Positions 1-64,000 of a stretch of 64,000 nt of DNA are shown in pieces. The DNA is from Actinomycetes bacterium (GTDB taxonomy: Bacteria > Actinomycetota > Actinomycetes > JAKEEW01). Numbering within the stretch: the stretch's first letter is position 1; every line of letters begins with the position of its first letter. The notes under the pieces are model-generated. The model was given only the letters and a program-made list of their open reading frames with translations, ran no database searches and was not told the origin of the DNA. The DNA lies in assembly GCA_036001885.1 (NCBI GenBank), contig DASYTV010000295.1, forward strand, positions 3,982 through 67,981. Reading direction: 5' to 3'. A program made the position numbers and the translations under genes.

Positions 1-1
1 C

Positions 2-676
2 GCCGTGCGGGGCTGCGGGGCCCGCGACGCCGATCGCACCCAGGCCGCCGCCGCCGAAGCCGGCATCCGCGCCTTCGACTCCGTCGCGGAGCTGCTGGCC
101 GCGCCGGGCGTCGAAGTCGTTCTCAACATCACGCCCTCGCTCGCCCATGCCGAGACGACGGCGGCCGCCCTCGCCGCCGGCAAACACGTCTACGAGGAGA
201 AGCCCATCACGACGTCGCGGCCCGCAGCGCAGCGCCTAGTCGCGGCCGCCGAGGACGCCGGCCTACTGCTCGGGTCTGCGCCGGACACCTTCCTCGGCAG
301 CGCCGCCCAGACCGCCCGCCGGGCGGTGGACGACGGGCTGATCGGGGCGCCGGTGGGCGTCGCCGGCTTCATCACCAGCGGCCGGGTGGAGACCTGGCAC
401 CCCGATCCGACCTTCCTGTTCCAGCCCGGCGGGGGACCCGTCTCCGACATGGGCCCGTACTACCTCACCGCCATGGTGAATCTGCTCGGGCCGCTCGTCT
501 CCGTCGCGGCGCGGAGCCGGGTAGGGGCGCCGGTCCTGGCGGTGACAAGCCCAAACCGCCGCGTGGACTCGATCACGGTGAGCACGCCCACGCACGCCAG
601 CGCCCTCCTGGAGTTCGAGTCCGGGGTCGTCGGCACGCTGCTCGCCAGCTTCGACGTGTGGGACCACTCGTTGTGA
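2..676 (+). CDS. Gfo/Idh/MocA family oxidoreductase, 5' partial (continues upstream of window) and truncated at C-terminus
   Basis: Translation has the family hallmarks (HVYEEKPI, GGGPVSDMGPYYLT, central dimerisation region). ORF stops at 676, about 60 aa short of normal family length. Confidence 0.6.
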   Translation, partial: AVRGCGARDADRTQAAAAEAGIRAFDSVAELLAAPGVEVVLNITPSLAHAETTAAALAAGKHVYEEKPITTSRPAAQRLVAAAEDAGLLLGSAPDTFLGSAAQTARRAVDDGLIGAPVGVAGFITSGRVETWHPDPTFLFQPGGGPVSDMGPYYLTAMVNLLGPLVSVAARSRVGAPVLAVTSPNRRVDSITVSTPTHASALLEFESGVVGTLLASFDVWDHSL

Positions 677-780
677 TTGGGGCGGGACCCGTCCCCCAGG
701 CGATCCATCTGCCGACGCTCGCCACCCTGCACGACCGGTTCCGCGTCGTGCATGTCATGGACGTCGACGAGACTCACGCT
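658..780 (+). pseudogene. N-terminal fragment (about 35 aa) of a second Gfo/Idh/MocA oxidoreductase, followed by non-coding-like sequence
   Basis: Peptide VVIGAGPVPQAIHLPTLATLHDRFRVVHVMDVDE matches the Rossmann N-terminus of the family. It loses similarity after about 35 aa. Confidence 0.4.
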
Positions 781-885
781 CAAAATTCTTCAACTGAGCC
801 TCGCGCTTGCCCTCGTTGTCGCGATCCGAGGAGCTGTCGGTGCCTGAGCCCGGCCGTGCCGGCTTCGCCGGACGGCGAAAGTTTG

Positions 886-1779
886 CTAGAAGTCGGCCGT
901 GCGCCGGGTGAGTTCGACGCTGATCTGCCACAGCCGGGCCGCGGCGGCCTGGTCGTAGGAGGGCTTGCTGGAGGTCCTCGGCTTGCGGTTGACGAAGTAC
1001 TCCCCGGTGACCCCCTCGACCTCGGGCGAGGACGCCAGATAGATCGAGGTGGCCGCGCCCTTCTCAGGAGACTTCAGTAGCGGCCGGATGAGCGGAAGGA
1101 GCACCCGCCACATCGGTGAGGGATCGTCGGCGGCGAACCGGGTGCGAACCACACCCGGGTGCAGCACGGTGGCGGTCACCCCGCTGCCGTCCAGCCGCCG
1201 GGCCAGCTCGTAGGTGAACATGACGTTGGCCAGCTTCGACTGGTTGTAGGCCTGCTGCCCGGAGTAGCCGCGCTCGCCCTGCAGATTATCGAAGTTCACC
1301 TTCCCCATGGACTGGGCGCCGGACGACACGGTCACGATCCGGGCCGGGGCGCTGGCCTTGAGCCGATCGAGCAGCAGATCGGTGAGCAGGAAACCCGCTA
1401 GGTGGTTAACGGCGAAGGTGTGCTCCAGCCCGTCCGCGGTGACGCGACGCGAAGCCCAGAACCCGCCCACGTTGTTGATGAGCACGTCCAGGCGCGGGTA
1501 CGCAGCCAGGACCTCGCGGGCCAGCCGGCGCACCTCGACCTGGGACGACATGTCGGCGGCGAAGGCGTCGACCGCCGGATTGCCGGAGGTAGCGGCAATG
1601 TCGGCTGCCGCGGCCCTGGTCCGGGCGAGGTCGCGGCCGCTGATGCCGACCCAGGCGCCCAGCGCGGCCAGGCCGGCGGCGGTGGCCCTGCCGATGCCAC
1701 CGGTCCCGCCGGTAACCAGCACGGTCCTGCCTGTCATCAGGCCGGTGCTGTTGTCAGCCATCGCGGACTCCTTGTCCAT
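886..1779 (-). CDS. SDR family NAD(P)-dependent oxidoreductase (retinol-dehydrogenase-like), paralog A
   Basis: TVLVTGGTGGIGRATA glycine motif, NNVG, YSGQQAYNQSK catalytic Y-x3-K. Alternative Met starts at 1761 and 1737. Confidence 0.8.
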   Translation of the reverse strand: MDKESAMADNSTGLMTGRTVLVTGGTGGIGRATAAGLAALGAWVGISGRDLARTRAAAADIAATSGNPAVDAFAADMSSQVEVRRLAREVLAAYPRLDVLINNVGGFWASRRVTADGLEHTFAVNHLAGFLLTDLLLDRLKASAPARIVTVSSGAQSMGKVNFDNLQGERGYSGQQAYNQSKLANVMFTYELARRLDGSGVTATVLHPGVVRTRFAADDPSPMWRVLLPLIRPLLKSPEKGAATSIYLASSPEVEGVTGEYFVNRKPRTSSKPSYDQAAAARLWQISVELTRRTADF

Positions 1780-1859
1780 CGCTGGAGCGGGTGGTGCCGG
1801 CCGCAGGCTATCGCACCACGGCGATGCCGAACATCGGCTCAGCGCCCTGCCAGCTCCAG

Positions 1860-1950
1860 CCAGATCATCACTCGGTGATCCGGCGGCCCACGATCAGCGA
1901 CGAGGTACGCGACCTTGTTCTCCGGCTGGCCCAGGAGAACCCTGGCTGGG
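1860..1950 (+). pseudogene. Short transposase N-terminal fragment (..RRPTISDEVRDLVLRLAQENPGWG)
   Basis: Matches the conserved LAReNPrWG helix-turn-helix segment of a common actinobacterial IS transposase family. Similarity is lost immediately after WG. Confidence 0.35.
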
Positions 1951-2021
1951 GGCAGGATGGCGCACGCCGATGTCGCGGACACCGTGACGGCGAGCTTTCG
2001 GCACTCTCCGACGATGCGCAC

Positions 2022-2383
2022 CTAGCCCCAGCGGGCGCTGTCTCGGGCGAGCGGCATCACCATCTCGACCACCTCGGGGCTCAGCCCTCGGCGTCGCCCG
2101 GCGGTGAGGTAGGTCCAGCGTCGGCGGATCAGCTCCCGATGACAGCGAAGCAGCGTCGACGACGTGACCAAGAGATCGGCCACCGATCGCGGGGAAGGGC
2201 TTCGCCAACGTGGCCAAGACCATGCGACCTCCCGGCGTAGCGGAGCCGCGCCACCTGTCGGCGCAGCACGGCGAGCCGGTGAGGCAGAACGGCGATCTCC
2301 AGATCCTTCGCACCGGGAGTCCAGCCGGCGACCACGCCGAGCATCCGCCGCATGACCAGAAGCGCCAGGGTTCGCACCACCAC
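2022..2383 (-). pseudogene. IS-family transposase, N-terminal about 120 aa only, frameshifted and truncated
   Basis: Two frames together give KDLEIAVLPHRLAVLRRQVARLRY..ALPRDRW.. then ..TSSTLLRCHRELIRRRWTY..RRRGLSPEVVEMVMPLARDSARWG followed by a stop. These are the hallmark N-terminal motifs of an actinobacterial transposase family. The catalytic domain is absent. Confidence 0.5.
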
Positions 2384-2504
2384 GGGAGCCGATCCGCGAG
2401 GTCAGCATAACCGCTGCTCACGGCGGCGCCCTGAGGTTGTACCCCTCAGCCGATGTGCCCGCTTCCACCTTGTCGCGCCGGTCGCTTAGCTCGCTAGCGG
2501 GTCC

Positions 2505-4260
2505 ATGGGAGTTTCAGGTCGTCGAGTGTGCAGGATCCGGTGCGGGGGGACGGCTGCGATCGCCCACGGAAAGCGGCAGCGCATCACGCCGCCGGATCAG
2601 GTGCAGCATCGGACCCGTCAATGCCGTTGTCGTCAGTGCCATGACGACCAGCATCGAGTACAACTGCGCATCGAGCAGGCCGGCCTGGTCGACCGGCCGG
2701 GGTCCCTTCCTGGGGCGCTTGCTGCCGGATGGGTGTCGTCGTGGATCTGGATCTGCGGCGGCAGCCCGCTGTTGACCTTCGGCGTCTTGTGGTTCCCCGA
2801 CGGCCGGCTGCCGTCGCGGCGCTGGTGGCCGGTGGCCGCGGCGGCCGGCCTGAGCATCGGACTGCGGGTGGTCTCGGTCGGGCTGCGACCGGGCCCGCTG
2901 GAGAACCATCCGGTCCGGGTCAACCCGCTCGGCCTGCCGTTGCCCCGTTCCTGGTTCCACATCGTCGAGTCGGCCAGCGTCCCGCTGCTCCTCGTCGCGA
3001 TCGTCGGTAGCCTCGCGGCGCTGGCGGCGCGCTACCGGCGAGCGTCGGCCGACGAACGCGACCAGCTGCGCTGGCTCCTGATCGCGGTCGGACTGCTGGT
3101 TGTCTCCTTCGCCCTCGTCGGAAGCTCCACGGCTGCCGCAGGGAACCTGCTCGCGTTGGTGGCGATCCCGCTGCTGCCGCTGTCGATCGGTGTCGCGGTG
3201 CTCCGACGGCGGCTCGACGGCGTCGACGTCACGGTGCGCCGGTCGCTGGTCTACGGCTGGCTGCTCGCCGCCGGACTCGCCGTGTACGCCGGTGTGGTGC
3301 TCGTCCTCGACGCCGTCCTGCGTGGTCATGCCCAGCCGGTGGTCACCCTCGTGGCGGCCGGCGCCGTCGCGGTGCTCTACCAACCGCTGCGGCTGCGGCT
3401 TCAGCGCGCGGCGGACCGGATGCTCTACGGCGACCGCGGCGATCCCTACGCGGTGCTGACCCGACTGGGCGCCGGCTGCAGGCCGCCGGCTCCGTCGAGC
3501 AGACCCTGCCGGAGACCGTGGCGACCATCGCCGCGGCGCTGCGGCTGCCCTACGTGGCGGTGGAGCTGCCCGGCGACTCGCCGGCACGGCCGACCGCCGC
3601 GCACGGGACGTCGGCAGACCCCGAGCCGGTGGTCATCCCGCTCACCCACGGCGGCGACGCGGTCGGCCAGCTCGTCGTGGCCCGGCGGGATACCCGTGAC
3701 GAGCTCACGCCGGCCGAGCGCCGGCTGCTGAGCGACCTCGCCAGCCAGGTGGCGGTCGCCGCCCACGCCGCCCTGCTCGACCGGGCCCTGCGACGGTCCC
3801 GCGAACGGCTGGTGGTGGGCCGGGAGGAGGAGCGCCGGCGGCTGCGCCGCGACCTGCACGACGGCCTCGGCCCGGCGCTGGCCGGCGTCGCTTTGGGGGT
3901 CGACGCGGCGCGGAACATGTTGCGTAGCGACCCGCACTCCGCCGATGCGCTGCTCGCCGACCTGAAGAACGAGACGCTGGGCTGCGTGGGCGAGGTACGC
4001 CGCCTCGTCGAGGACCTCCGCCCGCCGGCACTCGACGAGCTGGGCCTACTTCCGGCGTTGACGGCGTTCGTCGACCGGCTGTCCACCCGCGACGATGCCC
4101 TGCGCGTCGCGGTGCAGGCGCCCGACCCGCTGCCGCCGCTACCGGCCGCCGTCGAGGTGGCGGCATACCGGATCGCCACCGAAGCGATGACCAACGTCGC
4201 GCGGCACGCGCACGCCCGTACCTGCCTGCTGCGCCTCGACGTTCTCCCTCTGCACGCCGG
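2505..4260 (+). pseudogene. Sensor histidine kinase (NarL/HisKA_3 type), disrupted by a frameshift near 3470-3520 and truncated at the C-terminus; no adjacent response regulator
   Basis: Frame 2505.. encodes multi-pass membrane sensor segments and LYGDRGDPYAVLTRLG. Frame 3518.. continues with the HisKA_3 motif EEERRRLRRDLHDGLGPALAGV and the ATPase N-box (ATEAMTNVARHAHAR). Similarity ends after ..CLLRLDV at about 4255. Confidence 0.6.
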
Positions 4261-4379
4261 ACGAGTTGCGCGCGTCCATCACGACGTTCCTGGCCCGCCT
4301 GCCCAGCCCGAGGCTTCTTGGGTTGACGAGCACCTCCTGGTCGTCGTCGGCAGTAGCCGCCGCAACCAGGTGCAGCCTG

Positions 4380-4601
4380 ACGGTTCGACCAGGGCTGGTG
4401 CGCGGGCGATCAAAGATCAAGCCCCGGCCGCTACCCCATGGCCTCTACGACTTCATCCTCGGCCTGAACCGGTGGGTGTTGCGGGTCGCCGCGTACACCT
4501 CGTTGATGACCGACGCGTACCCGCCGTTCTGGTTGGACACCGGCGGTAGGGACCCCGCGACCGCCGTCATCGCACCCATCGGTGAGGCCAAGGGAGCGTG
4601 A
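4380..4601 (+). pseudogene. C-terminal fragment of a DUF4389-like protein
   Basis: ..GLYDFILGLNRWVLRVAAYTSLMTDAYPPFWLD matches the conserved C-terminal tail of DUF4389 proteins. No plausible N-terminal part lies upstream. Confidence 0.35.
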
Positions 4602-4839
4602 CGAGGGACGGCTGGCCGGATCGGCTGCGCCGCCACCGGCCGTGCCAGCACGGCCAGCCGCACCACGTCGTAGCCGGGGTCTTCTATCGCCCGGGGCGGG
4701 CGCGCCACCGACGTCGACGCCCGCCCACCGGCCCCCATCTATCTGCACAAGGAGTCGGCTGACACACCCGGCATGACCCGGTAAGAACGCTCTCGTCACG
4801 GGCGGCACCGGTGGTATCGGCAAGGCCACCGCGGTCGGC

Positions 4840-5631
4840 TTGGCCGCGCTGGGTGCCCGGGTCGGTATCACAGGCCGCGACCGTGCCCGCGCCGAGTCCG
4901 CGGCGGGCGACATCCGCGCCGCGTCGGGCAATACGGCGGTGGACGTGTTCACCGCCGACCTGTCCGCTCAAGCCCTGGTGCGCCGCCTGGCCGGGGAGGT
5001 ACTCGACACCTACCCGTGGCTGGATGTGCTGGTCAACAACGTGGGCGGGTTCTGGGCGCACCGGCATGTCACCGTCGACGGACTGGAACACACCTTCGCC
5101 GTCAACCACCTCGGCCCGTTCCTGCTCACCCATCTGCTGCTGGACCGCCTCAAGGCCAGCGCCCCGGCGCGGGTCGTCACCGTCTCCTCCGGCGCGCACG
5201 CGACGGGCCGGATCGACTTCGACGACCTGCAAGGTTCGGCCTCGTACTCGGGGCAGCGTGCCTACAACGCCTCGAAGCTGGCCAACGTCATGTTCACCTA
5301 TGAGCTGGCCCGTCGTCTGAACGGCACCGGGGTCACGGCGACCGTGCTGCACCCGGGCGTGGTGCGCACCCACTTCGGCACCGAAGACCAGGCCGGATTC
5401 TTCAAGGTGATACTGCCGCTGGTTCGCCCGTTCCTGAAAACTCCCGCCGCCGGTGCGGCCACCACGATCTACCTCACGTCCTCCGCGGAGGTCGACGGGG
5501 TCACCGGCCGGTACTTCGCCAACTGCAAACCCAAAACCTCCAGCACGGCTTCGTACGACACCGCCGCGGCGACACGACTGTGGCAGGTCAGCGCTGAGCT
5601 GGTCGGCCTCACCGCGATCCCGAGAACCTGA
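4840..5631 (+). CDS. SDR family oxidoreductase, paralog B (about 70% identical to paralog A, inverted orientation); N-terminus disrupted by an apparent 1-nt frameshift at about 4765-4780
   Basis: Upstream in another frame is ..KNALVTGGTGGIGKATAVGLAALGARVGITGRD, the Rossmann start, preceded by atgacccggtaa. ATG ACC GGT AAG would be in frame if one c were removed. Confidence 0.65.
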   Translation: MAALGARVGITGRDRARAESAAGDIRAASGNTAVDVFTADLSAQALVRRLAGEVLDTYPWLDVLVNNVGGFWAHRHVTVDGLEHTFAVNHLGPFLLTHLLLDRLKASAPARVVTVSSGAHATGRIDFDDLQGSASYSGQRAYNASKLANVMFTYELARRLNGTGVTATVLHPGVVRTHFGTEDQAGFFKVILPLVRPFLKTPAAGAATTIYLTSSAEVDGVTGRYFANCKPKTSSTASYDTAAATRLWQVSAELVGLTAIPRT

Positions 5632-6245
5632 CCGCGTAACCGGACATCGATCCTGATCTTCACCGGTTGACAGTGTTCCGCGCTCCAACGTTGTTTGGCT
5701 CGTGCACGCGATCGTGCGGGTGCCGTCGCGAATGACCGGCACGGGTAAGGGCTCGTCCTTCGCCAGCCCGAGGGCGAGGGCCCGGCCGAGGCCGAAGATC
5801 TTGGCGGCGGTGGGCAGGTCGGCGACGGCGCCGAGCGCGCGGATGCGCTGCTTGGTCCACACCCCCGTCGGCGTCATGTGCGGGTTCGCCGCCGGTGTTC
5901 TGGTCGTGGGCGGCGCGGTGGTTGGTCGGGTCGTGGACATGCGGGAGTGCTCCTTGGTCAGGAGGAGGGTAAGCGACCGCCGATTTGCGCATCCGTGTTC
6001 GCGTGGACCCCGTCACCGCACCCGTAGCGGCTCAGATCAGAAGCCGACCACGGCCGTGGGACCCAGCGACGGGGATCTGCGTACTCATCACCTGAGCGCC
6101 GTCGATCGACACGGTAATCGTCGTCCCACTCACGATTACCACGACGTTGCGGGTGGCGGCGTGCAGGTCGGGGACGTTCGTGGTGGATGCGACGAAAGCG
6201 GCGTTGCCTCCCGCGGAGCTGGTCTTGACCTTTGCTCGTGAATGG

Positions 6246-6845
6246 TCAGGGACGGGCAGACACTCCCGTGAGGGTGAAGAACTCGGTGCGGGAGCGGGCG
6301 TCTTCTCGCAGGGTGCCGAGCAGTGTGGAGGTGATGGTCGTGGCGCCGACTGCTTGCACGCCACGCAGGGTCATGCACAGATGCTCGGCCTCGATGACCA
6401 CGCCGACACCCTTGGGCTGCAGGTGGGTGATCAGCCAGTCGGCGATCTGTTTGGTCAGGCGTTCCTGGAGCTGAGGGCCGTGGGCGAAGAGTTCCACCAC
6501 GCGGGCGAGCTTGGATAGGCCGAGAATGCGTTCGCCGGGCAGGTAGCCGACGTGGGCGACGCCGACGAAGGGCAGCAGGTGGTGTTCGCACACCGACCGG
6601 ATCGGGATGGCGCGGCCCAGGACGAGTTCGTCGTAGCCCTCGTCGTTGTCGAACGTGGTCAGCTGGAACTCGCGGGGAGTGAGCAGTTCGGCGTACGCGC
6701 GAGCCATTCGGGCTGGGGTGTCGGCCAGTCCGTCGGTGTCACAGTCGACGCCAAGGGCGGCCAGGAACGCGGCGGCCGCCCGTTCGGCGGCGGCCAGGTC
6801 CCGGCCGTGCCGCCCGTGTACGACCCGCAACGGAGTGAGGGTCAT
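6246..6845 (-). CDS. folE: GTP cyclohydrolase I (FolE type I)
   Basis: Strong family hallmarks: ..SVCEHHLLPFVGVAHVGYLP..GLSKLARVVELFA..PQLQERLT. Confidence 0.9.
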   Translation of the reverse strand: MTLTPLRVVHGRHGRDLAAAERAAAAFLAALGVDCDTDGLADTPARMARAYAELLTPREFQLTTFDNDEGYDELVLGRAIPIRSVCEHHLLPFVGVAHVGYLPGERILGLSKLARVVELFAHGPQLQERLTKQIADWLITHLQPKGVGVVIEAEHLCMTLRGVQAVGATTITSTLLGTLREDARSRTEFFTLTGVSARP

Positions 6846-6846
6846 A

Positions 6847-7374
6847 TCAGCTGCCCGTCAGCCCGGAGGCGGTGTTCGGCGAGCGTACCGGCTTCGCCTG
6901 CCGTGCGACCACGGCGGCCGCTTGCGAAATGATGGTCGCGAGCCAGGTACCGCCGGCGCGACGGCCGAGGCGGCCTAGACGGCCTAGACGGCGCAAGCGA
7001 GGACTGACGTAGGTGTACGTTTCGGGGACGAACGTGTCGCCGGGCGACCCGCCGTATCCGGTGCCCTCGACGAGGAGGCCCACGTCGAAGGTGCTCGGTC
7101 CACAGGATCGGTTGCTCGGCGGGTAGGACCCGACGCGTCGTGGTCTCCCGCCGGGACAACAGTCCGTCGGGATCTGCGGCTCAGTCATCGGAGCCCCCGG
7201 GCGTCGGCCAACCCACGCCTGTTCCGTCTTGCGACGGTCGAGGGCCTGGCGCGCAGTAGTGGGACGCTTTGGCTTGCGGATCTGGACGCGACGCATGGCT
7301 AAGTCCTCCGGTCGATGAATACCTTCGGCGGGGTTTGGGTGGGCGGGTGGGTACTGCGTGGAACCGGTCGGCAC
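6847..7374 (-). CDS. Hypothetical protein; stop lies 1 nt upstream of the folE start, suggesting translational coupling
   Basis: Open frame of 175 aa with no recognisable domain. Contains the RLGRLGRLG peptide encoded by a 9-bp tandem duplication. Confidence 0.3.
   Translation of the reverse strand: MPTGSTQYPPAHPNPAEGIHRPEDLAMRRVQIRKPKRPTTARQALDRRKTEQAWVGRRPGAPMTEPQIPTDCCPGGRPRRVGSYPPSNRSCGPSTFDVGLLVEGTGYGGSPGDTFVPETYTYVSPRLRRLGRLGRLGRRAGGTWLATIISQAAAVVARQAKPVRSPNTASGLTGS
6972..6989. repeat. Perfect 9-bp tandem duplication (GGCCTAGAC x2) inside ORF 6847-7374
   Basis: Read directly from the sequence. Confidence 0.7.
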
Positions 7375-7708
7375 TACCCATGTGAATAGCTTGCTGCCCG
7401 TTCTCGGATCGGCACGCGGGGAAACCCTCGAACGGGTACCTAGGTTCTGTATATAGGTATGGCGTCATTCGGCCGATCCGATCATGCGCTCCGAGCCAAC
7501 GGCGCGATCCCGCCGAAGAGGACGATGTTGCGTGGTGTGCCCCTTATCATGAAGTGGGGAGTGAGCCGTAGGCGGCAGGGCGAAACCGCTCACCCAGTTC
7601 CCGTGACCGGATCGTCCGCGCACATGGGCAAACGCACCCGGATCCTGGGAACGCGGCGCGATAGTTCCCCACCCGTCGCCAAGTCGTTGCACGCAACAGG
7701 GGCAACGG

Positions 7709-8056
7709 TCAAACCGGCAGTGCGGTTCCCACCGGCGTCCTCGGATCGACGTCGGGCCGCGTGGTCACGCAACTCGCCGTGCGAACGTCGGTCCGAGACA
7801 TCGCGGGTCCGGGAAGTCCGGGTGGCACGGACATAAAGGGCCTGGGGGCGGCCACGTCCCGGCGGCGAGCCGGCGGAAGCGCCGGTGGGCGCGGTGGGAC
7901 CTGGCGCCCGTCGGGGAGCAGTTCACCATCGTCGTCAAAGAGGACCACGCCGTTGCACAGGAGACTCCAGCCTTGCTCCGGGTGGGCGGCCACCACGCGG
8001 GCAGCCTGGCGATCGACGGCATTCCACTGTGGGCAGGGCGGCTTGTGCTGGCACAT
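7709..8056 (-). CDS. Small conserved actinobacterial protein (DUF5999-like), C-terminal extent uncertain
   Basis: N-terminus MCQHKPPCPQWNAVDRQAARVVAAHPEQGWSLLCNGVVLFDDDGELLPDG resembles a small protein family with a HPEQGWSLLCNGV core that I recall as widespread in actinobacteria. Confidence 0.3.
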   Translation of the reverse strand: MCQHKPPCPQWNAVDRQAARVVAAHPEQGWSLLCNGVVLFDDDGELLPDGRQVPPRPPALPPARRRDVAAPRPFMSVPPGLPGPAMSRTDVRTASCVTTRPDVDPRTPVGTALPV

Positions 8057-8365
8057 GACGCACTCTCATATCGTCGGTGACGGCGATTGCCGTACGTTGT
8101 TGCGACCAGGCTGGCGCCGGAAACCTACGCGCAACGCCGTAGAAACCCGCGTGTGGGTACCTGCATTCACGTCATAAGTAGGTGTAGGGCGCTCGGCGGC
8201 CATGAAGCCCGCGCGGGTTGCACCGGCCGGGTCTGCGCGTCGTATCCGCACCTTGCGATCGGTGTCGTTACCCGGCGTACCGGAGGTCGGTCGTGCCGTC
8301 TGTTAGGAGGGCGCCGACCTACTCAAACGACGCCTGGGGCGGTCACGAAGCGGCGCTGCCCTGGG

Positions 8366-8390
8366 TGTCAGGGTTGGGTGAGACCAGCGG
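8366..8390. repeat. IS3 element left terminal inverted repeat
   Basis: 21/25 match to the reverse complement of 9883-9907. Confidence 0.75.
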
Positions 8391-8479
8391 TTCATAAGGG
8401 GTAGCCCGCCCGGGGCGAGGATGGATCGATCACGTTGACGGTCAATACGTTGGACCTGTTGGTAGGCGACGATGGGGGC

Positions 8480-8863
8480 ATGGCCAAGAAACCACGTATG
8501 GATCGGCCACGCCGGCGTTCGTTTAGCCCGGCGGAGAAACTGCGGCTGCTCGCCGGGTACGAGGCGGCGACCGAGTCGGGCACCGGTAACGCGTTCCTGC
8601 GGGAGAACGGGCTGTACTCGTCGTTGATCAGTGAGTGGCGCCGGACCCGCGACGCGGGTCTGTTGACCGGGAAACCGGCCGGTGCGGTGGTGGGCCGGCC
8701 GTCAGCGGATCAGGCGGAGATCGCCCGGTTGCGCCGTCAGCTCGATGTCGCCGAGCGTCGTCTGGCCCGTACCGAAGCAGCTCTGAGCATTATGGGAAAA
8801 GCTCAGGCGCTCTTGGAGGAAATCTCCGAGAGCGCGGACACACCACCGACGTCGAGGCGGTGA
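8480..8863 (+). CDS. IS3 family transposase OrfA (helix-turn-helix)
   Basis: MAKKPRMDRPRRRSFSPAEKLRLLAGYEAA.. is the classic OrfA N-terminus, followed by a leucine-zipper-like C-terminus. A GGGAAAAG slippery-like sequence sits near 8797 in the OrfA/OrfB overlap. Confidence 0.85.
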   Translation: MAKKPRMDRPRRRSFSPAEKLRLLAGYEAATESGTGNAFLRENGLYSSLISEWRRTRDAGLLTGKPAGAVVGRPSADQAEIARLRRQLDVAERRLARTEAALSIMGKAQALLEEISESADTPPTSRR

Positions 8864-9880
8864 TGACCGGCGCCTACCACCAACTGCGGGTGCACGTCTC
8901 GCACCGGGCCGCGGCCGGGCTATCGGGGATATCCCGGGCCACCGCCCACCGCCAGGGCGTCTACGGGCCGGCGCGGCCGCCGGTGCCGCGCCGGGCGCCG
9001 GTGAACCGGCTCAGCGAGGCCGAACGGGCCCGGATTCTGGCCGTGCTCAACAGTGACCGCTTCGTTGACACCACCCCGGTGGAGGTGTTCGCGACCCTGC
9101 TGGACGAGGGTGTCTACCTGGCGTCGGTGGCCACCCTGTATCGGGTGTTGCGGGCGAATCGGCAGGTCGTGGAGCGGCGCCGGCAGGCCCGGCACCCGGC
9201 CCGCACCAGGCCGGAGTTGATCGCGACCGGTCCGGGGCAGGTGTTCAGCTGGGACATCACGAAACTGCCCGGCCCGACTCGGGGTGTGTACTACGACGCC
9301 TACGTGATGATCGACATCTTCAGCCGCTACATCGTCGGGTGCAAGGTCGCCGCGACCGAGTCCGCCCTGCTGGCCGAGGATTTCATCACCGACGTGTTCG
9401 CCGTGCACGGCGTCCCCCAGGTCGTGCACGCCGACCGGGGCACCTCGATGACGTCGAAGAAGGGTCGCTGATCTGCTCGCCGACCTGCACGTGCTGCGCT
9501 CGCATTCACGCCCGCACGTGTCGAACGACAATCCGTACTCCGAAGCGGCGTTCAAAACGGTCAAATACCATCCGACGTTCCCGACCCGGTTCGGGTCGAT
9601 CCGGGACGCCCGCACGTTCTGCGACAACTTCTTCACCTGGTACAACCACGAACATCACCATAGCGGCATCGGCTTACACACCCCGGCGGCCGTCCACTAC
9701 GGACACGCCAGCGCCGTAACCGTTGCCCGGCAACAGGTCCTGGACACCGCCTGGGCTCAGAATCCCGAACGATTCACCCGCCGGCCTCAACCGAAGACCC
9801 TGCGACTGGCCGACACTGCCTGGATCAACAAACCCGAACCCGCCACCGACCAAGCCGAGGCCCTGACCCTCGCTGCTTAA
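8800..9880 (+). pseudogene. IS3 family transposase OrfB (DDE integrase core), interrupted by a +1 frameshift near 9455-9475
   Basis: Frame 8635-9471 carries the rve core (..DITKLP..YYDAYVMIDIFSRYIVG..VVHADRGTSMTSKK). Frame 9491-9880 continues with NDNPYSEAAFKTVKYH..YNHEHHHSGIG. The two would join if one nt were removed. Confidence 0.75.
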
Positions 9881-9882
9881 CA

Positions 9883-9907
9883 CCCACTGGTCTCACCGAC
9901 CTTGACA
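9883..9907. repeat. IS3 element right terminal inverted repeat
   Basis: Reverse complement matches 8366-8390. Confidence 0.75.
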
Positions 9908-10029
9908 AATTCCGCTGGCCCAGGGCGCGCCCGGACTACGGCGCGGCGCTCGTGTGCGCCCACACCCGTCGGTGTCACGCCCCATTGATACTCCCGTAGT
10001 CGGCTGCTCAGGTAGTTGTCAGACGTCGG

Positions 10030-10695
10030 TCACGCGGAGACCGGAGTGACCTTGCAACGCCGGTAGATGCTGATCAGACTCGCTGTGAGCGCCTCGACCT
10101 GGCCGGCGTTGCACAGGCGCCCGCCGTACCGCCCCCGTAGGCCAGGAATGGCGTTGGCCAGCGATTGGACCAAGTCGGTCGCGTGACGGTCCTCACCGAG
10201 CACCAGCACGTCGGTGGCCATCGACTTGATCGTCGGGTCCTCCAGGCGGGCGGCGCTAACGTGGTGGAACGCGGCGACGACGCGACTCCGTGGCAGGATC
10301 GCAGCAGCCTGCTCGGCGGCTGATCCCTCCTCGACGTGCAGCGCGTAGGCACCGCGCTTGTCGAACCCGAGGGGGTTCACGCAGTCGACCACGATCTTGC
10401 CCGCAAGTGCATCCGCGAGTTTCTCGAGCAGTTCGCCGTGCCCTTCCCAGGGGACGGCGACGATGACAATGTCGCCGGCGCGAGCGGCGCCTTCGTTGGC
10501 GGCTGCTGAGACCTGCCCTCCAGTCGCCCGGGCAAGGGCGATGGCGGTCTGCTCGGCTCGCTCCTGGCTCCGGCTTCCGATGACCACCGGGATCGCCGCC
10601 TCGGCGAAGCGGCGCGCGAGCCCACGGCCTTGCCGTCCGGTGCCGCCGAGGATCGAGACGGTCAGGTTGTCGAGGGATTTATCCACACCAATCAT
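10030..10695 (-). CDS. npdG: NADPH-dependent F420 reductase
   Basis: LSILGGTGRQGRGLARR dinucleotide fold and overall similarity to the F420:NADP oxidoreductase family. Confidence 0.8.
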   Translation of the reverse strand: MIGVDKSLDNLTVSILGGTGRQGRGLARRFAEAAIPVVIGSRSQERAEQTAIALARATGGQVSAAANEGAARAGDIVIVAVPWEGHGELLEKLADALAGKIVVDCVNPLGFDKRGAYALHVEEGSAAEQAAAILPRSRVVAAFHHVSAARLEDPTIKSMATDVLVLGEDRHATDLVQSLANAIPGLRGRYGGRLCNAGQVEALTASLISIYRRCKVTPVSA

Positions 10696-10742
10696 GTGGC
10701 ATCCTCCGTCATTCGTTCACTCCCACTGCGCTGGGTCGACAA

Positions 10743-10758
10743 GAATGTGCGCACATTC
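10743..10758. promoter_or_regulatory. Perfect 16-bp palindrome GAATGTGCGCACATTC upstream of npdG, at the 3' end of the SDR gene
   Basis: Self-complementary as read. No downstream T-run, so operator-like rather than an intrinsic terminator. Confidence 0.4.
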
Positions 10759-11566
10759 ATTCCGGTTTCTGTAAGGCAAGAATGTCGGCCAGGTAAGGCT
10801 GATGGCTGCCTGCTCCTCCATCCACATTGATGATCTGACCGTTGATGAAACCAGCATCGGGTGAACACAAGTAGACCAGCATCGAAGCTATGTCGGCGGG
10901 CAAACCAAGTCTCGGGGTGAGATGGTGGCGCAGCATCATCTCCCCGTTCGGCCCCGCGTAATTGCCCGCCGATGCGGGGGTGACGATCAGGCCGGGTGCG
11001 ATCGCATTGCACCGAACCCCGGCCTTTCCGTACTGGGCAGCGGTATACACCGTAAGGGCATTGATCGCCGCTTTGGAGACCGCGTAGGCGGTGTGGCCTA
11101 AATCGCCGCCCAGGCTTGCACCCGAGGAGGTGTTCACGATGCTTCCCCCGCCGGCCGAAATGAGATGCGGCAACGCGAACTTGGTGGCGAGCATCGTACC
11201 GGTGAGGTTTATCCGCATTGTCGAGTCCCAAACCTCGGGGTCCATGTCCGCGACATTCAGGTCACGTGTCGCCGCGAGGTGGGTAGCGGCGGCATTATTG
11301 TGCAAGATGTTCAACCGGCCGAACTCTTCCACCGTTTGCTGGACAAGCGCCTGCACCGATGCCCGATCACCCATGTCGACCTGGACGATGTGTGCGCGAC
11401 CGCCGAGGTCGGTGATCTGATCGGAGACGCTCTTGGAGCCTTCGACGTCAAGGTCGGCGATCACTACCGACGCGCCCTCACGGGCCAGCGCCATGGCGCA
11501 CTCGCGGCCGATGCCTGAGGCAGAGCCGGTGACGATGGCAACCTTGGCTTCCAGGCGACGTCCCAT
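10757..11566 (-). CDS. SDR family oxidoreductase (3-oxoacyl-ACP reductase-like)
   Basis: VAIVTGSASGIGRE, NNAA, YAVSKAA motifs. Confidence 0.9.
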   Translation of the reverse strand: MGRRLEAKVAIVTGSASGIGRECAMALAREGASVVIADLDVEGSKSVSDQITDLGGRAHIVQVDMGDRASVQALVQQTVEEFGRLNILHNNAAATHLAATRDLNVADMDPEVWDSTMRINLTGTMLATKFALPHLISAGGGSIVNTSSGASLGGDLGHTAYAVSKAAINALTVYTAAQYGKAGVRCNAIAPGLIVTPASAGNYAGPNGEMMLRHHLTPRLGLPADIASMLVYLCSPDAGFINGQIINVDGGAGSHQPYLADILALQKPE

Positions 11567-11787
11567 CGTTCCTCCGTATTCGTTTCGTGTCGTGGGTTGC
11601 TGTGGTGGGGCCGAAGGGTCTCAACGTCACGGACACCGCCCGGGAGCGGCCAGCACGCCTCGGTCGGGGGCGCCAGTCGGTGGGTCCATCCCTGGGTCGA
11701 GCAAGCGTGATCCACGGCGCAGGACGGCGAGGGCCGCCGTGGGGGCGCGCCGTCGAGCCGGCCTGACCACTTTACGAGGTACCACCA

Positions 11788-11822
11788 TAGCGTCTACCAT
11801 ACGCTAAATCATCTGTATGATT
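11788..11822. promoter_or_regulatory. Two adjacent inverted repeats in the SDR/LLM divergent promoter region: TAGCGT-N7-ACGCTA and AATCAT-ctgt-ATGATT
   Basis: Read directly. The second carries the AATCA/TGATT half-sites recurring across the island. Confidence 0.4.
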
Positions 11823-11955
11823 GAGCGGATCACCAGAGACAAAGGGGGGTTCGGACGCCTGACCGGGGTGGGCTGGCGGGATGCTGCGGCGGTGCCTGCC
11901 GGTGCGCGTCAGCCACGTCGTCGACGGCACTTATCCATCGAGAGGCATTAGGGCA

Positions 11956-12948
11956 ATGCGCGTTGGACTCTACTTCGATCTACGGAATCCGCACCGTTGG
12001 CGGCAGGACCCCGCCCGATTGCACGCGTTCACCTTGGAGCTGTGCGAGGAGGCCGACCGACTTGGCATCCACTCGCTGTGGTTCACCGAGCACCACAAGT
12101 TCGACGACGGCTACCTCAGCCAGCCGCTCACCTTCGCGGCAGCGGTTGCCGCGCGGACCAGCCGTGCCCGGATAGGGACCGCGGTCTTGGTGGCGCCGCT
12201 CCATCACCCGGCAAGGCTTGCCGAGGAAGCGGCGCTGGTCGACCTGATCTCAAACGGCCGGCTCGAGATCGGGCTGGGCGCCGGCTATCGCAAGCCGGAG
12301 TACGAGCTCTACGGCGCCTCGATGGACGGGCGGTACGGGCAGACGGATGCCCAGATCCGGACGCTGCGATCGTTGTGGGGCGATGGCGGGGTGACCCCTC
12401 AGCCGGTGCAGCATCCCATACCGCTGTGGCTGGGCTACCTCGGACCGCAAGGAGCGGGACGCGCCGGTCGTCTCGGCACCGGTCTGCTGACCGCGAACGC
12501 CGCGATGTGGATCTATTACCGCGAGGCGCTGGTCAGCGCCGGCCACGACCCATCCGACGGACGGATGGCTGGCGGCATCCAGGGCTGGGTCTCAAACGAT
12601 CCCGAACGCGACTGGGTCTGGGTATCCGAGCATCTCGAGTACCAGCTCAACTCCTACCGCAGACACATGGTTGAAGGGACCGGCCAGCCGATCCCCCGGC
12701 CCGTGGACGTGGACAAGGTGCGGAGCCGGCAGCCACGCGCCAGCACCGACTATTTCTTCCTCGAGACCCCGGACCGGATGGCAGACCGAGTCCGGGCCTA
12801 CACAGCCGGCGCGCCGGTCGAGACCGTCTTCTTCTGGGCGTCTCTGGCCGGCATGTCAGAGGAACGAGCCGCCGAACACATCCAGCTGGTGTGCAACAAG
12901 CTCGCACCGCAGCTAGCTGGGCAGAGTGTCCAACCTGAGGAGAGCTAG
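11956..12948 (+). CDS. LLM-class (luciferase-like) flavin/F420-dependent oxidoreductase
   Basis: MRVGLYFD.., ..LWFTEHH.., ..GRLEIGLGAGY.. hallmarks of the family. Start chosen at MRVGL. Confidence 0.85.
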   Translation: MRVGLYFDLRNPHRWRQDPARLHAFTLELCEEADRLGIHSLWFTEHHKFDDGYLSQPLTFAAAVAARTSRARIGTAVLVAPLHHPARLAEEAALVDLISNGRLEIGLGAGYRKPEYELYGASMDGRYGQTDAQIRTLRSLWGDGGVTPQPVQHPIPLWLGYLGPQGAGRAGRLGTGLLTANAAMWIYYREALVSAGHDPSDGRMAGGIQGWVSNDPERDWVWVSEHLEYQLNSYRRHMVEGTGQPIPRPVDVDKVRSRQPRASTDYFFLETPDRMADRVRAYTAGAPVETVFFWASLAGMSEERAAEHIQLVCNKLAPQLAGQSVQPEES

Positions 12949-13699
12949 CGTGACTGCGCGACTGGATGGGCGGGTGGCCCTGGTAACCGGAGCAGGCCAG
13001 GGCATCGGCCGTGGAACAGCCTTGGCGCTCGCGAAAGAGGGCGCCGCGGTGGGGATTGCCGGGCGCACGCTGTCGAAGTGTGAGGCCGTCGCTGCCGAGA
13101 TCCAGACCCTTGGCGGCAGGGCGCTGCCGATCGCGTGCGATGTGGGCGTGCGCGTGCAGGTTGATGCTGCGGTCGCGGCAACCGTAAGCGCTTTCGGTGG
13201 CCTCGACATCCTGGTGAACAACGCCCAGGCGTCCGGGCAGGCCGCGCTGGCGGACACGACCGACGAGGACGTCGATCTGGCCTGGCGCACCGGCCCGCTC
13301 GCGACGCTCTACGCGATGCAGTCCGCTCTTCCTTACCTGCGTGCCAACGGCGGCGGGACGGTCGTGAACTTCGGATCGAGCACAGCCATCGAGGGCAACG
13401 TCGCGTTTGGCGCCTACGCGATGGCCAAAGAGGCGATTCGGGGGCTCTCGCGGGTGGCCGCGCGTGAGTGGGGGCCGTTCGGCATCCGGGTAAACGTGAT
13501 CGTGCCCAATGCCCTGTCGCCGGCGTCGGAGGACTTTCGAGACGCGTATCCGGAACGGTTCGCGCGCATGGAAGCGCGGGTGCCGCTCGGTCGGGTGGGT
13601 GATCCGGAGAACGATATCGGCAGGGCGGTCGTGGCGCTGGCCGCCGACGACCTGACCTACCTGACCGGACAGACCCTGATGCTGACGGGGGGTGCGTGA
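12926..13699 (+). CDS. SDR family oxidoreductase
   Basis: VALVTGAGQGIGRG, NNAQ, YAMAKEA. A GTG at 12950 preceded by gaggag is a likely alternative start. Confidence 0.85.
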   Translation: MSNLRRASVTARLDGRVALVTGAGQGIGRGTALALAKEGAAVGIAGRTLSKCEAVAAEIQTLGGRALPIACDVGVRVQVDAAVAATVSAFGGLDILVNNAQASGQAALADTTDEDVDLAWRTGPLATLYAMQSALPYLRANGGGTVVNFGSSTAIEGNVAFGAYAMAKEAIRGLSRVAAREWGPFGIRVNVIVPNALSPASEDFRDAYPERFARMEARVPLGRVGDPENDIGRAVVALAADDLTYLTGQTLMLTGGA

Positions 13700-13713
13700 C
13701 GGTGGGCAGAACA

Positions 13714-14268
13714 ATGGCCGCGAGGATCGCGCGGCTCGAGGATCACCTGGAGATCCAGCAGCTGCCGATCCGTTACGCGATGGCGGTGGACGGTCGCGAT
13801 GTCGAAACCTGGCTCGCGCTGTTCGTCGCGGACATCGACCTGGGCCGTCACGGCCGGGGCCGACAGGCGCTTCGGGAGCTCATCGCACCTCAGCTCCGAT
13901 GGTTCTATCGGTCCATCCATCAGATCGTCGGTCATCGGGTGGAGCTGCTCGGGCCTGACATGGCCCGCGGGCACGTGTACTGCCGAGCCGAACACGAGGT
14001 CGGTGACAGGTGGATCGTCATGGCGATCCGGTACGACGACGAGTATCGGAAGGTGGACGGCCAGTGGCTGTTCTCGCGGCGACGAGAGCGGCACTGGTAC
14101 GCGGCCGACGTGAACGAACGCCCACAGGCGGTAGCCTTCGACAGTTGGGGCACCACTCCCGGAGGACCCGCGCTTCCACAGATCGCTGGAACGTGGGATG
14201 GCTTCTGGGCGGGGCATGACCCAAGCGACGTGACGTCGCAGCCTGCCCGGAAGGCGGCGAAAACGTGA
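13714..14268 (+). CDS. NTF2-like / SnoaL-like domain protein
   Basis: ..ARLEDHLEIQQLPIRYAMAVDGRDVETWLALF.. is typical of the family. Overlaps neighbours by 4 nt on both sides. Confidence 0.7.
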   Translation: MAARIARLEDHLEIQQLPIRYAMAVDGRDVETWLALFVADIDLGRHGRGRQALRELIAPQLRWFYRSIHQIVGHRVELLGPDMARGHVYCRAEHEVGDRWIVMAIRYDDEYRKVDGQWLFSRRRERHWYAADVNERPQAVAFDSWGTTPGGPALPQIAGTWDGFWAGHDPSDVTSQPARKAAKT

Positions 14269-15428
14269 GAGCCGGGCTGGTGCCTCCGATGGTCACGCTC
14301 TCTCCGCACAGCGAGGCTCTGCGCGACGAGGTGCGCTCCTTCCTGGCCGACGAGCGCGCCGCCGGTGCATTCGTTCCACGAGTGGACTCCTGGATATCGG
14401 GATGGGACGAGCAGTTCAGCCGTAGGCTGGCCGATCGTAGGTGGCTCGGCATGACCATCCCGACGGAGTACGGCGGACACGGCCGGTCGTATCTGGACCG
14501 GTACGTCGTGACTGAGGAGCTGCTCGCGGCCGGCGCGCCGGTAGCGGCGCACTGGGTAGCGGACCGTCAGGTGGGGCCCTCGTTGATGAGGTACGGCACT
14601 GACGAACAACGGCGGCGCTACCTCCCCGGGATCGCCCGCGGCGAGATCTTCTTCGCCATCGGCATGAGCGAGCCGGAGGCGGGGTCGGACCTGGCCAACG
14701 TTCAGACTCGGGCCGTCAAGGTGGCGGGTGGCTGGAAACTGAGCGGTACGAAGGTGTGGACTTCCGGCGCCCATCACGCGAGAGCATGCTTCGTCCTCGC
14801 GCGCAGCGAACCGTTGGACGCCGCTCACCGCCATGCCGGGCTGAGCCAGTTCATCGTCGAGCTCGACTCGCCGGGCATTGACATCCGACCGATCAAGCTG
14901 TTGACGGGGCAACACCACTTCAACGAGGTCCTGCTGGAGAGCGTCTTCGTTCCGGATGCGCTCGTCCTGGGCCGGGCCGGCGACGGGTGGGCGCAGGTAA
15001 CCTCAGAGCTGGCCATCGAGCGAAGCGGTCCGGAGCGCATCCTGTCGACCTTCCCGCTCCTGGTCTCGTATCTCGTGGAGCTCGAGCGGAAGGCCGACGT
15101 CGACGTCGAGGACACGGGCGTGGTCGGCGCTCTGTTGGCCCGAATCCTCACGTTACGCCAGCTGTCACTGTCGATCGCGGGCTCGCTTGCGGACGGCAAA
15201 CCGGTAGACCTCCCCGCGGCGACGGTCAAGAACCTCGGCACGCGGTTCGAAGGGAAGCTCGTCGAGCTCATTGCGAGCCATGCGGACACCGCCCCGGATC
15301 CGGATGCCCCTGATCCGTTCGCGCACATGCTTGCTGAGGGCCTTCTCCATGCCCCCGGTTTCACCTTGCGCGGCGGAACGTCGGAGATCCTGCGCACCGT
15401 GATGGCACGAGGATGGGGGCTTCGGTGA
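14265..15428 (+). CDS. Acyl-CoA dehydrogenase family protein (alpha/beta pair, first subunit)
   Basis: ..GMSEPEAGSDLANVQTRA..W.LSGTKVWTSGA.. are ACAD middle-domain motifs. Overlaps the next ACAD by 16 nt. Confidence 0.9.
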   Translation: MRAGLVPPMVTLSPHSEALRDEVRSFLADERAAGAFVPRVDSWISGWDEQFSRRLADRRWLGMTIPTEYGGHGRSYLDRYVVTEELLAAGAPVAAHWVADRQVGPSLMRYGTDEQRRRYLPGIARGEIFFAIGMSEPEAGSDLANVQTRAVKVAGGWKLSGTKVWTSGAHHARACFVLARSEPLDAAHRHAGLSQFIVELDSPGIDIRPIKLLTGQHHFNEVLLESVFVPDALVLGRAGDGWAQVTSELAIERSGPERILSTFPLLVSYLVELERKADVDVEDTGVVGALLARILTLRQLSLSIAGSLADGKPVDLPAATVKNLGTRFEGKLVELIASHADTAPDPDAPDPFAHMLAEGLLHAPGFTLRGGTSEILRTVMARGWGLR

Positions 15429-16567
15429 ACGCGAGTGTCACGGTGCCCGCACTGCCGAGCGAGGCAGACCTCGATGAGCTGCGCGCGCTCGCACGTTCCA
15501 TCTTCTCCAGATCCGCCGCCGAGACTTTGAACATACAGAGAACGGCGACTCCCTTCGACGACTCGCTCTGGCAGACGCTCGCCGCGTCCGGACTCACTCT
15601 GCTGAGTACACCGGAGTCGGCGGGCGGCAGCGGGGCGGGTATCGCCGAGACTGCGGCCGTGCTCACAGTGGGGGCGGCGCACGCCGCACCTGTCCCGATC
15701 GCGGAGACCGACCTCCTGGCCGCTTGGTTGTTGGTCGTCGCTGGCCTGGACGTTCCGTCTGGGCCGTTGACCTCAGGCGCGGGGGAGGTCTCGATCTCGG
15801 ACGGCCCGGCCGGCAGCCTGGTCGTGTCCGGGACGTTGGAGCGGGTGCCATGGGGCCGGGCAACGGAGGCCATCGTCGTGCTCGGCAGCACCGGCGAACG
15901 TGATGTCGTCTTCGTCGTGCCGTCGGGCCGCTGCAGCATCACGGCTGGCCACAATCTTGCGCACGAACCGCGTGATTCCGTCCGGTTCGAGATCGACCTC
16001 TCCTCGCACCACATCGTCTCGGTGGGCGGGGCCGTCCGCGCCGAGTGGGTTCTTCGAGGTGCCCTGGCCCGCGCGGCCCAGACGTGCGGGGCATTGGAGA
16101 GGGCGCTCGCGTTGAGCGTGGACCACGCGTCTTCGCGGATCCAGTTCGGGCGCCCGCTCGGCAGGTTCCAAGCCGTCCAGCACCTGATTGCGGAGGCGGC
16201 CGGCGAGGTGACCATCGCGCGCGCCGCACTGGATGTCGCGATCAGGACGGTGGCACAGCGAGGGTTTGCCAACCCAAATGCGGAGCTCGCCGTCGCCGTC
16301 GCCAAGGCGCAGGCCGCGGCCGCTGCGGTTGTGGTCAGCAGGGCAGCTCATCAGGTGCACGGCGCCATCGGGTTCACGCTGGACCACCAGTTGCGGCACT
16401 TCACCCTGCGGGCGCTCGCCTGGCGAGGTGAGTTCGGCGACGAGCGTTCATGGCAGCGTCGGATCGGGCAGATCGCGCTCGACGCGGGTGGGGAAGGCAT
16501 CTGGAACCTGATCACATCAGGACTGCCGGACGCACAGTCATGTCCGTCGCATCCTGAGACGGGTTGA
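15413..16567 (+). CDS. Acyl-CoA dehydrogenase family protein (second subunit of pair)
   Basis: ACAD fold with the C-terminal ..FQAVQHLIAEAA..AKAQAAAAA..HQVHGAIGFT... Confidence 0.85.
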   Translation: MGASVNASVTVPALPSEADLDELRALARSIFSRSAAETLNIQRTATPFDDSLWQTLAASGLTLLSTPESAGGSGAGIAETAAVLTVGAAHAAPVPIAETDLLAAWLLVVAGLDVPSGPLTSGAGEVSISDGPAGSLVVSGTLERVPWGRATEAIVVLGSTGERDVVFVVPSGRCSITAGHNLAHEPRDSVRFEIDLSSHHIVSVGGAVRAEWVLRGALARAAQTCGALERALALSVDHASSRIQFGRPLGRFQAVQHLIAEAAGEVTIARAALDVAIRTVAQRGFANPNAELAVAVAKAQAAAAAVVVSRAAHQVHGAIGFTLDHQLRHFTLRALAWRGEFGDERSWQRRIGQIALDAGGEGIWNLITSGLPDAQSCPSHPETG

Positions 16568-16585
16568 CCGGCGCGGTCAGTGTTG

Positions 16586-16616
16586 TTATAAACAGTTAAC
16601 TGATTCATCTGATTGT
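16586..16616. promoter_or_regulatory. AT-rich operator-like site TTATAAACAGTTAACTGATTCATCTGATTG; core CAGTTAACTG is a perfect palindrome, followed by two TGATT half-sites
   Basis: Lies 17-47 nt upstream of the GTG start of the DUF35-thiolase-SDR-ABC operon. Confidence 0.45.
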
Positions 16617-16632
16617 ACCGTCGCCGAGGAGG

Positions 16633-17103
16633 GTGGCTGTGACGAACGCCGTGCGGATCCCGGTCGCAGAGGGTCTCTTCACCTGGCCAGACGAGCGCCC
16701 TCGGCTGATCGGGTCACGCCATCCGCAGACGGGTGCCGTCAGCTTCCCGGCCGCGGAGCCGGGAGCCGGCGAGGAGCAAGTGCTGCTCTCACCGGTCGGG
16801 ACGCTGTTCACCTGGACGACGCAACAGTTCGTCCCGCCCTCGCCGCCCTACGCCGGAGACACGGATGCCGAGTCGTTCCAGCCTTACGCCGTCGGCTACG
16901 TGGAACTCGCGGAGGGAATCCTCGTCGAGGCCCTTCTGACCGAGTCGAATCCGCAACGGCTCACCATCGGACAGGAGATGGAGCTCGTGGTCATTCCGTT
17001 TCGACTCACATCCGGCACAGACGGCGCTCCCGAGCGCGAGATCATGACGTTCGCCTTCTCGCCGGTCGCCAGCGCCGCACCCGCCGAGACGGCGACACCA
17101 TGA
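16633..17103 (+). CDS. Zn-ribbon/OB-fold protein (DUF35 family), partner of the thiolase-like protein
   Basis: Size, ..FVPPSPPYAGD.. and ..YAVGYVELAEGILVEALL.. OB-fold segments fit the family. A 4-nt overlap couples it to the next gene. Confidence 0.8.
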   Translation: MAVTNAVRIPVAEGLFTWPDERPRLIGSRHPQTGAVSFPAAEPGAGEEQVLLSPVGTLFTWTTQQFVPPSPPYAGDTDAESFQPYAVGYVELAEGILVEALLTESNPQRLTIGQEMELVVIPFRLTSGTDGAPEREIMTFAFSPVASAAPAETATP

Positions 17104-18245
17104 GCCGGGTCTCGATCATCGGTGTCGGGCTGCATTCCTTCGGGCGGTTCGGTGCCAAGCAGGCGATCGACATGGGCGCCGAGGCCACGCGTCTCGCGTT
17201 GGCCGATGCCGGCGTCACCTGGGACCAGGTACAGCGTGGTTACGCCGGAAGCCTCGAAGTGTCGAATCCTGACGCCGTGGTCGGGAAGCTCGGGTTGACG
17301 GGAATCCCGTTCTTCGGTGTCTTCAATGGATGCGCTACGGCGAACACGGCGGTCACGATGGCGGCCGAGGCAATCGAGCACGGCGACGCTGACATCGCGG
17401 TCGCGGTGGGCTTCGACAAGCACCCCAGAGGCGCGTTCGCCGGCGACCCGTCGGTTCTTGGCCTGCCCTCCTGGTATGGCGCGACAGGACTGTTCCTGAC
17501 CACGCATTTCTTCGGCATGAAGATCAACCGGTACATGGCGATGCACGGCATCTCACGCGAGACCCTGGCCAAGGTTGCGGCGAAGAACTTCCGCAACGGC
17601 GCGAGGAACGACAAGGCTTGGCGGCGCACACCGATGAGCGAGGAGGAGATCCTCGCGGCGCCGTACCTCAACTATCCGCTCACGAAGTTCATGTATTGCG
17701 CGCCGAACGAGGGTGCCGGCGCGGTCGTCCTCTGTCGACGCGATCTGGCCTCTCGATACTCCGACAGCCCGATCCACCTCGCCGCCTGGGCGCTGCGCAC
17801 GAGGCGACACGGTGCCTTCGAAGTGCAGAGCCCGTCGTTGCCTGCCGCCGGTACGCCGAGCCCGACGGTCGACGCGGCGAGGGCGGCATTCGAAACGGCC
17901 GGAATAGGGCCGGACGACGTCCAAGTCGCGCAGCTGCAAGACACCGATGCCGGTTCCGAGGTCATCCACATGGCCGAGAACGGCTTCTGTACCGACGGCG
18001 AGCAGGAGAAGCTGGTCGCCGAAGGGCACACGGAGATCACCGGGAAGCTTCCTGTCAACACTGACGGTGGACTGATGGCCAACGGTGAACCCATCGGTGC
18101 CTCCGGTCTCCGGCAGATCCATGAGGTCGTCCTCCAGCTCCGTGGGCGCGCAGGGACCCGGCAGATCCCTGGCCCGTCCAAGGTGGGCTACACCCACCTC
18201 TACGGAGCCCCCGGAACCGGCGCCGTCACGATTCTCACCACCTGA
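17100..18245 (+). CDS. Thiolase-like protein, SCP-x/lipid-transfer-protein type (Ltp2-like)
   Basis: MSRVSIIGVGLHSFGRF.., ..GVFNGCATANTAV.., C-terminal ..NTDGGLMANGEPIGASGLRQ.. are thiolase-superfamily hallmarks. Confidence 0.85.
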   Translation: MSRVSIIGVGLHSFGRFGAKQAIDMGAEATRLALADAGVTWDQVQRGYAGSLEVSNPDAVVGKLGLTGIPFFGVFNGCATANTAVTMAAEAIEHGDADIAVAVGFDKHPRGAFAGDPSVLGLPSWYGATGLFLTTHFFGMKINRYMAMHGISRETLAKVAAKNFRNGARNDKAWRRTPMSEEEILAAPYLNYPLTKFMYCAPNEGAGAVVLCRRDLASRYSDSPIHLAAWALRTRRHGAFEVQSPSLPAAGTPSPTVDAARAAFETAGIGPDDVQVAQLQDTDAGSEVIHMAENGFCTDGEQEKLVAEGHTEITGKLPVNTDGGLMANGEPIGASGLRQIHEVVLQLRGRAGTRQIPGPSKVGYTHLYGAPGTGAVTILTT

Positions 18246-18247
18246 GC

Positions 18248-18991
18248 ATGGCCGTGGTACCGAAGGCCCAGGACGCTTCGAGGGACGGTTTGGTCATCCG
18301 GGCCACAGCGTTGGTGACCGGCGGCACGGGCGGCCTCGGCTCTGCTGTCACGCAGCGGTTGCTCCAAGCCGGCTGGCGGGTGGTGGTTCCGTGGATCGTG
18401 GAATCGGAGCTGGCGCGCCTTCCGTCCACCCACCCACGACTCGAGCTGGTGGAGGCCGATCTCTTCGACCCGGACGGCGCCGCCGATGTCGTCGGCGTGG
18501 CGGCGGGCGATCCAGACACGCCGCTGACGGCGGTAGCCAACCTGGTCGGCGGCTTCGCGATGGGCCGGCGGGTGCACGAGAGCCCGATCGACGAGTTCGA
18601 GCACCTGATGCGACTGAACCTGCGACCGACATACCTGACCACCCAGGCAGCATTACCGCATCTGATGAAGATCGGACGAGGCTCGATAGTCGCCGTCTCC
18701 GCCAAGTCGGCCTTTGCGCCCTTCCCCGGCGCGGCTGGTTACCTCACCGCGAAGGCCGCAGTCTGGGCACTCGTTCAAAGCCTGGCAGCCGAGTACAAGG
18801 ACGACGGGATTCGGGTCAACGCGATCCTCCCGTCCGTGATCGACACACCCGGCAATCGAGCGAGTCAACCCGCCTCCAGCCGGGCCGGCTGGGTCTCGCC
18901 GGCAACCATCGCGGACGTCGTGGCGTTCCTGTTCAGCGACGAGGCTGCCGCCGTCACCGGCGCGCAGATCCCAGTCCCTGGCGTCGGATAG
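18248..18991 (+). CDS. SDR family oxidoreductase
   Basis: ALVTGGTGGLGSAV Rossmann motif and YLTAKAA catalytic dyad. Confidence 0.8.
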   Translation: MAVVPKAQDASRDGLVIRATALVTGGTGGLGSAVTQRLLQAGWRVVVPWIVESELARLPSTHPRLELVEADLFDPDGAADVVGVAAGDPDTPLTAVANLVGGFAMGRRVHESPIDEFEHLMRLNLRPTYLTTQAALPHLMKIGRGSIVAVSAKSAFAPFPGAAGYLTAKAAVWALVQSLAAEYKDDGIRVNAILPSVIDTPGNRASQPASSRAGWVSPATIADVVAFLFSDEAAAVTGAQIPVPGVG

Positions 18992-19049
18992 CCGACGCCG
19001 GCACGCACCGTCAAGAGAAGCAATGGCGCCGCCGTCTAGACACTATCAG

Positions 19050-19091
19050 AATAATCATATAGATTATTAAGTGGATCGTGATCATGATCAC
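19050..19091. promoter_or_regulatory. Two AT-rich palindromes upstream of the ABC transporter genes: AATAATC-atata-GATTATT and perfect GTGATCATGATCAC
   Basis: Read directly. The first contains AATCA/GATT half-sites. They lie 50-90 nt upstream of the 19142 start. Confidence 0.45.
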
Positions 19092-19141
19092 AGTCTTCGT
19101 CCCCAGCTGCGGCCGCTACGCAGCCTCCCGAGAGGACCACC

Positions 19142-21901
19142 GTGACTGACGTCCTGCCGTTCATCATCGCGGGCCTCGCCGTCGGATCCGTGTACGCTCT
19201 GGCCGGCTCCGGGCTGGTCCTGACGTTCAAAACCTCGGGGATATTCAACTTCGGGCACGGTGCACTCGCGACGGTGGCCGTCTACGTCTTCTACGTCATG
19301 TACCAAGTGGCAGAGCTGCCTCTTGTGCCGTGCCTGGTCGTCAGTGTCCTCGGCGTCGGTGTGGCGCTCGGCCTGTTGATGGAGCGGCTGGCGCGGCGCT
19401 TGTCGAGGGCCCCCATCGCCCTGCAGACCGCGGCCACCGTCGGCCTGATCCTCATCGCCCAAGCGGGCGCACGGCTCGCCTTCGGTCCAGCTCCCCTGAC
19501 GTTTCCGCACTATCTCCCTGAGGGCACGGTCGAAGGTCTCGGAGTCGTGGTGACCTACGAGCAGGTCGTGACCATGGCGGTCGCCCTGGCCGCCACTTTG
19601 GCACTCGGGGTCTTCTTCAAGAAATCCCGTCTGGGCCTCGCCATGCGGGGTGCCGTCGACGACCCCACTCTGCTCGCGATGACCGGCACATCTCCCGTCG
19701 TGGTGCGTCGCGCCGCGTGGATCGCCGGGTCGATCTTCGTCTGCTTGTCTGGTGTGCTTCTGGCGCCCAGCGTGAACCTCGACTCGATGGTTCTGACCCT
19801 GCTGGTCGTCCAGTCGTTCGGCGCGGCGGCCATCGGGCGCTTCTCGCATATCCCCCTGACCTACGTCGGCGGCCTCGCGATCGGGGTGATCTCCGCGCTG
19901 ATCACCAGATACGTGAGCCAGACCAGCCAGTACTTGGCGGGACTGAGCCAGAGTGTCCCGTTCATCGTGCTCTTCATCGTGCTGATCGTCACTCCGCGGT
20001 CGAAGCTGGTCGACCACCGGACCAGCGCGCCTCGCCCCACCACTGGCTGGCGCGCTCCCGGCAGGGTGCAACTGGTCGGCGCCCTGCTGATGCTCGTCGT
20101 CCTGGCGTCCGGTCCGGTCTGGTTCGGCGCACGACTCCCGTCGTTCACGGTCGCACTCAGCTACGTCCTGCTCTTCCTTTCGTTGGGTCTGCTGGTCAAG
20201 AACTCCAACCAGGTCTCCCTGGCGCACATTGGCTTCGCCGCAACCGGGTGCGTTGCCTTCTCGGTGGCGCGGGTCGAGTGGGGGCTGCCATGGACAGTCG
20301 CCCTGGTTCTGGCCGCGCTCATCACCATCCCCATCGGCGCGTTCATCGCTTTCCCCGCGATCCGGCTCTCGGGAATCTTCCTGGCGCTCGCCACGTTCGC
20401 CTTCGGCCTGATCTTGGAGGTCATGTTCTACAACAGCGAGCTCATGTTCGGCCCGAGCACCGCCGGTCTGCCGATGCCCCGGCCGCAGGTCTTCGGCCTG
20501 GACACCGACGTCGGGTACTACTACCTGGTCCTGACCGTCGTCGTCGTATGCACGCTGTTTGTCGTCGTCCTTCAGCGCATGCGACTCGGCCGCCTGCTAC
20601 GAGGATTGGGGGAGTCTCCCGTCGCCCTCGAGACCAGCGGCGCCTCGGTGCGGCTCACGAAGCTCATCGTGTTCTGCCTCTCGGCCGGGATGGCGGCGAT
20701 AGCAGGCGCACTCTACGGAAGCACGTTCTCCAACGTCGGTGGCCTCTCGTTCCAGTCTTTCAGCTCGCTGACCTTGCTTGTCCTGTTGCTGCTCATGCCG
20801 GGTTCGGAACCCTGGTACGCGGTGCTGGGAGCCTTCTTCCTGGTCGTGCTGCCCACGTTCCTTCCAGGAGGAGAGACGGCGGCTGAGGTCATGACGCTGA
20901 TCTTCGGCGCTTCGATCGTCGTGGCGGGTCTTCAACAGGGGCGGCACCCCACCCTCCCGGCGCGGCTGACGGCGTTTCTGGACCGCGTCGGCGGTCGGAC
21001 GCCGCGTGAGCAACCGAGTGGGGCCAAGGAGAACGCCGCTCCTGTCGACGAGCGCACCCTGCAGGTCCCGAGCCGAGCATCCCAAAGCGATCAGTCCGGC
21101 GGCGCCGGTCTGGGCGTCCGAGACCTGAAGGTCCGCTTCGGTGGTCACCTGGCGGTCGACGACGTCAGCCTCGAGGCGCCGATGGGAAGGATCACCGGAC
21201 TGATCGGACCCAATGGAGCGGGGAAGACAACGACCTTCAACGTGTGCTCCGGTCTCCTGAAGCCGACTGCCGGTCGGGTCTTCCTCAAGGGAGAGGACAT
21301 CTCGTCCCGGCGGCCGGCCGCCCGGGCCGGTCGGGGACTGGGCCGCACGTTCCAGCGCATGCAGCTGTTTGACAGCATGACCGTTGCCGAGAACATCTCG
21401 CTTGGGCGTGAGGCCGGGCTGGCAGGTGCCGGCTTTCTCACCCAGATCCTCGGCAGGCCCCACGACCGCTCAGCGCTTGCCGCGGCGGCGACGGACGCCA
21501 TGCGGCTCTGCGGCATCAGCCACCTGGCGGACGCCCTGGCCGGTCAGCTCTCGACAGGGCAGCGGCGCATGGTGGAGCTCGCGCGTGCGCTCGCGGGGTC
21601 CTTCGACGTCCTCCTGCTCGACGAGCCGTCGTCGGGGTTGGACCGGGCGGAGACCGAGCTGTTCGGACGAGTGTTGCTTCGGGTCGTGCATGAGCGCGGC
21701 ACGGCGATTCTGCTGGTCGAGCACGACATGACCCTGGTCATGGACATCTGCGACTACGTCTACGTCCTCGACTTCGGGCAGCTGGTCTTCCAGGGCACGT
21801 CGTCCGAAGTGGCAGCCAGCGACACGGTACGGGCCGCTTACCTCGGCTCGGAGGAGATCGAACCCGCACCGGCGTCGGTCGTCCAAGGAGTGCGGCCATG
21901 A
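19142..21901 (+). CDS. Branched-chain-amino-acid-type (Liv) ABC transporter, triple fusion LivH permease + LivM permease + LivG ATPase (919 aa)
   Basis: N-terminal LivH-like TM domain. Central LivM-like TM domain (..IGFAATGCVAFS.. to ..LTLLVLLLLMPG..). C-terminal ABC ATPase with Walker A GLIGPNGAGKTT, LSTGQRR signature and Walker B LLLDEPSSGL. Confidence 0.85.
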   Translation: MTDVLPFIIAGLAVGSVYALAGSGLVLTFKTSGIFNFGHGALATVAVYVFYVMYQVAELPLVPCLVVSVLGVGVALGLLMERLARRLSRAPIALQTAATVGLILIAQAGARLAFGPAPLTFPHYLPEGTVEGLGVVVTYEQVVTMAVALAATLALGVFFKKSRLGLAMRGAVDDPTLLAMTGTSPVVVRRAAWIAGSIFVCLSGVLLAPSVNLDSMVLTLLVVQSFGAAAIGRFSHIPLTYVGGLAIGVISALITRYVSQTSQYLAGLSQSVPFIVLFIVLIVTPRSKLVDHRTSAPRPTTGWRAPGRVQLVGALLMLVVLASGPVWFGARLPSFTVALSYVLLFLSLGLLVKNSNQVSLAHIGFAATGCVAFSVARVEWGLPWTVALVLAALITIPIGAFIAFPAIRLSGIFLALATFAFGLILEVMFYNSELMFGPSTAGLPMPRPQVFGLDTDVGYYYLVLTVVVVCTLFVVVLQRMRLGRLLRGLGESPVALETSGASVRLTKLIVFCLSAGMAAIAGALYGSTFSNVGGLSFQSFSSLTLLVLLLLMPGSEPWYAVLGAFFLVVLPTFLPGGETAAEVMTLIFGASIVVAGLQQGRHPTLPARLTAFLDRVGGRTPREQPSGAKENAAPVDERTLQVPSRASQSDQSGGAGLGVRDLKVRFGGHLAVDDVSLEAPMGRITGLIGPNGAGKTTTFNVCSGLLKPTAGRVFLKGEDISSRRPAARAGRGLGRTFQRMQLFDSMTVAENISLGREAGLAGAGFLTQILGRPHDRSALAAAATDAMRLCGISHLADALAGQLSTGQRRMVELARALAGSFDVLLLDEPSSGLDRAETELFGRVLLRVVHERGTAILLVEHDMTLVMDICDYVYVLDFGQLVFQGTSSEVAASDTVRAAYLGSEEIEPAPASVVQGVRP

Positions 21902-22596
21902 CCGACTTCGCATTGCGCCTGGACGCTGTCACAGGAGGTTACGGAGACACCACCGTCCTGCGCGACGTCTCCCTCGACGTGAAGAAAGGTACGGTCGTCG
22001 CCCTGCTCGGTCCCAACGGCGCGGGAAAGTCGACGCTGCTCAAGATGATCTCCGGAGTGATCACGCCGAAACGAGGTCGGATTCTTCTCGGAGACTCCGA
22101 CGTCACTCGTCACAGTGTTCACCACCGAGCTTCCCAGGGCTTGTGCCATATCCCCGATGGGGGAGGCATCTTCCCTTCGCTGACCGTGAAGGAAAACCTC
22201 GTCCTGGCCAGCCCCAAGGGCATGGAGCGGGAGGCCATCGAGAGGGCAACGAACGCATTCCCGGCCCTGGGCCAAAGACTCGGCCAGGTCGCGGGCAACC
22301 TCAGTGGTGGACAGCAACAGATGCTCGCGGTCGTCAGGTCCTACCTCAGCTCCGCGGACCTCATCTTGATCGACGAGGTGTCGATGGGGCTCGCGCCGAT
22401 GGTGGTCGACGAGATCTTCGCCTTCATCAGCGACCTGTCGGCGCGCGGCACGAGCATGCTGCTGGTCGAGCAGTACGTCACGCGCGTTCTGGCCATCGCA
22501 TCACACGTCTACATGCTCAATCAGGGTTCGGTGACCTTGAGCTCCTCAGCGGAGGAGGTTCGCCGAAGTGACCTCTTCGAGCACTACATGTCATAA
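21898..22596 (+). CDS. livF: Liv-type ABC transporter ATP-binding protein (LivF-like)
   Basis: Walker A LLGPNGAGKST, LSGGQQQM signature, ILIDEVSMGL. Confidence 0.9.
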   Translation: MTDFALRLDAVTGGYGDTTVLRDVSLDVKKGTVVALLGPNGAGKSTLLKMISGVITPKRGRILLGDSDVTRHSVHHRASQGLCHIPDGGGIFPSLTVKENLVLASPKGMEREAIERATNAFPALGQRLGQVAGNLSGGQQQMLAVVRSYLSSADLILIDEVSMGLAPMVVDEIFAFISDLSARGTSMLLVEQYVTRVLAIASHVYMLNQGSVTLSSSAEEVRRSDLFEHYMS

Positions 22597-22687
22597 GGCG
22601 CCGTACCCGCAGGTTCAGGGTCGACTCCGCAAGCCCAAAGCCGTGAGCCCAGGAATATCGAGTAAACATCAACCAGAGGAGATGCAC

Positions 22688-23887
22688 ATGATCGGCTTCC
22701 ACCGTGCGCGAGTGCGAGGAACGGTTGGACTGGCGCTCGCGGGCTTGGTGCTCGCCACGATGGCGGCCTGCAGCAAGGACCAGCCCCTCACCAAGTCCAC
22801 CGCGACAGGCACACCCGTCAAAATCGGCGTCATCGTCAGTCTTTCCGGCAAGCCCCTTCCGGCTACGGCGGCCGCCGAGGGCCTCAAGGCGTGGGCAACG
22901 ACGGTCAACGGCAAAGGCGGCCTGCAAGGCCACCCGGTGGAAATCGTCGTCAGAGACGACGGAAACGACCCCACGAAATCTCTCACGGCCGTCAAGGAGC
23001 TCGTGGAGAAGGACGGCGTGGTTGCCATCAGCTCATGGACCGGCGTCGAGACGAGCTGGGCCGACTACGTCGAGAAGCAGCACATCCCGGTCGTCGGCGG
23101 GCAGAACTACGCGCCCGTGTGGCAGGCGAACCCCGTGTTCTTCCCCGTGCAGTCGACACTGGGGACAGCGATGACTTCGCAACCGTTGATGGCAAAGAAC
23201 GCCGGCGCGCGCTCGATCGGCTCCTACTACACGGCGGACGTCGCCAACGCCGTCGAGGCGGTCAAGGCAATCGACGGCATTGCGAGCTCTCTTGGCCTGC
23301 ACGCGACGTTCAATGCGGCGATCAGCTCGAGCCAGCCGAGCTTCATCGCGCCGTGCCTCGCCGCCAAGAAGGCCGGAGTTGACGCGATGATGATCGCGGG
23401 CGTGCCCGTGGAGCGGATCACGCCGAGCTGTGCCCAACAGGGCTTCAAGCCGATGTGGATCCTGCCTGGTGAGGTCGTGACCTCGCAGGTCCTGAAGACG
23501 CCCCAGCTCGGGGACGTCCTGGCGCCACAGATGGCCTTTCCGTTCTTCATCCAGGACTCCGCCACCAAGGACTACCGATCGGCGATGGAAACCAACTACC
23601 GCGGACCCAAAGACGAGAAGTTCAGCCCACTGACCTCGTCTGCCTGGATGACGGGGCTGGTTTACCGGCAGGCGTTCGACAACATCGGAGCCAAGACGTC
23701 GGTGACGTCCGCGGACGTTCTCGACGGGCTGTACCAGGTGAAGAACTTCACCGGTGGCGGACTGCTCCCTGGCCTCACCTACACGAAGGGCCAGGCGAAG
23801 CGGACCGTGGACTGCTTCTGGGAGACCAGAGTGCACGATGGCAAGTGGGTCGCCGTCAATGGGCTGAAGACGACCTGTATCTCCTGA
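22688..23887 (+). CDS. ABC transporter substrate-binding lipoprotein (LivK/type-I periplasmic-binding fold)
   Basis: Signal peptide with lipobox LATMAAC. ..IGVIVSLSGKPLPATAA..VEIVVRDDGNDP.. is typical of Leu/Ile/Val-binding-family SBPs. The aggag RBS sits 6 nt upstream of the chosen ATG. Confidence 0.85.
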   Translation: MIGFHRARVRGTVGLALAGLVLATMAACSKDQPLTKSTATGTPVKIGVIVSLSGKPLPATAAAEGLKAWATTVNGKGGLQGHPVEIVVRDDGNDPTKSLTAVKELVEKDGVVAISSWTGVETSWADYVEKQHIPVVGGQNYAPVWQANPVFFPVQSTLGTAMTSQPLMAKNAGARSIGSYYTADVANAVEAVKAIDGIASSLGLHATFNAAISSSQPSFIAPCLAAKKAGVDAMMIAGVPVERITPSCAQQGFKPMWILPGEVVTSQVLKTPQLGDVLAPQMAFPFFIQDSATKDYRSAMETNYRGPKDEKFSPLTSSAWMTGLVYRQAFDNIGAKTSVTSADVLDGLYQVKNFTGGGLLPGLTYTKGQAKRTVDCFWETRVHDGKWVAVNGLKTTCIS

Positions 23888-23898
23888 GCGCCCAGTTC

Positions 23899-23940
23899 GA
23901 AGCGGTCGGGTCCAGGTGCATTCCTGGACCCGACCGCTTC
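23899..23940. terminator. Bidirectional intrinsic-terminator-like hairpin: perfect 18-bp stem GAAGCGGTCGGGTCCAGG / CCTGGACCCGACCGCTTC with 6-nt loop
   Basis: Read directly. It lies between the convergent stops of the SBP gene (23887) and the thioesterase gene (23963). Confidence 0.75.
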
Positions 23941-23962
23941 TCGCGCTGAGCCGCTCGAGGGA

Positions 23963-24445
23963 TCAGCCGGCCCGATCGAGGCCGCTGCCGGCCGCACCGT
24001 CGACGGGGACGGTCACGAGTGCGGACAGTGCCCCGAGCAGGCTGTGCGGGATTGCCGTCGGTCTCCGTGAGGCCCGGTCGACGTACACGTGGACGAAGTG
24101 GCCGGAAGCCGCGGGCCGGCCAGAACCCGCGGCATAGAGCACGATCTCGTACCGGACGCTGGATCGCCCAACGTGTCCCACGCGTAGCCCCGCCAGGACC
24201 TTGTCGGGGAAGCTCAACGGTGCCGCGAAGGTGCACTGTGACTCGACGCAGAGGCCGATCATCTGGCCGTCCCGCGGGTCGAGGCCGCCTTCGGTCACCA
24301 GCCAGGTCGTCACGGCCGTGTCGAAGAACGAGTAGTACTGGACGTTGTTGACGTGGCCGTGCATGTCGTTGTCCATCCACCTGGTGGTGATGGTGTCCCA
24401 GTGCGGGTACGCCGCGTCCGGAGGGGTGTTCATTTTCACCGTCAT
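23963..24445 (-). CDS. Hotdog-fold acyl-CoA thioesterase (4HBT/YbgC-like)
   Basis: ..WDTITTRWMDNDMHGHVNNVQYYSFFDTAV.. is the 4HBT active-site region. The ATG overlaps the upstream ALDH stop (ATGA). Confidence 0.8.
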   Translation of the reverse strand: MTVKMNTPPDAAYPHWDTITTRWMDNDMHGHVNNVQYYSFFDTAVTTWLVTEGGLDPRDGQMIGLCVESQCTFAAPLSFPDKVLAGLRVGHVGRSSVRYEIVLYAAGSGRPAASGHFVHVYVDRASRRPTAIPHSLLGALSALVTVPVDGAAGSGLDRAG

Positions 24446-25887
24446 CGGGCTCGCCTGCGAATGGCTACGGTTTTGGTCTTGCGGTAGAAGTCCAGACCGG
24501 CCAGGCCCTGCTCCTTGTGCCCGGTCCCCGAGTCTTTGAACCCGCCGAAGGGCATGTGGACGTCCCAACCGGACGTCGGAAGGTTCACCGCGACCTGGCC
24601 CACGTCGGCCCGAGCAGCAAAGGTGTGCGCCGCGTCGAGGTCGGAGGTGTACAGGGCCGCGGCAAGCGCGTATTTCGACGCGTTGAGCAGGTGGATCGCC
24701 TCGTCGAGGGTGTCGAAGGCCACCAGGGCCACGACCGGGCCGAAGACCTCCTCGGTCCAGATCTCCATGCTGGGATCGACGCCGGTCAGGACCGTCGGAG
24801 TGACGAAGCAACCGTGGTCGTGGGGAGCTTCGGCCGGTGCGGTTGCTCGCACGGCTCCGTTGGCGATGGCGCGCTCGATGAACCCTTTCACCGACTCGCG
24901 CTGGGCGGGCGACACCAGCGGACCCATGGAGATCCCGGGATCCAGACCGGATCCGAGCACATGCCGCTGGGCGGCCCGGACCAGCCCGTCGCGCACCTGG
25001 TCCAGCACGTCGCGCTGGACGAGCACCCGGCTCGTGGCAGTACAGCGCTGACCGGCCTGAGCGAAGGCGGCCGCGGCGATGCTCGCGACGGACTGCTCGA
25101 GGTCGGCGTCTGCCAGTACGATGGCGGCGTTCTTGCCACCTAGCTCCGCCAAGAGATGAACGTTCCGCTCCGCGAGCGATGCCTTCAGTGAGTACCCGAC
25201 ATCGTTCGATCCGGTGAAGCTGACGGCCTTCAAGGCGGGGTGTGCGACGAGGGCGCGGGCGATTCTGCTGCCCACCCCGGTGACGGTGTTCAGTACGCCG
25301 GGCGGTAGGCCCGCATCGTGCAACACGCGTGCCAACTCGATCGCGATGACTGGGGTGTAGGAGGCGGGCTTGAGGACGACACTGTTTCCGGCGATCAGCG
25401 CGGGAGCGACCTTCCGTGCCGGCGTCAGCAAGGGGTCGTTCCACGGGGTGATGGCGAGAACCACGCCCAGTGGTTCATGCACGGTCCATGAGATCACTTC
25501 GGGGTTCTCGTGGGGGAGCACGATGCCACGCTCGGAGCGGCCGAGACCGCCGTAGAACTCGAGGAAGTCGGCCGCCTTGGCTACCTCTGCGTTGGCCTCG
25601 CCGAGTGTCTTGCCCATTTCCCGGGTGAGCGTCCGGCTCAGCTCACTGTGGCGGTCACGCATGAGCTGGGCCGCGCGCAGCAGGACGCGTCCGCGGTCGA
25701 TCTGGCTCGTGTCACGCCAGATGGCGGCGGCTCGCTCTGCCGCCTCGAATGCGGCGTGGACGGCGCGCGCGTCCATGCTGGGGACCGTCGCCACGAGGTC
25801 GCGGGTGTCTGCGGGGTTGCGAACCTCGAGGCTCTCGGTGCCGGACAGCCACTCGCCGTCCACGAGGTTGAGGACGGACGGAAGCAT
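24442..25887 (-). CDS. Aldehyde dehydrogenase family protein
   Basis: ..ELGGKNAAIVLADADL.. and ..FAQAGQRCTATSRVLV.. supply the catalytic Glu and Cys motifs. Start placed at MLPSVLNLVDGEW; the upstream in-frame extension looks non-coding. Confidence 0.85.
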   Translation of the reverse strand: MLPSVLNLVDGEWLSGTESLEVRNPADTRDLVATVPSMDARAVHAAFEAAERAAAIWRDTSQIDRGRVLLRAAQLMRDRHSELSRTLTREMGKTLGEANAEVAKAADFLEFYGGLGRSERGIVLPHENPEVISWTVHEPLGVVLAITPWNDPLLTPARKVAPALIAGNSVVLKPASYTPVIAIELARVLHDAGLPPGVLNTVTGVGSRIARALVAHPALKAVSFTGSNDVGYSLKASLAERNVHLLAELGGKNAAIVLADADLEQSVASIAAAAFAQAGQRCTATSRVLVQRDVLDQVRDGLVRAAQRHVLGSGLDPGISMGPLVSPAQRESVKGFIERAIANGAVRATAPAEAPHDHGCFVTPTVLTGVDPSMEIWTEEVFGPVVALVAFDTLDEAIHLLNASKYALAAALYTSDLDAAHTFAARADVGQVAVNLPTSGWDVHMPFGGFKDSGTGHKEQGLAGLDFYRKTKTVAIRRRAR

Positions 25888-25895
25888 GGATGTAG

Positions 25896-27200
25896 TCACA
25901 AGGGGGCCTCGCTGACGATGTCGTGTCGGGAGTAGTCGTGCCATGCGGCGTACGGCTCGCCCGCGTGAAGGCGTTCGAGCAATGCGAGGACGCCCGCCGC
26001 GTCGATGGGGACCGGATGGTTCGGGCGGGGGTAGCTGTCGACGCAATCCGCTGCCATGGCGGCCAGCTCGTTGCGGTCGACGCCCAGTTCCGCCAGTGAA
26101 GTCGGAATGCGCATCCGCTGGCTGTGCTCAACGATCCAGCGGACGAACAGTTCGGCATCGGGCTCACCGCAGACGATCGCGGCCATGTCCGCGATCTGGC
26201 CCTCGCACAGGGGTCGTACATGGGCGAGGCAGTACGGGAGTGCCATGGCTACGGAAGCGCCATGCGGCAAGCCGGTGCGGGCGGCGATCGCGTAGGCGAG
26301 CGAATGGCCGAGCACCACCGAGGCGTTGAGCGCGAGACCAGCGTGGTACGCACCGAGCGCCGTACCGCAGCGGGATTCCAGATCACCCACCGCATAGGCA
26401 GCGGGCAAAGACCTCGACAGCAATGTGAGAGCCTCACGCGCAGCGGCAACCGTGAGCGGGGTCCGGAAGGTCGAAATGAGGGACTCTGCCGCATGACCGA
26501 TCGCGTCGAACCCACCTGAGGCGGTCACCGACGGCGGCAGTCCCAGCAACAGCTCGGGGTCGATCAGCACTATCCGCGGAACCAGATGCGGATGGACGAA
26601 CATCCGTTTCTGGTTGCCATGCCACAGCATGGCGACTGCCGTGGCCTCGGCGCCGGTGCCTGCCGTGGTCGGTACGGCGACGATCGGTGGCCCGGGCGAG
26701 ATGTCGGCAGTCGAGGACAGGCCGGCGGTGAGGTCGAGCGGGTTGGTGAGCGCGATGGACGCGAGCTTGGCAGTGTCGAGGGCGCTGCCGCCGCCTACCG
26801 CGACGACCGCGGCAATCTCGTTCACACTGTCGGGCAGCAGCGTACGAACAGTCTCCGGCGTCGGTTCGGCGGCGACGCCTGGGCCGCTCAGCACCGTGAA
26901 GCCGGCGCCTTGCAGCGAGTACCACGCCGGCCGGTGAAGCCCCAGCTGCATCACGACGTCATCGACGACCAACAGAACGGCACCGTGAGCGGGCGATATC
27001 CCCAGTGCGTGGAGTTCTGTGGCGCAGCCGGCCGAGGACCCCTTGCCGGCCAGCACTCGACTGGGCCCGGCGAACGGCCTCGTGGGAGCGGAGCAGAGCG
27101 AGCACATCGGTTGGCTGCTTCCTCTCGGGTATCTCGCGAGAAAACTGTGCGATCCAGGCCTCGCTTCTAGCGACGATCTGAGGTATGAATACGTAACCAC
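25896..27200 (-). CDS. Iron-containing (group III) alcohol dehydrogenase
   Basis: ..VAVGGGSALDTAK.. and ..GGFDAIGHAAESL..HGASVAMALPY.. are metal/NAD-binding motifs. The true start may be the internal Met at 27107 (MCSLCSAPTRPFAG..). Confidence 0.8.
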   Translation of the reverse strand: MVTYSYLRSSLEARPGSHSFLARYPRGSSQPMCSLCSAPTRPFAGPSRVLAGKGSSAGCATELHALGISPAHGAVLLVVDDVVMQLGLHRPAWYSLQGAGFTVLSGPGVAAEPTPETVRTLLPDSVNEIAAVVAVGGGSALDTAKLASIALTNPLDLTAGLSSTADISPGPPIVAVPTTAGTGAEATAVAMLWHGNQKRMFVHPHLVPRIVLIDPELLLGLPPSVTASGGFDAIGHAAESLISTFRTPLTVAAAREALTLLSRSLPAAYAVGDLESRCGTALGAYHAGLALNASVVLGHSLAYAIAARTGLPHGASVAMALPYCLAHVRPLCEGQIADMAAIVCGEPDAELFVRWIVEHSQRMRIPTSLAELGVDRNELAAMAADCVDSYPRPNHPVPIDAAGVLALLERLHAGEPYAAWHDYSRHDIVSEAPL

Positions 27201-27253
27201 GACTTCTCCGGCAGGTCAATCGCTCATCTGCGCGGACAGACAGAGGGGCAGGC

Positions 27254-28609
27254 ATGGACGACACGCGAACACAGCTGCTCGACATGATCGTCGCCCCCGA
27301 CTCGGCGTACGACCAGCCGTGGGGTGAGCTGGCATCGGCGCGCCTCAAGGCAGCCGACGAGCTGTTTCAGCAGCGACGCGAGCAGATACCGCTGCTGGCG
27401 AAGCGTGCCGAGGACGCCGGCGTCGCGAAGATCCGTGACTTCGACGATCTGGTGCCGCTCCTGTTCGCACACACCGTCTACAAGTCCTACCCGCAGTCCT
27501 TCTACGAGCGGGGCCGCTGGGACCGGATGTTGCAGTGGTTGAACACCCTTTCGGTGAACGACGTGACCGACGTCGACGTCGCGGGCGTGACCGACGTGGA
27601 CGAGTGGCTCGACCGGCTCTGGGCCGCCGGGCATGCGGTCATCGCCACCAGTGGTTCGAGCGGGAAGTGTTCCTTCCTGAACCACACCATGGGCGATCGG
27701 GCCAGGAAGACCCGCCACTTCAAGTACTCGTCCGGCTGGCCCTTCGCCCATGCCGACGGCGATCATGCCTACTTCTGGCTCGGCCCCTCGTCCGGGCGGA
27801 CCAGTGCCGTCGAGGCGTTCGTCGCGAACTCGGAGAACTGGGGCCGCCCGGGCGAGATCTTCGCGCTGTCCGACGAGCCACTGCTGATCTCAGACGTGAG
27901 CGAGACGGCAGCCTTTCGCGCCAAGATGGCCGGCGGTACGGCGACCCCGGACGAGATCGCAGACATGGAACGACGAGGTGCCGCGAAGGCCCAACGTGTC
28001 AGAGCCGATCTCCTCACGTTCACCGAGCAGATAGTCGGTTTCCGGCACCGACCGATCTTCCTGAGCGGCATGTGGAGTCAACACATGATGATCATCGAGC
28101 GCGCCCGGGAGCTCGGCGTCGGGGACGGCGAATTTCATCCAGACAGCGTCATCGGCGCGGGCGGCGGTGTGAAGGGCGTCACTCTGCCGCCGGACTACCA
28201 GGACCACATCGGCCGCTTCTACGGGGACGTCGTCAGGTTCGCGGTCTACGGAATGACGGAGCTCGCCCAGCCCCTACCGCGTTGTGAGGCCGATCGCTAT
28301 CACGCCGCCCCAGGCCTCATCATGCTGCCGCTGGACGACAGCGGTGAGCGGCTCCTTACGCCGGCGGACTCGACCGACGGACTGGTGCAGGCGCGCTTCG
28401 GGTTCCTCGACCTGGCCTACGACGGCCGGTGGGGCGGGCTGATCACCGGGGACCAAGTCACGGTCGACTTCTCGGAGAAGTGTCCGTGCGGAAGGTTCGG
28501 TCCGACTCTCCTCGACAACATCGGGCGCTTCGCCCAGGCCGGGCAGAGCGACCACATCGGGTGCGCGGGAACCATCGACGCCTATATCAGGGGAGTGACA
28601 GGAGCATGA
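27254..28609 (+). CDS. LuxE-family acyl-protein synthetase (adenylate-forming)
   Basis: ..AVIATSGSSGKCSF.., ..VIGAGGGVKG.. and the C-terminal ..FLDLAYDGRWGGLITGDQV.. parallel the TSSGTNGLKS, ITGGGWK and C-terminal blocks I recall from Vibrio LuxE. Stop overlaps the next start (ATGA). Confidence 0.75.
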   Translation: MDDTRTQLLDMIVAPDSAYDQPWGELASARLKAADELFQQRREQIPLLAKRAEDAGVAKIRDFDDLVPLLFAHTVYKSYPQSFYERGRWDRMLQWLNTLSVNDVTDVDVAGVTDVDEWLDRLWAAGHAVIATSGSSGKCSFLNHTMGDRARKTRHFKYSSGWPFAHADGDHAYFWLGPSSGRTSAVEAFVANSENWGRPGEIFALSDEPLLISDVSETAAFRAKMAGGTATPDEIADMERRGAAKAQRVRADLLTFTEQIVGFRHRPIFLSGMWSQHMMIIERARELGVGDGEFHPDSVIGAGGGVKGVTLPPDYQDHIGRFYGDVVRFAVYGMTELAQPLPRCEADRYHAAPGLIMLPLDDSGERLLTPADSTDGLVQARFGFLDLAYDGRWGGLITGDQVTVDFSEKCPCGRFGPTLLDNIGRFAQAGQSDHIGCAGTIDAYIRGVTGA

Positions 28610-29997
28610 CGACGATGAGCGACAGCCGTGTCCGGGTGCCCCATGTGGTCAAGGGCGAACGTGTCACCGGCGCGGACTGTGTGCATGGCCGCGAGGGCGA
28701 GCGCTTTGCCACCCCGGAGCTCGACCTGAACTCCCTTGTTTGGCCGAGGAGCATCCCCGGTCCCGCGTTCGACGTTCCGGTCGCTGAGATCATCGACGTG
28801 CTGGTTGAGGTAGGAAACTGGCTAGCCAAGGACCCGAAGGGTCGGCTCGAGGAGGCGTTGGTCTCGGCTCGACGGACCAGCGCGCTGCCCGCGGAAGTCG
28901 TCGATCGCTCCTACCAGGACCTGCCTAAGCTTTTCACCCGCGAGACCATGGAGTTCCAGATCAGGACCGAGCTCGGTGGTCCGGACGTGCTGGACGGATG
29001 GCGGGAGATCACCGGTGCGCCGAGCGGGCGGGTACATCGGATCCGCGCCTTCCCTCCGCGTCTGGTTCACATCATCGCCGGCAACTCGCCAGGTGTGGCC
29101 GCGGTCTCCATCGTGCGGGGAGCCCTGGTCAAGGGTCTCAACCTGATCAAGCTGCCGTCCAACGACCTCTTCACGGCCACGGCGATCCTGCAGGCTATGG
29201 CGGACGTCGCCCCGGGGCACCCGGTGACCCGGTCGTTCTCCGCTGTGTACTGGCGCGGTGGGGACGAACGGGTGGAAGCAACCCTGTTCCGCCCGCAGTT
29301 CTTCGACAAGCTCGTGGCTTGGGGTGGTGGAGGCACCATTGTCAACGCTCGGAACTACGTCGGTCCCGGATTCGAGCTCGTCGCGTTCGACCCCAAGACA
29401 TCCATCTCGCTCGTGGGCCGCGAGGCATTCGAGTCCGAGGCAGCCCTTCGAGCCGTGGCCGACCTCGCTGCGACCGACGCCACGCTCGTCGAACAGCAGG
29501 CGTGCGCCTCGTCGCGGTACCAGTTCGTGGAGGGCTCTCCCGAGCAGGTCGACCGCTACTGCGCACTCGTGCAGCAACGGATGGGAGTCCAGCGGCGGAC
29601 GAACAGTGCCGCCGGCCGCCCAGTGCCCGGCACCCTGCGCGTGGAGATCGAGGGGATTCGAGGCATGGAGCCCCTGTACCGGGTCTGGGGCGACTACGCG
29701 GGATCGGGCACCGTCGTCCGCTCTGAAGAGCCGGTGGAATTCCACCCTGACTTTCGGATCGTCAACGTCGTCCCGGTCACCGATCTCGCCGAGGGGGTCG
29801 CATTCGCCAACGTCGCGACGCAGACAGTGGGTGTCTATCCCCCTGGACGCAAGGAAGCGTTGCGCGACTCTCTCGCCGCGATGGGGGTGCAGCGCGTCGT
29901 GCCGCTCGGCTCGGCAGGTTCGGTGGATGCAGGCCTGCCACACGACGGCTTCATGCCGTTGAACCGGTTCGTCCGGTGGGTCAACGACGAGGGTTGA
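28606..29997 (+). CDS. LuxC-family acyl-CoA reductase (aldehyde-forming)
   Basis: ..LVHIIAGNSPGVAAVSIV.., ..NDLFTATAILQAMADVAPGHPVTRSFSAVYW.., ..LVAWGGGGTIV.. parallel the LuxC blocks AGNVP, TDPFTA, HPITRS.S.IYW, VAWGG. GGAG RBS before the ATG. Confidence 0.75.
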   Translation: MTTMSDSRVRVPHVVKGERVTGADCVHGREGERFATPELDLNSLVWPRSIPGPAFDVPVAEIIDVLVEVGNWLAKDPKGRLEEALVSARRTSALPAEVVDRSYQDLPKLFTRETMEFQIRTELGGPDVLDGWREITGAPSGRVHRIRAFPPRLVHIIAGNSPGVAAVSIVRGALVKGLNLIKLPSNDLFTATAILQAMADVAPGHPVTRSFSAVYWRGGDERVEATLFRPQFFDKLVAWGGGGTIVNARNYVGPGFELVAFDPKTSISLVGREAFESEAALRAVADLAATDATLVEQQACASSRYQFVEGSPEQVDRYCALVQQRMGVQRRTNSAAGRPVPGTLRVEIEGIRGMEPLYRVWGDYAGSGTVVRSEEPVEFHPDFRIVNVVPVTDLAEGVAFANVATQTVGVYPPGRKEALRDSLAAMGVQRVVPLGSAGSVDAGLPHDGFMPLNRFVRWVNDEG

Positions 29998-30091
29998 ACC
30001 ACCCGACAGACGACTGGACAGGCCGCGACAGCCGTCGTCCACATTGTACGGGCGGAAGGCCCGACAAGACGTCGAACATCCAGGAGATTCA

Positions 30092-31030
30092 ATGTCATCA
30101 GCCACCATCACGCGCACCCCACTCACCGAGCACATCGGCGTCGAACTGCGCGGCGTCGACCTCGACCAGCCGCTCACCGGACCCGTGCGAGAGGCCTTGC
30201 ACGACGCGTGGGTCGAGTTCGGTCTGGTGCTCATCCGAAACGCGCTGCACTCGAAAGAGGCACATCTGGGACTGAGCGAGGTGTTCGGGGAAATGGAGCC
30301 CTCGGCCACCTCCTTCCTCAACTCGGTCGAGAACCCCTACCTGATGGAGCTGCGACAGACTCCGCACAACCCCAAGGCGCGTCGCTACATCGTCAACGGC
30401 GAGGAGCGGATCGGCTACATCGGCTGGCACTGGGACCAGGCCTTCATGCCCACCATTGTGCGTGGTGCGGTGCTGCGCATGGTGCAACCCGCAGGCGCCG
30501 CCGGTTCCACCGGCTTCATCGACGGGATCGCCGCATACGGCCGGCTATCCGAGGAGACGAAGGCAAGGATCGACAGTCTCGAGGTGGTCTATGAGTTCAA
30601 CCCGGCGATGGAGCAGAACCCCGGCTTCCCGCGTGACGTCGTGTCGCTGAACGGCGTTCCGGGCAAGCGCAACTTCCCACCGGTAGTTCATCCGTTGGTG
30701 ATCACCCAGCCCGAGACCGGCCGCAAGGTGCTGAAGCTCTCCCCGACGCATGTGCGGTATGTGCTGGGGATGGACAAGGACGAGAGTGATGCGCTCATCG
30801 CCGAACTCGCCGACGTCCTGACCGAGGACGAGTACGCCTACTACCACGCGTGGGGCCCCGACGACGTCATCATCTGGGACAACTGGCGGGTGATCCATAG
30901 CGCCGCCGGTGTGCCGGAAGGAGTTTCCCGATACGGGATTCGCACCACGATCGCGGGCGACTATGACGTCGGACGCTACCTCGATCCCGGCCTGGACAAG
31001 AACAACCCGCCCGACCGCTTCGACGACTAG
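30092..31030 (+). CDS. TauD/TfdA-family Fe(II)/2-oxoglutarate-dependent dioxygenase
   Basis: ..GWHWDQAF.. His-x-Asp facial-triad region and overall layout fit the family. Start chosen at MSSATIT with a caggag RBS. Confidence 0.8.
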   Translation: MSSATITRTPLTEHIGVELRGVDLDQPLTGPVREALHDAWVEFGLVLIRNALHSKEAHLGLSEVFGEMEPSATSFLNSVENPYLMELRQTPHNPKARRYIVNGEERIGYIGWHWDQAFMPTIVRGAVLRMVQPAGAAGSTGFIDGIAAYGRLSEETKARIDSLEVVYEFNPAMEQNPGFPRDVVSLNGVPGKRNFPPVVHPLVITQPETGRKVLKLSPTHVRYVLGMDKDESDALIAELADVLTEDEYAYYHAWGPDDVIIWDNWRVIHSAAGVPEGVSRYGIRTTIAGDYDVGRYLDPGLDKNNPPDRFDD

Positions 31031-31056
31031 CCGTCACGCCGCACAGGAGGCGCCAG

Positions 31057-32175
31057 ATGAACAAGACGACCCGAGCGGCGATCGTCCGAGGCCCGGGGCG
31101 ACCGTGGGAGATCGCCGACCTCGAGCTGGACGAGCCGAAGGCCCACGAGGTTCGGATCCGCTTCATGGCGGCCGGGCTGTGCCACTCGGACGACCATCTG
31201 CGCACCGGTGACATGCCCGTACGCTTCCCGATGGTCGGCGGCCACGAGGGTGCCGGTATCATCGAGGCGGTGGGTCCCGGGGTGAGCAGGGTGGCTGTCG
31301 GCGACCACGTGGTCTGCTCCTTCATTCCGGTGTGCGGCGTGTGTCGTTACTGCTCGACCGGGCACCAAAACCTCTGCGCGCAGGCCACTAACGGCTCGAC
31401 CGGAATGTTCTCCGATGGCGGTTTCCGGTTCCATGCCGGCGGTGAAGACCTCGGCGGCCTGTGCGTGCTCGGCACGTTTTCGCAGTACGCGGTGATTCCC
31501 GAGTGGTCCTGTGTCGTGGTCGACGATGACGTCCCGTTCGACGTCGCCGCCCTGCTCGGATGTGGGGTGCCGACCGGCTGGGGATCGGCGGTGTACGCCG
31601 CGGGAGTGCGCGCGGGTGAGACCGTGGTCATCTACGGCGTCGGTGGTGTCGGGTGCAACGCCGTGCAGGGCGCCCGGTACGCGGGGGCGAAGAACGTCAT
31701 CGCCGTCGATCCCGTCCCGTTCAAGCTGGAGATGGCCAAGGTATTCGGGGCCACGCACACGTTCACCGACGCGCAGGCCGCCCACGGCTTCGTGGTCGAC
31801 GCGACACTCGGCCAGCTCGCCGATCACTCCGTCATCACGATGGGTGTGCTGAGCCAGGACGTCGTCGGCAAGGCCATCCAGATCGTCGGCAAGACCGGCA
31901 CGGTGACGATCACGTCGATGGGCAAGATCAAGGAGCTCGCCGTGCCCGTGCACGCGGGTTTGCTCGTCGGCTACGAGCGGCAGATCCACGGGACGTTGTT
32001 GGGGTCCTGCAACCCGCTCCATGACATTCCGAGGCTGGTGGGCCTGTACCGCTCCGGTGACCTCAAGCTCGACGAGCTCATCACCGCACGCTACGCGCTG
32101 GACGAGATCAACCAGGCCTACCGGGACATGCTCGACGGCAACAACATTCGCGGCGTGATCCTCCACGAGCACTGA
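31057..32175 (+). CDS. Zn-dependent alcohol dehydrogenase (MDR family, mycothiol/NDMA-dependent-ADH-like)
   Basis: ..GLCHSDDHL..GHEGAGIIEAVG.. is the catalytic Zn site. ..CGVCRYCSTGHQNLC.. is the structural Zn site. ..GVGGVG.. is the NAD fold. Confidence 0.9.
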   Translation: MNKTTRAAIVRGPGRPWEIADLELDEPKAHEVRIRFMAAGLCHSDDHLRTGDMPVRFPMVGGHEGAGIIEAVGPGVSRVAVGDHVVCSFIPVCGVCRYCSTGHQNLCAQATNGSTGMFSDGGFRFHAGGEDLGGLCVLGTFSQYAVIPEWSCVVVDDDVPFDVAALLGCGVPTGWGSAVYAAGVRAGETVVIYGVGGVGCNAVQGARYAGAKNVIAVDPVPFKLEMAKVFGATHTFTDAQAAHGFVVDATLGQLADHSVITMGVLSQDVVGKAIQIVGKTGTVTITSMGKIKELAVPVHAGLLVGYERQIHGTLLGSCNPLHDIPRLVGLYRSGDLKLDELITARYALDEINQAYRDMLDGNNIRGVILHEH

Positions 32176-32205
32176 ACCCGGCACCGACCGGAGAAGAGGA
32201 CCCAC

Positions 32206-33672
32206 ATGACGATCGCACCGGCCACCCCGGCAATCGAAAAGCTGCCCGCCGACAATACCCATCTGATCGGCGGCGAGTGGCTGCCGGCCGCCGGTGGCGA
32301 GGTCATCGACGTCATCAACCCCGCCACTACGGACGTGTTGCGCACGGTACCCCGCGGTGCGGCGGCGGACATCGACGCGGCCGTACAGGCGGCGACCGCG
32401 GCGTTTCCCGCTTGGCGCGACACCAGCCCGTCGGTGCGTGCGGAGCTGCTGTACCGGTGGGCCGACCTGTGCGAGGCGCACGAGCGCGATCTCGACCAAC
32501 TCGAGTCGATGGAGGTCGGCCGGCCGCTCCGAGGGGCCTCACCCATCCGTCGAATGTTGGTCTACATCGCGGGCCTCGCCGACAAGGTCACCGGCCTCAC
32601 CCTGCCTACCCACACACCCGACGTGCTCGGTATGACGCTCCGCGAACCGTACGGCGTCGTGGGCAGCATCATCCCGTGGAACGTGCCAGGGCCGATGTTC
32701 GTCAACGACGTGGCGCCCGCGGTCGCGGCGGGCAACACCATCGTCGCCAAACCCGCCGAGGACGCGCCATTGACGGCATTGATGCTCGCCGCACTCGCGC
32801 TCGAAGCGGGCATCCCGCCCGGGGTCATCAACGTCGTCACGGGTTACGGGGCGGAGGCCGGGGCCGCATTGCCCGCCCACCCGGGCATCCGGCGAATGAG
32901 CTTCACCGGCTCGCCGGCCACCGGCGCACTCGTCATGGCTGCGTCCGCGAAGCGCCTCATTCCGGTGCACCTCGAGCTGGGCGGCAAGTCACCGCAGGTG
33001 ATCCTGGACGACGCCGACCTGGCTAAGGCCGTGCCGGACGTGGTCCGCAGCATCACGTTCAACACCGGACAGACCTGCGCCGCCGGATCGCGAGTGGTCG
33101 TCGACCGGCGGATCCACCGCGAGCTCGTGCGCGCGCTGCACGACGCGTTCACCAAGGTGCGCATCGGTCCGTGGTACGAGAACGTTCAGATGGGGCCGTT
33201 GGTCAATGCCAGGCAGCACGAGCGTGTCCTCGGCTACATCGCCAGCGGACGGGACGAGGGCGCCCAACTCGTGTGCGGCGGCAAGCCGACCGGCGATGAG
33301 TACAAGTCCGGCTTCTTCATCGAGGCCACGTTGTTCGACAACGTCGATCCTGGCATGCGCATCGCCCAGGAGGAGATCTTCGGTCCCGTCTTGTCCGTCA
33401 TCCCGGTCGATGGCGAGGAAGAGGCCCTGGAGGTTGCCGACGGCACCGCGTACGGCTTGGCCGCGTCTGTGTGGACCACCGACGTCGCTCGGGCCGTGCG
33501 GATGGCGAAAGGGCTGCAGGCCGGGCGCGTGACGATCAACGCGGCACTGTCCGCATCCACTATTGGCGCGCCGTTCGGCGGTTACAAGAACAGTGGCTTC
33601 GGCCGGACGATGGGTACCGACGCCGTGCTCGACTACACGCAGGTCAAAGCCGTGGAGATCCACGCGGACTAG
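32206..33672 (+). CDS. Aldehyde dehydrogenase family protein
   Basis: ..LELGGKSPQVIL.., ..FNTGQTCAAGSRVVV.., ..EEIFGPVLSVIPV... Confidence 0.9.
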   Translation: MTIAPATPAIEKLPADNTHLIGGEWLPAAGGEVIDVINPATTDVLRTVPRGAAADIDAAVQAATAAFPAWRDTSPSVRAELLYRWADLCEAHERDLDQLESMEVGRPLRGASPIRRMLVYIAGLADKVTGLTLPTHTPDVLGMTLREPYGVVGSIIPWNVPGPMFVNDVAPAVAAGNTIVAKPAEDAPLTALMLAALALEAGIPPGVINVVTGYGAEAGAALPAHPGIRRMSFTGSPATGALVMAASAKRLIPVHLELGGKSPQVILDDADLAKAVPDVVRSITFNTGQTCAAGSRVVVDRRIHRELVRALHDAFTKVRIGPWYENVQMGPLVNARQHERVLGYIASGRDEGAQLVCGGKPTGDEYKSGFFIEATLFDNVDPGMRIAQEEIFGPVLSVIPVDGEEEALEVADGTAYGLAASVWTTDVARAVRMAKGLQAGRVTINAALSASTIGAPFGGYKNSGFGRTMGTDAVLDYTQVKAVEIHAD

Positions 33673-33737
33673 GAAGAGGCACGCCGGCTGGGTCCGGCTC
33701 GACCACGACCTGTGACGCAGGCAAGAAGGGCTCAGCG

Positions 33738-35309
33738 ATGACGCAGCCGGCTGCTGACGTGCCTGAATGGGATACGGAGCTCGATGAGCTCGAACGCCGA
33801 CGTGCGTGGGCGAAGGAGCACGGCGGACCCGGCGCCATCGCGCGACAACGTGCCGCCGGCCGGGGCCTGGCCCGGGAGCGCATCGACCAGCTGGCCGACG
33901 AGGGGTCGTTTCGTGAGATCGGCTCGTTGACAGGTGTGGCCGAGTACGACACGGCCAACCGGGTGCTGGGGGTCGTCCCCGCGAACCCGATCATCGGCCG
34001 CGCGCACATCGGCGGCCGGCCGGTCGCCTTGCTGGCGGATGACTTCACCCTGCGGGGAGGCTCCGCCGACAGCACGATCGTGGAGAAGTGGGCATTCATC
34101 GAACGCCATGCACTGGCGTATCGAACGCCGCTGGTCCGGCTGGTGGATGCGGCCGGCGGGAGCGTGAAGACCATCGAACGTCATGGGGCAACGGTGATCC
34201 CCGGATACGAGTGGCCGGTAGCCGAGCAGATGACCACGATTCCCGTCGTCGGAGTCGCACTCGGCCCGTGCGCGGGGTTCGCCGCGGTGAAGGTCGCGAT
34301 GTCCCACTTCTCGGTGATGGTCAAGGGGACCAGCCAGGTGTTCGCGGCGGGGCCCGCCGTGGTGGCTGCCGGCTTGGGCGATACCGTCACCAAGGAACAG
34401 CTCGGGGGCTCCGCCGTCCACGCCCGCGGCAGCGGCGTCGTCGACAACGAGGCTTCCACCGAACGGGACGCGGTGGATCAGGCGAGAAGATTCCTGTCCT
34501 ATCTCCCGAGCAACGTCTTCGAGCTCCCGCCGGTCGCGGTCAACCACGACAACCCTCGACGTGCCGACGAAGCCCTGGCCTCTGTAGTCCCCAGGAACAG
34601 TCGCAAGCCGTATCCCATGCGGAGCATCGTCGCGAGCGTCGTGGATGCGGGGTCCCAGCTCGAACTCGGGCGTTCGCACGGCCGGTCCCAGATCACCATG
34701 CTAGCGAGAGTCGACGGGCGCACGGTGGGAGTCACCGCGAGCGACCCGATGCATTACGGCGGGGCGCTGACGGCGTCCTCAGCGGAGAAGCTGACCCGGT
34801 TCGTGGATCTCTGCGACACGTTCCACATTCCGGTCGTGACCTTCCAGGACTGCCCCGGGATGATGATCGGGCGAACGGCGGAGGCGGAGGGCACGATCCG
34901 CAAGGTCTTGCGCGCCCGCATGGCGATCGCTCAGTCGACCGTTCCCTGGTGCACGTTCTTTGTCCGCCGCGCCTTCGGAGTCGGTGGCGCGCTTTGCGGC
35001 CCACTGGGCCGGGCATCGGTACGGTACGCCTGGCCATCCGCTCGATGGGGGTCCTTGCCCCTGGAAGGCGGCGTGGAGGTGGCCTATCGTCGCGAGATCG
35101 CCGAGGCCGTGGATCCCCAAGCGCTGCTCCATTCCCTCACGCGGAGCTACGCCGAGCTGGCTTCGCCGTTCCGCACCGGTGAGCGTTTCGGCATCGAGGA
35201 GATCGTGGATCCACGGCAGACCCGTACCGTCATGTGCGAATGGGTGGCCGACGCGTATCGGCTGCTGCCGGAGACTCTCGGCCAGAAAGCCAAGGGCTAC
35301 CGGCCCTGA
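33738..35309 (+). CDS. Acyl-CoA carboxylase carboxyltransferase (beta) subunit, orphan (no biotin-carboxylase or BCCP gene nearby)
   Basis: Two crotonase-like CT halves: ..GRPVALLADDFTLRGGS.. and ..ITMLARVDGRTVGVTASDP... Confidence 0.8.
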   Translation: MTQPAADVPEWDTELDELERRRAWAKEHGGPGAIARQRAAGRGLARERIDQLADEGSFREIGSLTGVAEYDTANRVLGVVPANPIIGRAHIGGRPVALLADDFTLRGGSADSTIVEKWAFIERHALAYRTPLVRLVDAAGGSVKTIERHGATVIPGYEWPVAEQMTTIPVVGVALGPCAGFAAVKVAMSHFSVMVKGTSQVFAAGPAVVAAGLGDTVTKEQLGGSAVHARGSGVVDNEASTERDAVDQARRFLSYLPSNVFELPPVAVNHDNPRRADEALASVVPRNSRKPYPMRSIVASVVDAGSQLELGRSHGRSQITMLARVDGRTVGVTASDPMHYGGALTASSAEKLTRFVDLCDTFHIPVVTFQDCPGMMIGRTAEAEGTIRKVLRARMAIAQSTVPWCTFFVRRAFGVGGALCGPLGRASVRYAWPSARWGSLPLEGGVEVAYRREIAEAVDPQALLHSLTRSYAELASPFRTGERFGIEEIVDPRQTRTVMCEWVADAYRLLPETLGQKAKGYRP

Positions 35310-36451
35310 CCCGGGCCGGTGGAGACCTCGGGGCGCTCGTCCAGCAGTCGCCGGGCGATGAGCTCGCGATGGTATGCCGGCGAGCCCAGCAGCGCCTCGG
35401 ATCCTTTGGCCCGCTTGAAGTACAGGTGCGCCGGATGTTCCCAGGTGAATCCGATGCCGCCGTGGAGCTGGATGCTTTGTGCCGCAATGTGGTAGTAGGC
35501 CGTCGAGCAATAGGCCTTGGCGATCGACGCCGCCAGCGGCAGGTCGGGGGAGCCCGATTCCACCGCGGTGGTGGCGTAGTAAGCGGCGGATCGGGCGGAT
35601 TCTAGCTCGACGAGCATGTCCGCCAGCCTGTGTTTGACAGCCTGGAACGAGCCGATCGGCCGGCCGAACTGTTCGCGTACCTTGACGTAATCGACCGTTG
35701 ACTCGAGCACCCGCGCGGCGCCGCCCACCTGCTCGCACGCCAGGGCAACGGCCGCGACGTCGAGGACGCGGCTGAGTACGCGCCACCCCTGTCCCTCGAC
35801 GCCGAGCAGAGTCGCTCGGGCGTCCGAGAAGGTGAGCGACGCCTGACGACGCGTCTGGTCCAGGGTCGGGAGGGCGGTGGCCTCGACGCCGCCGTCGCTG
35901 GGGTCCACCGTGAACAGGGACGTGCCGGCATCGGTTCGCGCGGCGACGATGACCAGGTCGGCGTCTACCCCGTCGAGAACGTAAGGCTTGCGGCCGCTGA
36001 TCCGGAAGTCCGCGCCATCCCGGCGAGCGCGGACCTGGATGCCGTCCTCGCTCCAACGTCCGCCCTCCTCGATGAGCGCGAGCGTGGCGATCGTCCTGCC
36101 GTCCGCGATGCCGGGGAGAAATGCCTCCGCGGCTTCGGTGTCTCCGGACTGCAGGAGGGTCGTGACGCCCAGCACGACCGTCGAAAACAGCGGAGCGCAA
36201 AGGAGAGCTCGCCCGGCTTCCTCGAGAACCACGGAGAGCTCACCGAATCCGAATCCGGCGCCGCCGTACTCTTCCGGGATGGCAAGGGCCTGCACCCCGA
36301 GCTGGTCGGCCATCAGCTTCCAGACGGCCGCGTCATAGCCCGTCGGCGTCTGCATCTGGGCTCGCACCTGCGCCTCGTCGGAGTGGGTGGCGAGGAACCT
36401 GCGCACCACGGCGCCCAGCTCCTCCTGCTCGGGGGTGAACGTCAGCGGCAT
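35297..36451 (-). CDS. Acyl-CoA dehydrogenase
   Basis: ACAD fold; ..FQAVKHRLADM.. and ..LHGGIGFTWEHPAHLYFKRA.. at the C-terminus. Start chosen at MPLTFTPEQ. Confidence 0.85.
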   Translation of the reverse strand: MPLTFTPEQEELGAVVRRFLATHSDEAQVRAQMQTPTGYDAAVWKLMADQLGVQALAIPEEYGGAGFGFGELSVVLEEAGRALLCAPLFSTVVLGVTTLLQSGDTEAAEAFLPGIADGRTIATLALIEEGGRWSEDGIQVRARRDGADFRISGRKPYVLDGVDADLVIVAARTDAGTSLFTVDPSDGGVEATALPTLDQTRRQASLTFSDARATLLGVEGQGWRVLSRVLDVAAVALACEQVGGAARVLESTVDYVKVREQFGRPIGSFQAVKHRLADMLVELESARSAAYYATTAVESGSPDLPLAASIAKAYCSTAYYHIAAQSIQLHGGIGFTWEHPAHLYFKRAKGSEALLGSPAYHRELIARRLLDERPEVSTGPGQGR

Positions 36452-36486
36452 GGGCTTCCTCCTCGAGTGCCGGTGCGTGACCGGGC

Positions 36487-36517
36487 GAGAATGAGTATAA
36501 TACACTAACTGATTCTC
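36487..36517. promoter_or_regulatory. 31-bp imperfect palindrome GAGAATGAGTATAATACACTAACTGATTCTC in the ACAD/ECH divergent intergenic region
   Basis: Outer arms GAGAAT../..ATTCTC; contains ACTGATTC; AT-rich. Confidence 0.45.
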
Positions 36518-36564
36518 GCAAATTCCCGAGCCTCGCTGTGGGCTCCCGACCGAGAGGAGCTGGC

Positions 36565-37377
36565 ATGGTCAGGATCGATGGGTGGCAGCCGTTCGAAGCT
36601 CTCGTCATCGACGCCGACGGGCCCGTGCGGATCGTGACGATGAACCGGCCCGACAGCCTCAACGCAGCGGATGCCGTGATGCATCGAGAGCTCGCGCAGG
36701 TGTGGGACCTTCTGGCCGCGGACCCGGAATGTCGGGCGGTGGTGCTCACCGGGGCGGGCAGAGCGTTCAGCGCGGGTGGGGACCTTCCCCGGATGGTGGC
36801 AACGCAGAACGACCAGATGATCCAGGACGAGGTCTTCGACGAAGCACGCACGACCGTGCTCGGAATGCTCGACCTGCCGCAACCGCTGATCGCTGCGGTC
36901 AACGGCCCTGCGGTGGGTCTGGGCGCCAGTCTGGTCGCATTGTGCGACCTGACGATCGCATCCGAGACGGCCTATCTCGCAGACCCGCATCTCGGCGTCG
37001 GCCTGGTGCCGGCTGACGGCGCGGCGCTGCTGTGGCCGATGATGATGGGTCTTATGCGCGCCAAGGAGTACATCTTCACGGGCGCGAGAATTCCGGCCTC
37101 GACGGCGCAGGAGTGGGGTTTGGTGAACAAGGTAGTGCCGGCGGGGCAGGCGCTGTCGTCGGCCCTGGCGCTCGCCCACCAGCTGGCGGAGCAGCCCGCC
37201 CGGGCGCTGCGCGACACCAAGCGGGTGATGAACCTGCATGCCACGCGGGCGCTCGTCGGGATGCTCGACCAGGCCCTGGCGTGCGAGCGGGCGAGCGTGA
37301 ACTCCCCGGAGCACGCCGAGCGGACGAGACAACTGGTCGAGGCGAGCCGAGCGCGGGCCGCGACCAGGAGCGGGTAG
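36565..37377 (+). CDS. Enoyl-CoA hydratase/isomerase (crotonase family)
   Basis: ..AVVLTGAGRAFSAGGDL.. oxyanion-hole motif. Confidence 0.85.
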   Translation: MVRIDGWQPFEALVIDADGPVRIVTMNRPDSLNAADAVMHRELAQVWDLLAADPECRAVVLTGAGRAFSAGGDLPRMVATQNDQMIQDEVFDEARTTVLGMLDLPQPLIAAVNGPAVGLGASLVALCDLTIASETAYLADPHLGVGLVPADGAALLWPMMMGLMRAKEYIFTGARIPASTAQEWGLVNKVVPAGQALSSALALAHQLAEQPARALRDTKRVMNLHATRALVGMLDQALACERASVNSPEHAERTRQLVEASRARAATRSG

Positions 37378-37437
37378 ACCGGACCAACGCGACGGCCAGA
37401 TCCGGCCGCGGGCCGCATCGCTCCGTCCCGGTGAGCG

Positions 37438-38586
37438 TCAGAACCCCAGGTTCTTGCCGACGATGTCGAGCATGATCTCGTTGGTGCCGCCGTAGATGCG
37501 CTGCACCCGGGAGTCCCGCCACAGGCGAGCGATCTCGTACTCGTTCATGTAGCCGTAGCCGCCGTGCAGCTGGAGACAACGGTCCATGATCCGCCACTGC
37601 GTCTCGGTGGCCCACCACTTCGCGCCGGCCGCCTCGTCGGCGGTGAGCTCGCCCGAGTTGACGCCAACGATGCACGTGTCGATGTATGTCTGCATGACGT
37701 CGACTTCGATCTTCATCTGGGCCAGCGCGTGGCGGTTCACCTGGAAGGTTCCGATCGGCTGGCCGAACGCCTTCCGCTCACTCGCGTACTGCTGTGTCAG
37801 CTCGACAGCACGCCTTGCCTGCGCTGTTGCGTGAATGGCGATTCCCAGCCGCTCGGCGGGCAGGTTGCCCATGAGGTGGTAGAAGCCGCGATTCTCCTCG
37901 CCGATCAGATTTTCGACCGGGACCCGCACGTCGTCGAAGAACAGCTCGGCTGTGTCGGCCGACTTCTGGCCGATCTTGTCGAGCTTGCGGCCACGGGTGA
38001 ACCCCGCCGTGCCGGTTTCCACGACGATCAGGCTGATGCCCTTGTGCGGCTTCTCCGCGTCCGGGTCGGTCCGGCATGCCACCACCACCAGATCGGCCAA
38101 CAGCCCGTTGCTGATGAAGGTCTTGGAACCGTTGACGACGTAGTGGTCGCCGTCCCTCGTGGCGGTGGTCTTGAGGTTCGCCAGGTCCGAACCGACGCCG
38201 GGCTCGGACATCGCGATGGCGGTGATGTACTCGCCGGACACGAACTTGCCCAGCCAGCGCTTCTTCTGTTCCTCGGTGGTCAGGTTGCGGAAGTAGCCGG
38301 CGAGGATGTCGTTCTGGACACCGAGGCCGATGCCGACCGTCCCCGTCGCCCAGTACTCCTCGTTGAGGATGGCGTTGAACCGGAAATCCTTGATGTCGGC
38401 GCCGCCGTACTCTTCGGGCATTTCCCAACCGATCAGGCCGAGTGCGCCGGCCTTGAGCCAGACCTCTCGGTCCACGTACCCCCGCTCCTCCCAGGCGTCG
38501 GCGTGCGGTACACACTCCTTCTGGAAAAAGGTGCGAGCGGTCTGCCGGAACTGGTCGTGCTCGGGAGCGAAGATCGTGCGGCGCAT
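37438..38586 (-). CDS. Acyl-CoA dehydrogenase
   Basis: ..AMSEPGVGSDLANLKTTA..WVVNGSKTFISNG.. and the C-terminal ..YGGTNEIM.. motif. Confidence 0.9.
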   Translation of the reverse strand: MRRTIFAPEHDQFRQTARTFFQKECVPHADAWEERGYVDREVWLKAGALGLIGWEMPEEYGGADIKDFRFNAILNEEYWATGTVGIGLGVQNDILAGYFRNLTTEEQKKRWLGKFVSGEYITAIAMSEPGVGSDLANLKTTATRDGDHYVVNGSKTFISNGLLADLVVVACRTDPDAEKPHKGISLIVVETGTAGFTRGRKLDKIGQKSADTAELFFDDVRVPVENLIGEENRGFYHLMGNLPAERLGIAIHATAQARRAVELTQQYASERKAFGQPIGTFQVNRHALAQMKIEVDVMQTYIDTCIVGVNSGELTADEAAGAKWWATETQWRIMDRCLQLHGGYGYMNEYEIARLWRDSRVQRIYGGTNEIMLDIVGKNLGF

Positions 38587-38621
38587 GGCATGGCCTCCGG
38601 AGCGGCGCTGAGCGGAAGTAG

Positions 38622-38649
38622 ATTAATACTATAACTGATTAGATAGAAT
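38622..38649. promoter_or_regulatory. AT-rich operator-like site ATTAATACTATAACTGATTAGATAGAAT between the divergent ACAD and GntR-family regulator genes
   Basis: Contains AACTGATTA and partial dyad symmetry (TAATAC..CTGATTA). Confidence 0.4.
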
Positions 38650-38691
38650 CCACCAATTCCTGTAGGATGGCGGTGTGCCACGTTCACACCC

Positions 38692-39468
38692 GTGGCCAGA
38701 AGCGACCGGGACGGGACTATGACGATCGAGCAGACCTCTCTGGTACGGGTTCCCAAAGCGGGGGAGCTCGTCGCGGCTGAGCTTCGGCGCCAGATCATCA
38801 CCGGGAAGCTCAAGCCAGGGGAGCCACTGCCGACGGAGTCCGTGCTCATGGAGCGCTTCGGAGTGTCGAGACCCACGCTTCGAGAGGCGTTTCGTATTCT
38901 CGAGTCGGAGTCCATTATCAAGGTGCTCCGCGGCGCGCGTGGCGGCGCGAGGGTGATGGCTCCCGACGGTTCCGTGGCGGCCCGCTACACCGGGTTGCTG
39001 CTGCAGTACAAGGGTGTTCAGCTGGCGGACGTCTATCGTGCCCGCACGGCGATCGAGGTGTCCGCGGTGGGCGACCTGGCAGCCGCGCCGGCCAAGACCA
39101 TCGCCGCGCTCGATGACCTCGTGGAGCGGGGAGGGCAGCTCCTCGACGACGCCTTCGGGTTTGCCCGCCATGACACCGCGGTGCATCAGGCGGTGGTGGA
39201 TCTCGCGGGCAACGAAACGCTCTCCGTGCTCGCCTCGATGCTCCTGCACATCATGGACGCGCACAACCTGCACTTCATGTCCGTGCACGGCGCGGAGCAT
39301 GAGCGGCAAGCAGATCGACTGGCCTTCAGGGCACATCGAAAGCTGGTCACCCTGCTGCGGTCGGGTGACGCGGCCGCCGCCCAGGCGTTCTGGCGCAGGC
39401 ACCTCAACAACGTCGAGAAGTACATGGTGGGCGACTCGGACACCACTCTCGTCGAAGTCCTCTCCTGA
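38692..39468 (+). CDS. GntR-family transcriptional regulator, FadR/FCD subfamily
   Basis: N-terminal wHTH ..LMERFGVSRPTLREAFRILESE.. plus an all-helical FCD-type C-domain. GTG start. Confidence 0.85.
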   Translation: MARSDRDGTMTIEQTSLVRVPKAGELVAAELRRQIITGKLKPGEPLPTESVLMERFGVSRPTLREAFRILESESIIKVLRGARGGARVMAPDGSVAARYTGLLLQYKGVQLADVYRARTAIEVSAVGDLAAAPAKTIAALDDLVERGGQLLDDAFGFARHDTAVHQAVVDLAGNETLSVLASMLLHIMDAHNLHFMSVHGAEHERQADRLAFRAHRKLVTLLRSGDAAAAQAFWRRHLNNVEKYMVGDSDTTLVEVLS

Positions 39469-39470
39469 CC

Positions 39471-40706
39471 TCACACGACGCCCGTCTGCTCGAGATATCG
39501 GATCTCTTCTGGTGTCCGGCCCAGTACCTCCCGGAGAATCTCGTGGGTGTGCTGTCCCAACGTCGGAGGGCTACCGTACGCCATGATGGGTGTCTCCGAC
39601 ATGCGGACGGGGTTCCGCAGTAGGTCGACCTTGCCCGAGACGGGGTGATCGACCGTCACGCGCACCCCGCGATGACGGACTTGAGGGTTTGCGAACACCT
39701 CGTCGACGTCATTGACCGGGCTGACGGGGACGTCCGCGGACTCGAGCGCTGCGAGCCACTCGCTGGCAGGCCTGGCGCGGAACGCGTCGCGCAGGGTCCG
39801 CAGCACGAGGTCGCGGTTGGCGATGCGGGATGAGACGGTGGCGAACCGGTCGTCGTCGGCGAGCTCCGGGCGCCCGATGACCTTGGCCACTCCGGCCCAC
39901 TGCCGTGGTGTGCTGGCCACGAGGAAGACCTCCTTGCCGTCGGCGCAGGCGAAGGTCTGCGAAGGGATGCCGCCGAAGCCTCCGTTGCCGCGTCGCGGTG
40001 CCGCCATACCGGAGATCAGGTAGTTCTGCGCGTAGTGGGACAGCGCGGCCACGCCGCAGTCGAGCAGCGAGATGTCGATGTGCTGGCCGGAGCCGCCGGC
40101 CACCTCCCGGTGACGCAGCGCCGCCAGGATGGCGTTGCTGGCGTACAGGCCGGTGAGGATGTCGATCATCGAGATGCCGACCTTCATGGGGCCGGCACCC
40201 GGCTCGCCGTCGGGGTGGCCCGATACGCTCATCAGCCCACTCATGGCCTGGAATACTCCGTCGTACCCGGGCCGGTCGGCGTAGGGCCCGTCCTGGCCGT
40301 ACCCGGTGACCGAGCAGTAGATGAGATCAGGGTTCAGTGCGTGCAGCGTCTCGTAGTCGAGGCCGTACCTCTTGAGCACGCCACCCCGGAAGTTCTCGAG
40401 GAGTACGTCGGAACGCCGGGCAAGCCCGCGGATAAGGTCGCCGCCGGCGGGTGTGGAGTGGTCGATCGTGATGGATCTCTTGTTCCGGTTGCAGCTGAGG
40501 TAGAAGCCGGCGTCGTTGGTCGGACTGCCGTCGGAGTCGTGCAGGAACGGTGGTCCGTAGCTGCGCGAGTCGTCTCCGGTGCCGGGTCTTTCCACCTTGA
40601 TGACGTCGGCGCCGAGATCCCCAAGCAGCTGGGCGGTCAGCGGCGCGGCGAGGATCCGACTCAGGTCGAGCACCCGCATACCCGACAGCGGTGACTGGCG
40701 CCCCAT
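39471..40706 (-). CDS. Family III CoA-transferase (CaiB/BaiF; alpha-methylacyl-CoA-racemase-like)
   Basis: ..GMRVLDLSRILAAPLTAQLLGDLGADVIKVERP.. is the family N-terminus. The ATG overlaps the stop of the upstream ACAD. Confidence 0.85.
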   Translation of the reverse strand: MGRQSPLSGMRVLDLSRILAAPLTAQLLGDLGADVIKVERPGTGDDSRSYGPPFLHDSDGSPTNDAGFYLSCNRNKRSITIDHSTPAGGDLIRGLARRSDVLLENFRGGVLKRYGLDYETLHALNPDLIYCSVTGYGQDGPYADRPGYDGVFQAMSGLMSVSGHPDGEPGAGPMKVGISMIDILTGLYASNAILAALRHREVAGGSGQHIDISLLDCGVAALSHYAQNYLISGMAAPRRGNGGFGGIPSQTFACADGKEVFLVASTPRQWAGVAKVIGRPELADDDRFATVSSRIANRDLVLRTLRDAFRARPASEWLAALESADVPVSPVNDVDEVFANPQVRHRGVRVTVDHPVSGKVDLLRNPVRMSETPIMAYGSPPTLGQHTHEILREVLGRTPEEIRYLEQTGVV

Positions 40707-41932
40707 CACGATGTCATCCCTTTCGTCACGGGCTTGGCCTCGCGAGGCAGTCGCAGCACCCGCTCGCTGATGATGTTCTTCTGGATCTCGCTGGTCCCCG
40801 CGTAGATCGTCTCGGCACGGGCGCGGACGAACGCCCGACGCAGCGACTCGCACGTGCGATCCGGGCCGGAGCCCCATTCGGTGCCGAGCCAGCCGTCGCT
40901 GGCGAGCACATCCATGGCCAGTTCGGTGAACTCCTGGTGCCATCTGGACCAGTAGTACTTCCCGATCGACGCCTCCGGCCCGAACTGCCCGTTCTTCAGA
41001 GCTGTGCTGAGCGTGCGGAGATTGTTGTAGCCCATGATCTCGAGCCCGATCATCGAGTCCACCAGGCGGTCCCGAATGACGGGGTCGGCGGTGGCTCGTC
41101 GCCGTCGTGCGATGTCCTGCAGCGCCGCCATCTCGCGTCGCAGGGAGAACTGGTAGGTCAGGATCGACGTGGCGCGCTCATGTCCCAACGTCGTCATCGC
41201 GGCGCGCCATCCTTCACCGGGCGCGCCGATCACGTTGTCCGTGGTCGTCCGAGCGCCGTCGAAGAAGACCTCGTTGAACCCGCTGTCGCCCAGCATCGTG
41301 CGGATCGGCGCGACGTGGACGGCGGGTTGGTCGAGTGGAACCAGCATGTAGGAGAGCCCTGCGTGCCGGCTGGAACCCGGCTCGGTCCGAACGATCGCGA
41401 ACATCCAGTCGGCGTGATGCGCGAACGTTGTCCACGTCTTCTGGCCGTCGATCACCCAGTTCTGGCCGTCGAGGTGTGCTCTGGTGGAGATGTCTGCCAG
41501 GTCGGAACCCGCCCCTGGTTCCGAGTATCCCTGGCACCACACCACCTCACCTCGGGCCATCGGCGGCAGCAGGCGCGCCTTCTGTTCCTCGGTGCCGTGA
41601 TGGAGCGCCGTCGGGGCCATCAGCGTCTCGCCATGGAACCCCGCGCGAGGAGGAGCGCCCGCGCCGGCGTACTCCATGGCGAACAGGATCTCCTGGGTCA
41701 GCGTCGCCTCGCGCCCCCCGAAGCGCTTCGGCCACGACAGCCCCAGCCAGTTGCCGTCGCCGAGCTTGCGCTCCCACCCGCGGCGAAGCGCCCAGTTGTC
41801 GTCGTCGTCAGGGCCGCCTCGATCGGACTGACCGACGAACTCGCCCACGAGGTTCTCGTCGAGCCAGGTGCGCAGCTCCTCGACGAAGTCTCGGTCCGCC
41901 GGGTCCATCGGTAAGGCCACGCCGTGGTCCAT
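40706..41932 (-). CDS. Acyl-CoA dehydrogenase
   Basis: ..GYSEPGAGSDLADISTRA..WVIDGQKTWTT.. and C-terminal ..YAGTSEIQ... Confidence 0.85.
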   Translation of the reverse strand: MDHGVALPMDPADRDFVEELRTWLDENLVGEFVGQSDRGGPDDDDNWALRRGWERKLGDGNWLGLSWPKRFGGREATLTQEILFAMEYAGAGAPPRAGFHGETLMAPTALHHGTEEQKARLLPPMARGEVVWCQGYSEPGAGSDLADISTRAHLDGQNWVIDGQKTWTTFAHHADWMFAIVRTEPGSSRHAGLSYMLVPLDQPAVHVAPIRTMLGDSGFNEVFFDGARTTTDNVIGAPGEGWRAAMTTLGHERATSILTYQFSLRREMAALQDIARRRRATADPVIRDRLVDSMIGLEIMGYNNLRTLSTALKNGQFGPEASIGKYYWSRWHQEFTELAMDVLASDGWLGTEWGSGPDRTCESLRRAFVRARAETIYAGTSEIQKNIISERVLRLPREAKPVTKGMTS

Positions 41933-41990
41933 TCCTCGTCCTCTCTCGCGATGTGGCCACCACGTTGGCAGCCACCCCTTGGATGTAGTA

Positions 41991-42010
41991 CAAATAATAT
42001 ACTGATTCGC
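41991..42010. promoter_or_regulatory. AT-rich site CAAATAATATACTGATTCGC in the ACAD/ECH divergent region
   Basis: Contains the recurrent ACTGATTC. Confidence 0.4.
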
Positions 42011-42031
42011 GGTCATGGAGGGGAGGGCGGG

Positions 42032-42823
42032 ATGTCGGATCTCGAATGGACCGTCGAGGGCTCGATAGCCACCATCAGGCTCAACCGCCCCGAGCGGCGC
42101 AACGCCTTCACCTTCGAGATGGTGCGTGAGTGGGCCGCCCTGTTGCGCGACGCGAGGACCGACGACTCCGTCCGGGTGGTCGTCCTGACCGGGACGGGGG
42201 ACCGGGCATTCTGCTCCGGGATCGACCTCGGGAGCATCTCCAACGCGAACCCGACGCTCACCCCGCTGCAGCGAAAGTCACACCTGCACGACGAGATCCA
42301 CCAGGTGGCGCTCGCCCTCGAGGCGTTGGACAAGCCGGTGATCGCCTCGATCAACGGAGCCGCTGTGGGGGCGGGGCTGGATATGGCGCTGATGTGTGAC
42401 ATGCGGATCGCGGCCAGGTCGGCGAAGCTCTCCGAGGGTTACATCAAGGTCGGGCTCACGCCGGGCGACGGCGGCGCCTACTACCTTCCCCGGCTCGTGG
42501 GTACGGCGAAGGCTCTCGAACTCCTGCTGACCGGAGACTTCATATCGGCCGACGAGGCGCACCGGATCGGCATGGTGAACCGCGTGGTCGACGATGGCGA
42601 CCTCGGCCCGGCGACCAGGGCACTTGCAGAGCAGATCGCCGCGGCGCCCCCGGTGACCGTCCGCATGATCAAGCGGGCGACCTACCAGTCGGCGAACGCG
42701 GACCTGCGGACTTCCCTCGACCTGATCTCCTCTCACTTCGCTGTTGTCGCGGCCACCGACGACGCAGCTGAGGCCCTGTCAGCCATGCAGGAGAAGCGCG
42801 TGCCGAGATTCCACGGCAGATAA
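42032..42823 (+). CDS. Enoyl-CoA hydratase/isomerase
   Basis: ..VVVLTGTGDRAFCSGIDL... Confidence 0.85.
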   Translation: MSDLEWTVEGSIATIRLNRPERRNAFTFEMVREWAALLRDARTDDSVRVVVLTGTGDRAFCSGIDLGSISNANPTLTPLQRKSHLHDEIHQVALALEALDKPVIASINGAAVGAGLDMALMCDMRIAARSAKLSEGYIKVGLTPGDGGAYYLPRLVGTAKALELLLTGDFISADEAHRIGMVNRVVDDGDLGPATRALAEQIAAAPPVTVRMIKRATYQSANADLRTSLDLISSHFAVVAATDDAAEALSAMQEKRVPRFHGR

Positions 42824-42850
42824 GCCCCCGACCACCGAGTAAGGATCGAC

Positions 42851-43768
42851 ATGACCACGTCAACTGAAGCCACCACAGCGCACCCGCACGGGCGCGCCAC
42901 CGAGCCCCGGGTGTTCGACTCGTGGATCAACATCCCCTACCTGCCCGGCGAGGTGACGCCGGACCCCTCGGTGGTCAAGCGGTTCAAGCGGGGCAACAGT
43001 GCCTACGAGGGTGGGCAGACCGTGGACGACGTCATCGCGGAGATGGATCGGCTGGCCATCTCCGGCGGCGTGCTCACGAAGGTGCCCCGGGACATCACAC
43101 CGCCGTACGTGCATGGCATCCGCACCGGGGAAGCCGTGCTTCGCGAGACGTGTGAGCGCTTGGCGTCCATCCAGGCGCAGTACCCGGGACGCTTCGTCAC
43201 CTCGGTCGGCGTCGACCCGAGACTGGGCTACGACGCAGCCACGCACGTCCGCATCGCCGTGCGCGAGTACGGCGTCAAGTGCATCCGGATCGTCCCGATG
43301 TTCACCGGGATCGCCATCGACGACAAACTGGCATACCCGCTCTACACCGCCGCCTGCGACGAAGGTGCGGTCGTGTCGATCAACGTGGGCGTGCCGGGGC
43401 CGATGAAGCCCGCCAAGCTCCAGCGAACCATCCTGGTCGACGACGTTGCCCTCGCGTTCCCTGACCTCAAGATCGTCATGTCTCACCTGGGTGACCCCTG
43501 GATCAGCGAGACCGTCGCCATGCTCGTCAAGCATCCGAATGTCTTCGCCATGACCGCGGGCTGGGCGCCGAAGTACGTGCCCGAGGCGATATTCGAGGTC
43601 CTGCGCCGCCGCAACAAGACCAAGATCATGTGGTCGTCCGACTATCCGATCCTGCCGTTCGACCGGACGATCACCGAGGGTCGAGCGATCGAGCTGCCCG
43701 AGGACTCGCGGGCCAACTTCCTCGGGTCGAACGCTCTCGCGGTCTTCGGCGAGCCTCCGGCCGCCTGA
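42851..43768 (+). CDS. Amidohydrolase_2 family metal-dependent hydrolase/decarboxylase (TIM barrel)
   Basis: ..IRIVPMF.., ..KIVMSHLGDPW.., ..MWSSDYP.. are metal-ligand motifs of the family. Confidence 0.75.
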   Translation: MTTSTEATTAHPHGRATEPRVFDSWINIPYLPGEVTPDPSVVKRFKRGNSAYEGGQTVDDVIAEMDRLAISGGVLTKVPRDITPPYVHGIRTGEAVLRETCERLASIQAQYPGRFVTSVGVDPRLGYDAATHVRIAVREYGVKCIRIVPMFTGIAIDDKLAYPLYTAACDEGAVVSINVGVPGPMKPAKLQRTILVDDVALAFPDLKIVMSHLGDPWISETVAMLVKHPNVFAMTAGWAPKYVPEAIFEVLRRRNKTKIMWSSDYPILPFDRTITEGRAIELPEDSRANFLGSNALAVFGEPPAA

Positions 43769-43817
43769 CCAGGTCCGCCGAGGAAAGAGCCGACGAAAGA
43801 CTGGACAGGAGACAGAC

Positions 43818-44714
43818 ATGGGACTTCATGACGGACGCGTAGCCATCGTCACCGGGGCCGCACGCGGCATCGGTCGCGAGCACGCGCTCGAGTTCGCGCG
43901 GCAGGGGGCGAGCGTCGTTGTCAATGACGTCGCGCCGGTCGACGACGTGCTGGCCGACATCAAGGAGCTGGGCGGTCAGGCAGTCGGGAACACCGACGAC
44001 GTCTCCGACTGGGACGGAGCCGGCCGCCTCGTGGAGACGGCTCTCGACACGTTCGGCGAGCTGCACGTGCTGGTCAACAACGCCGGAATCCTGCGCGACA
44101 AGATGTTTGTCAACATGGACGTCCAGATGTGGGACGACGTGATGCGGGTGCACCTGCGAGGTACCTTCTGCCCGACCCGGCACGCAGTGGACTACTGGAG
44201 GTCTCGACACAAGGCGGGTACGCCGGTGGTCCACCCGCGAGTCATCAACACGTCCTCGCCCTCGGGTCTGTACGGCAACGTGGGCCAGACGAACTACGGT
44301 GCCGCCAAGGCCGCCCTGGCGGGCTTCACGGTGATCCTCGCGGACGAGCTCGCTCGCCTGGGGATCACCGTCAACGCGATCGCGCCCAGCGCGCTCACCC
44401 AGATGACCGAGAGCCTCGACCAGTACGTGAGGAAGATGGCCGAGATCAAGCAGCGCACCGGCTTCGACGCGGGCTCGCCGGCAAACATCTCACCCATTGT
44501 CGTGTGGCTCGCGTCCCCGCAGGCCGCGGACATCAACGGTCGGGTGTTCAACGTCAAGGCCGGCCGGATCAGCGTGGCCGAGACATGGGTTGCCGGACCG
44601 GCCGTGGAGAAGGAAGCGCGCTGGGACCCCGCCGAGCTCGGTGAGGTCGTTCCGGGTCTCGTGGCCACGGCCCGGCCGAACTCCGACAGTACCGGTCATC
44701 CGCGGAGCCGATGA
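43818..44714 (+). CDS. SDR family oxidoreductase
   Basis: VAIVTGAARGIGRE, NNAG, YGAAKAA. Confidence 0.85.
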   Translation: MGLHDGRVAIVTGAARGIGREHALEFARQGASVVVNDVAPVDDVLADIKELGGQAVGNTDDVSDWDGAGRLVETALDTFGELHVLVNNAGILRDKMFVNMDVQMWDDVMRVHLRGTFCPTRHAVDYWRSRHKAGTPVVHPRVINTSSPSGLYGNVGQTNYGAAKAALAGFTVILADELARLGITVNAIAPSALTQMTESLDQYVRKMAEIKQRTGFDAGSPANISPIVVWLASPQAADINGRVFNVKAGRISVAETWVAGPAVEKEARWDPAELGEVVPGLVATARPNSDSTGHPRSR

Positions 44715-45559
44715 TGGGTGCAGTCGACGGGATCAGTGTGGAACGCGATGGCCACGTCGCCACGGTTTGGCTTGACCGGCCCGAGCGAGGCAACGGCTTC
44801 GTCTCCGCTATGCAGATCGAGCTGCACCGGCAGCTCGCCGCCTTGGACGCCGAAAGCGACGTGCGCGCCATTGTCGTCACCGGCCGCGGGCGGTTCTTCT
44901 CCACCGGCGCGGACCTGGAACCCGGTGGGGCGAACTTCGCGTTCGACGCCGAGCAGACCGCACGGGCGCGCACGATGATGGCCGAGCGTCCACGCCCGTG
45001 GACGATGCGCACGCCGATCATCGCGGCGATGAACGGATCGGCCGTCGGACTCGGGCTTACCTTCCCGTTGCAGTGGGACATCCGGATCGTCAACGAGTCG
45101 GCGAAGTACGGCTTCGTCTTCACTCGACGTGGACTCATTCCGGAGCAGAACTCCCTCTGGCTGCTGCCCAGGCTCGTCGGCCTGTCGGTGGCGCTCGAAC
45201 TGCTGCTGACCGGACGGCTGTTCAGTGGGGCCGAGGCGAAGGAACTGGGCATCGCCAGCCGCGCCGTACCCGCCGACGACGTTCTCCCCGCCGCGTTGCG
45301 GCTCGCGCAGGAGATCGCCACCCAGGCCGCCCCGTCCGCGGTCGGGCTGACCAAGCAGCTTGCCTACCAGATGCTCGGCGAGACGGACCGGGAAGCAGCG
45401 TTCCATCGCGAGTGGGAGCTGTTCCGGTGGATGGGCCGGCAACCGGACTCGGCCGAGGGAGTGGCGTCGTTCGTCGAGAAACGTGCCCCGAAGTTCCCTT
45501 CTGCCAAGGACCTTCGCGAGCCGTCGACCGGAAGACTGTGGGAGGCGCTCGATGCGTGA
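44711..45559 (+). CDS. Enoyl-CoA hydratase/isomerase
   Basis: ..AIVVTGRGRFFSTGADL... Confidence 0.85.
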   Translation: MMGAVDGISVERDGHVATVWLDRPERGNGFVSAMQIELHRQLAALDAESDVRAIVVTGRGRFFSTGADLEPGGANFAFDAEQTARARTMMAERPRPWTMRTPIIAAMNGSAVGLGLTFPLQWDIRIVNESAKYGFVFTRRGLIPEQNSLWLLPRLVGLSVALELLLTGRLFSGAEAKELGIASRAVPADDVLPAALRLAQEIATQAAPSAVGLTKQLAYQMLGETDREAAFHREWELFRWMGRQPDSAEGVASFVEKRAPKFPSAKDLREPSTGRLWEALDA

Positions 45560-46358
45560 GGCGGCCTCGGCTGCGGCGACGGTGCTCTATGACGTCGACG
45601 ACCACGGCGTTCTGGTGCTGACGTTGCATCGACCGGACCGGCGGAACATGTGGACCTTGGCCATGGAGGAGGAGTTCTACTCGTGCCTCGACCGGGCCAC
45701 GAGTGACGACCGGGTCCGCGTGATCGTGGTCACCGGGGCAGGCCAGACGTTCTGCGCCGGGTTGGATCCCGATGTCCTGGACAGCATCCGGGCCGGGAGA
45801 AGATACACGACCAACCGGCGGCCGCAGACCTACCCGACAACGGTCCCGAAGCCGATCATCGGCGCCATCAACGGCGCCTGCGCGGGGATCGGCCTGGTGC
45901 AGGCGCTCTGCTTCGACTACCGGTTCGCCGCACGGGGCGCGAAGTTCACGACCGCGTTCGCCAAGCGGGGCCTCCCGGCCGAGGATGCCTCGGCGTGGAT
46001 CCTTGCCCGGCTCGCCGGGCCCGCGCACGCCATGGATCTCCTCGCCTCCGGCAGGGTCTTCCTGGCGGAGGAGGCCCAGCGGCTCGGCGTGGTGCAGAGA
46101 CTGAGCGCGCCGGGGTCGGTGCTCGACGACGCGGTCGCGTACGCGCGGGACATGGCAGCCACGGTGTCCCCGGTCGCGATGGCGATGATCAAGAGCCAGG
46201 TCTGGCGTGACAGCGAGACTGCCATGGAGCAGGCCCGGGTGCGGGCTCAGTACCTGCTGACGCAGGCGAAGGCGCAGCCTGACTTCCAGGAGGGCGTCAA
46301 GTCCCTCGTCGAGAGACGGCCACCGAAGTTCGAGCCATACCGGCCACTGAACCTCTAG
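45552..46358 (+). CDS. Enoyl-CoA hydratase/isomerase
   Basis: ..VIVVTGAGQTFCAGLD... The start overlaps the previous gene by 8 nt. Confidence 0.85.
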   Translation: MREAASAAATVLYDVDDHGVLVLTLHRPDRRNMWTLAMEEEFYSCLDRATSDDRVRVIVVTGAGQTFCAGLDPDVLDSIRAGRRYTTNRRPQTYPTTVPKPIIGAINGACAGIGLVQALCFDYRFAARGAKFTTAFAKRGLPAEDASAWILARLAGPAHAMDLLASGRVFLAEEAQRLGVVQRLSAPGSVLDDAVAYARDMAATVSPVAMAMIKSQVWRDSETAMEQARVRAQYLLTQAKAQPDFQEGVKSLVERRPPKFEPYRPLNL

Positions 46359-46370
46359 CGGGGAGACGAG

Positions 46371-47546
46371 ATGCACGTCGACATCGCACCCCAGGAATCC
46401 GAGTTCCGCCAAGAGGTGCGGCAGTGGTTCGAAGACCACCTCGTCGGTGACTTCGCCGCTCACCGCGGCGTGGGAAGCCCGACGGATGACACCGCCTGGG
46501 ATGTGCGACTCGCCTGGGAGAAAGAGCTGGCGGCGGGTGGCTGGCTGGGTCTCACCTGGCCCCGGGAGTACGGCGGCCGAGGGGCCACCCTCGCTCAGGA
46601 GGTCGTGTTCGAGTCCGAGTACGCGAGAGCCGCGGCGCCCGCACGGGTGAACTCCCAGGCGTTGGAGCTTCTCGGCCCGATGCTCATCGCGTACGGCACC
46701 GACGAGCAGAAGGCTCGCTTCCTGCCCCGCATCCTGGGCGTCGACGACATCTGGGGACAGGGGTTCAGCGAGCCGGAGGCGGGATCGGACATCGCTGCGG
46801 TCAGGTGCCGGGCCCGGCTCGACGGGGACCAGTGGGTCATCGACGGGCAGAAGGTGTGGACGACCTTCGGCCACCGCGCGGACTGGCTGTACGTCGTGTG
46901 CCGCACCGATCCCAATCCGGCGCTCCGGCACAGAGGGCTGACGATGCTGCTCGTCCCGGTCGACCAGCGTGGAGTCGAGATCAGGCCCGTCGCGAACCTC
47001 GCCGGTTCCGAGGAGTTCAGCGAGTGCTTCTTCACCGGCGCGCGGACCGATGCCGACCTGGTGGTCGGGACGGTGAACGACGGTTGGCGGATCGTCATGG
47101 GGACTCTCGGAACCGAGCGAGGAGCCGCTCTCATCCCGATGCAGCTCGCCGTGGAGCGGGAGGTGCGCGAGGTGGTCGCGAACGCGCAAGCCTCAGGCGC
47201 CGCACGCGACGCCCGGACCCGGCAACGGATCGCGGACGCCTACATAGATGCCCAGCTGATCCGCGCCACCAGCCTGCGGGTTGTCTCGAGCCTCCTGCGG
47301 GGCAGCGACGCCCCGGCCGCGGCGGCGATCGGCAAACTCTTCGCGTCCGTCGCGCATCAACGACTCGGCGAACTGGCCATGGACGTGCTGGGCCCGGAGG
47401 CCCAGGTGATGACGGCGCCGGGCCCGGACGGGCTCAGCTTCGCGCAGCGGATCTTCCTGTTCTCCCGGGCAGAGACGATCTACGGCGGCACCTCCGAGAT
47501 CCAACGCAACATCATCTCCGAACGGGTTCTCGGCCTGCCTCGATAG
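46371..47546 (+). CDS. Acyl-CoA dehydrogenase
   Basis: ..GFSEPEAGSDIAAVRCRA..WVIDGQKVWTT..YGGTSEIQ... Confidence 0.9.
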   Translation: MHVDIAPQESEFRQEVRQWFEDHLVGDFAAHRGVGSPTDDTAWDVRLAWEKELAAGGWLGLTWPREYGGRGATLAQEVVFESEYARAAAPARVNSQALELLGPMLIAYGTDEQKARFLPRILGVDDIWGQGFSEPEAGSDIAAVRCRARLDGDQWVIDGQKVWTTFGHRADWLYVVCRTDPNPALRHRGLTMLLVPVDQRGVEIRPVANLAGSEEFSECFFTGARTDADLVVGTVNDGWRIVMGTLGTERGAALIPMQLAVEREVREVVANAQASGAARDARTRQRIADAYIDAQLIRATSLRVVSSLLRGSDAPAAAAIGKLFASVAHQRLGELAMDVLGPEAQVMTAPGPDGLSFAQRIFLFSRAETIYGGTSEIQRNIISERVLGLPR

Positions 47547-47577
47547 GCAGCGTCGACCCACGAGCAGAGGACCATCT

Positions 47578-48318
47578 GTGAGCAGTCGATCTGCGCTCAT
47601 CACGGGCGCTTCCCGCGGCATCGGCCTTGGCATCGCCACCCGGCTCGCTGAACACGGTTACGGGCTGACCCTTGGTGCCCGCGAGCCCGAGCGCCTCGAG
47701 TCTGTCGCACGGCGACTGCGGAATGCCGGTGCACCCGAGGTCCAGGCGGTGGCCGGCGACATCGCCAATGAGGCGTACCTCGGTGACCTCGTCGCCGCCC
47801 ATGCCGCACGCTTCGACCTGCTCGATGCGTTGATCCTCAACGCCGGCGTCGGCTCCGCCGGACCGCTGGCGGAGTTCCATCCTCGCCGCTTCGACAAACA
47901 GGTCACCGTAAACCTGCGCGCGCCGTTCGTCCTGCTCCAGCAGGCCATGCCGCTTCTACGCCGGGCCGCTGCGGAGCGGCCTGCTCGCGGAGCGAAGGTA
48001 GTCGCGCTCTGCTCGATCACCGGCGTGTACGCAGAGCCGGACCTGGCCGTCTACGGCGCCACCAAGGCCGCACTCACTTCGCTGGTCCGGTCGGTCAACC
48101 GCGAGGAGTCCGGGAACGGAGTCTGCGCGACAGCCATTTCGCCGGCGTACGTCGACACCGACATGGCGGCTTACGTCCACGAGCGGATCCCCGCCGAGAC
48201 GATGCTCGAGGTCGGCGACGTCGTCGCGATCGTCGACGCGTGCCTTCACCTCTCCGCACGGGCCGCCGTTGCCCAGATCGTGATGGCGCGGTCGAGCAGC
48301 AACGGACACCAGGCGTGA
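47578..48318 (+). CDS. SDR family oxidoreductase
   Basis: ALITGASRGIGLGIA, NAGVG, YGATKAA. GTG start. Confidence 0.85.
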   Translation: MSSRSALITGASRGIGLGIATRLAEHGYGLTLGAREPERLESVARRLRNAGAPEVQAVAGDIANEAYLGDLVAAHAARFDLLDALILNAGVGSAGPLAEFHPRRFDKQVTVNLRAPFVLLQQAMPLLRRAAAERPARGAKVVALCSITGVYAEPDLAVYGATKAALTSLVRSVNREESGNGVCATAISPAYVDTDMAAYVHERIPAETMLEVGDVVAIVDACLHLSARAAVAQIVMARSSSNGHQA

Positions 48319-48417
48319 GGACTACGCTTGCTGAGCAAGTCCTCAGCACGTAACGAAGGGATTGCCGCCACCCATGGCCGCCCACCTGACCTGTCCGCCA
48401 TCGTGACAGAGGCGGGC

Positions 48418-49032
48418 ATGGGAGAAACGCGCGCACGGAACCTCACCGAGGCCGAGATCGTCGACGCGGCCCTTCGTGTGATCAAGCAGAGCGGGGTCGA
48501 GGGCCTCACCATGCGCCGACTGTCCACGGAGCTCGGCCGCTCGCACATGGCGATGTACTACCACGTCGGCGACAAGAACGCGCTTCTCGACCTGGTCGCC
48601 TCGGCGGCCCTGAAAGACATCCCGATCCCCGAAGCTGCGAACCGGAGGTGGGACACGCGGTTGCGCGAGCTGATCACCAGCATCGACGAACAGCTGCGCG
48701 CGCATCCGGACATCGGCGAGATCCTTCTCGACCGCATGCTGAGCACAGATCGCCGCATCCTGAACGCGGCGATGGACATCCTGGTGGATGCCGGGTTCGA
48801 CGACGCGGACGTCCTGATGGCCTACGCCACCGTGCACACCTACCTCTTCGGCCGCTACAAGCTCGTGTCCACTCCGCCCACACCGGTCGAGCTGGACGAG
48901 CAGGACACGGTGGCGAGGTTGGTGTCTCAGCTCCCGGCCCTGAGCGGTCGCGACTTCTTCAACTTCGGCGTGGAGACGCTGATCGCCGGACTACGCGATC
49001 GTCTCGATCGCCGGGGAGAGCGGCGCGGCTAG
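48418..49032 (+). CDS. TetR/AcrR-family transcriptional regulator
   Basis: ..AALRVIKQSGVEGLTMRRLSTELGRSHMAMYYHV.. is the TetR HTH. Start taken at the internal Met; the ORF opens at 48328. Confidence 0.8.
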   Translation: MGETRARNLTEAEIVDAALRVIKQSGVEGLTMRRLSTELGRSHMAMYYHVGDKNALLDLVASAALKDIPIPEAANRRWDTRLRELITSIDEQLRAHPDIGEILLDRMLSTDRRILNAAMDILVDAGFDDADVLMAYATVHTYLFGRYKLVSTPPTPVELDEQDTVARLVSQLPALSGRDFFNFGVETLIAGLRDRLDRRGERRG

Positions 49033-49038
49033 CCAGGC

Positions 49039-50196
49039 TCAGATGCCCTTGTCGGCGGGGATCGGCGAGACGTCGAAGAGCTCCTCGAAGGTGCCGCGCA
49101 GGACCCGGTGCTTGGTCTGCGGATCGACGTTCGCGAACAGCCCGTGCAGCGTCTCCTGGGTATGCCCGTAGGTGCCCTCCAAATGCGGGTAGTCGTCGCC
49201 CCACATCACATTGCGGTACCCGGTCCCCTCGATGACCTCGACGGCGCTACGGTCGTGCTGGAACGACGCGTAGACTTGGCTGCGGATGATCTCGCTCGGA
49301 AGCCGGGACAGCTTGGGTCGCACGAACATGCCGTGCTGTCGGTACGCCTCGTCCATCCGGTCGGCGATCGCCGGCACCCATGCGGCGCCACCCTCGGCGA
49401 TCATCACCTTCAGACCCGGATGCCGGTCCAGGGCACCACCCGCGACCATGTGCGAGACCACACGCATCCCTGGGTACGTGGTCTCCAGGTAGTTGACGAC
49501 CGCTCCGCCGGGCCCCCGGTACACGACGTTCTCGCCGCCGGTGCCGATGTGGAAGGCGAGGACCGTGTGGTGCGCCTCGGCCGCGGCCCATAGTGGCTCC
49601 CACATGTCGAGGCCCCACTCCTCCCCGACGCGGGTCCCGCAGGGCAGGAAGATCGCCTGGAATCCCCTCTCGGTCACCCGCTCGAGCTCAGTGACCGCGT
49701 CCTCGACACTGGCGGTCGAGACGATCGCGGGCGTGAAGATGCGCTCCTGCCGAGACAAGACCTCCTCGTACGCCCAGTCGTTCCAAGCCCCGGCAACCTC
49801 TCTCGCCAGCTCGCGATCGGTGATGTTCACCGACCAGAAGCCCATCGACGGGAACGCAAGCTGGGACCAGACGCCTTCCTGGTCGAGGTCCTTCAGGCGA
49901 GTCTCGAGGTGTGTGGCCCCCGGCGGTCGCATCGCGTCCATGAAGTCGTTGAGCTGGCGGTCGATCTGCTGGCCGTCAATGTAGAGGATCTCGTACTTGT
50001 CGCCTCGCTCCGAGCGCGGCGCCCGGTCGGCCAGTCGCTTCGGGAGGCGTGCGGTCCAGAGGTCGGCCGGCTCGAGGACGTGTGAGTCTGCTGAGTGCGC
50101 CCAGATCTTGTGTTTCCCGGGCGCCAGGCCGGGCGCGGGAGTGGCCAGTTCGGTCTCGGTCATGTTGCTCTCCAGTGCACGCGAGTTGAGGCGCAT
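49039..50196 (-). CDS. Amidohydrolase_2 family protein
   Basis: ..SADSHVLEP.., ..AFHIGTGG.., ..MWGDDYPHLEG... An alternative start at 50163 also has an RBS. Confidence 0.75.
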   Translation of the reverse strand: MRLNSRALESNMTETELATPAPGLAPGKHKIWAHSADSHVLEPADLWTARLPKRLADRAPRSERGDKYEILYIDGQQIDRQLNDFMDAMRPPGATHLETRLKDLDQEGVWSQLAFPSMGFWSVNITDRELAREVAGAWNDWAYEEVLSRQERIFTPAIVSTASVEDAVTELERVTERGFQAIFLPCGTRVGEEWGLDMWEPLWAAAEAHHTVLAFHIGTGGENVVYRGPGGAVVNYLETTYPGMRVVSHMVAGGALDRHPGLKVMIAEGGAAWVPAIADRMDEAYRQHGMFVRPKLSRLPSEIIRSQVYASFQHDRSAVEVIEGTGYRNVMWGDDYPHLEGTYGHTQETLHGLFANVDPQTKHRVLRGTFEELFDVSPIPADKGI

Positions 50197-50227
50197 ACCT
50201 CTCGGATTCCACCTGGACACGAGCCAC

Positions 50228-50250
50228 TTTACATTGTAAAAATAATTTGG
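50228..50250. promoter_or_regulatory. AT-rich near-palindrome TTTACATTGTAAAAATAATTTGG in a divergent intergenic region
   Basis: TTACA-T-TGTAA dyad, read directly. Confidence 0.35.
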
Positions 50251-50292
50251 GAAGCCCTCCGCAGCCAAGAATCCGCCCGACCTGGAGGCACA

Positions 50293-51549
50293 GTGGCAAC
50301 GACAGCACGATGGACCGCCGACGAGCTGACGGCCTTCCAGGCCGGCCTTACGCCGCAGAGCCTCTCTGCGATCATGCGCTCGACCTGGACCTGGGACGAT
50401 CGGGCGCTCCGCCGCGACCTGTCCCGCCTGCTGACGGGGCTGACAGCGGTCCGCGAGCTGGATACCGGGGGCGACCTCCGCCGCCTGGTGCGCGGGCGGA
50501 CACTGCAGGCCGCGGCGGTCTTCCTGGCAGAGGTCCTGGGTCCGCGGGCGATCGCTGACGCCGGCCAGTTGACGAGCTTCTCCCAAGCGTTGGTCCGTTC
50601 GCCCGGACTGGCGGGCGGACCGGAAGACGGCGTCCTTGTCCGCGCCCTGGGAGCCGAGACCGTCGAGACCACGACCGGGTCCACTACCTTCGACCTGGCA
50701 TCGTCGCCGGAGTTCGCCTCTCGCTTGGCCGCGCACGCGCTGTCGGCGTCCCGCGACCACGTGACGGGAGCCCAATACCACGCGAAGATCGAGGCCGGTG
50801 CGCTGTCTGCGACGCTGGCGGCCGCGGAAGCGTCAGGGTCCTGGGATCCCGCACTCGTCCGCACCCGGGCGAGCCTCCACGAATCGCGGTGGCTCCTCGA
50901 CGGCGAGAAGCTCTTCGTGCCCCATGCCAACAACGCGGACATGCTGTTCGTCATCGCGCGCAGCACCGCGGGACCCTCCCTCTTCGCCGTCGAGAGGGCA
51001 GCGCCGGGCGTGACGGTCTTCCCGATGGCGGTCATCGACGCGACCCGCCCATTGGCTCGGGTGAAGCTCCACCAGGTGCCCGCCACCCTGATCGGTGTCG
51101 AGGGTGCGGGCGGCAGGCTGATGGGACGGGTCCTGGATCTGGCGACGGTCTCGCTCGCCGAGGAGCAGGTGACGGGTGCTCGCAGGTGCCTGGAGCTCAT
51201 TGTCGCGGCGACGGCCGCCCTACCCGACACCCGGACGACGGATCTGGTCGGCGAGCTGAGACTGCGGCTCGAGGTTGCCCAGGTGATGTGGGAGCACGCC
51301 CGACGAGTCGCCACAACCGAGACCGACGACGCGGGTGTCGCGGCCGCCATGGCCCACATCTGCTGCTCCGAGGCCTTTACGCAGATAGCACGGGCGACGG
51401 TCCAGTCGGTCGACGGCGAGCCTGCGGGGGCTGACACAACACGAGCGTCCGAAGCCGAACGCCTCTTCCGTCGCGCCCAGTCCTCCCAGCTTCTGTTCGG
51501 CGGCCCAGCGGTGTATGACGAACGACTCCTCGAGCGGATGGGGATCTGA
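50293..51549 (+). CDS. Acyl-CoA dehydrogenase-like protein (divergent; recognisable mainly in the middle and C-terminal domains)
   Basis: ..SRWLLDGEKLFVPHANNADMLFVIARS.. and a helical C-domain. GTG start after a ggagg RBS. Confidence 0.65.
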   Translation: MATTARWTADELTAFQAGLTPQSLSAIMRSTWTWDDRALRRDLSRLLTGLTAVRELDTGGDLRRLVRGRTLQAAAVFLAEVLGPRAIADAGQLTSFSQALVRSPGLAGGPEDGVLVRALGAETVETTTGSTTFDLASSPEFASRLAAHALSASRDHVTGAQYHAKIEAGALSATLAAAEASGSWDPALVRTRASLHESRWLLDGEKLFVPHANNADMLFVIARSTAGPSLFAVERAAPGVTVFPMAVIDATRPLARVKLHQVPATLIGVEGAGGRLMGRVLDLATVSLAEEQVTGARRCLELIVAATAALPDTRTTDLVGELRLRLEVAQVMWEHARRVATTETDDAGVAAAMAHICCSEAFTQIARATVQSVDGEPAGADTTRASEAERLFRRAQSSQLLFGGPAVYDERLLERMGI

Positions 51550-51586
51550 CCGGGACCCGGTGGTCGACGAGCCGGTCATCCTCATC

Positions 51587-52276
51587 TCACCTCGGGAAGA
51601 CGTGGAAGTGCCCTCCGGTCTTCTTCACCACACCGACGACCCCCGTGTCCACGGCGTCGAACCTCGTCGCGCGAGGTCGCTTGTTCGTGACACGAACCCG
51701 GCCGCCATCCTCAACCACTGCCCACTCGTCCCCGTTGACGCGCGCACCTTGTTCGCCGGGCATCCCGAGCCCGAGCGCCGGTCCGAGCGGCAGGTACGTC
51801 GCGGCCTGGATCTGCTGGGCGTCCAGTAGGGGCAGGGCGTCCGCCCGCGCCCACACGACGCGGACCTGCGAGAGCAGCGTGGACAGCGTTCCCTTCGGGT
51901 CCGCAAGCGCCTCGACGGTTTCCTTGCCCAGGCCGACCACGGCCTTGATCGGCAGGCGCTTCAGGTACGTCGCGAACCGGCGGGAGTCCCAGCCGTAGGT
52001 CTCTGCCGTGACGTAGGGCGCTCCGATGCGCCGGACCGCACGGACGATGGGTGTGATCCACGGATTCTCGTGGTTGGCGGCGCTGAAGAGGACCGGATCA
52101 CCTCGGGTGATGCCGGCCTCGACCACCATCGACTTCGCCCATTCGGTGTCGCGGGCGAACTCGTCCCACCCGATCTCGAAGTCGGTGCTGCCCGAACCGG
52201 TGGAGTAGGTCCCGATCCCGTAAATCGGAGCTCGGGGCAAGGCTTGTGCGGCTTGGGCCATGGACGCACGACTCAT
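51587..52276 (-). CDS. Hypothetical protein, translationally coupled (4-nt overlap) downstream of the PaaK-like ligase
   Basis: 229-aa ORF with coding-like composition. No family recognised by eye. Confidence 0.45.
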   Translation of the reverse strand: MSRASMAQAAQALPRAPIYGIGTYSTGSGSTDFEIGWDEFARDTEWAKSMVVEAGITRGDPVLFSAANHENPWITPIVRAVRRIGAPYVTAETYGWDSRRFATYLKRLPIKAVVGLGKETVEALADPKGTLSTLLSQVRVVWARADALPLLDAQQIQAATYLPLGPALGLGMPGEQGARVNGDEWAVVEDGGRVRVTNKRPRATRFDAVDTGVVGVVKKTGGHFHVFPR

Positions 52277-53640
52277 GTCGTCACCACCCTGGGGAACTTC
52301 GCGACGCTCGAGGTCCGGTTGAGGAGGTCGTCGACGGGGACGAGCTGTGGGTCACACAGAACGCCGAGCCGATCCCGCAGGTGCCTGCGGAGCCGCGACT
52401 CGAGCTCGCCGAGGTCCGTCGTGCGCTCCGGCGCGTATCCCACGCGCAGCCGCAGTGTGTCCATCTGGGTACTGTGGCGAATGATCTGAAACATACCGTC
52501 GCTGAGCTCCGGAAGCTCCTCAACCGATGCCCAGACCTCACCGAGCACGACCGGACGCCCGGCGACGATGGTCTCGTCGCCCTTGCGCCCGACCAGCCAC
52601 TGCCGGGCATGCGTGCGGCCACTGGCGGCGGGCTTTCTGGTGAGCCGGACGAGGTCACCGGAGCGGTAGCGAATCAGGGGCGCGGCGAGGTTGTCGATGT
52701 CGGTGGCGACAAGCTCGCCCACCTCCCCATCCGGGACCGGGCTGTCGCCGGCGGGATCGAGGGTCTCCGGGTAAACCGTGTCCTCCCACAGCGTGTAGCC
52801 ATCGTGCTCCCGGTGCTCCCATGCCGTGCCGGTGTCACCCGCGCTGGTGTACTTGAAGACCTCGAGGCCCCACTCTTCGCGCACCTTCTTGGCGAGGACG
52901 GCGCCCATGGGTTGACCGGCGAACGCGACGCCCTTCATCGAGGAGAAGATGCTACGAAGGTCGTACGCGTCCTCTAGACGCTCGAACTCGAGGATGGCCG
53001 GCAGGTGCAGCTGCATGTAGACCGGGCGGTATTTCTCGATCGCCTTGAGGACGGACTCACCCTGGCCGATCCAGGCGTCCACGAAGACCGGAATCGCTCC
53101 CATCAGAGCGAAGAACTCGTCCCAGAAGTTGCGGAATGACCCCGCGGGGATGAGTACTCGATCGCCCGGGCGCAGCCCGAGCTCCCAGAGGTCGCGGGCC
53201 GTGACCATGGGCAGGGGCGGAGCGGCGTCCCACGTCTCGGCGATCAGCTCGGGTTCCCCGGTAGTGCCGGACGTCGTGGTGCATGAGGTCAGCTCCTCGA
53301 TGTCCATGCACAGCAGACCTCCGAACGGGTCGCCGGTCCTCTCGCGGAAGGCTTGCGTGTCGGCTTTCTCGAAGGTCGGGATCCTCGTCCTGAAGTCGTC
53401 GAGGCTCGTGATGTCGGAAGGCTCGACGCCGGCGTTGCTCCAGAGTTCGCGGTAGAAGGCCGACTTCGACCACGCGTACGGCACCAGTTCGAGGATGCGC
53501 GCCTCCTGCAATGCCTCGATCTCCTCGCGTGGCGCGGTCTCGATCTCGGGTTCCAGGAACCTGCGTTCCAACGAGGCGGCGCGGCCGGTCTCGCGCAGCG
53601 TCGTCCGCGCGCTGGTCGTGGGCGAGTGATCGATCGTCGT
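52273..53640 (-). CDS. PaaK-like adenylate-forming ligase (phenylacetate-CoA ligase / F390-synthetase family)
   Basis: ..CTTTSGTTGEPEL.. AMP-binding P-loop and a two-domain layout. The ORF opens at 53724 but abuts the divergent ATG (CATATG); the real start is probably the GTG near 53640. Confidence 0.75.
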   Translation of the reverse strand, partial: TTIDHSPTTSARTTLRETGRAASLERRFLEPEIETAPREEIEALQEARILELVPYAWSKSAFYRELWSNAGVEPSDITSLDDFRTRIPTFEKADTQAFRERTGDPFGGLLCMDIEELTSCTTTSGTTGEPELIAETWDAAPPLPMVTARDLWELGLRPGDRVLIPAGSFRNFWDEFFALMGAIPVFVDAWIGQGESVLKAIEKYRPVYMQLHLPAILEFERLEDAYDLRSIFSSMKGVAFAGQPMGAVLAKKVREEWGLEVFKYTSAGDTGTAWEHREHDGYTLWEDTVYPETLDPAGDSPVPDGEVGELVATDIDNLAAPLIRYRSGDLVRLTRKPAASGRTHARQWLVGRKGDETIVAGRPVVLGEVWASVEELPELSDGMFQIIRHSTQMDTLRLRVGYAPERTTDLGELESRLRRHLRDRLGVLCDPQLVPVDDLLNRTSSVAKFPRVVTT

Positions 53641-53725
53641 CACTGGATTCTCCACGATCTCGGGCGTCCGGTTGATCTGGCCCGCTAGGCAGGGTGATGT
53701 GAGGGAAGTTACCGCAACAGCCATA

Positions 53726-53737
53726 TGATTTCAATCA
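53726..53737. promoter_or_regulatory. Inverted repeat TGATT-tc-AATCA in the PaaK-like/PaaI divergent region; AATGCATT palindrome follows at about 53745
   Basis: Read directly. Confidence 0.4.
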
Positions 53738-53763
53738 TCTACCTAATGCATTACTATCGTCGC

Positions 53764-54336
53764 ATGCAGCGGCCATCAGAGCTCCGCGCGGACGGGCGGT
53801 TCGTGGTGAACGAGTCCCGACAGCGTTTCGTAGGCAGCGCGCCTGCGCCCGACGAGCGCCTCACCGAAGTCGGGCGCCGGCCGGTTGCCTTGTGTGGCGC
53901 GTGCCGTCGACTCGGCCACTGCCGCATGGGCGTCGACTCCGAGAGTATGGACGACGCGGGTGTCGTCAGCTATCACCTCCGGTGTGGCCGCGAGAACGAG
54001 GGCGGGCTGAACGTCGCCCACGGCGGCTGGACGGCGGGAGTTCTCGACGAGCTCGTCGGGCACGTCGCGGTCCTGAACGACCAGCTTGCCGTGACCGGAC
54101 AGCTGAACGTCACGTTTGTCCGGCCGGTCCCGGTCGAACAGCCACTCACCGCTCGGGCGTGGCGGGATGCCAAGCGGGGCAGCCGATGGTTCGTCACCGC
54201 GGTGCTGTGCCTCGAGGCCGGCGGCGCCGAGCTGGCCCGAGCCGAGGGAATCCTTGTCGAACGGGACCCGGGACACTTCGCCAGGCATCAGGAGTGGCTT
54301 GACGGCCAGCTCAGGGAGAGTGGGCATGGCGCTTAG
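53764..54336 (+). CDS. PaaI-family hotdog thioesterase
   Basis: ..LNVAHGGWTAGVLDELVGHVA.. and ..GQLNVTFVRPVPV... Earlier in-frame ATGs at 53725 and 53746 lie inside the AT-rich operator region. Confidence 0.75.
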   Translation: MQRPSELRADGRFVVNESRQRFVGSAPAPDERLTEVGRRPVALCGACRRLGHCRMGVDSESMDDAGVVSYHLRCGRENEGGLNVAHGGWTAGVLDELVGHVAVLNDQLAVTGQLNVTFVRPVPVEQPLTARAWRDAKRGSRWFVTAVLCLEAGGAELARAEGILVERDPGHFARHQEWLDGQLRESGHGA

Positions 54337-55480
54337 TGATGTCGCGGTCGTTGGCGTGTACGCGACCGAACAGGCCCGCCAGCTACCCCATCGGACGTCC
54401 CTCGATCTCGCTCAAGAGGCCGTCCTGGGTGCGATTGCGGACGCCGGCCTTCGGCCGCAGGACGTGGACGGGGTCGCGGCAGACTGGCCGGGCCCGGGTG
54501 GGGCCGTCGGGGAGGCCGCGTCGTGGGCCCGCGTGCTCGGTCGACCGCTCAGCTGGGTCAGCGACGGCCTGCTGGATGCCGCCGGCGCGCGAGGTGTGCT
54601 GAAGGCGGCGGCAGCCATCAGCGCCGGTCTCTGTGACGTGGTGGTCGTGGGGGGCGGCCTGGCCGGACGGTTTCGTCGCGGCCAGACAGTCAACGCCGCG
54701 GAGAGCTTCGTCGAGTTCACCGACGTCTGGGGCGCGTACGTCGTGCCGCTGTTCGCACTCGTCGCGCAAGGGCACATGCATCGGTTCGGCACCACGCCCG
54801 AGCAGATCGCGACGGTCTCGGCGATGATCCGGAACTGTGGTTCGAACAACCCGGAAGCGGCGATGTTCGGCAAAGGCCCATACACCGTCGAGGACATCCT
54901 TTCCTCACCGATGCTGGCCACCCCCTTTCACCTCTTGGACGTGTGCATCGCCGGCGAGGGCGGGGGCGCCCTGGTCCTCACCACGGTCGACCGCGCCCGC
55001 GATCTGCCGCATCGGACGATCGCGGTCCTGGGCGGCGGCATGGAGTTGTCTGGCGCCGCCTATGTCTCGCCGCCGCAGTACTGCAACGTCGGGCGGCTTG
55101 GCGCGACTGCCGCAACGCGTGCCCTGAGCATGGCCGGTCTCGCCGTGCACGAGATCGACGTGTTCAGCCTTTACGACCCGAACTCCTTCGAGATCATTCG
55201 TCAGATGGAGGTCTTGGGCCTCTGCGCGGAAGGCGAAGGCGGGCCTTTCGTCCAGGATGGGAACATCGCGCTGGACGGCCGGTACCCGACCAACCCGGAC
55301 GGGGGATGTCTCGCCTATGCCTGGAACGGCACCCAGCAGATGACCTTGAAACTGGTGGAAGCGGTGCGCCAACTCCGCGGGACCGCGGTGAACCAGGTCG
55401 AGGGCGCGGAGACGGCGATCGCGGCAAATGCTGGTTCCGGGGCCGGCCACTACGAGCTCGTCGTCCTCGGGAGGGCATGA
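54326..55480 (+). CDS. Thiolase-like protein, SCP-x/lipid-transfer-protein type (second copy)
   Basis: ..VAVVGVYATEQ.. N-terminus and ..NPDGGCLAYAWNG.. C-terminal thiolase loop. Overlaps the next gene (ATGA). Confidence 0.85.
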   Translation: MALSDVAVVGVYATEQARQLPHRTSLDLAQEAVLGAIADAGLRPQDVDGVAADWPGPGGAVGEAASWARVLGRPLSWVSDGLLDAAGARGVLKAAAAISAGLCDVVVVGGGLAGRFRRGQTVNAAESFVEFTDVWGAYVVPLFALVAQGHMHRFGTTPEQIATVSAMIRNCGSNNPEAAMFGKGPYTVEDILSSPMLATPFHLLDVCIAGEGGGALVLTTVDRARDLPHRTIAVLGGGMELSGAAYVSPPQYCNVGRLGATAATRALSMAGLAVHEIDVFSLYDPNSFEIIRQMEVLGLCAEGEGGPFVQDGNIALDGRYPTNPDGGCLAYAWNGTQQMTLKLVEAVRQLRGTAVNQVEGAETAIAANAGSGAGHYELVVLGRA

Positions 55481-55899
55481 CCATGAACCGATACCTGCCC
55501 GAGCCTACTGAGCTGTCTCGTGGCTTCTGGGACTCCGCCGTTCAGCACCGGCTCGTGGTGCCGCGTTGCGAGAAATGCGGCGATCATTTCTTTCCACCCG
55601 AACGGCTATGCCCCGCGTGCGGCTCGGACGGCTGGGACTACGTCGCAGCTACGGGTTCCGGGACCGTCACCGCCTGTACCGTCGTGTACCGCGCGCCGTC
55701 CCCAAACTTCGAGGTGCCGTATGTCGTCGCCGTCGTTGAGCTGGACGAGGGGTGCGCCCTGCTGACCAATCTCGTCTTGCCGGACCCGGAGTCGGCGTCC
55801 ACCGGGATGCGAGTCCGCGTCGTGTTTCTCGACCATCCGGACGGTCGCGCGCTGCCTGTCTTCACGTCAGGCGTGGCGAGCGTCCCGACGAACCTGTGA
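55477..55899 (+). CDS. Zn-ribbon/OB-fold protein (DUF35 family), second copy
   Basis: CxxC..CxxC zinc ribbon (..PRCEKCGDHFFPPERLCPACGSDGW..) followed by an OB-fold. Confidence 0.85.
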   Translation: MTMNRYLPEPTELSRGFWDSAVQHRLVVPRCEKCGDHFFPPERLCPACGSDGWDYVAATGSGTVTACTVVYRAPSPNFEVPYVVAVVELDEGCALLTNLVLPDPESASTGMRVRVVFLDHPDGRALPVFTSGVASVPTNL

Positions 55900-55909
55900 A
55901 GGGGTAGCC

Positions 55910-57439
55910 GTGACCGCGACCACGTTGGGTGACATCTCGCGCGAGCACCGACGCAGCTTCCCGGACCGCGTCGCCGTCATCGACGGCAAGGTGCGACTGA
56001 CCTGGCCCGACTTCGACGACCGCACGAACCGGGTCGCCAACCTGCTCATCGGACTGGGAGTGGGGGCGGGTGATCGTGTGCTGTGGCTGGCGCAGTCGTC
56101 GTCGTCCTTCCTCGAGGTCCTGGTCGCGTGCGCCAAGATCGGCGCGATGGTGTGCCCGGTCAACTGGCGGCAGTCGGGGGATGAGCTGAGCTTCGTTATC
56201 AGCGACTTCGCTCCCAAGGTGATCGTGTGGCAGCAGGAGGAGATTGGGACAGCGGTGGCGCATGCCCGCGGCGCCGCTTCGAACAACGCGGTCTGGTTGC
56301 AGTGCGACGGCGAAGGTGCGGGAAGTTACGAGCACGCCGTCCTGTCCGCCGATGACCGCGATGTCGATGTGGAGGTTTCGGCCGAGGCGCCCCTCCTCGT
56401 CATCTACACGGCCGCCATCATCGATCGTCCCAACGGTTCGATGCTGACCCATCGCAACCTGCTGTCCATGGGGATGGCGTCGGCCAGGATCACCGGGGCT
56501 GACCATGCCAGCGTCTTCCTCAACTCGGGCCCGCTCTTTCACATCGGGAACTTCCAGTTCGAGGCCATCCCCGTCTTCCTGCATGGCGGCACGAACATCT
56601 TCATCCGCCGGGTTGACGCGGCCGAGGTCCTCCAGATCGTCGCCGACGAGCGCGCGACGTCAGCCTTCCTGATGCCTCCGACGATCATGGCGATCAAGGA
56701 GCTGAACCGCGAAGCACAGCGGAACATCTCGAGCCTGCGGTCGGGCCCGTTCGCTCCGGTGTGGGGCGACGCGCTACCTCCGGACACGACGCTCTGGGGC
56801 ACCGAGCCGGGCGGGTTCGGTCAGACCGAGGTCACCGGGCTCGCCGTCCTGAACGCGTACGGCGGCAGAGGGATGGGGAACTCCGGGCGCCCCTCGCCGT
56901 TGGTCCAGGTGCGTGTCGTCGATGCCGACGGACGCGAGTGTGCGGTCGGCGTGCCCGGCGAGATCGCCATCCGTGGAGACCTGGTTCATGCCGGCTACTG
57001 GAACCGCCCGGAGCTCAACGCCGCCCGCATGCGCAACGGATGGTGGCACACCACGGATCTCGGACGCCGGGAACTCGACGGCACGATCCAATTCATCGGC
57101 ACGATGACCCGGATGATCAAGTCCGCGGCCGAGAACATCTACCCGCCCGAGGTCGAGGGGTGCATTGAGAGCCACCCGGCCGTGAAGGAGGCGGCGCTGA
57201 TCGGCGTTCCCGATCCGAAGTTCAGGCAGTCGGTCAAGGCGGTGGTCGCGCTCCTCCCGGGGGCCACGGCGAGCGAGGCCGAGATCATCGAGCACTGCAA
57301 GAACCGCATCGCGTCGTACAAGAAACCGCGGACGGTGGAGTTCGTCGACGTGCTTCCGCGTAGGGATGGCGTCAAGGACTACGACGCTCTCGACCGGGCG
57401 TTCGGTGGCGGGGGGTACCCCGGTGGCGAGAATGTCTGA
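55910..57439 (+). CDS. AMP-dependent acyl-CoA synthetase/ligase (FadD-like)
   Basis: ..VIYTAAIIDRPNGSMLTHRN.. (degenerate A3 region), ..GEIAIRGDLVHAGYW.., ..WHTTDLGR... GTG start. Confidence 0.85.
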   Translation: MTATTLGDISREHRRSFPDRVAVIDGKVRLTWPDFDDRTNRVANLLIGLGVGAGDRVLWLAQSSSSFLEVLVACAKIGAMVCPVNWRQSGDELSFVISDFAPKVIVWQQEEIGTAVAHARGAASNNAVWLQCDGEGAGSYEHAVLSADDRDVDVEVSAEAPLLVIYTAAIIDRPNGSMLTHRNLLSMGMASARITGADHASVFLNSGPLFHIGNFQFEAIPVFLHGGTNIFIRRVDAAEVLQIVADERATSAFLMPPTIMAIKELNREAQRNISSLRSGPFAPVWGDALPPDTTLWGTEPGGFGQTEVTGLAVLNAYGGRGMGNSGRPSPLVQVRVVDADGRECAVGVPGEIAIRGDLVHAGYWNRPELNAARMRNGWWHTTDLGRRELDGTIQFIGTMTRMIKSAAENIYPPEVEGCIESHPAVKEAALIGVPDPKFRQSVKAVVALLPGATASEAEIIEHCKNRIASYKKPRTVEFVDVLPRRDGVKDYDALDRAFGGGGYPGGENV

Positions 57440-58193
57440 CGAGCTGTTGCTGGAGCGCCGAGGCCGCACCCTGGTGATCACCATCAATCGACCCGGTTCG
57501 CGCAACGCGATCAACCGTGCGGTGAGCATCGGGCTCGCCGAAGCGGTGCTGCTGCTGGACGAGGATCCTGCGTTGTCGGTGGCCGTCGTCACCGGTGCGG
57601 GAGGGCATTTCTGTGCGGGCATGGACCTCAAGGCGTTCGTGGCCGGAGAGGACATCGCGGTGCCGGGGCACGGCCTGGGGTTCACCGAGCGACCTCCGCT
57701 CAAACCCATCATCGCGGCGGTGGAGGGCTTCGCGTTGGCCGGTGGAACCGAGCTCGCGTTGGCCACGGACCTGATCGTCGCCGCACGCGACGCCCGGTTC
57801 GGGATCCCTGAGGTCAAGCGGGGTCTGGTTGCGGGCGGCGGCGGGCTGTTCAGGCTCCCTCAGCGGATTCCGTACCAGAAGGCGATGGAGCTGGCGCTCA
57901 CCGGCGACAGCGTCACGGCTGAGCAGGCACTCGCCTACGGCCTGGTGAACACGGTGACCGAGCCCGGCAGGGCGTTGGCGGGAGCACTTGAGCTGGCCGC
58001 GCGAATCGCGCAGAACGGCCCGTTGGCAGTTGCTGCGACGAAGCAGATCGTGGCGGCCGCACGGGACTGGCGCCAGGACGAGGCGTTCGCTCGGCAGAGC
58101 GCGATCATCGGACCGGTGTTCGCCTCCGCGGATGCCAGAGAGGGTGCTCTCGCCTTCGCCGAGAAGCGCCAGCCGGTCTGGCAAGGCAAGTAG
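57432..58193 (+). CDS. Enoyl-CoA hydratase/isomerase
   Basis: ..VAVVTGAGGHFCAGMDL... Confidence 0.85.
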   Translation: MSDELLLERRGRTLVITINRPGSRNAINRAVSIGLAEAVLLLDEDPALSVAVVTGAGGHFCAGMDLKAFVAGEDIAVPGHGLGFTERPPLKPIIAAVEGFALAGGTELALATDLIVAARDARFGIPEVKRGLVAGGGGLFRLPQRIPYQKAMELALTGDSVTAEQALAYGLVNTVTEPGRALAGALELAARIAQNGPLAVAATKQIVAAARDWRQDEAFARQSAIIGPVFASADAREGALAFAEKRQPVWQGK

Positions 58194-58221
58194 CAACCCT
58201 CTTCACGATACGGAGCTGGAC

Positions 58222-59004
58222 GTGTCTTCTTCATCTGAGTTCGACGGTGTCGTCACCCTTGTCACCGGAGGTGCGGGGGGACTCGGCGAGGCCGTTGTGC
58301 GCGCCCTGCACGCCGCAGGTGGGTCGGTCGTGGTCGCGGATCTAGCCGACGACCGCGCCAAGCCACTCGCCGACGAGCTCGGCGAACGGGTGATGTACGC
58401 CCGGACCGACGTGACCAGCGAGAGCAGTGTGGAAGCCGCGCTGGACGTGGCGTACGGGCTGGGGACCCTGCGCCACGTGGTGATCTCCCACGGCGGCTGG
58501 GGAGTCACCGAGAAGATCGTGAACCGAGACGGTAGCCCAGCGAGCCTGGACGGGTTCACCAGGACGCTGAACCTGTATCTGACCGGGACCTACAACGTCC
58601 TGCGCCTGGCTGCCGCGCGTATGGCGAAGAACGCCCTCAACGAGGACGGCGAGAGAGGGTCGGTAGTCGCCACGGCTTCGATCGCCGGCTACGAAGGTCA
58701 GATCGGCCAGAGTGCTTATGCCGCTGCGAAGGCGGGGGTGATCGGGCTGACCCTATCGGGCGCCCGGGATCTCAGCTCGGTCGGCATCCGGCTCAACACG
58801 ATCGCGCCCGGCACCATGCACACAGCCATGATGGAGACGGTGGGTGAGGAGGCGCTGGCGAAGTTCGCGTCGAACGTGCCCTTCCCCAAGCGCCTCGGGA
58901 AGCCACAGGAGTTCGCCGATCTCGCCTTGCACCTCCTCCGCAACGGTTACCTCAACGGAGAGGTGGTGCGGCTCGACGGGGCACAGCGCTTCGGTCCGCG
59001 CTGA
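58222..59004 (+). CDS. SDR family oxidoreductase (3-hydroxyacyl-CoA dehydrogenase type-2-like)
   Basis: VTLVTGGAGGLGEA, ..YAAAKAG... GTG start inside a longer ORF. Confidence 0.8.
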   Translation: MSSSSEFDGVVTLVTGGAGGLGEAVVRALHAAGGSVVVADLADDRAKPLADELGERVMYARTDVTSESSVEAALDVAYGLGTLRHVVISHGGWGVTEKIVNRDGSPASLDGFTRTLNLYLTGTYNVLRLAAARMAKNALNEDGERGSVVATASIAGYEGQIGQSAYAAAKAGVIGLTLSGARDLSSVGIRLNTIAPGTMHTAMMETVGEEALAKFASNVPFPKRLGKPQEFADLALHLLRNGYLNGEVVRLDGAQRFGPR

Positions 59005-59027
59005 ACAGCCAGAGTTCCGCCTCGGGC

Positions 59028-59873
59028 TCAGCGCTCCCGACGTATGAGGCCCTCCTGTGCGACTGATGCCGCCAGCATCCCATCGGCGGTGAGGATCCGG
59101 CCGAGGGCGAGCCCGAGGGCGTTCGACGTCGACGGTGTGGTCTGGTCGTACAGCAGCCAGTCGTCCACCCGGCACGGACGGTGGAACCACACGGAGTGAT
59201 CCAGCGAGGCGATCCGGTACCCGTCGTGGCGTGGTGGGATGTCGTGCGGGACGAGCACGACGGACAGGAGCGTCAGGTCGCTGATGCAGGCCAGGATGCA
59301 GGCGTGGAGGAGCGGGTCGTCGGGCAGTGGTGCCGGGGCCCGCATCCACGTCCGAGCTCCGGACGAGGGCTCGGGGCCGCAGTGCGCGGCGCCGGCAACC
59401 TCTGGTGGCACGCGACGAATGTCGAGCGACGTCCACTCCCGGTAGATGTCCGGCCAGTCCTCGGGGCGTTCTGAGTTCCTGGCCAGCGTGTGGGGTGGTG
59501 GAGCCGATGGCACCGAGCACTGGTACTCGGGGCCTGGTTCATCCAGGTGGAACGAGGCCGTCATGGTGAAGATCAGCTTCGCGTCCTGACGCGCGCGCAC
59601 CTCGCGGGTCGAGAACGAACGACCCTCGCGCAGTATCGACACCTCGTAGTCGATCGGCCTCTCGGAGGCTCCCGCACGGAGGAAGTAGGCATGCAGCGAG
59701 TGCGGTCGGCGCCCGCGGTCGACCGTGCATCCCGCGGCGGCCAGAGCCTGGCCGAGGACATGGCCGCCGAACACCCGTGGCAGGTCGGAACCGGATGGGC
59801 ATCCGGTGAAGATGTCGTTGCCTTCGGGGCGCACGTCGAGAAGCCGGATCAGCTGGTCGACCGAGCCGGCCAT
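59028..59873 (-). CDS. tesB: Acyl-CoA thioesterase II (TesB-like, double hotdog)
   Basis: ..DIFTGCPSGSDLPRVFGGHVLGQAL.. and ..SLDHSVWFHRP.. are TesB motifs. Confidence 0.85.
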   Translation of the reverse strand: MAGSVDQLIRLLDVRPEGNDIFTGCPSGSDLPRVFGGHVLGQALAAAGCTVDRGRRPHSLHAYFLRAGASERPIDYEVSILREGRSFSTREVRARQDAKLIFTMTASFHLDEPGPEYQCSVPSAPPPHTLARNSERPEDWPDIYREWTSLDIRRVPPEVAGAAHCGPEPSSGARTWMRAPAPLPDDPLLHACILACISDLTLLSVVLVPHDIPPRHDGYRIASLDHSVWFHRPCRVDDWLLYDQTTPSTSNALGLALGRILTADGMLAASVAQEGLIRRER

Positions 59874-59905
59874 TTGTCCTCCCTACGTCAGGGCCTGGTC
59901 GACGC

Positions 59906-61114
59906 TCATCGGCCGTTGATCAGCTTCATGCCGTTCTCCCGCAGGAAGAGCCGCCGGTTCTCGTCGCCCAGTCCCTCGACGCGGTGGAAGAACTCGGCCG
60001 GTTCTCGGAGACCCTCGGCATGGGGCCAGTCCGAGCCCATGAGGAGTGTCTCGGTGGAGCCGAGCCTCTCGATCATGGCCACCGTGTCGTCCTCCGGGTA
60101 GGGAACGACGCGGATGTGCCGCTTGAAGATGCTGCTGGGCCGTTCACTGAGCTGGCCGCCCAGCCAGCGTCCGTTGCGGCCCATCCCGCGACTCTTGTCC
60201 ATGTGCCGGATGAAGTGCGGAACCCATTCGGCGCCGAACTCGCTGACGAGGACCTTGATGTTCGGGAAGCGCCCGAACAGGTTGTCGAAGATCAGCGCGG
60301 AGAGGGTGTCGGTGATCGGCCGCTCGCCGTAGGTGTTCTGCCATTGCCAGGCGGAGAACTGGAACGGTGGTACGAGCCCCCAGCCCCAGTGGGACGCCAC
60401 GTTCGCCTGGTAGTGGAACTCCGAGATGTGGTAGCACACCACTGCCTTGGCCTCGTTGATGCGGGCCCAGAAGGCGTCGAAGTAGGGGTCGCCGGGCGAG
60501 CGCCCGTACGCCGGACCGGCGGGCAGTAGGATGAAGCGGGCGCCGTTGTCGAGCACTCGGTCGAGTTCCTGGCAGGCGCGGTCCAGGTCGCGCATCGAGA
60601 GCATCGCCGGGGCGTAGATGGTGTCCTTGTAGGCGAAGCCCCAGTCCTCGTTGATCCACTTGTTGAACGACTCGAGGTTGTCGTACAGCGGGTCGATGCC
60701 GTCGAGATACGCCTCGGCGAGGAGGCCCCATCCTCCCGGATACATGATGGACTTCTCGATCTGCTGTTCGGCCAGCTGGACGAGCCGCTTGTCGCGGTCG
60801 AGGTACTCCGGCTGGATCGGCTCGTAGAACCGGTCGGAGTCGGTGGTGTTCCCGGCCGCCCGTTGCTTGAGCATCTCGACGAGCGAGCCGGGCACGTAGG
60901 CCTGGTCGAGGTCGTTCTCGAGCGCCGTGACGATCCTGTCGTTCGCGAGCAGGACCTTGCGGTCGTATCCAGACACCGTGATCGGCCGCACCGCCGTGTG
61001 CAGCTTGTTCTTTGGCATGAACCTGGTGAAAGCGTCGGGTGCCTCGTAGGAGTGCTGGTCGAAGTCGGTCAACGGGTAGGGCAGCTTGCCGACGGAGCCT
61101 TGGATGATCGCCAT
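59906..61114 (-). CDS. Amidohydrolase_2 family protein (third copy)
   Basis: ..FDQHSYEAP.., ..VCYHISEFHY.., ..LLMGSDWPHAEG... Start taken at MAIIQGS. Confidence 0.75.
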   Translation of the reverse strand: MAIIQGSVGKLPYPLTDFDQHSYEAPDAFTRFMPKNKLHTAVRPITVSGYDRKVLLANDRIVTALENDLDQAYVPGSLVEMLKQRAAGNTTDSDRFYEPIQPEYLDRDKRLVQLAEQQIEKSIMYPGGWGLLAEAYLDGIDPLYDNLESFNKWINEDWGFAYKDTIYAPAMLSMRDLDRACQELDRVLDNGARFILLPAGPAYGRSPGDPYFDAFWARINEAKAVVCYHISEFHYQANVASHWGWGLVPPFQFSAWQWQNTYGERPITDTLSALIFDNLFGRFPNIKVLVSEFGAEWVPHFIRHMDKSRGMGRNGRWLGGQLSERPSSIFKRHIRVVPYPEDDTVAMIERLGSTETLLMGSDWPHAEGLREPAEFFHRVEGLGDENRRLFLRENGMKLINGR

Positions 61115-61263
61115 GGTGCACCGTCCTTTCGGTGTGCGTGTCAGTGAACGCTGGACTCGGTGTCGCGTCGGATCCGTTCGAGGCCGCGGTCCCGCAACGG
61201 GTGTCGCGGAGCCGCGATGTCGTCCTCCATGGCTCACGTCCGAGCGGACCGCCTTCACGACGA

Positions 61264-61307
61264 CGAATCATATCGCAAGATAAGCTTATTGATTTAGCTG
61301 ATTCACG
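61264..61307. promoter_or_regulatory. AT-rich operator-like region GAATCATATCGCAAGATAAGCTTATTGATTTAGCTGATTCAC upstream of the SDR gene
   Basis: Contains AATCAT, TGATTTAG and CTGATTCA elements plus a palindromic AAGCTT. Confidence 0.4.
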
Positions 61308-61354
61308 GTACCATGGTTGCGTCGCGAGGCAAGCGGCGCGAGGAGGATCGGCTG

Positions 61355-62122
61355 ATGGCTTCAGGTTTGCACGGGCGCATCGCGTTGGTGACCGGAGCGG
61401 CTGGCGCCGGCATCGGCCGCGCCCTCGCCGCCCGGCTTGCCGCAGATGGCGCATTGGTGGTGGTCACCGACTCTCATCCTGAGCGCCTCGAGCGGGTGAC
61501 GAAGGAGATCGCGACCGCGCATCACGGTCGTGCCGTGGCCAAGACACTCGATGTCGGTGATCGGAAACAGATCGTCGAGGTGACTGACTGGGTGCTCGAC
61601 CAGTTGGGACCGGTATCAGTTCTGGTGAACAACGCTGCGTACAACGTGCTGGGGTCGATCTTCGAGTACGACCCGCAGGTGTGGGACCGGACCTTGGATG
61701 TCAATCTCAACGGACCCTGGATGCTGTGCCGTCAGGCGATGCGGCAGATGCGCGACGCCCGCATCCCCGGGGTGATCTTGAACATCTCGACGTACGCCCC
61801 CGACATCGGTGGGCTCGGCATCGAGACCCCGTACGCGGTCTCGAAGGGCGGTCTGAATGTGCTGACCCGGAGCTGTGCACACGAGGGCGGGCCCTATGGA
61901 ATCAGGGCGAACACGCTCGCGATGGGCATGATCACCGGCACCCGGTTCGCCGACGCCCTGCACCCGGACATGAAAGCGGCTGAGGTGGCCAAGTCGCCCC
62001 TGGGGCGGCTGGCCGAGGTCGCGGACGTCGTCGAAGCGGCGGCCTTCCTGTTGTCCGATCGTGCCGCGAACATCACCGGAGAGACGCTGAACGTGGCGGC
62101 GGGAACGCACATGCGCTGCTAG
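61355..62122 (+). CDS. SDR family oxidoreductase
   Basis: IALVTGAAGAGIGRA, NNAA, YAVSKGG. A gaggagg RBS lies before the chosen ATG. Confidence 0.85.
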   Translation: MASGLHGRIALVTGAAGAGIGRALAARLAADGALVVVTDSHPERLERVTKEIATAHHGRAVAKTLDVGDRKQIVEVTDWVLDQLGPVSVLVNNAAYNVLGSIFEYDPQVWDRTLDVNLNGPWMLCRQAMRQMRDARIPGVILNISTYAPDIGGLGIETPYAVSKGGLNVLTRSCAHEGGPYGIRANTLAMGMITGTRFADALHPDMKAAEVAKSPLGRLAEVADVVEAAAFLLSDRAANITGETLNVAAGTHMRC

Positions 62123-62203
62123 CTGCCCGCGCCACGGCAACTGGACGCGGCGATAGCGCCGCATGACGCCGGGCGCGCCGACTACCCCACGTGAGGAGAA
62201 CCC

Positions 62204-63463
62204 ATGCCCGAGGCTGTCATCGTCGCTGCGGCCAGAAGTCCGATCGGTCGCGCGTACAAGGGCGCGTTGAAGGACGTACGGCCCGACGACCTGGCTGCGC
62301 ACGCGATCCGGGCGGCACTGGGGCAGGTGCCCGAGCTTGACGCCTCGACAGTTCGCGACCTCATGCTCGGATGTGGCGCACCGGGTGGCGAGCAAGGGTT
62401 CAACATGGGCCGGGTGGTCGCCACCCTGCTTGGGCTCGACAGCGTGCCCGGCACGACTGTGACGCGGTACTGCGCGTCGAGCTTGCAGACGGCGCGCATG
62501 GCGATGCACGCCATCCGGGCGGGGGAGGGCGACGTGTTCATCGCGGCCGGTGTCGAGGCGGTGAGTCGGGGCCGGCGTGGCCACAGCGACAGCCCGCCTG
62601 TACCCGACGGCGCCGACCCGCGCGACCGCGCGCGGAATCCGTGGACCAACCCGCTGTTCGCGGACGCACAGCTGCACTCGAAGATGAGGTCTGCGGGTGG
62701 CGCACCGACCTGGGAGGATCCGCGGGAGCGTGACCTGCTGCCCGACGTCTACATCGCGATGGGCCAGACCGCTGAGAACGTTGCAGCGATCCGTGGTGTG
62801 AGCCGTGCGGAGCAGGACGAGTTCGCGGCGCGATCACAGCAGCGTTACCAGGAGGCCGCGACGGCTGGGTTCTGGAAGCGCGAGATCACGGCGATCACCC
62901 TGCCGGACGGCACGGTCATGGAAACCGACGAGAGCCCGCGCGCCGGGACCACCGTCGACAAGCTGGCCGAGCTCGAGCCGGTCTTCCGTCCTGACGGCTC
63001 GGTGACCGCGGGCAATGCGTGCCCGCTCAACGACGGAGCCGCGGCCCTCGTCATCATGTCGGACGCCAAGGCCAACCAACTCGGGATCTCGCCGCTTGCT
63101 CGCATCGTCTCGACGGGGATCTCGGCGCTCAGTCCCGAGATCATGGGTCTGGGGCCGGTCGGCGCCAGCATCGACGCCTTGGCCAACGCCGGACTGAGCA
63201 TCGCCGACATCGACCAGGTCGAGATCAACGAAGCCTTTGCGGCCCAGGTCATCCCTTCCTACCAGGAGCTGGGAGTCCCCCTGGACAGGCTCAACGTCAA
63301 CGGTGGCGGCATCGCCCTCGGGCACCCGTTCGGGATGACCGGCGCTCGGATCGCCACCACGCTGATCAACTCACTGCGGTGGCACGACAAGCAGTTCGGC
63401 CTCGAGGCGATGTGCGTCGGCGGGGGACAGGGCATGGCGATGGTGCTCGAACGTCTCAGCTGA
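62204..63463 (+). CDS. Acetyl-CoA C-acyltransferase (degradative thiolase, FadA-like)
   Basis: ..RYCASSLQTARMA.. active-site Cys, ..NVNGGGIALGHPFGMTGAR.., C-terminal ..CVGGGQGMAMV... Confidence 0.9.
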   Translation: MPEAVIVAAARSPIGRAYKGALKDVRPDDLAAHAIRAALGQVPELDASTVRDLMLGCGAPGGEQGFNMGRVVATLLGLDSVPGTTVTRYCASSLQTARMAMHAIRAGEGDVFIAAGVEAVSRGRRGHSDSPPVPDGADPRDRARNPWTNPLFADAQLHSKMRSAGGAPTWEDPRERDLLPDVYIAMGQTAENVAAIRGVSRAEQDEFAARSQQRYQEAATAGFWKREITAITLPDGTVMETDESPRAGTTVDKLAELEPVFRPDGSVTAGNACPLNDGAAALVIMSDAKANQLGISPLARIVSTGISALSPEIMGLGPVGASIDALANAGLSIADIDQVEINEAFAAQVIPSYQELGVPLDRLNVNGGGIALGHPFGMTGARIATTLINSLRWHDKQFGLEAMCVGGGQGMAMVLERLS

Positions 63464-63540
63464 CCAGGCGCCCCCGGCAAGCGGCCCGGTCGACCGGACG
63501 CCGCGATGCGACGAAGCCTCGCGTGGTCGTCAGCCGAGGG

Positions 63541-64000
63541 TCAGCGTCGTGCCGCTGCCTGCGCGGTCGACCCCCGCACCGCCAGTTCCGCCGGGAACCG
63601 GCGATGCGCGTACGGCGTGTCCGGCTTCTGGATCCGATTAACGAGAGTCTCGACAGCGACCTTCGCGAGCGACTCGACTGGTTGTCGCACCGAGGTGAGG
63701 TCGATCCGATCCCAGGAAGCCATCGCGATGTCGTCGTAGCCGGCGACCCAGAGGGCGTCGGGCATGGCGACACCTAGTTGATGCGCGGCGTCCTGGACGC
63801 CGAAGGCAACCAGGTCGTTGACGCAGAACACCGCGCTCGGCCGCGCGCCACTGGAGAGAAGGTCGAGTCCGACATTCTTGGCGGCGTCGTGCGTGAAGTC
63901 GCACTCCGGTTGACGCTCCGCGGGAATCTCGATCCCGTGCCCGGCGAAGGCGCTGACGAACCCGCGGCGTCTCTCGCGGCTGGTGCTGATCAGATCGCTG
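63541..64000 (-). CDS. LacI-family transcriptional regulator, 5' partial (N-terminal DNA-binding part lies beyond the window end)
   Basis: Ligand-binding-domain hallmarks ..SAVFCVNDLVAFGV..AHQLGVAMPDALWVAGYDDIAMAS... Confidence 0.7.
   Translation of the reverse strand, partial: SDLISTSRERRRGFVSAFAGHGIEIPAERQPECDFTHDAAKNVGLDLLSSGARPSAVFCVNDLVAFGVQDAAHQLGVAMPDALWVAGYDDIAMASWDRIDLTSVRQPVESLAKVAVETLVNRIQKPDTPYAHRRFPAELAVRGSTAQAAARR

Follow-up and report, generated by a model that had tools for sequence, protein, structure and literature searches.

The region, from an uncultured actinomycete, is a module of catabolic genes. With about an even chance of being right as a whole, the best explanation is that two transcription units, LLM-SDR-SnoaL-ACADa-ACADb and DUF35-Thl1-SDR1, lie inside a larger island and would carry out one turn of beta-oxidation-type chain shortening on a bulky or branched acyl-CoA. 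The evidence was drawn from the 64-kb window, which is the whole stretch of DNA that was analysed, and from related loci.

Gene content and organization

The features are listed in Table 1. The gene positions given for 14265-18991 in an earlier sequence-only reading were borne out by the ORFs and Pfam domains. The gene string is not a chance ORF pattern, as it recurs on contigs of many metagenomes, and the thiolase was indexed in 51 collection blocks.

Table 1 Features of the module and of the surrounding island
Feature	Position	Strand	Evidence or remark
Luciferase-like (LLM) oxidoreductase, first gene of upstream unit	11956-12948	+	Pfam Bac_luciferase 150 bits
SDR oxidoreductase (SDR0)	12950-13699	+	adh_short_C2 164 bits; metagenome gene call
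SnoaL_4/NTF2-like protein	13714-14268	+	SnoaL_4 68 bits
ACAD alpha subunit (ACADa)	14265-15428	+	Pfam ACAD N and M domains
ACAD beta subunit (ACADb)	15413-16567	+	Pfam weak N domain and C domain
Terminator-like hairpin across ACADb stop codon	16563-16581	+	8-pair stem, then GTTGTTATAA
TAACTGATTC box, candidate operator, in AT-rich gap ahead of DUF35_1	16597-16606	+	Sequence match
DUF35 OB-fold partner (DUF35_1)	16633-17103	+	OB_ChsH2_C 50.6 bits
SCP2-type thiolase-like protein (Thl1)	17100-18245	+	PDB 6hsj 175 bits, BbsB 126, Ltp2 79
SDR1	18248-18991	+	adh_short 117 bits; TGGTGGLG and YLTAK motifs
Liv-type ABC importer	19142-23887	+	Fused permease/ATPase, second ATPase, Peripla_BP_6 binding protein
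TAACTGATTC box upstream of ECH gene 36565-37377	36506-36515	+	Sequence match
GntR/FCD regulator	38719-39468	+	Pfam GntR and FCD
ATACTGATTC variant box upstream of ECH gene 42032-42823	41999-42008	+	Sequence match
Amidohydro_2 protein (Amh2)	49039-50196	-	Orthologues flank Thl1 operon in Streptomyces
224-aa protein, no family match	51587-52261	-	Paired with PaaK-like ligase (51587-53655)
PaaK-like CoA ligase	52273-53655	-	NCBIfam PaaK 147 bits, below cut-off
Hot-dog fold protein, overlaps Thl2 start	53725-54336	+	4HBT 32.8 bits; MaoC 20 bits, below cut-off
Ltp2-like thiolase-fold protein (Thl2)	54326-55480	+	PDB 4u4e 177 bits, Ltp2 6ok1_A 149, Sal 9myr_A 125
DUF35_2, C4 zinc ribbon	55477-55899	+	zf-ChsH2 45.6 bits, OB 70.6 bits
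TAGCTGATTC box upstream of SDR gene 61313-62122	61295-61304	+	Sequence match

The start of the LLM gene follows metagenome gene calls. The top NCBIfam match of its product was F420_Rv2161c (115 bits, below the cut-off of 167), the cofactor may be either F420 or FMN, and orthologues lie near Thl1 in other lineages. The SnoaL_4 gene overlaps ACADa by 4 nt, and its product, which gave only weak matches in the PDB (LinA, a putative scytalone dehydratase and Rv3472), is a candidate dehydratase/hydratase or isomerase. No hydratase gene was found inside the operon and no CoA ligase within the two transcription units; the surroundings in the window are catabolic, with the importer, aldehyde and alcohol dehydrogenases, thioesterases and CoA ligases. 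A promoter-like site and two palindromes (19037-19091) stand ahead of the importer genes. As had been claimed, there are seven ACAD-family genes (the seventh at 50293-51549, + strand), one gene for TauD and three for Amidohydro_2 proteins, and an ACAD gene has a family III CoA-transferase gene next to it. Of crotonase-type enoyl-CoA hydratases, five genes were found where six had been claimed, and a hot-dog protein matched MaoC weakly.

The box, which was defined after the sequences were inspected, was matched exactly four times in the window, where 0.05 matches were expected. One box lies at 38632-38641, upstream of the GntR/FCD gene, and TAACTGATTC is also present in related loci, across genera. 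Six other loci (L096, L048, L044, L037, L029 and L033) have an orthologue of the GntR/FCD gene adjoining their Thl1 cluster; in two of these, L029 and L037, the box immediately precedes the orthologue. The common TA[AG]CTGATT[CA] box and the GntR/FCD regulator suggest one regulon, with the GntR/FCD protein as the candidate regulator of the box-bearing promoters.

The acyl-CoA dehydrogenase pair

Judged by their motifs and homology, ACADa and ACADb are an alpha/beta pair, that is, a "steroid"-type two-subunit ACAD. The top PDB matches of ACADa were the alpha subunits IpdE1 (6wy9_A, 144 bits) and ChsE4 (4x28_A, 139 bits), and those of ACADb were the beta subunits ChsE5 (4x28_D, 81 bits) and IpdE2 (6wy8_A, 81 bits). 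ACADa carries the catalytic Glu252, aligned to ChsE4 Glu247, and the isoalloxazine-side FAD motifs (GMSEPEAGSD and WTSG), and lacks the C-terminal, ADP-side FAD motifs. ACADb retains only the ADP-side FAD motifs (RIQFGRPLGRFQ and QVHGAIG); it has neither signature 1 nor WTS nor the catalytic Glu. The division of roles between two ACAD subunits is described in PMC11153573. The alpha2beta2-type pair of the sequence-only reading was upheld by this complementary motif loss and by subunit-wise homology to solved alpha and beta subunits; therefore the alternative of two homomeric enzymes, each keeping Glu and FAD motifs, fails, the single catalytic Glu being that of ACADa. The two proteins would assemble as alpha2beta2. 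The 16-nt overlap reported for their genes holds if ACADb starts at ATG 15413, but a GTG start at 15425 (380 aa), which is among the starts called on other contigs, shortens the overlap to 4 nt (GTGA).

As in ChsE4-ChsE5 (FadE26-FadE27) and IpdE1-IpdE2 (PDB 4X28, 6WY8/6WY9), the ACAD genes are adjacent and translationally coupled, with the base Glu and isoalloxazine-side motifs in alpha and ADP-side motifs only in beta, and ACADa Pro92 aligns to ChsE4 Pro89, the proline that widens the pocket. However, the scores are 81-144 bits, below every curated family cut-off. The partners also differ: the ChsE/IpdE systems have a MaoC-DUF35 hydratase and Ltp2, where the module has an SDR, a DUF35 that stands alone and a thiolase-like protein that contains the Cys. 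Steroid genes are absent near ACADa/ACADb. A two-subunit ACAD adjoining a Liv-type ABC importer is also the arrangement of PimC/PimD in the R. palustris pim locus. The best NCBIfam match of ACADa was pimC_large (140 bits, far below the cut-off of 624) of this pimeloyl-CoA dehydrogenase (large and small subunits, TIGR03204/TIGR03203), whereas ACADb scored lower against pimD_small (58 bits) than against IpdE2 (76 bits).

Thl1 and its DUF35 partner

The AF2 model of Thl1 (pTM 0.84) predicts an SCP2-thiolase fold and is poor (pLDDT < 50) at residues 109-136, 190-199 and 240-247, the thiolase loop region. The type-1 SCP2-thiolase of zebrafish (PDB 6HSJ) was the top match in sequence (about 31% identity) and in fold (TM 0.81), and the nucleophilic Cys of the CxS loop is kept as Cys78. 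Unlike 6HSJ, Thl1 has Q280-D-T-D in place of HDCF and G329-E330-P in place of GHP, with both catalytic histidines of thiolases replaced, and it has a DUF35 partner and no SCP2 domain. Thl1 scored below every NCBIfam cut-off (143 bits against 750 for the BbsB model), and its active-site residue set was matched by no curated family or solved structure. By active-site residues Thl1 is a Cys/Gln/Glu variant, which sets it apart both from true SCP-x thiolases, the type named in the earlier reading, and from Ltp2-type aldolases.

Cys78, Q280-D-T-D and G329-E330-P were invariant in 85 of 85 sequences (Thl1 and 84 actinobacterial relatives). The stretches C78-A-T, L-Q-D-T-D and N-G-E-P were the most conserved of Thl1, invariant across Actinomycetota at 64-87% overall identity, and the wider C/QD/GEP group of thiolase-like proteins reaches down to about 36% identity. 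The order of DUF35, thiolase, then SDR at Thl1 is shared with the bbs operon of BbsAB benzoylsuccinyl-CoA thiolase. BbsAB (PDB 7PXP) and archaeal thiolase/DUF35 complexes (6ESQ, 7YVY) share with Thl1 the SCP2-like fold (TM about 0.8), the nucleophilic Cys and a residue other than Cys in third place of the HDCF-type motif, but have HDAF and GHP where Thl1 has QDTD and GEP. For DUF35_1, Pfam matched the OB domain only, with no zf-ChsH2 match, and no Cys was found in the zinc-ribbon stretch, unlike BbsA and the other DUF35 homologues compared in the Sal paper, all of which have a C4 zinc finger. C4 is present in about two thirds of the partner DUF35s.

The Glu of Thl1 sits at the thiolase His348 position (GHP motif; Cys89/His348/Cys378 triad), because of which Thl1 may not be a thiolase at all. 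Thl1-DUF35_1 could instead be a retro-aldolase or other lyase acting on a tertiary-alcohol 3-hydroxyacyl-CoA, with the SDR serving another step, and both the replaced histidines and the repeated repurposing of DUF35-bound thiolase-fold proteins (Ltp2, Sal, PhlC) favour this. Yet the Tyr that Ltp2/Sal use for catalysis is missing from Thl1, all 85 sequences have Cys at the nucleophile position where aldolases have Gly, and the gene for SDR1, a candidate 3-hydroxyacyl-CoA dehydrogenase, follows after a 2-nt gap, which makes such an activity unlikely.

The second pair and the steroid question

Two DUF35/thiolase pairs in opposite order were confirmed, the second being Thl2 followed by DUF35_2. 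Like the steroid aldolases Ltp2-ChsH2(DUF35) (6OK1) and Sal-Shy(DUF35) (9MYR), Thl2 has no Cys as nucleophile and retains the Tyr that serves as catalytic base (Y283, equivalent to TcLtp2 Tyr294), DUF35_2 has a C4 zinc ribbon and ChsH2(DUF35) as its top PDB match (6ok1_B, 94 bits), and a hot-dog gene stands directly upstream. Y283 was found in 117 of 118 homologues and D284 in all 118. The motif is Y283-D-P-N in Thl2 and Y-D-H-F or Y-D-C-Y in Ltp2/Sal, the second Tyr being shifted two residues in the alignment; DUF35_2 has its own gene, which follows that of the enzyme, and the closest structure to Thl2 is the uncharacterised 4U4E protein, which carries YDSF. The hot-dog protein is homologous to that encoded upstream of DUF35-Thl1 in Rhodococcus and matched the hot-dog protein of locus L007 at 144 bits. 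Hot-dog-Thl2-DUF35_2 is an Ltp2-like branch of the island, with a probable retro-aldol activity, and the Ltp2-ChsH2(DUF35)-like architecture proposed earlier applies to this pair but not to the Thl1 pair.

The proposal that the module acts on the side chain of steroids (sterols or bile acids), as a counterpart of the igr/ChsE-ChsH-Ltp2 system, is only partly supported. The ACAD pair most resembles ChsE4/ChsE5 and IpdE1/IpdE2, steroid side-chain cleavage uses DUF35 and thiolase-fold proteins, Thl2/DUF35_2 best match Ltp2/ChsH2(DUF35), and hot-dog/MaoC genes flank the DUF35-Thl1 pair in the Rhodococcus version. Against this, identities are low and no protein tested reached a curated NCBIfam steroid-enzyme cut-off (IpdE2, 76 bits against 450; CasG, 182 against 750), ACADa matches pimC_large about as well as the solved steroid alpha subunits, and Thl1 retains Cys and lacks the YD[HC] Tyr. 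The Thl1 family is also common in Streptomyces and Frankia, which to our knowledge are not typical steroid degraders. Pfam searches of the 64-kb window found no steroid-nucleus genes (Rieske oxygenase, ketosteroid dehydrogenase, Hsa-type enzyme) and no Mce system, Mce4 included. Nothing in the window is steroid-specific or ties the module to steroids, and a steroid role is decidedly improbable. The broader suggestion of a bulky or branched substrate instead of plain fatty acids is reasonable, as ACADa keeps the pocket-widening proline.

Synteny and direction of the pathway

DUF35 was followed by Thl1 in 80 of 80 genome loci examined. ACAD alpha/beta pairs immediately precede these genes in Nocardia and Frankia, while in Rhodococcus and Mycobacterium they are close by; the Rhodococcus cluster is located on a megaplasmid and contains a MaoC orthologue followed by that of SDR1. 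In Streptomyces, the PaaK-like ligase and 224-aa protein pair stands ahead of SDR-DUF35-Thl1.

DUF35-thiolase-SDR with a hydratase and ACAD could also run in the synthetic direction, as ACP-independent chain elongation or reverse beta-oxidation. Archaeal thiolase/DUF35 complexes have been proposed to act in this way, the complex of acetoacetyl-CoA thiolase, HMGCS and DUF35 from archaea is among the close structural neighbours of Thl1, DUF35 is mentioned heavily in a preprint about a fatty acid synthase complex of archaea, and thiolase, SDR, MaoC and ACAD occur together in Rhodococcus. However, ACADs are normally oxidative, and the catabolic context (including GntR/TetR regulators), the many paralogous ACAD and ECH genes and the megaplasmid location in Rhodococcus leave synthesis with very little probability. 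That Thl1 is a catalytically inert scaffold subunit, as the loss of the two canonical histidines could indicate, is hardly credible given that its active-site loops are its most conserved parts and that the DUF35-Thl1-SDR1 unit has no second thiolase.

Proposed pathway

In the preferred beta-oxidation-type reading, a carboxylate, probably alicyclic or isoprenoid-like, would be taken up by the adjacent Liv-type importer and activated by one of the CoA ligases of the island or by the CoA-transferase. The alpha2beta2 ACAD would introduce the 2,3-double bond, ACADa bringing the base Glu252 and the isoalloxazine site and ACADb the ADP-ribose contacts, features seen in the sequences. Candidates for the hydration step are the five crotonases and the SnoaL-like protein (in Rhodococcus, the cluster includes a MaoC hydratase), and SDR1 would oxidise the 3-hydroxyacyl-CoA. 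DUF35-bound Thl1 would then cleave the 3-oxoacyl-CoA via an acyl-Cys78 intermediate, with Glu330 activating the thiol or shuttling protons and Gln280 as oxyanion-hole donor in place of the His/His(/Cys) set.

Relatives of Thl1 are found widely beyond the classic steroid degraders, as in Streptomyces, Frankia and Acidimicrobiia. Of 84 loci with Thl1 homologues, 16 have an ECH gene within 6 kb, 6 a MaoC gene and 4 a SnoaL gene. Because these contexts vary, the DUF35-Thl1 pair may serve several pathways.

Gene content of the island

ORF listing and Pfam scans showed that the genes flagged by the sequence-only reading are located where they had been placed, and their coordinates are collected in the table below. 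The gene map of the window (G+C approximately 67%) takes metagenome gene calls into account, including those for 49-52 kb. The encoded proteins were identical to HEV8528294-344 from an NCBI MAG ("Actinomycetes bacterium") and were also present on many metagenome contigs. Seven genes of the acyl-CoA dehydrogenase (ACAD) family were found, in agreement with the number claimed earlier, and the seventh was a divergent ACAD-like gene located between an Amidohydro_2 gene and a gene for a 224-aa unknown protein. This gene is easily overlooked because a long opposite-strand ORF overlaps it. Five crotonase hydratases were found instead of the six enoyl-CoA hydratases counted before.

Features of the window and their positions
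Feature	Position	Strand	Domain match or remark
folE (GTP cyclohydrolase I)	6246-6845	-	
DUF5999 gene	7709-8056	-	
IS element	8635-9880		rve integrase split into two ORFs
ACADa (proposed alpha subunit)	14265-15428	+	Pfam Acyl-CoA_dh_N and M only
ACADb (proposed beta subunit)	15413-16567	+	Pfam weak N domain and C domain
DUF35_1 (partner of Thl1)	16633-17103	+	Pfam OB domain only
Thl1 (thiolase-like)	17100-18245	+	Pfam Thiolase_N, Thiolase_C_1
SDR1	18248-18991	+	Pfam adh_short
Two palindromes	19037-19091		5' of ABC importer
451-aa ORF and LuxC-type acyl-CoA reductase	27254-29997		ORF directly 5' of and overlapping reductase gene
Acyl-CoA carboxyltransferase subunit	33278-35309		
pimC_large-like ACAD	40706-41932	-	
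Variant box	41999		
pimC_large-like ACAD	46371-47546	+	
Amidohydro_2 gene	49039		
Divergent ACAD-like gene	50293-51549	+	M domain 38.8 bits, C domain 25.1 bits, N-domain match absent
Orthologue of Streptomyces operon gene 2	51587-52261		
Orthologue of Streptomyces operon gene 1	52273-53655		
Hot-dog protein	53725-54336	+	Overlaps start of Thl2 gene
Thl2 (second thiolase-like)	54326-55480	+	Second pair
DUF35_2 (partner of Thl2)	55477-55899	+	Second pair
Amidohydro_2 gene	59906		

Tightly coupled genes for an LLM oxidoreductase, an SDR and a SnoaL_4 protein lie 5' of ACADa, and a Liv-type ABC importer, whose Peripla_BP_6 binding protein is encoded at 22688-23887, follows SDR1. The PDB search with the SnoaL-like protein produced weak matches only and none to BaiE. 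The 451-aa ORF had no Pfam or NCBIfam match, and the LuxC-type reductase is followed by TauD, Zn-ADH and aldehyde dehydrogenase genes. The acyl-CoA carboxyltransferase subunit stands alone, and neither a biotin carboxylase gene nor a BCCP gene was found in the window. The folE and DUF5999 genes flank the island. In Rhodococcus, the orthologous island likewise has folE beside it, both on chromosomes (L007, L008) and on a megaplasmid (L096), a neighbourhood that hints at a pterin link. The IS element was present in metagenome contigs L001, L003 and L004 but missing from the corresponding site of L002 and L005, and is therefore an insertion polymorphism within the population.

Acyl-CoA dehydrogenase pair

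The PDB search showed that ACADa best matched alpha subunits (IpdE1 6wy9_A, 144 bits; ChsE4 4x28_A, 139 bits) and ACADb best matched beta subunits (ChsE5 4x28_D, 81 bits; IpdE2 6wy8_A, 81 bits), so that the two adjacent genes are each nearest to a different subunit class. The 16-nt overlap reported between them holds for an ACADb start at 15413 and becomes 4 nt for the GTG at 15425. Glu252 of ACADa aligned with the catalytic Glu247 of ChsE4, and Pro92 with ChsE4 Pro89, which unwinds helix E and gives a larger pocket according to PMC11153573. ACADb had a gap or no Glu at the catalytic position and no YEG-type Glu.

In an alignment that also included the remaining ACADs of the window, ACADa retained GMSEPEAGSD, WTSG and the ER base, with a deletion at the RxxFGxPxxxFQ site and no QxHGGxG, while ACADb retained RIQFGRPLGRFQ and QVHGAIG and lacked signature 1, WTS and the base. 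This is how the FAD site is reported to be divided in alpha2beta2 ACADs, in which isoalloxazine, Glu and substrate site all belong to the alpha subunit and the ADP-ribose contacts to the beta subunit (PMC11153573). The motif loss is complementary and the case of two complete subunits therefore does not apply; the proposed alpha/beta pair is borne out by the subunit-wise best matches, the catalytic Glu in alpha only and the split FAD motifs. Scores stayed below the cut-offs of the curated NCBIfam models (for ACADa, pimC_large with 140 bits against 624; for ACADb, IpdE2 with 76 against 450). ACADa/ACADb are a new pair of paralogues and are not orthologous to a characterised pair.

The two pimC_large-like ACADs elsewhere in the window kept the ER base and signature 1 and had no C-terminal FAD motifs (RxxFGxPxxxFQ, QxHGGxG), thereby resembling alpha subunits, and neither had an adjoining beta-type gene.

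Active site and family of Thl1

The AF2 model of Thl1 had a thiolase fold (TM 0.81 to 6HRV), and the best match in both sequence and fold was the zebrafish SCP2-thiolase type-1 (175 bits; TM 0.81). Archaeal DUF35-associated thiolases and BbsB came next, and Ltp2 was far lower (79 bits). The CxS, HDCF and GHP loops are given as classical thiolase fingerprints in PMC3406046. In three independent pairwise alignments, with 6hsj, BbsB and 7yvy, the nucleophilic Cys fell on Cys78 of Thl1, while Q280-D-T-D took the place of the HDCF/HDAF loop and G329-E330-P331 that of the GHP loop. An assignment as an SCP2/SCP-x thiolase thus meets a protein in which the HDCF His with the acid/base Cys and the GHP His are both missing.

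The motifs C78-A-T, L-Q-D-T-D and N-G-E-P were invariant in Thl1 and 84 homologues (85/85; 64-80% identity) from 80 genomes of Nocardia, Rhodococcus, Mycobacterium, Streptomyces, Frankia, Amycolatopsis, Acidimicrobiia and Microthrixaceae, the nearest being a Nocardia MAG (80%) and Rhodococcus (75%). That Thl1 is an inert scaffold is kept as a rival to a catalytic role. Among 1.8 billion representatives, more C/QD[TAV]/GEP proteins were found down to approximately 36% identity, including Binatia and Dehalococcoidia, and these too were directly preceded by a DUF35 gene. HD[AC]F/GHP was carried by other, comparably distant relatives, and in the crude NJ tree the Gln/Glu state is compatible with one or two origins. 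Seven HD[AP]x/GHP relatives (P0153, P0185, P0194, P0235, P0247, P0255, P0269) had Ser in place of the nucleophile Cys, and a groundwater metagenome contig (L092, 2987-9188) contained three tandem DUF35/thiolase sets, one of them a fusion of DUF35 with a KAS III-like protein.

Thl1 and eight deeper relatives reached no NCBIfam cut-off, and cluster names read "thiolase family protein" only. PDB searches with Thl1 and the deeper relative P0140 gave only HD[CA]F/GHP structures among the matches aligned residue by residue. The full-text literature search returned no study of the Thl1 clade and no characterised member or substrate. AedK, from the oestrogen pathway, resembles Ltp2, and CurH has the canonical Cys-His-Cys set of a thiolase; neither is therefore relevant here. 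BbsAB also differed, as the BbsB model scored 143 bits on Thl1 against a cut-off of 750 and the BbsA model had no match on DUF35_1.

An aldolase role for Thl1 is kept as a rival. Ltp2/Sal aldolases have Gly at the nucleophile position and the Tyr base of YD[HC][FY] (PMC12329534), whereas Thl1 has Cys78 and QDTD. DUF35_1 had no Cys in the zinc-ribbon stretch; approximately one third of the DUF35 partners of Thl1 proteins were likewise Cys-less and two thirds were C4. DUF35 homologues are reported in PMC12329534 to bind zinc through four Cys or, in the case of Shy, through three Cys and a His. At the residue level, the Cys/Gln/Glu thiolase-fold clade with its zinc-less DUF35 is a new variant.

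The second pair, Thl2 and DUF35_2

Thl2 scored highest against the uncharacterised 4U4E protein (177 bits), followed by Ltp2 (149) and Sal (125), and DUF35_2 best matched ChsH2(DUF35) (94 bits), with a zf-ChsH2 match and a C4 ribbon (CxxC...CxxC). The nucleophile position of Thl2 was occupied by Asp or Gly, with no Cys, and Tyr283 took exactly the position of TcLtp2 Tyr294, which is the catalytic base according to PMC12329534. The second catalytic residue is His with Tyr344 in Ltp2 and Cys304 in Sal; a conserved Tyr331 of Thl2 precedes the Tyr344 column of the Ltp2 alignment by two residues. Across 118 homologues, the Y-D-P-N motif was conserved at Y (117), D (118), P (105) and N (114).

Thl2/DUF35_2 is thus like Ltp2/Sal in the missing Cys, the YDxx Tyr and the zinc-binding type of DUF35 partner. 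The retro-aldolase idea, put forward for the module of Thl1, therefore fits the second pair and not that module. The YDPN Ltp2-like clade is also a new residue-level variant.

Gene order in related genomes

The order DUF35 then Thl1 was constant over the 80 genomes. ACAD alpha/beta pairs were found 5' of DUF35-Thl1 in the Nocardia nova group and Frankia, and nearby in Rhodococcus and Mycobacterium. Orthologues of both tabulated Amidohydro_2 genes were frequent neighbours, and the hydratase partners varied. The Streptomyces operon had the order PaaK-like ligase, unknown protein, SDR, DUF35, Thl1, ACAD, ACAD. Rhodococcus sp. DMU1 (NZ_CP050953) is a cultivable strain with the orthologous island. 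The orthologous island of the Rhodococcus megaplasmid contained folE, GntR, OB-fold, thiolase, ACAD, MaoC, SDR, TesB, ACADs, amidohydrolase, TetR, ligase and ECH.

Putative regulatory elements

A terminator-like hairpin spans the ACADb stop codon, and the gap 5' of DUF35_1 is AT-rich. The box TA[AG]CTGATT[CA], defined post hoc, occurred 4 times in the window against 0.05 expected, and a fifth, variant box was also found. All five lie in AT-rich stretches upstream of plus-strand genes, a GntR/FCD gene among them. Nine Streptomyces loci with differing flanking sequence (L009, L016, L018, L020, L021, L024, L026, L027, L028) had the box between their Amidohydro_2 and PaaK-like genes, and it was also located 5' of GntR orthologues in a Trebonia MAG (L029) and an uncultured Actinomycetota MAG (L037), and in Rhodococcus. 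Support for regulation through this post hoc box is moderate. Ahead of the ABC importer are two likely operators: a 19-bp palindrome, AATAATCATATAGATTATT, which overlaps a promoter-like -10, and GTGATCATGATCAC, a perfect palindrome of 14 bp.

Overall interpretation

In the best-supported reading, the module would run a cycle of the beta-oxidation type on a bulky or branched acyl-CoA. The enzymes of the cycle would be the alpha2beta2 ACAD, the SDR and a C-C-cleaving enzyme that is bound to DUF35, depends on Cys and has Gln and Glu in its active site. Alicyclic or isoprenoid carboxylates would be plausible substrates, because the LLM oxidoreductase, Amidohydro_2 enzymes, PaaK-like ligase, carboxyltransferase and aldehyde dehydrogenases are present.

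The steroid reading is kept as a rival. Heteromeric ACADs and DUF35/thiolase-fold pairs are often taken as signatures of steroid catabolism, and the alpha/beta pair of the sequence-only reading stands; its steroid context is not supported, since no Pfam domains of KshA, KstD, HsaA-D or Mce4 were found among the approximately 60 genes of the 64-kb window, the part of the genome that the analysis covered. The operator motif of KstR is TnnAACnnGTTnnA, from which the conserved box differs, and a KstR-type operator considered in the gap at 16568-16632 was rejected for its unsuitable spacing. A biosynthetic direction of the module is also kept as a rival to the beta-oxidation-type cycle.

The finding is real and well conserved, and the sequence-only interpretation of it is right in part. 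A broader proposal, which we hold only tentatively and consider rather improbable, is that the Cys/Gln/Glu clade would be a mechanistically new C-C-cleaving or -forming class, with a zinc-free DUF35 in this lineage and an invariant Glu replacing the universal thiolase His, and that this clade, alpha2beta2 ACADs, Amidohydro_2 enzymes and a PaaK-like ligase would jointly make up a conserved regulon under GntR control, which would occur widely across Actinomycetota and serve an abundant class of bulky carboxylates.

The box and the GntR regulator offer an experimental handle on the substrate. The Thl1 clade is a natural experiment on the rebuilding of a thiolase active site, with Cys retained, one His changed to Glu and another to Gln, and the zinc-less DUF35 is a test of the need for a zinc ribbon in the partner role. 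Both supposed steroid signatures co-occur here in a conserved module without steroid context, with relatives widespread in Actinomycetota, and such annotations therefore require residue-level checks.

Follow-up and report, generated by a model that had tools for sequence, protein, structure and literature searches.

A pair of overlapping genes in a catabolic island probably encodes a two-component carboxylic-acid reductase of the LuxE/LuxC type, dependent on ATP and NAD(P)H, which would serve a catabolic branch. The pair lies in a window of 64,000 nt from a soil-dwelling Actinomycetes bacterium (GCA_036001885.1 DASYTV010000295.1:3982-67981), within a feature extending from 23963 to 33672. The first gene, ORF-X (451 aa; 27254..28609, + strand), encodes a predicted adenylate-forming, divergent LuxE-like acyl-protein synthetase, and the second (463 aa; 28606..29997, + strand) a predicted LuxC-like acyl-thioester reductase. 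The two are tied together, at the level of sequence, by family assignments, conserved residues, translational coupling and co-evolution, while their chemistry, physical complex and reaction direction would be those of the Photobacterium enzyme, from which they are carried over by analogy. No description of this family, or of such a branch, was found in the literature searched, in line with the novelty proposed by the sequence-only reading.

All eight genes that this reading had placed in the feature were found, at the same positions or within a few codons of them, and third positions are strongly GC-biased in all of them (0.80-0.88). JGI, calling genes independently on a metagenome contig that is identical, arrived at the same gene models. 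Direct reading of the sequence also confirmed the ATGA start/stop overlap of the pair at 28606-28609. Three genes follow on the + strand: a TauD/TfdA-family Fe(II)/2-oxoglutarate dioxygenase (312 aa; 30092..31030; PF02668), an NDMA-dependent (nicotinoprotein) Zn alcohol dehydrogenase (372 aa; 31057..32175; TIGR03989, 506.6 bits, cut-off 440) and aldehyde dehydrogenase 2 (488 aa; 32206..33672; PF00171, 533 bits), for which no NCBIfam equivalog was found at its cut-off. The divergent operon, on the - strand, begins with an Fe-dependent alcohol dehydrogenase (403 aa; 25896..27107; PF00465 and PF25137), whose start codon is backed by cross-species alignment and the JGI gene calls. It continues with aldehyde dehydrogenase 1 (485 aa; 24442..25899; PF00171, 518 bits; JGI gene calls), which overlaps both flanking genes by 4 nt, and a 4HBT hotdog-fold thioesterase (160 aa; 23963..24445; PF13279 and PF03061). 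The aldehyde and alcohol enzymes around the pair are real, and so is its beta-oxidation setting. A conserved motif, TGAATACGTAACC (27186..27198, no strand assigned), lies in the 146 bp of divergent promoter DNA and is a candidate operator site. This motif is present as a single copy in the window and as a direct repeat in the related loci L007 and L008, and the intergenic DNA around it is otherwise poorly conserved in the comparison with these loci.

ORF-X alone gave no NCBIfam, Pfam or PDB sequence match even at E<=10 (phmmer on PDB chains included), and this holds for the Pfam LuxE model (PF04443), against which the sequence-only reading had proposed to check it. A family profile built from 84 diverse relatives and compared with PDB sequences showed LuxE (7xc6_E) as the best match, with an E-value of 1.7e-13, followed by a PaaK ligase at 2.5e-8. 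Weak matches to Pfam LuxE were obtained for 12 of the 84 relatives, the best at 3.5e-6. The LuxE homology of ORF-X emerges only through its family profile.

The catalytic set of LuxE is formed by K238, R355 and the C-terminal C364 (PMC9157457). In the profile alignment, the GGGxK motif of ORF-X (K307) corresponds to the GGGWK of LuxE (K238), and R425 to R354/355 of LuxE; G304, G305 and K307 are each conserved in at least 90% of relatives, and the P-loop spans T132-K138. The alignment extends to within 14 residues of the LuxE C-terminus, so that the C-terminal region of ORF-X is no bigger than that of LuxE. Cys437, which is conserved in at least 90% of the 84 relatives, is located 12 residues past R425 and 14 before the C-terminus, beyond the end of the HMM alignment, and by position alone is the putative counterpart of LuxE Cys364. 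It falls in the C-terminal tail, the lowest-pLDDT segment of an AlphaFold2 model with a pLDDT of 94.2. Because LuxE is the best profile match and the lysine, the arginine and the putative counterpart of the C-terminal cysteine are kept, ORF-X is, as judged from its relatives, a member of a divergent LuxE-like family that is nearly always annotated as hypothetical.

The LuxC-like protein matches PF05893 along its full length (161.7 bits, cut-off 21, model positions 3-401 of 401) and PDB LuxC (7xc6_A) at 7e-27. Cys300, in a QQAC motif, aligns with the DQQAC of LuxC and is the counterpart of the catalytic acyl-accepting Cys286/296 of Photobacterium LuxC; it is kept in at least 95% of 59 partner sequences. 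The score against the NCBIfam equivalog of luminous bacteria, NF052251, was 131 bits versus a cut-off of 750, and orthology to their LuxC was rejected. By these scores the protein is clearly a member of the LuxC family, and not an orthologue of luminous LuxC. The claim that the pair is of LuxE/LuxC type, and not made up of generic family members, is thus upheld on both sides: by the PF05893 match and catalytic cysteine of the second protein, and by LuxE preceding PaaK as the best solved relative of the first, with its LuxE-specific lysine and arginine and its putative acyl-acceptor cysteine near the C-terminus.

The main alternative sees in ORF-X an ordinary acyl-CoA ligase of the PaaK type and in its partner either a CoA-acylating aldehyde dehydrogenase or a free acyl-CoA reductase. 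Diffusible acyl-CoA would then link the two, and not protein-to-protein acyl transfer, as with SauT/SauS of the sulfoacetate pathway. The modeled fold of ORF-X is that of a PaaK-family ANL enzyme, and the top Foldseek matches are all PaaK-type CoA ligases (TM 0.5-0.56), in a comparison where LuxE is handicapped because the PDB LuxE has only 118 resolved residues. Furthermore, 10 of the 84 relatives match Pfam AMP-binding, the island is rich in CoA-dependent enzymes according to Pfam, and LuxC accepts acyl-CoA in vitro (PMC9157457; bioRxiv 2025.08.11.669332). However, ORF-X shares with the PaaK-family ligases (PaaK1/2, BT_0428, HCL, ClxA and AjiA1) the ANL N-terminal fold and the P-loop at an identity of just 12-15%, and LuxE precedes PaaK by five orders of magnitude in the profile search. 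In these ligases, which set acyl-CoA free, the catalytic lysine belongs to a C-terminal subdomain that is mobile, whereas ORF-X has the lysine in a LuxE-type GGGxK loop instead of the C-terminal A10 motif, a near-invariant cysteine at its flexible C-terminus and a LuxC-type partner. A genuine PaaK-type ligase is encoded in the window (52276-53643) and matches HCL at 1e-40 and PaaK at 2e-36; ORF-X matches neither. We consider this alternative unlikely. As a PaaK-type ligase by direct similarity, ORF-X was rejected: there is no PDB phmmer match, and only the fold is in common.

The ORF-X/LuxC-like pair was found in at least 148 species genomes of Actinobacteria and Alpha-, Beta- and Gammaproteobacteria. 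Its usual setting is a catabolic island, and its hosts are non-luminous soil and water bacteria, typical degraders of hydrocarbons, terpenes and steroids. In 41 of 73 ORF-X genes the end is an ATGA or GTGA shared with a following ORF that is 400 aa or longer, a LuxC-like gene is located within 4 kb of ORF-X in 46 of 55 complete loci, and the identities of both proteins to those of the window vary together across phyla. In about one quarter of loci there is no LuxC-like gene directly 3' of ORF-X, and in three loci a TauD gene takes this place.

Among the neighbours of the pair, SDRs are present in 56% of loci, TauD-family proteins in 25% and aldo-keto reductases in 22%; others are ECH, ACAD, CoA ligases and transporters. 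The TauD-family genes, which occur in 25 of 81 loci and in most of these no more than 4 kb from the pair, belong to three TauD subfamilies, and the best PDB matches of the window protein are aryloxyalkanoate dioxygenases (1e-28), TauD (1e-24) and AtsK (1e-13). In actinobacteria, the pair travels with a branched-chain-amino-acid-type (HAAT) ABC importer and with a module of luciferase-family monooxygenase, SDR and SnoaL. The importer is directly 5' of the pair in Streptomyces, in L004/L007 and L008, and in L088 and L089. In the window (19142..23887, + strand, by Pfam) it consists of a fused permease/ATPase (19142-21901), an ATPase (21898-22596) and a Peripla_BP_6 lipoprotein (22682-23887). The neighbourhood proposed by the sequence-only reading stands as to its aldehyde and alcohol setting, but the recurrence of TauD, SDR and aldo-keto reductase genes, of the ABC importer and of the luciferase-family module had been missed.

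Nor does the module which that reading had drawn from the Fe-ADH/ALDH/4HBT operon, the Zn-ADH and the second ALDH extend beyond the closest relatives: it is conserved only in L007 and L008, the only loci where an orthologue of the Zn-ADH adjoins the pair. These genes are lineage-specific accessories, outside the core system. The 4HBT thioesterase has close orthologues (77-78% identity) in the same two loci and distant relatives (48-52%) in five others, so that related genes (48-78%) lie within 10 kb in 7 of 80 loci; a PaaI-like hotdog protein is beside the pair in four further loci. The suggestion that the thioesterase takes the role of LuxD is weakly supported by this sequence comparison.

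The luminous LuxC-LuxE of Photobacterium phosphoreum (PDB 7XC6; PMC9157457) likewise consists of an adenylating synthetase and an ALDH-fold reductase encoded by two genes, with the LuxC catalytic cysteine and the GGGxK lysine and arginine of LuxE in common, and with a putative counterpart here of the C-terminal LuxE cysteine. In contrast, the E gene comes first here and overlaps the C gene by 4 nt, so that neither luxD nor luxA or luxB stands between them; ORF-X exceeds LuxE by 78 residues and is unmatched by the Pfam LuxE model, and the pair has non-luminous hosts and catabolic enzymes, transporters and TauD-type dioxygenases as neighbours. As the sequence-only reading had noted, neither luxAB nor luxD is adjacent. 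The sole PF00296 gene is 14 kb upstream of the pair, and none of the 58 proteins predicted in the window and searched with Pfam matched the LuxD-type PF02273. That gene, a luciferase-family monooxygenase (11881-12948), forms with an SDR (13022-13699) and a SnoaL_4 gene (13714-14268) a module on the + strand (11881..14268), all assigned by Pfam.

Lux-like operons without luxB (luxCEDA, luxCAED and DExxCxxA) are known in Enhygromyxa, Leptospira, Nocardia, Streptomyces and Frankia (bioRxiv 10.1101/2023.02.27.530324), and they also join LuxC/LuxE-type genes with a single luciferase-family monooxygenase in non-luminous bacteria, actinobacteria included. The pair might be read as the aldehyde-supply half of a "protoluciferase" system lacking LuxB and LuxD. 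Its product would go to the co-travelling luciferase-family monooxygenase, to be oxidised either to the acid, perhaps with faint light emission, or to a formate ester by a Baeyer-Villiger reaction. Their occurrence in Nocardia, Streptomyces and Frankia speaks for this, as does the linkage of the module to the pair in three arrangements: that of the window, that of L088 (SDR-LLM-SDR-SnoaL_4-ABC-X-C on one strand) and that of Nocardia flavorosea L012 (X-C-LLM-SnoaL_4-SDR), where the monooxygenase and SnoaL_4 are 55% and 65% identical to those of the window. Among the PDB matches of the monooxygenase are also EsLuxA, a homodimer that functions as a luciferase (5e-20), and V. harveyi LuxA (6e-14). 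However, the published operons all contain luxD, have C before E, and encode a monooxygenase of the LuxA clade, placed close to where LuxA and LuxB diverge, whereas here luxD is absent and the monooxygenase is far from LuxA and, being 14 kb away, not adjacent. It was rejected as a LuxA orthologue (52.6 bits on the NCBIfam luciferase-alpha model versus a cut-off of 600) and scored 43.6 bits on the luciferase-beta model versus 500; F420-dependent LLM models score equally well, and an NADPH:F420 reductase gene adjoins it. In addition, a related monooxygenase (24-55% identity) is present in only 3 of 80 genome loci, just one of them close, and the most widespread oxygenase partner is TauD-type and not luciferase-type. 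Such a system is very unlikely here.

Several proteobacterial loci with X-C, two SDRs, an EmrB-type MFS transporter and a Sulfotransfer_3/DUF1214 pair, together with the non-luminous biosynthetic contexts known for LuxC/LuxE in flagellin glycan islands (PMC4875605) and for the tambjamine reductase TabE, would fit a biosynthetic pair whose fatty aldehyde or alcohol goes into wax esters, into sulfated lipids or into some other lipid product, the degradation-island setting being incidental. This is most improbable given neighbours that are mostly importers (ABC uptake with binding protein, TonB receptors) and degradative enzymes (ACAD, ECH, thiolase-like/DUF35 pairs, P450, OYE, amidohydrolase_2), hosts that are typical hydrocarbon, terpene and steroid degraders, and no wax synthase or lipid-assembly gene among the annotated recurrent neighbours.

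In the two-component acid reductase that we favor, ORF-X would adenylate a free carboxylic acid by means of its P-loop, Lys307 and Arg425. The acyl group would next pass to Cys437 in the C-terminal tail of the same protein, and this flexible tail would carry it to Cys300 of the LuxC-like protein, which would reduce the thioester to a free aldehyde. The acid would probably be supplied here through import by the adjacent HAAT-type importer, or through CoA-ester release by the 4HBT thioesterase. The aldehyde would be handled here by the nicotinoprotein ADH, the Fe-ADH and the ALDHs, and elsewhere by SDRs or aldo-keto reductases. The purpose may be to turn a carboxylate barred from direct beta-oxidation into an aldehyde or alcohol open to attack by the oxygenases that travel with the pair, which are TauD-type in many lineages and luciferase-family in actinobacteria. 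The context suggests a hydrophobic, branched or alicyclic acid as substrate; a long-chain fatty one, as in the sequence-only reading, was an assumption. The logic of the pathway is incomplete, because an acid reductase and an ALDH in one operon would make a futile cycle if they acted on the same compound.

A widespread and so far undescribed strategy, "reduce first, then oxygenate", could have the pair as its core. A carboxylate that stands in the way of beta-oxidation would first be bound in activated form to a protein cysteine and then reduced to the aldehyde, and the thioester or aldehyde would be passed to the dedicated TauD-type or luciferase-family oxygenase, for example for one-carbon shortening or cleavage beside the former carboxyl; luminous lux operons would then have branched off, as a specialised form, from an older catabolic acid-reductase/oxygenase module. 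We put this forward as speculation, and it is quite unlikely to hold as a whole. The recurrent linkage to both oxygenase types is a testable handle on the origin of the lux aldehyde-supply module.

Hundreds of non-luminous genomes contain LuxC-like "acyl-CoA reductase" genes beside a conserved 450-aa "hypothetical protein", which is here identified as the missing LuxE-type partner. If the proposed biochemistry is true, the pair would mark an unrecognised reductive step in the aerobic breakdown of recalcitrant acids and constitute a second natural family of carboxylic-acid reductases, compact, two-component and without phosphopantetheine, whose numerous paralogues may offer varied substrate ranges for aldehyde and alcohol production. 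The CAR of Nocardia and Mycobacterium converts acid, ATP and NADPH to aldehyde via an enzyme-bound thioester, and is one protein of about 1,170 aa with adenylation, phosphopantetheinyl carrier and SDR-type reductase domains. The same net reaction is proposed for the pair, whereas its carrier would be the synthetase cysteine and its reductase is an ALDH-fold protein. In P. citronellolis there is a CAR-like gene near the pair, so that the two systems coexist.

The genes of the window (GC content of ~67%) were called by means of the third-position GC bias, and the eight genes which a sequence-only reading had named around an overlapping luxE/luxC-type pair were all present in the orientation that it gave. 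On the minus strand, a Fe-dependent alcohol dehydrogenase (Fe-ADH, 25896-27107), a first aldehyde dehydrogenase (ALDH, 24442-25899) and a 4HBT hotdog thioesterase (23963-24445) form a compact operon with 4-nt overlaps between genes. This operon is divergent from a plus-strand series that begins with ORF-X (27254-28609) and continues with a LuxC-like gene (28606-29997), a TauD-family dioxygenase (30092-31030), a Zn alcohol dehydrogenase (Zn-ADH, 31057-32175) and a second ALDH (32206-33672). Pfam families were assigned to all eight genes except ORF-X, with PF05893 for the LuxC-like gene, and the Zn-ADH also scores above the cut-off of the NCBIfam NDMA-dependent nicotinoprotein family. The ATGA overlap between ORF-X and the LuxC-like gene (28606-28609) is seen directly in the sequence, and an identical metagenome contig of 35 kb shows the same models in the JGI gene calls. 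Directly 3' of the second ALDH, a gene encodes an acyl-CoA carboxyltransferase subunit (33738-35309, plus strand); no biotin carboxylase partner for it was found in the window, and the gene is missing from this position in L004, an 85%-identical relative. The divergent promoter region upstream of ORF-X contains a conserved motif, TGAATACGTAACC (27186-27198), which shows one copy in the window and a direct repeat in the intergenic regions of the two closest relatives (L007 and L008). No inverted repeat was found in this region; the motif is a candidate operator that the GntR/FCD regulator encoded at 38692-39468 may recognize.

ORF-X itself, which had been read as a LuxE homologue, did not match the Pfam LuxE model (PF04443), and direct searches against Pfam, NCBIfam and PDB sequences gave no match even at E<=10. 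Its family is large and tightly conserved: a word-indexed search gave 1,593 matches and an exhaustive search 853 clusters at 50% identity. None of the 120 matches listed has a Pfam domain, and almost all bear the name "hypothetical protein". The homology to LuxE became visible only with a profile built from 84 diverse ORF-X relatives, whose top solved relative in PDB is LuxE (7xc6_E, E=1.7e-13), followed by PaaK-type ligases (2.5e-8 and weaker); furthermore, 12 of the 84 family members show weak Pfam LuxE matches. According to the cryo-EM structure of LuxC-LuxE (PMC9157457), LuxE is characterized by Lys238 within a GGGWK loop, by Arg354/355, by a short and flexible C-terminal motif whose Cys364 accepts the acyl group, and by not having the C-terminal subdomain that is usual in ANL enzymes. 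In the profile alignment, which extends to <=14 residues from the LuxE C-terminus, GGGWK aligns with a family GGGxK (G304, G305 and K307 of ORF-X, each at least 90% conserved) and R425 aligns with the LuxE arginines. C437, located 12 residues past R425 and 14 from the C-terminus, is near-invariant in the family and is the putative equivalent of Cys364 on the grounds of position, not alignment. The AlphaFold model of ORF-X has a pLDDT of 94.2, with the C437 stretch as its part of lowest confidence. Foldseek comparison of this model with PDB found PaaK-family ligases (TM 0.5-0.56) and not LuxE, but the PDB LuxE resolves only 118 residues. These structural matches favor the rival reading, in which a PaaK-like CoA ligase would supply a free acyl-CoA reductase; the ranking of LuxE above the PaaK-type ligases in the profile search and the near-invariant C-terminal cysteine argue instead for LuxE. 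We concluded that ORF-X is a divergent LuxE-like putative acyl-protein synthetase. Four other residues, C344, H350, C410 and C412, are each at least 90% conserved in the family, include a CxCGR motif, are distinct from the putative acyl-acceptor C437, and could form a metal site.

The second protein of the pair matches PF05893 over the full model length with 161.7 bits, as the sequence-only reading had expected of a LuxC homologue. When aligned with Photobacterium LuxC (7xc6_A, 7e-27), the cysteine of its QQAC motif, C300, lies opposite the catalytic cysteine, and it is retained by at least 95% of the 59 partner proteins compared from other genomes. The score on the NCBIfam LuxC equivalog is 131 bits versus a cut-off of 750; by these scores, the protein is placed within the LuxC family and not as an orthologue of luminous LuxC.

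When one genome per species was scanned with a closer 24-sequence alignment, ORF-X relatives appeared in 148 genomes, and 80 loci were retained for comparison. The closest relatives, at 85 and 81% identity, belong to an uncultured Actinomycetota MAG and to Nocardioides immobilis, respectively; the window thus probably stems from an actinobacterium related to them. Other hosts are Hydrocarboniphaga, Nevskia, Solimonas, Steroidobacteraceae, Porticoccaceae, Pseudomonas (P. lini, P. taiwanensis, P. resinovorans and P. citronellolis), Variovorax, Ramlibacter, Piscinibacter, sphingomonads, Brevundimonas and Hyphomonadaceae, as well as Nocardia, Streptomyces and Mycolicibacterium. ORF-X identity between actinobacteria and proteobacteria is 60-69%, and the identity of the LuxC-like protein follows that of ORF-X locus by locus, which points to co-transfer and co-evolution of the pair. 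Translational coupling is therefore a family trait: in 41 of 73 cases, the terminal ATGA or GTGA of ORF-X overlaps a 3' ORF of 400 or more amino acids. Like the family assignment and the conserved residues, this coupling is read from the sequences themselves. Several genomes contain two or three ORF-X paralogues (L010/L059, L009/L052, L022/L035/L050, L073 and L074), in part in tandem or <=45 kb apart, which suggests a family of related substrates. In plasmid pLA3 of Novosphingobium pentaromativorans US6-1 (L087, 7521-14508), the LuxC-like gene, annotated as "acyl-CoA reductase" with the GO term bioluminescence, precedes an ORF-X relative annotated as "hypothetical protein", and GlcD/GlcE/GlcF-type glycolate (2-hydroxy-acid) oxidase genes are found directly 3' of the pair.

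All ORFs of the comparison loci were clustered and the recurrent clusters annotated. Within 4 kb of ORF-X, among the 55 loci where ORF-X is complete and flanked by no less than 4 kb on either side, the LuxC-like gene was found in 84%, an SDR in 56%, an enoyl-CoA hydratase in 31%, a TauD-family gene in 25%, an aldo-keto reductase in 22%, an MFS transporter in 20%, a fused ArsR-MarR regulator in 18%, Amidohydro_2 and acyl-CoA ligase genes in 16% each, a Zn-ADH in 15%, a P450 in 13%, an ALDH in 9% and a Fe-ADH in 5%. The aldehyde and alcohol enzymes proposed to surround the pair are thus present in the window but do not hold as core partners: for the Fe-ADH/ALDH/4HBT operon, the second ALDH and the nicotinoprotein ADH, orthologues are limited to the two closest relatives, and these genes are local accessories. 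The general theme holds elsewhere, because an SDR, an aldo-keto reductase or a Zn-ADH adjoins the pair in other lineages. The link with TauD is stronger than the sequence-only reading saw, the family being found in 25 of 81 loci, mostly <=4 kb from the pair. Three subfamilies (at least 50, 38-41 and 25-30% identity to the window TauD) are located 3' of the LuxC-like gene, 5' of ORF-X or divergently, and in three loci directly after ORF-X without an intervening LuxC-like gene. The window TauD matches aryloxyalkanoate dioxygenases (1e-28), TauD (1e-24), TfdA (4e-20) and AtsK (1e-13) in PDB, which places it at family level only. Genes of a branched-chain-amino-acid-type (HAAT) ABC importer are found just 5' of the pair region (19142-23887), and also 5' of the pair in other actinobacteria (Streptomyces, L004/L007, L008, L088 and L089). 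Sulfotransfer_3 and DUF1214-related genes lie near the pair in nine loci of Nocardioides immobilis and several proteobacteria (L008, L009, L010, L015, L017, L022, L053, L056 and L074), adjacent to each other in about five and single in the rest. Amidohydro_2 relatives occur in 22 of 80 loci, and directly adjoin ORF-X in several proteobacterial ones (L038, L042, L045 and L053).

A luciferase-family monooxygenase (PF00296), SDR and SnoaL_4 module (11881-14268, plus strand) recurs with the pair in actinobacteria. Contig L088 shows, on a single strand, SDR, monooxygenase, SDR, SnoaL_4, ABC importer, ORF-X and LuxC-like genes; in Nocardia flavorosea (L012), the order is ORF-X, LuxC-like, monooxygenase, SnoaL_4 and SDR. 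This recurrence, together with PDB matches of the window monooxygenase that include V. harveyi LuxA and the functional homodimeric luciferase of Enhygromyxa salina, would fit the rival reading of a LuxB-less lux-like system in which the pair supplies the monooxygenase. Operons of this kind (CEDA, CAED and DExxCxxA) are described in Enhygromyxa, Leptospira, Nocardia, Streptomyces and Frankia, and all carry luxD and a LuxA-clade gene (bioRxiv 2023.02.27.530324), whereas the pair lacks luxD. On the LuxA-type model the window monooxygenase scores 52.6 bits versus a cut-off of 600, with equal scores on F420-dependent models, and is not a LuxA orthologue; an NADPH-dependent F420 reductase (NpdG, above the NCBIfam cut-off) is encoded just 5' of the module (10033-10686, minus strand). 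Non-luminous LuxC/LuxE are also known as annotations in flagellin glycosylation islands (PMC4875605), and LuxC is the sole characterized member of its own similarity cluster (bioRxiv 2025.08.11.669332). The pair differs from these known settings in its overlapping E-then-C order, in a LuxE-like protein invisible to Pfam, and in a catabolic setting where the commonest oxygenase partner is TauD-type. No description of the family was found in the open-access literature on non-luminous LuxC/LuxE, TauD and catabolism. Because the system is widespread, unannotated and directly testable, we consider it of moderate to good interest.

The best-supported reading of the pair is a LuxE/LuxC-type carboxylate reductase. 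ORF-X would adenylate an acid, self-acylate Cys437 and pass the acyl group to Cys300 of the LuxC-like partner, with the aldehyde released after NAD(P)H-dependent reduction; we infer the chemistry, the complex and the reaction direction from the Photobacterium enzyme. By our own reasoning the reverse direction is unlikely, because ATP would need to be made from AMP and pyrophosphate through thioester energy. The weak point of the acid-reductase reading is its physiological purpose: an acid-to-aldehyde reductase beside an aldehyde dehydrogenase would be futile if both used the same compound, which means that the neighboring enzymes must either target another carbon or come in once an oxygenase has acted. 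Given the oxygenases that recur with the pair, the reduction might serve to open the acid to oxygenase attack, at the former carboxyl carbon or beside it. Searches of the TauD, the SnoaL_4 protein and the importer's binding protein for substrate clues gave PDB matches at family level only. A bile-acid reading, suggested by SDR scores of the 7alpha-HSDH type and by a BaiE-like SnoaL_4 protein, was rejected because those SDR scores were far below the cut-off and the BaiE match had E=0.8; taking the TauD partner as an enzyme of sulfonate, sulfate-ester or ether cleavage leaves the reductase unexplained in each case. A link to isoprene was considered because Variovorax WS11 and Ramlibacter WS9 are among the hosts; the annotated neighbors in the flanks included no iso genes. 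The enzyme family proposed from the sequence alone was right, but neither its core partners nor its fatty substrate is established.

Beyond these genes, the window is a densely packed catabolic island, fairly described as a beta-oxidation locus; under the remaining rival, a biosynthetic role of the pair, this setting would be incidental. The island contains at least eight acyl-CoA dehydrogenase genes, seven enoyl-CoA hydratases, about 12 SDRs, two thiolase-like/ChsH2-OB pairs, a family III CoA-transferase, CoA ligases, a carboxyltransferase, GntR and TetR regulators, and three Amidohydro_2 genes (42851-43768, plus strand; 49039-50196 and 59906-61114, minus strand). This content resembles that of islands for branched, alicyclic or steroid-like acids. 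At 52276-53643 (minus strand) lies the gene of a true PaaK-family CoA ligase, whose closest solved relative is 2-hydroxyisobutyryl-CoA synthetase (6hdw, 1.3e-40); it is adjoined by a gene for a 217-residue protein with no Pfam or NCBIfam match (51590-52240, minus strand). Finally, two neighboring ORFs with integrase-core domains (rve and rve_3; 8860-9880, plus strand) resemble what is left of an insertion sequence and lie ~2 kb from where the catabolic island starts.
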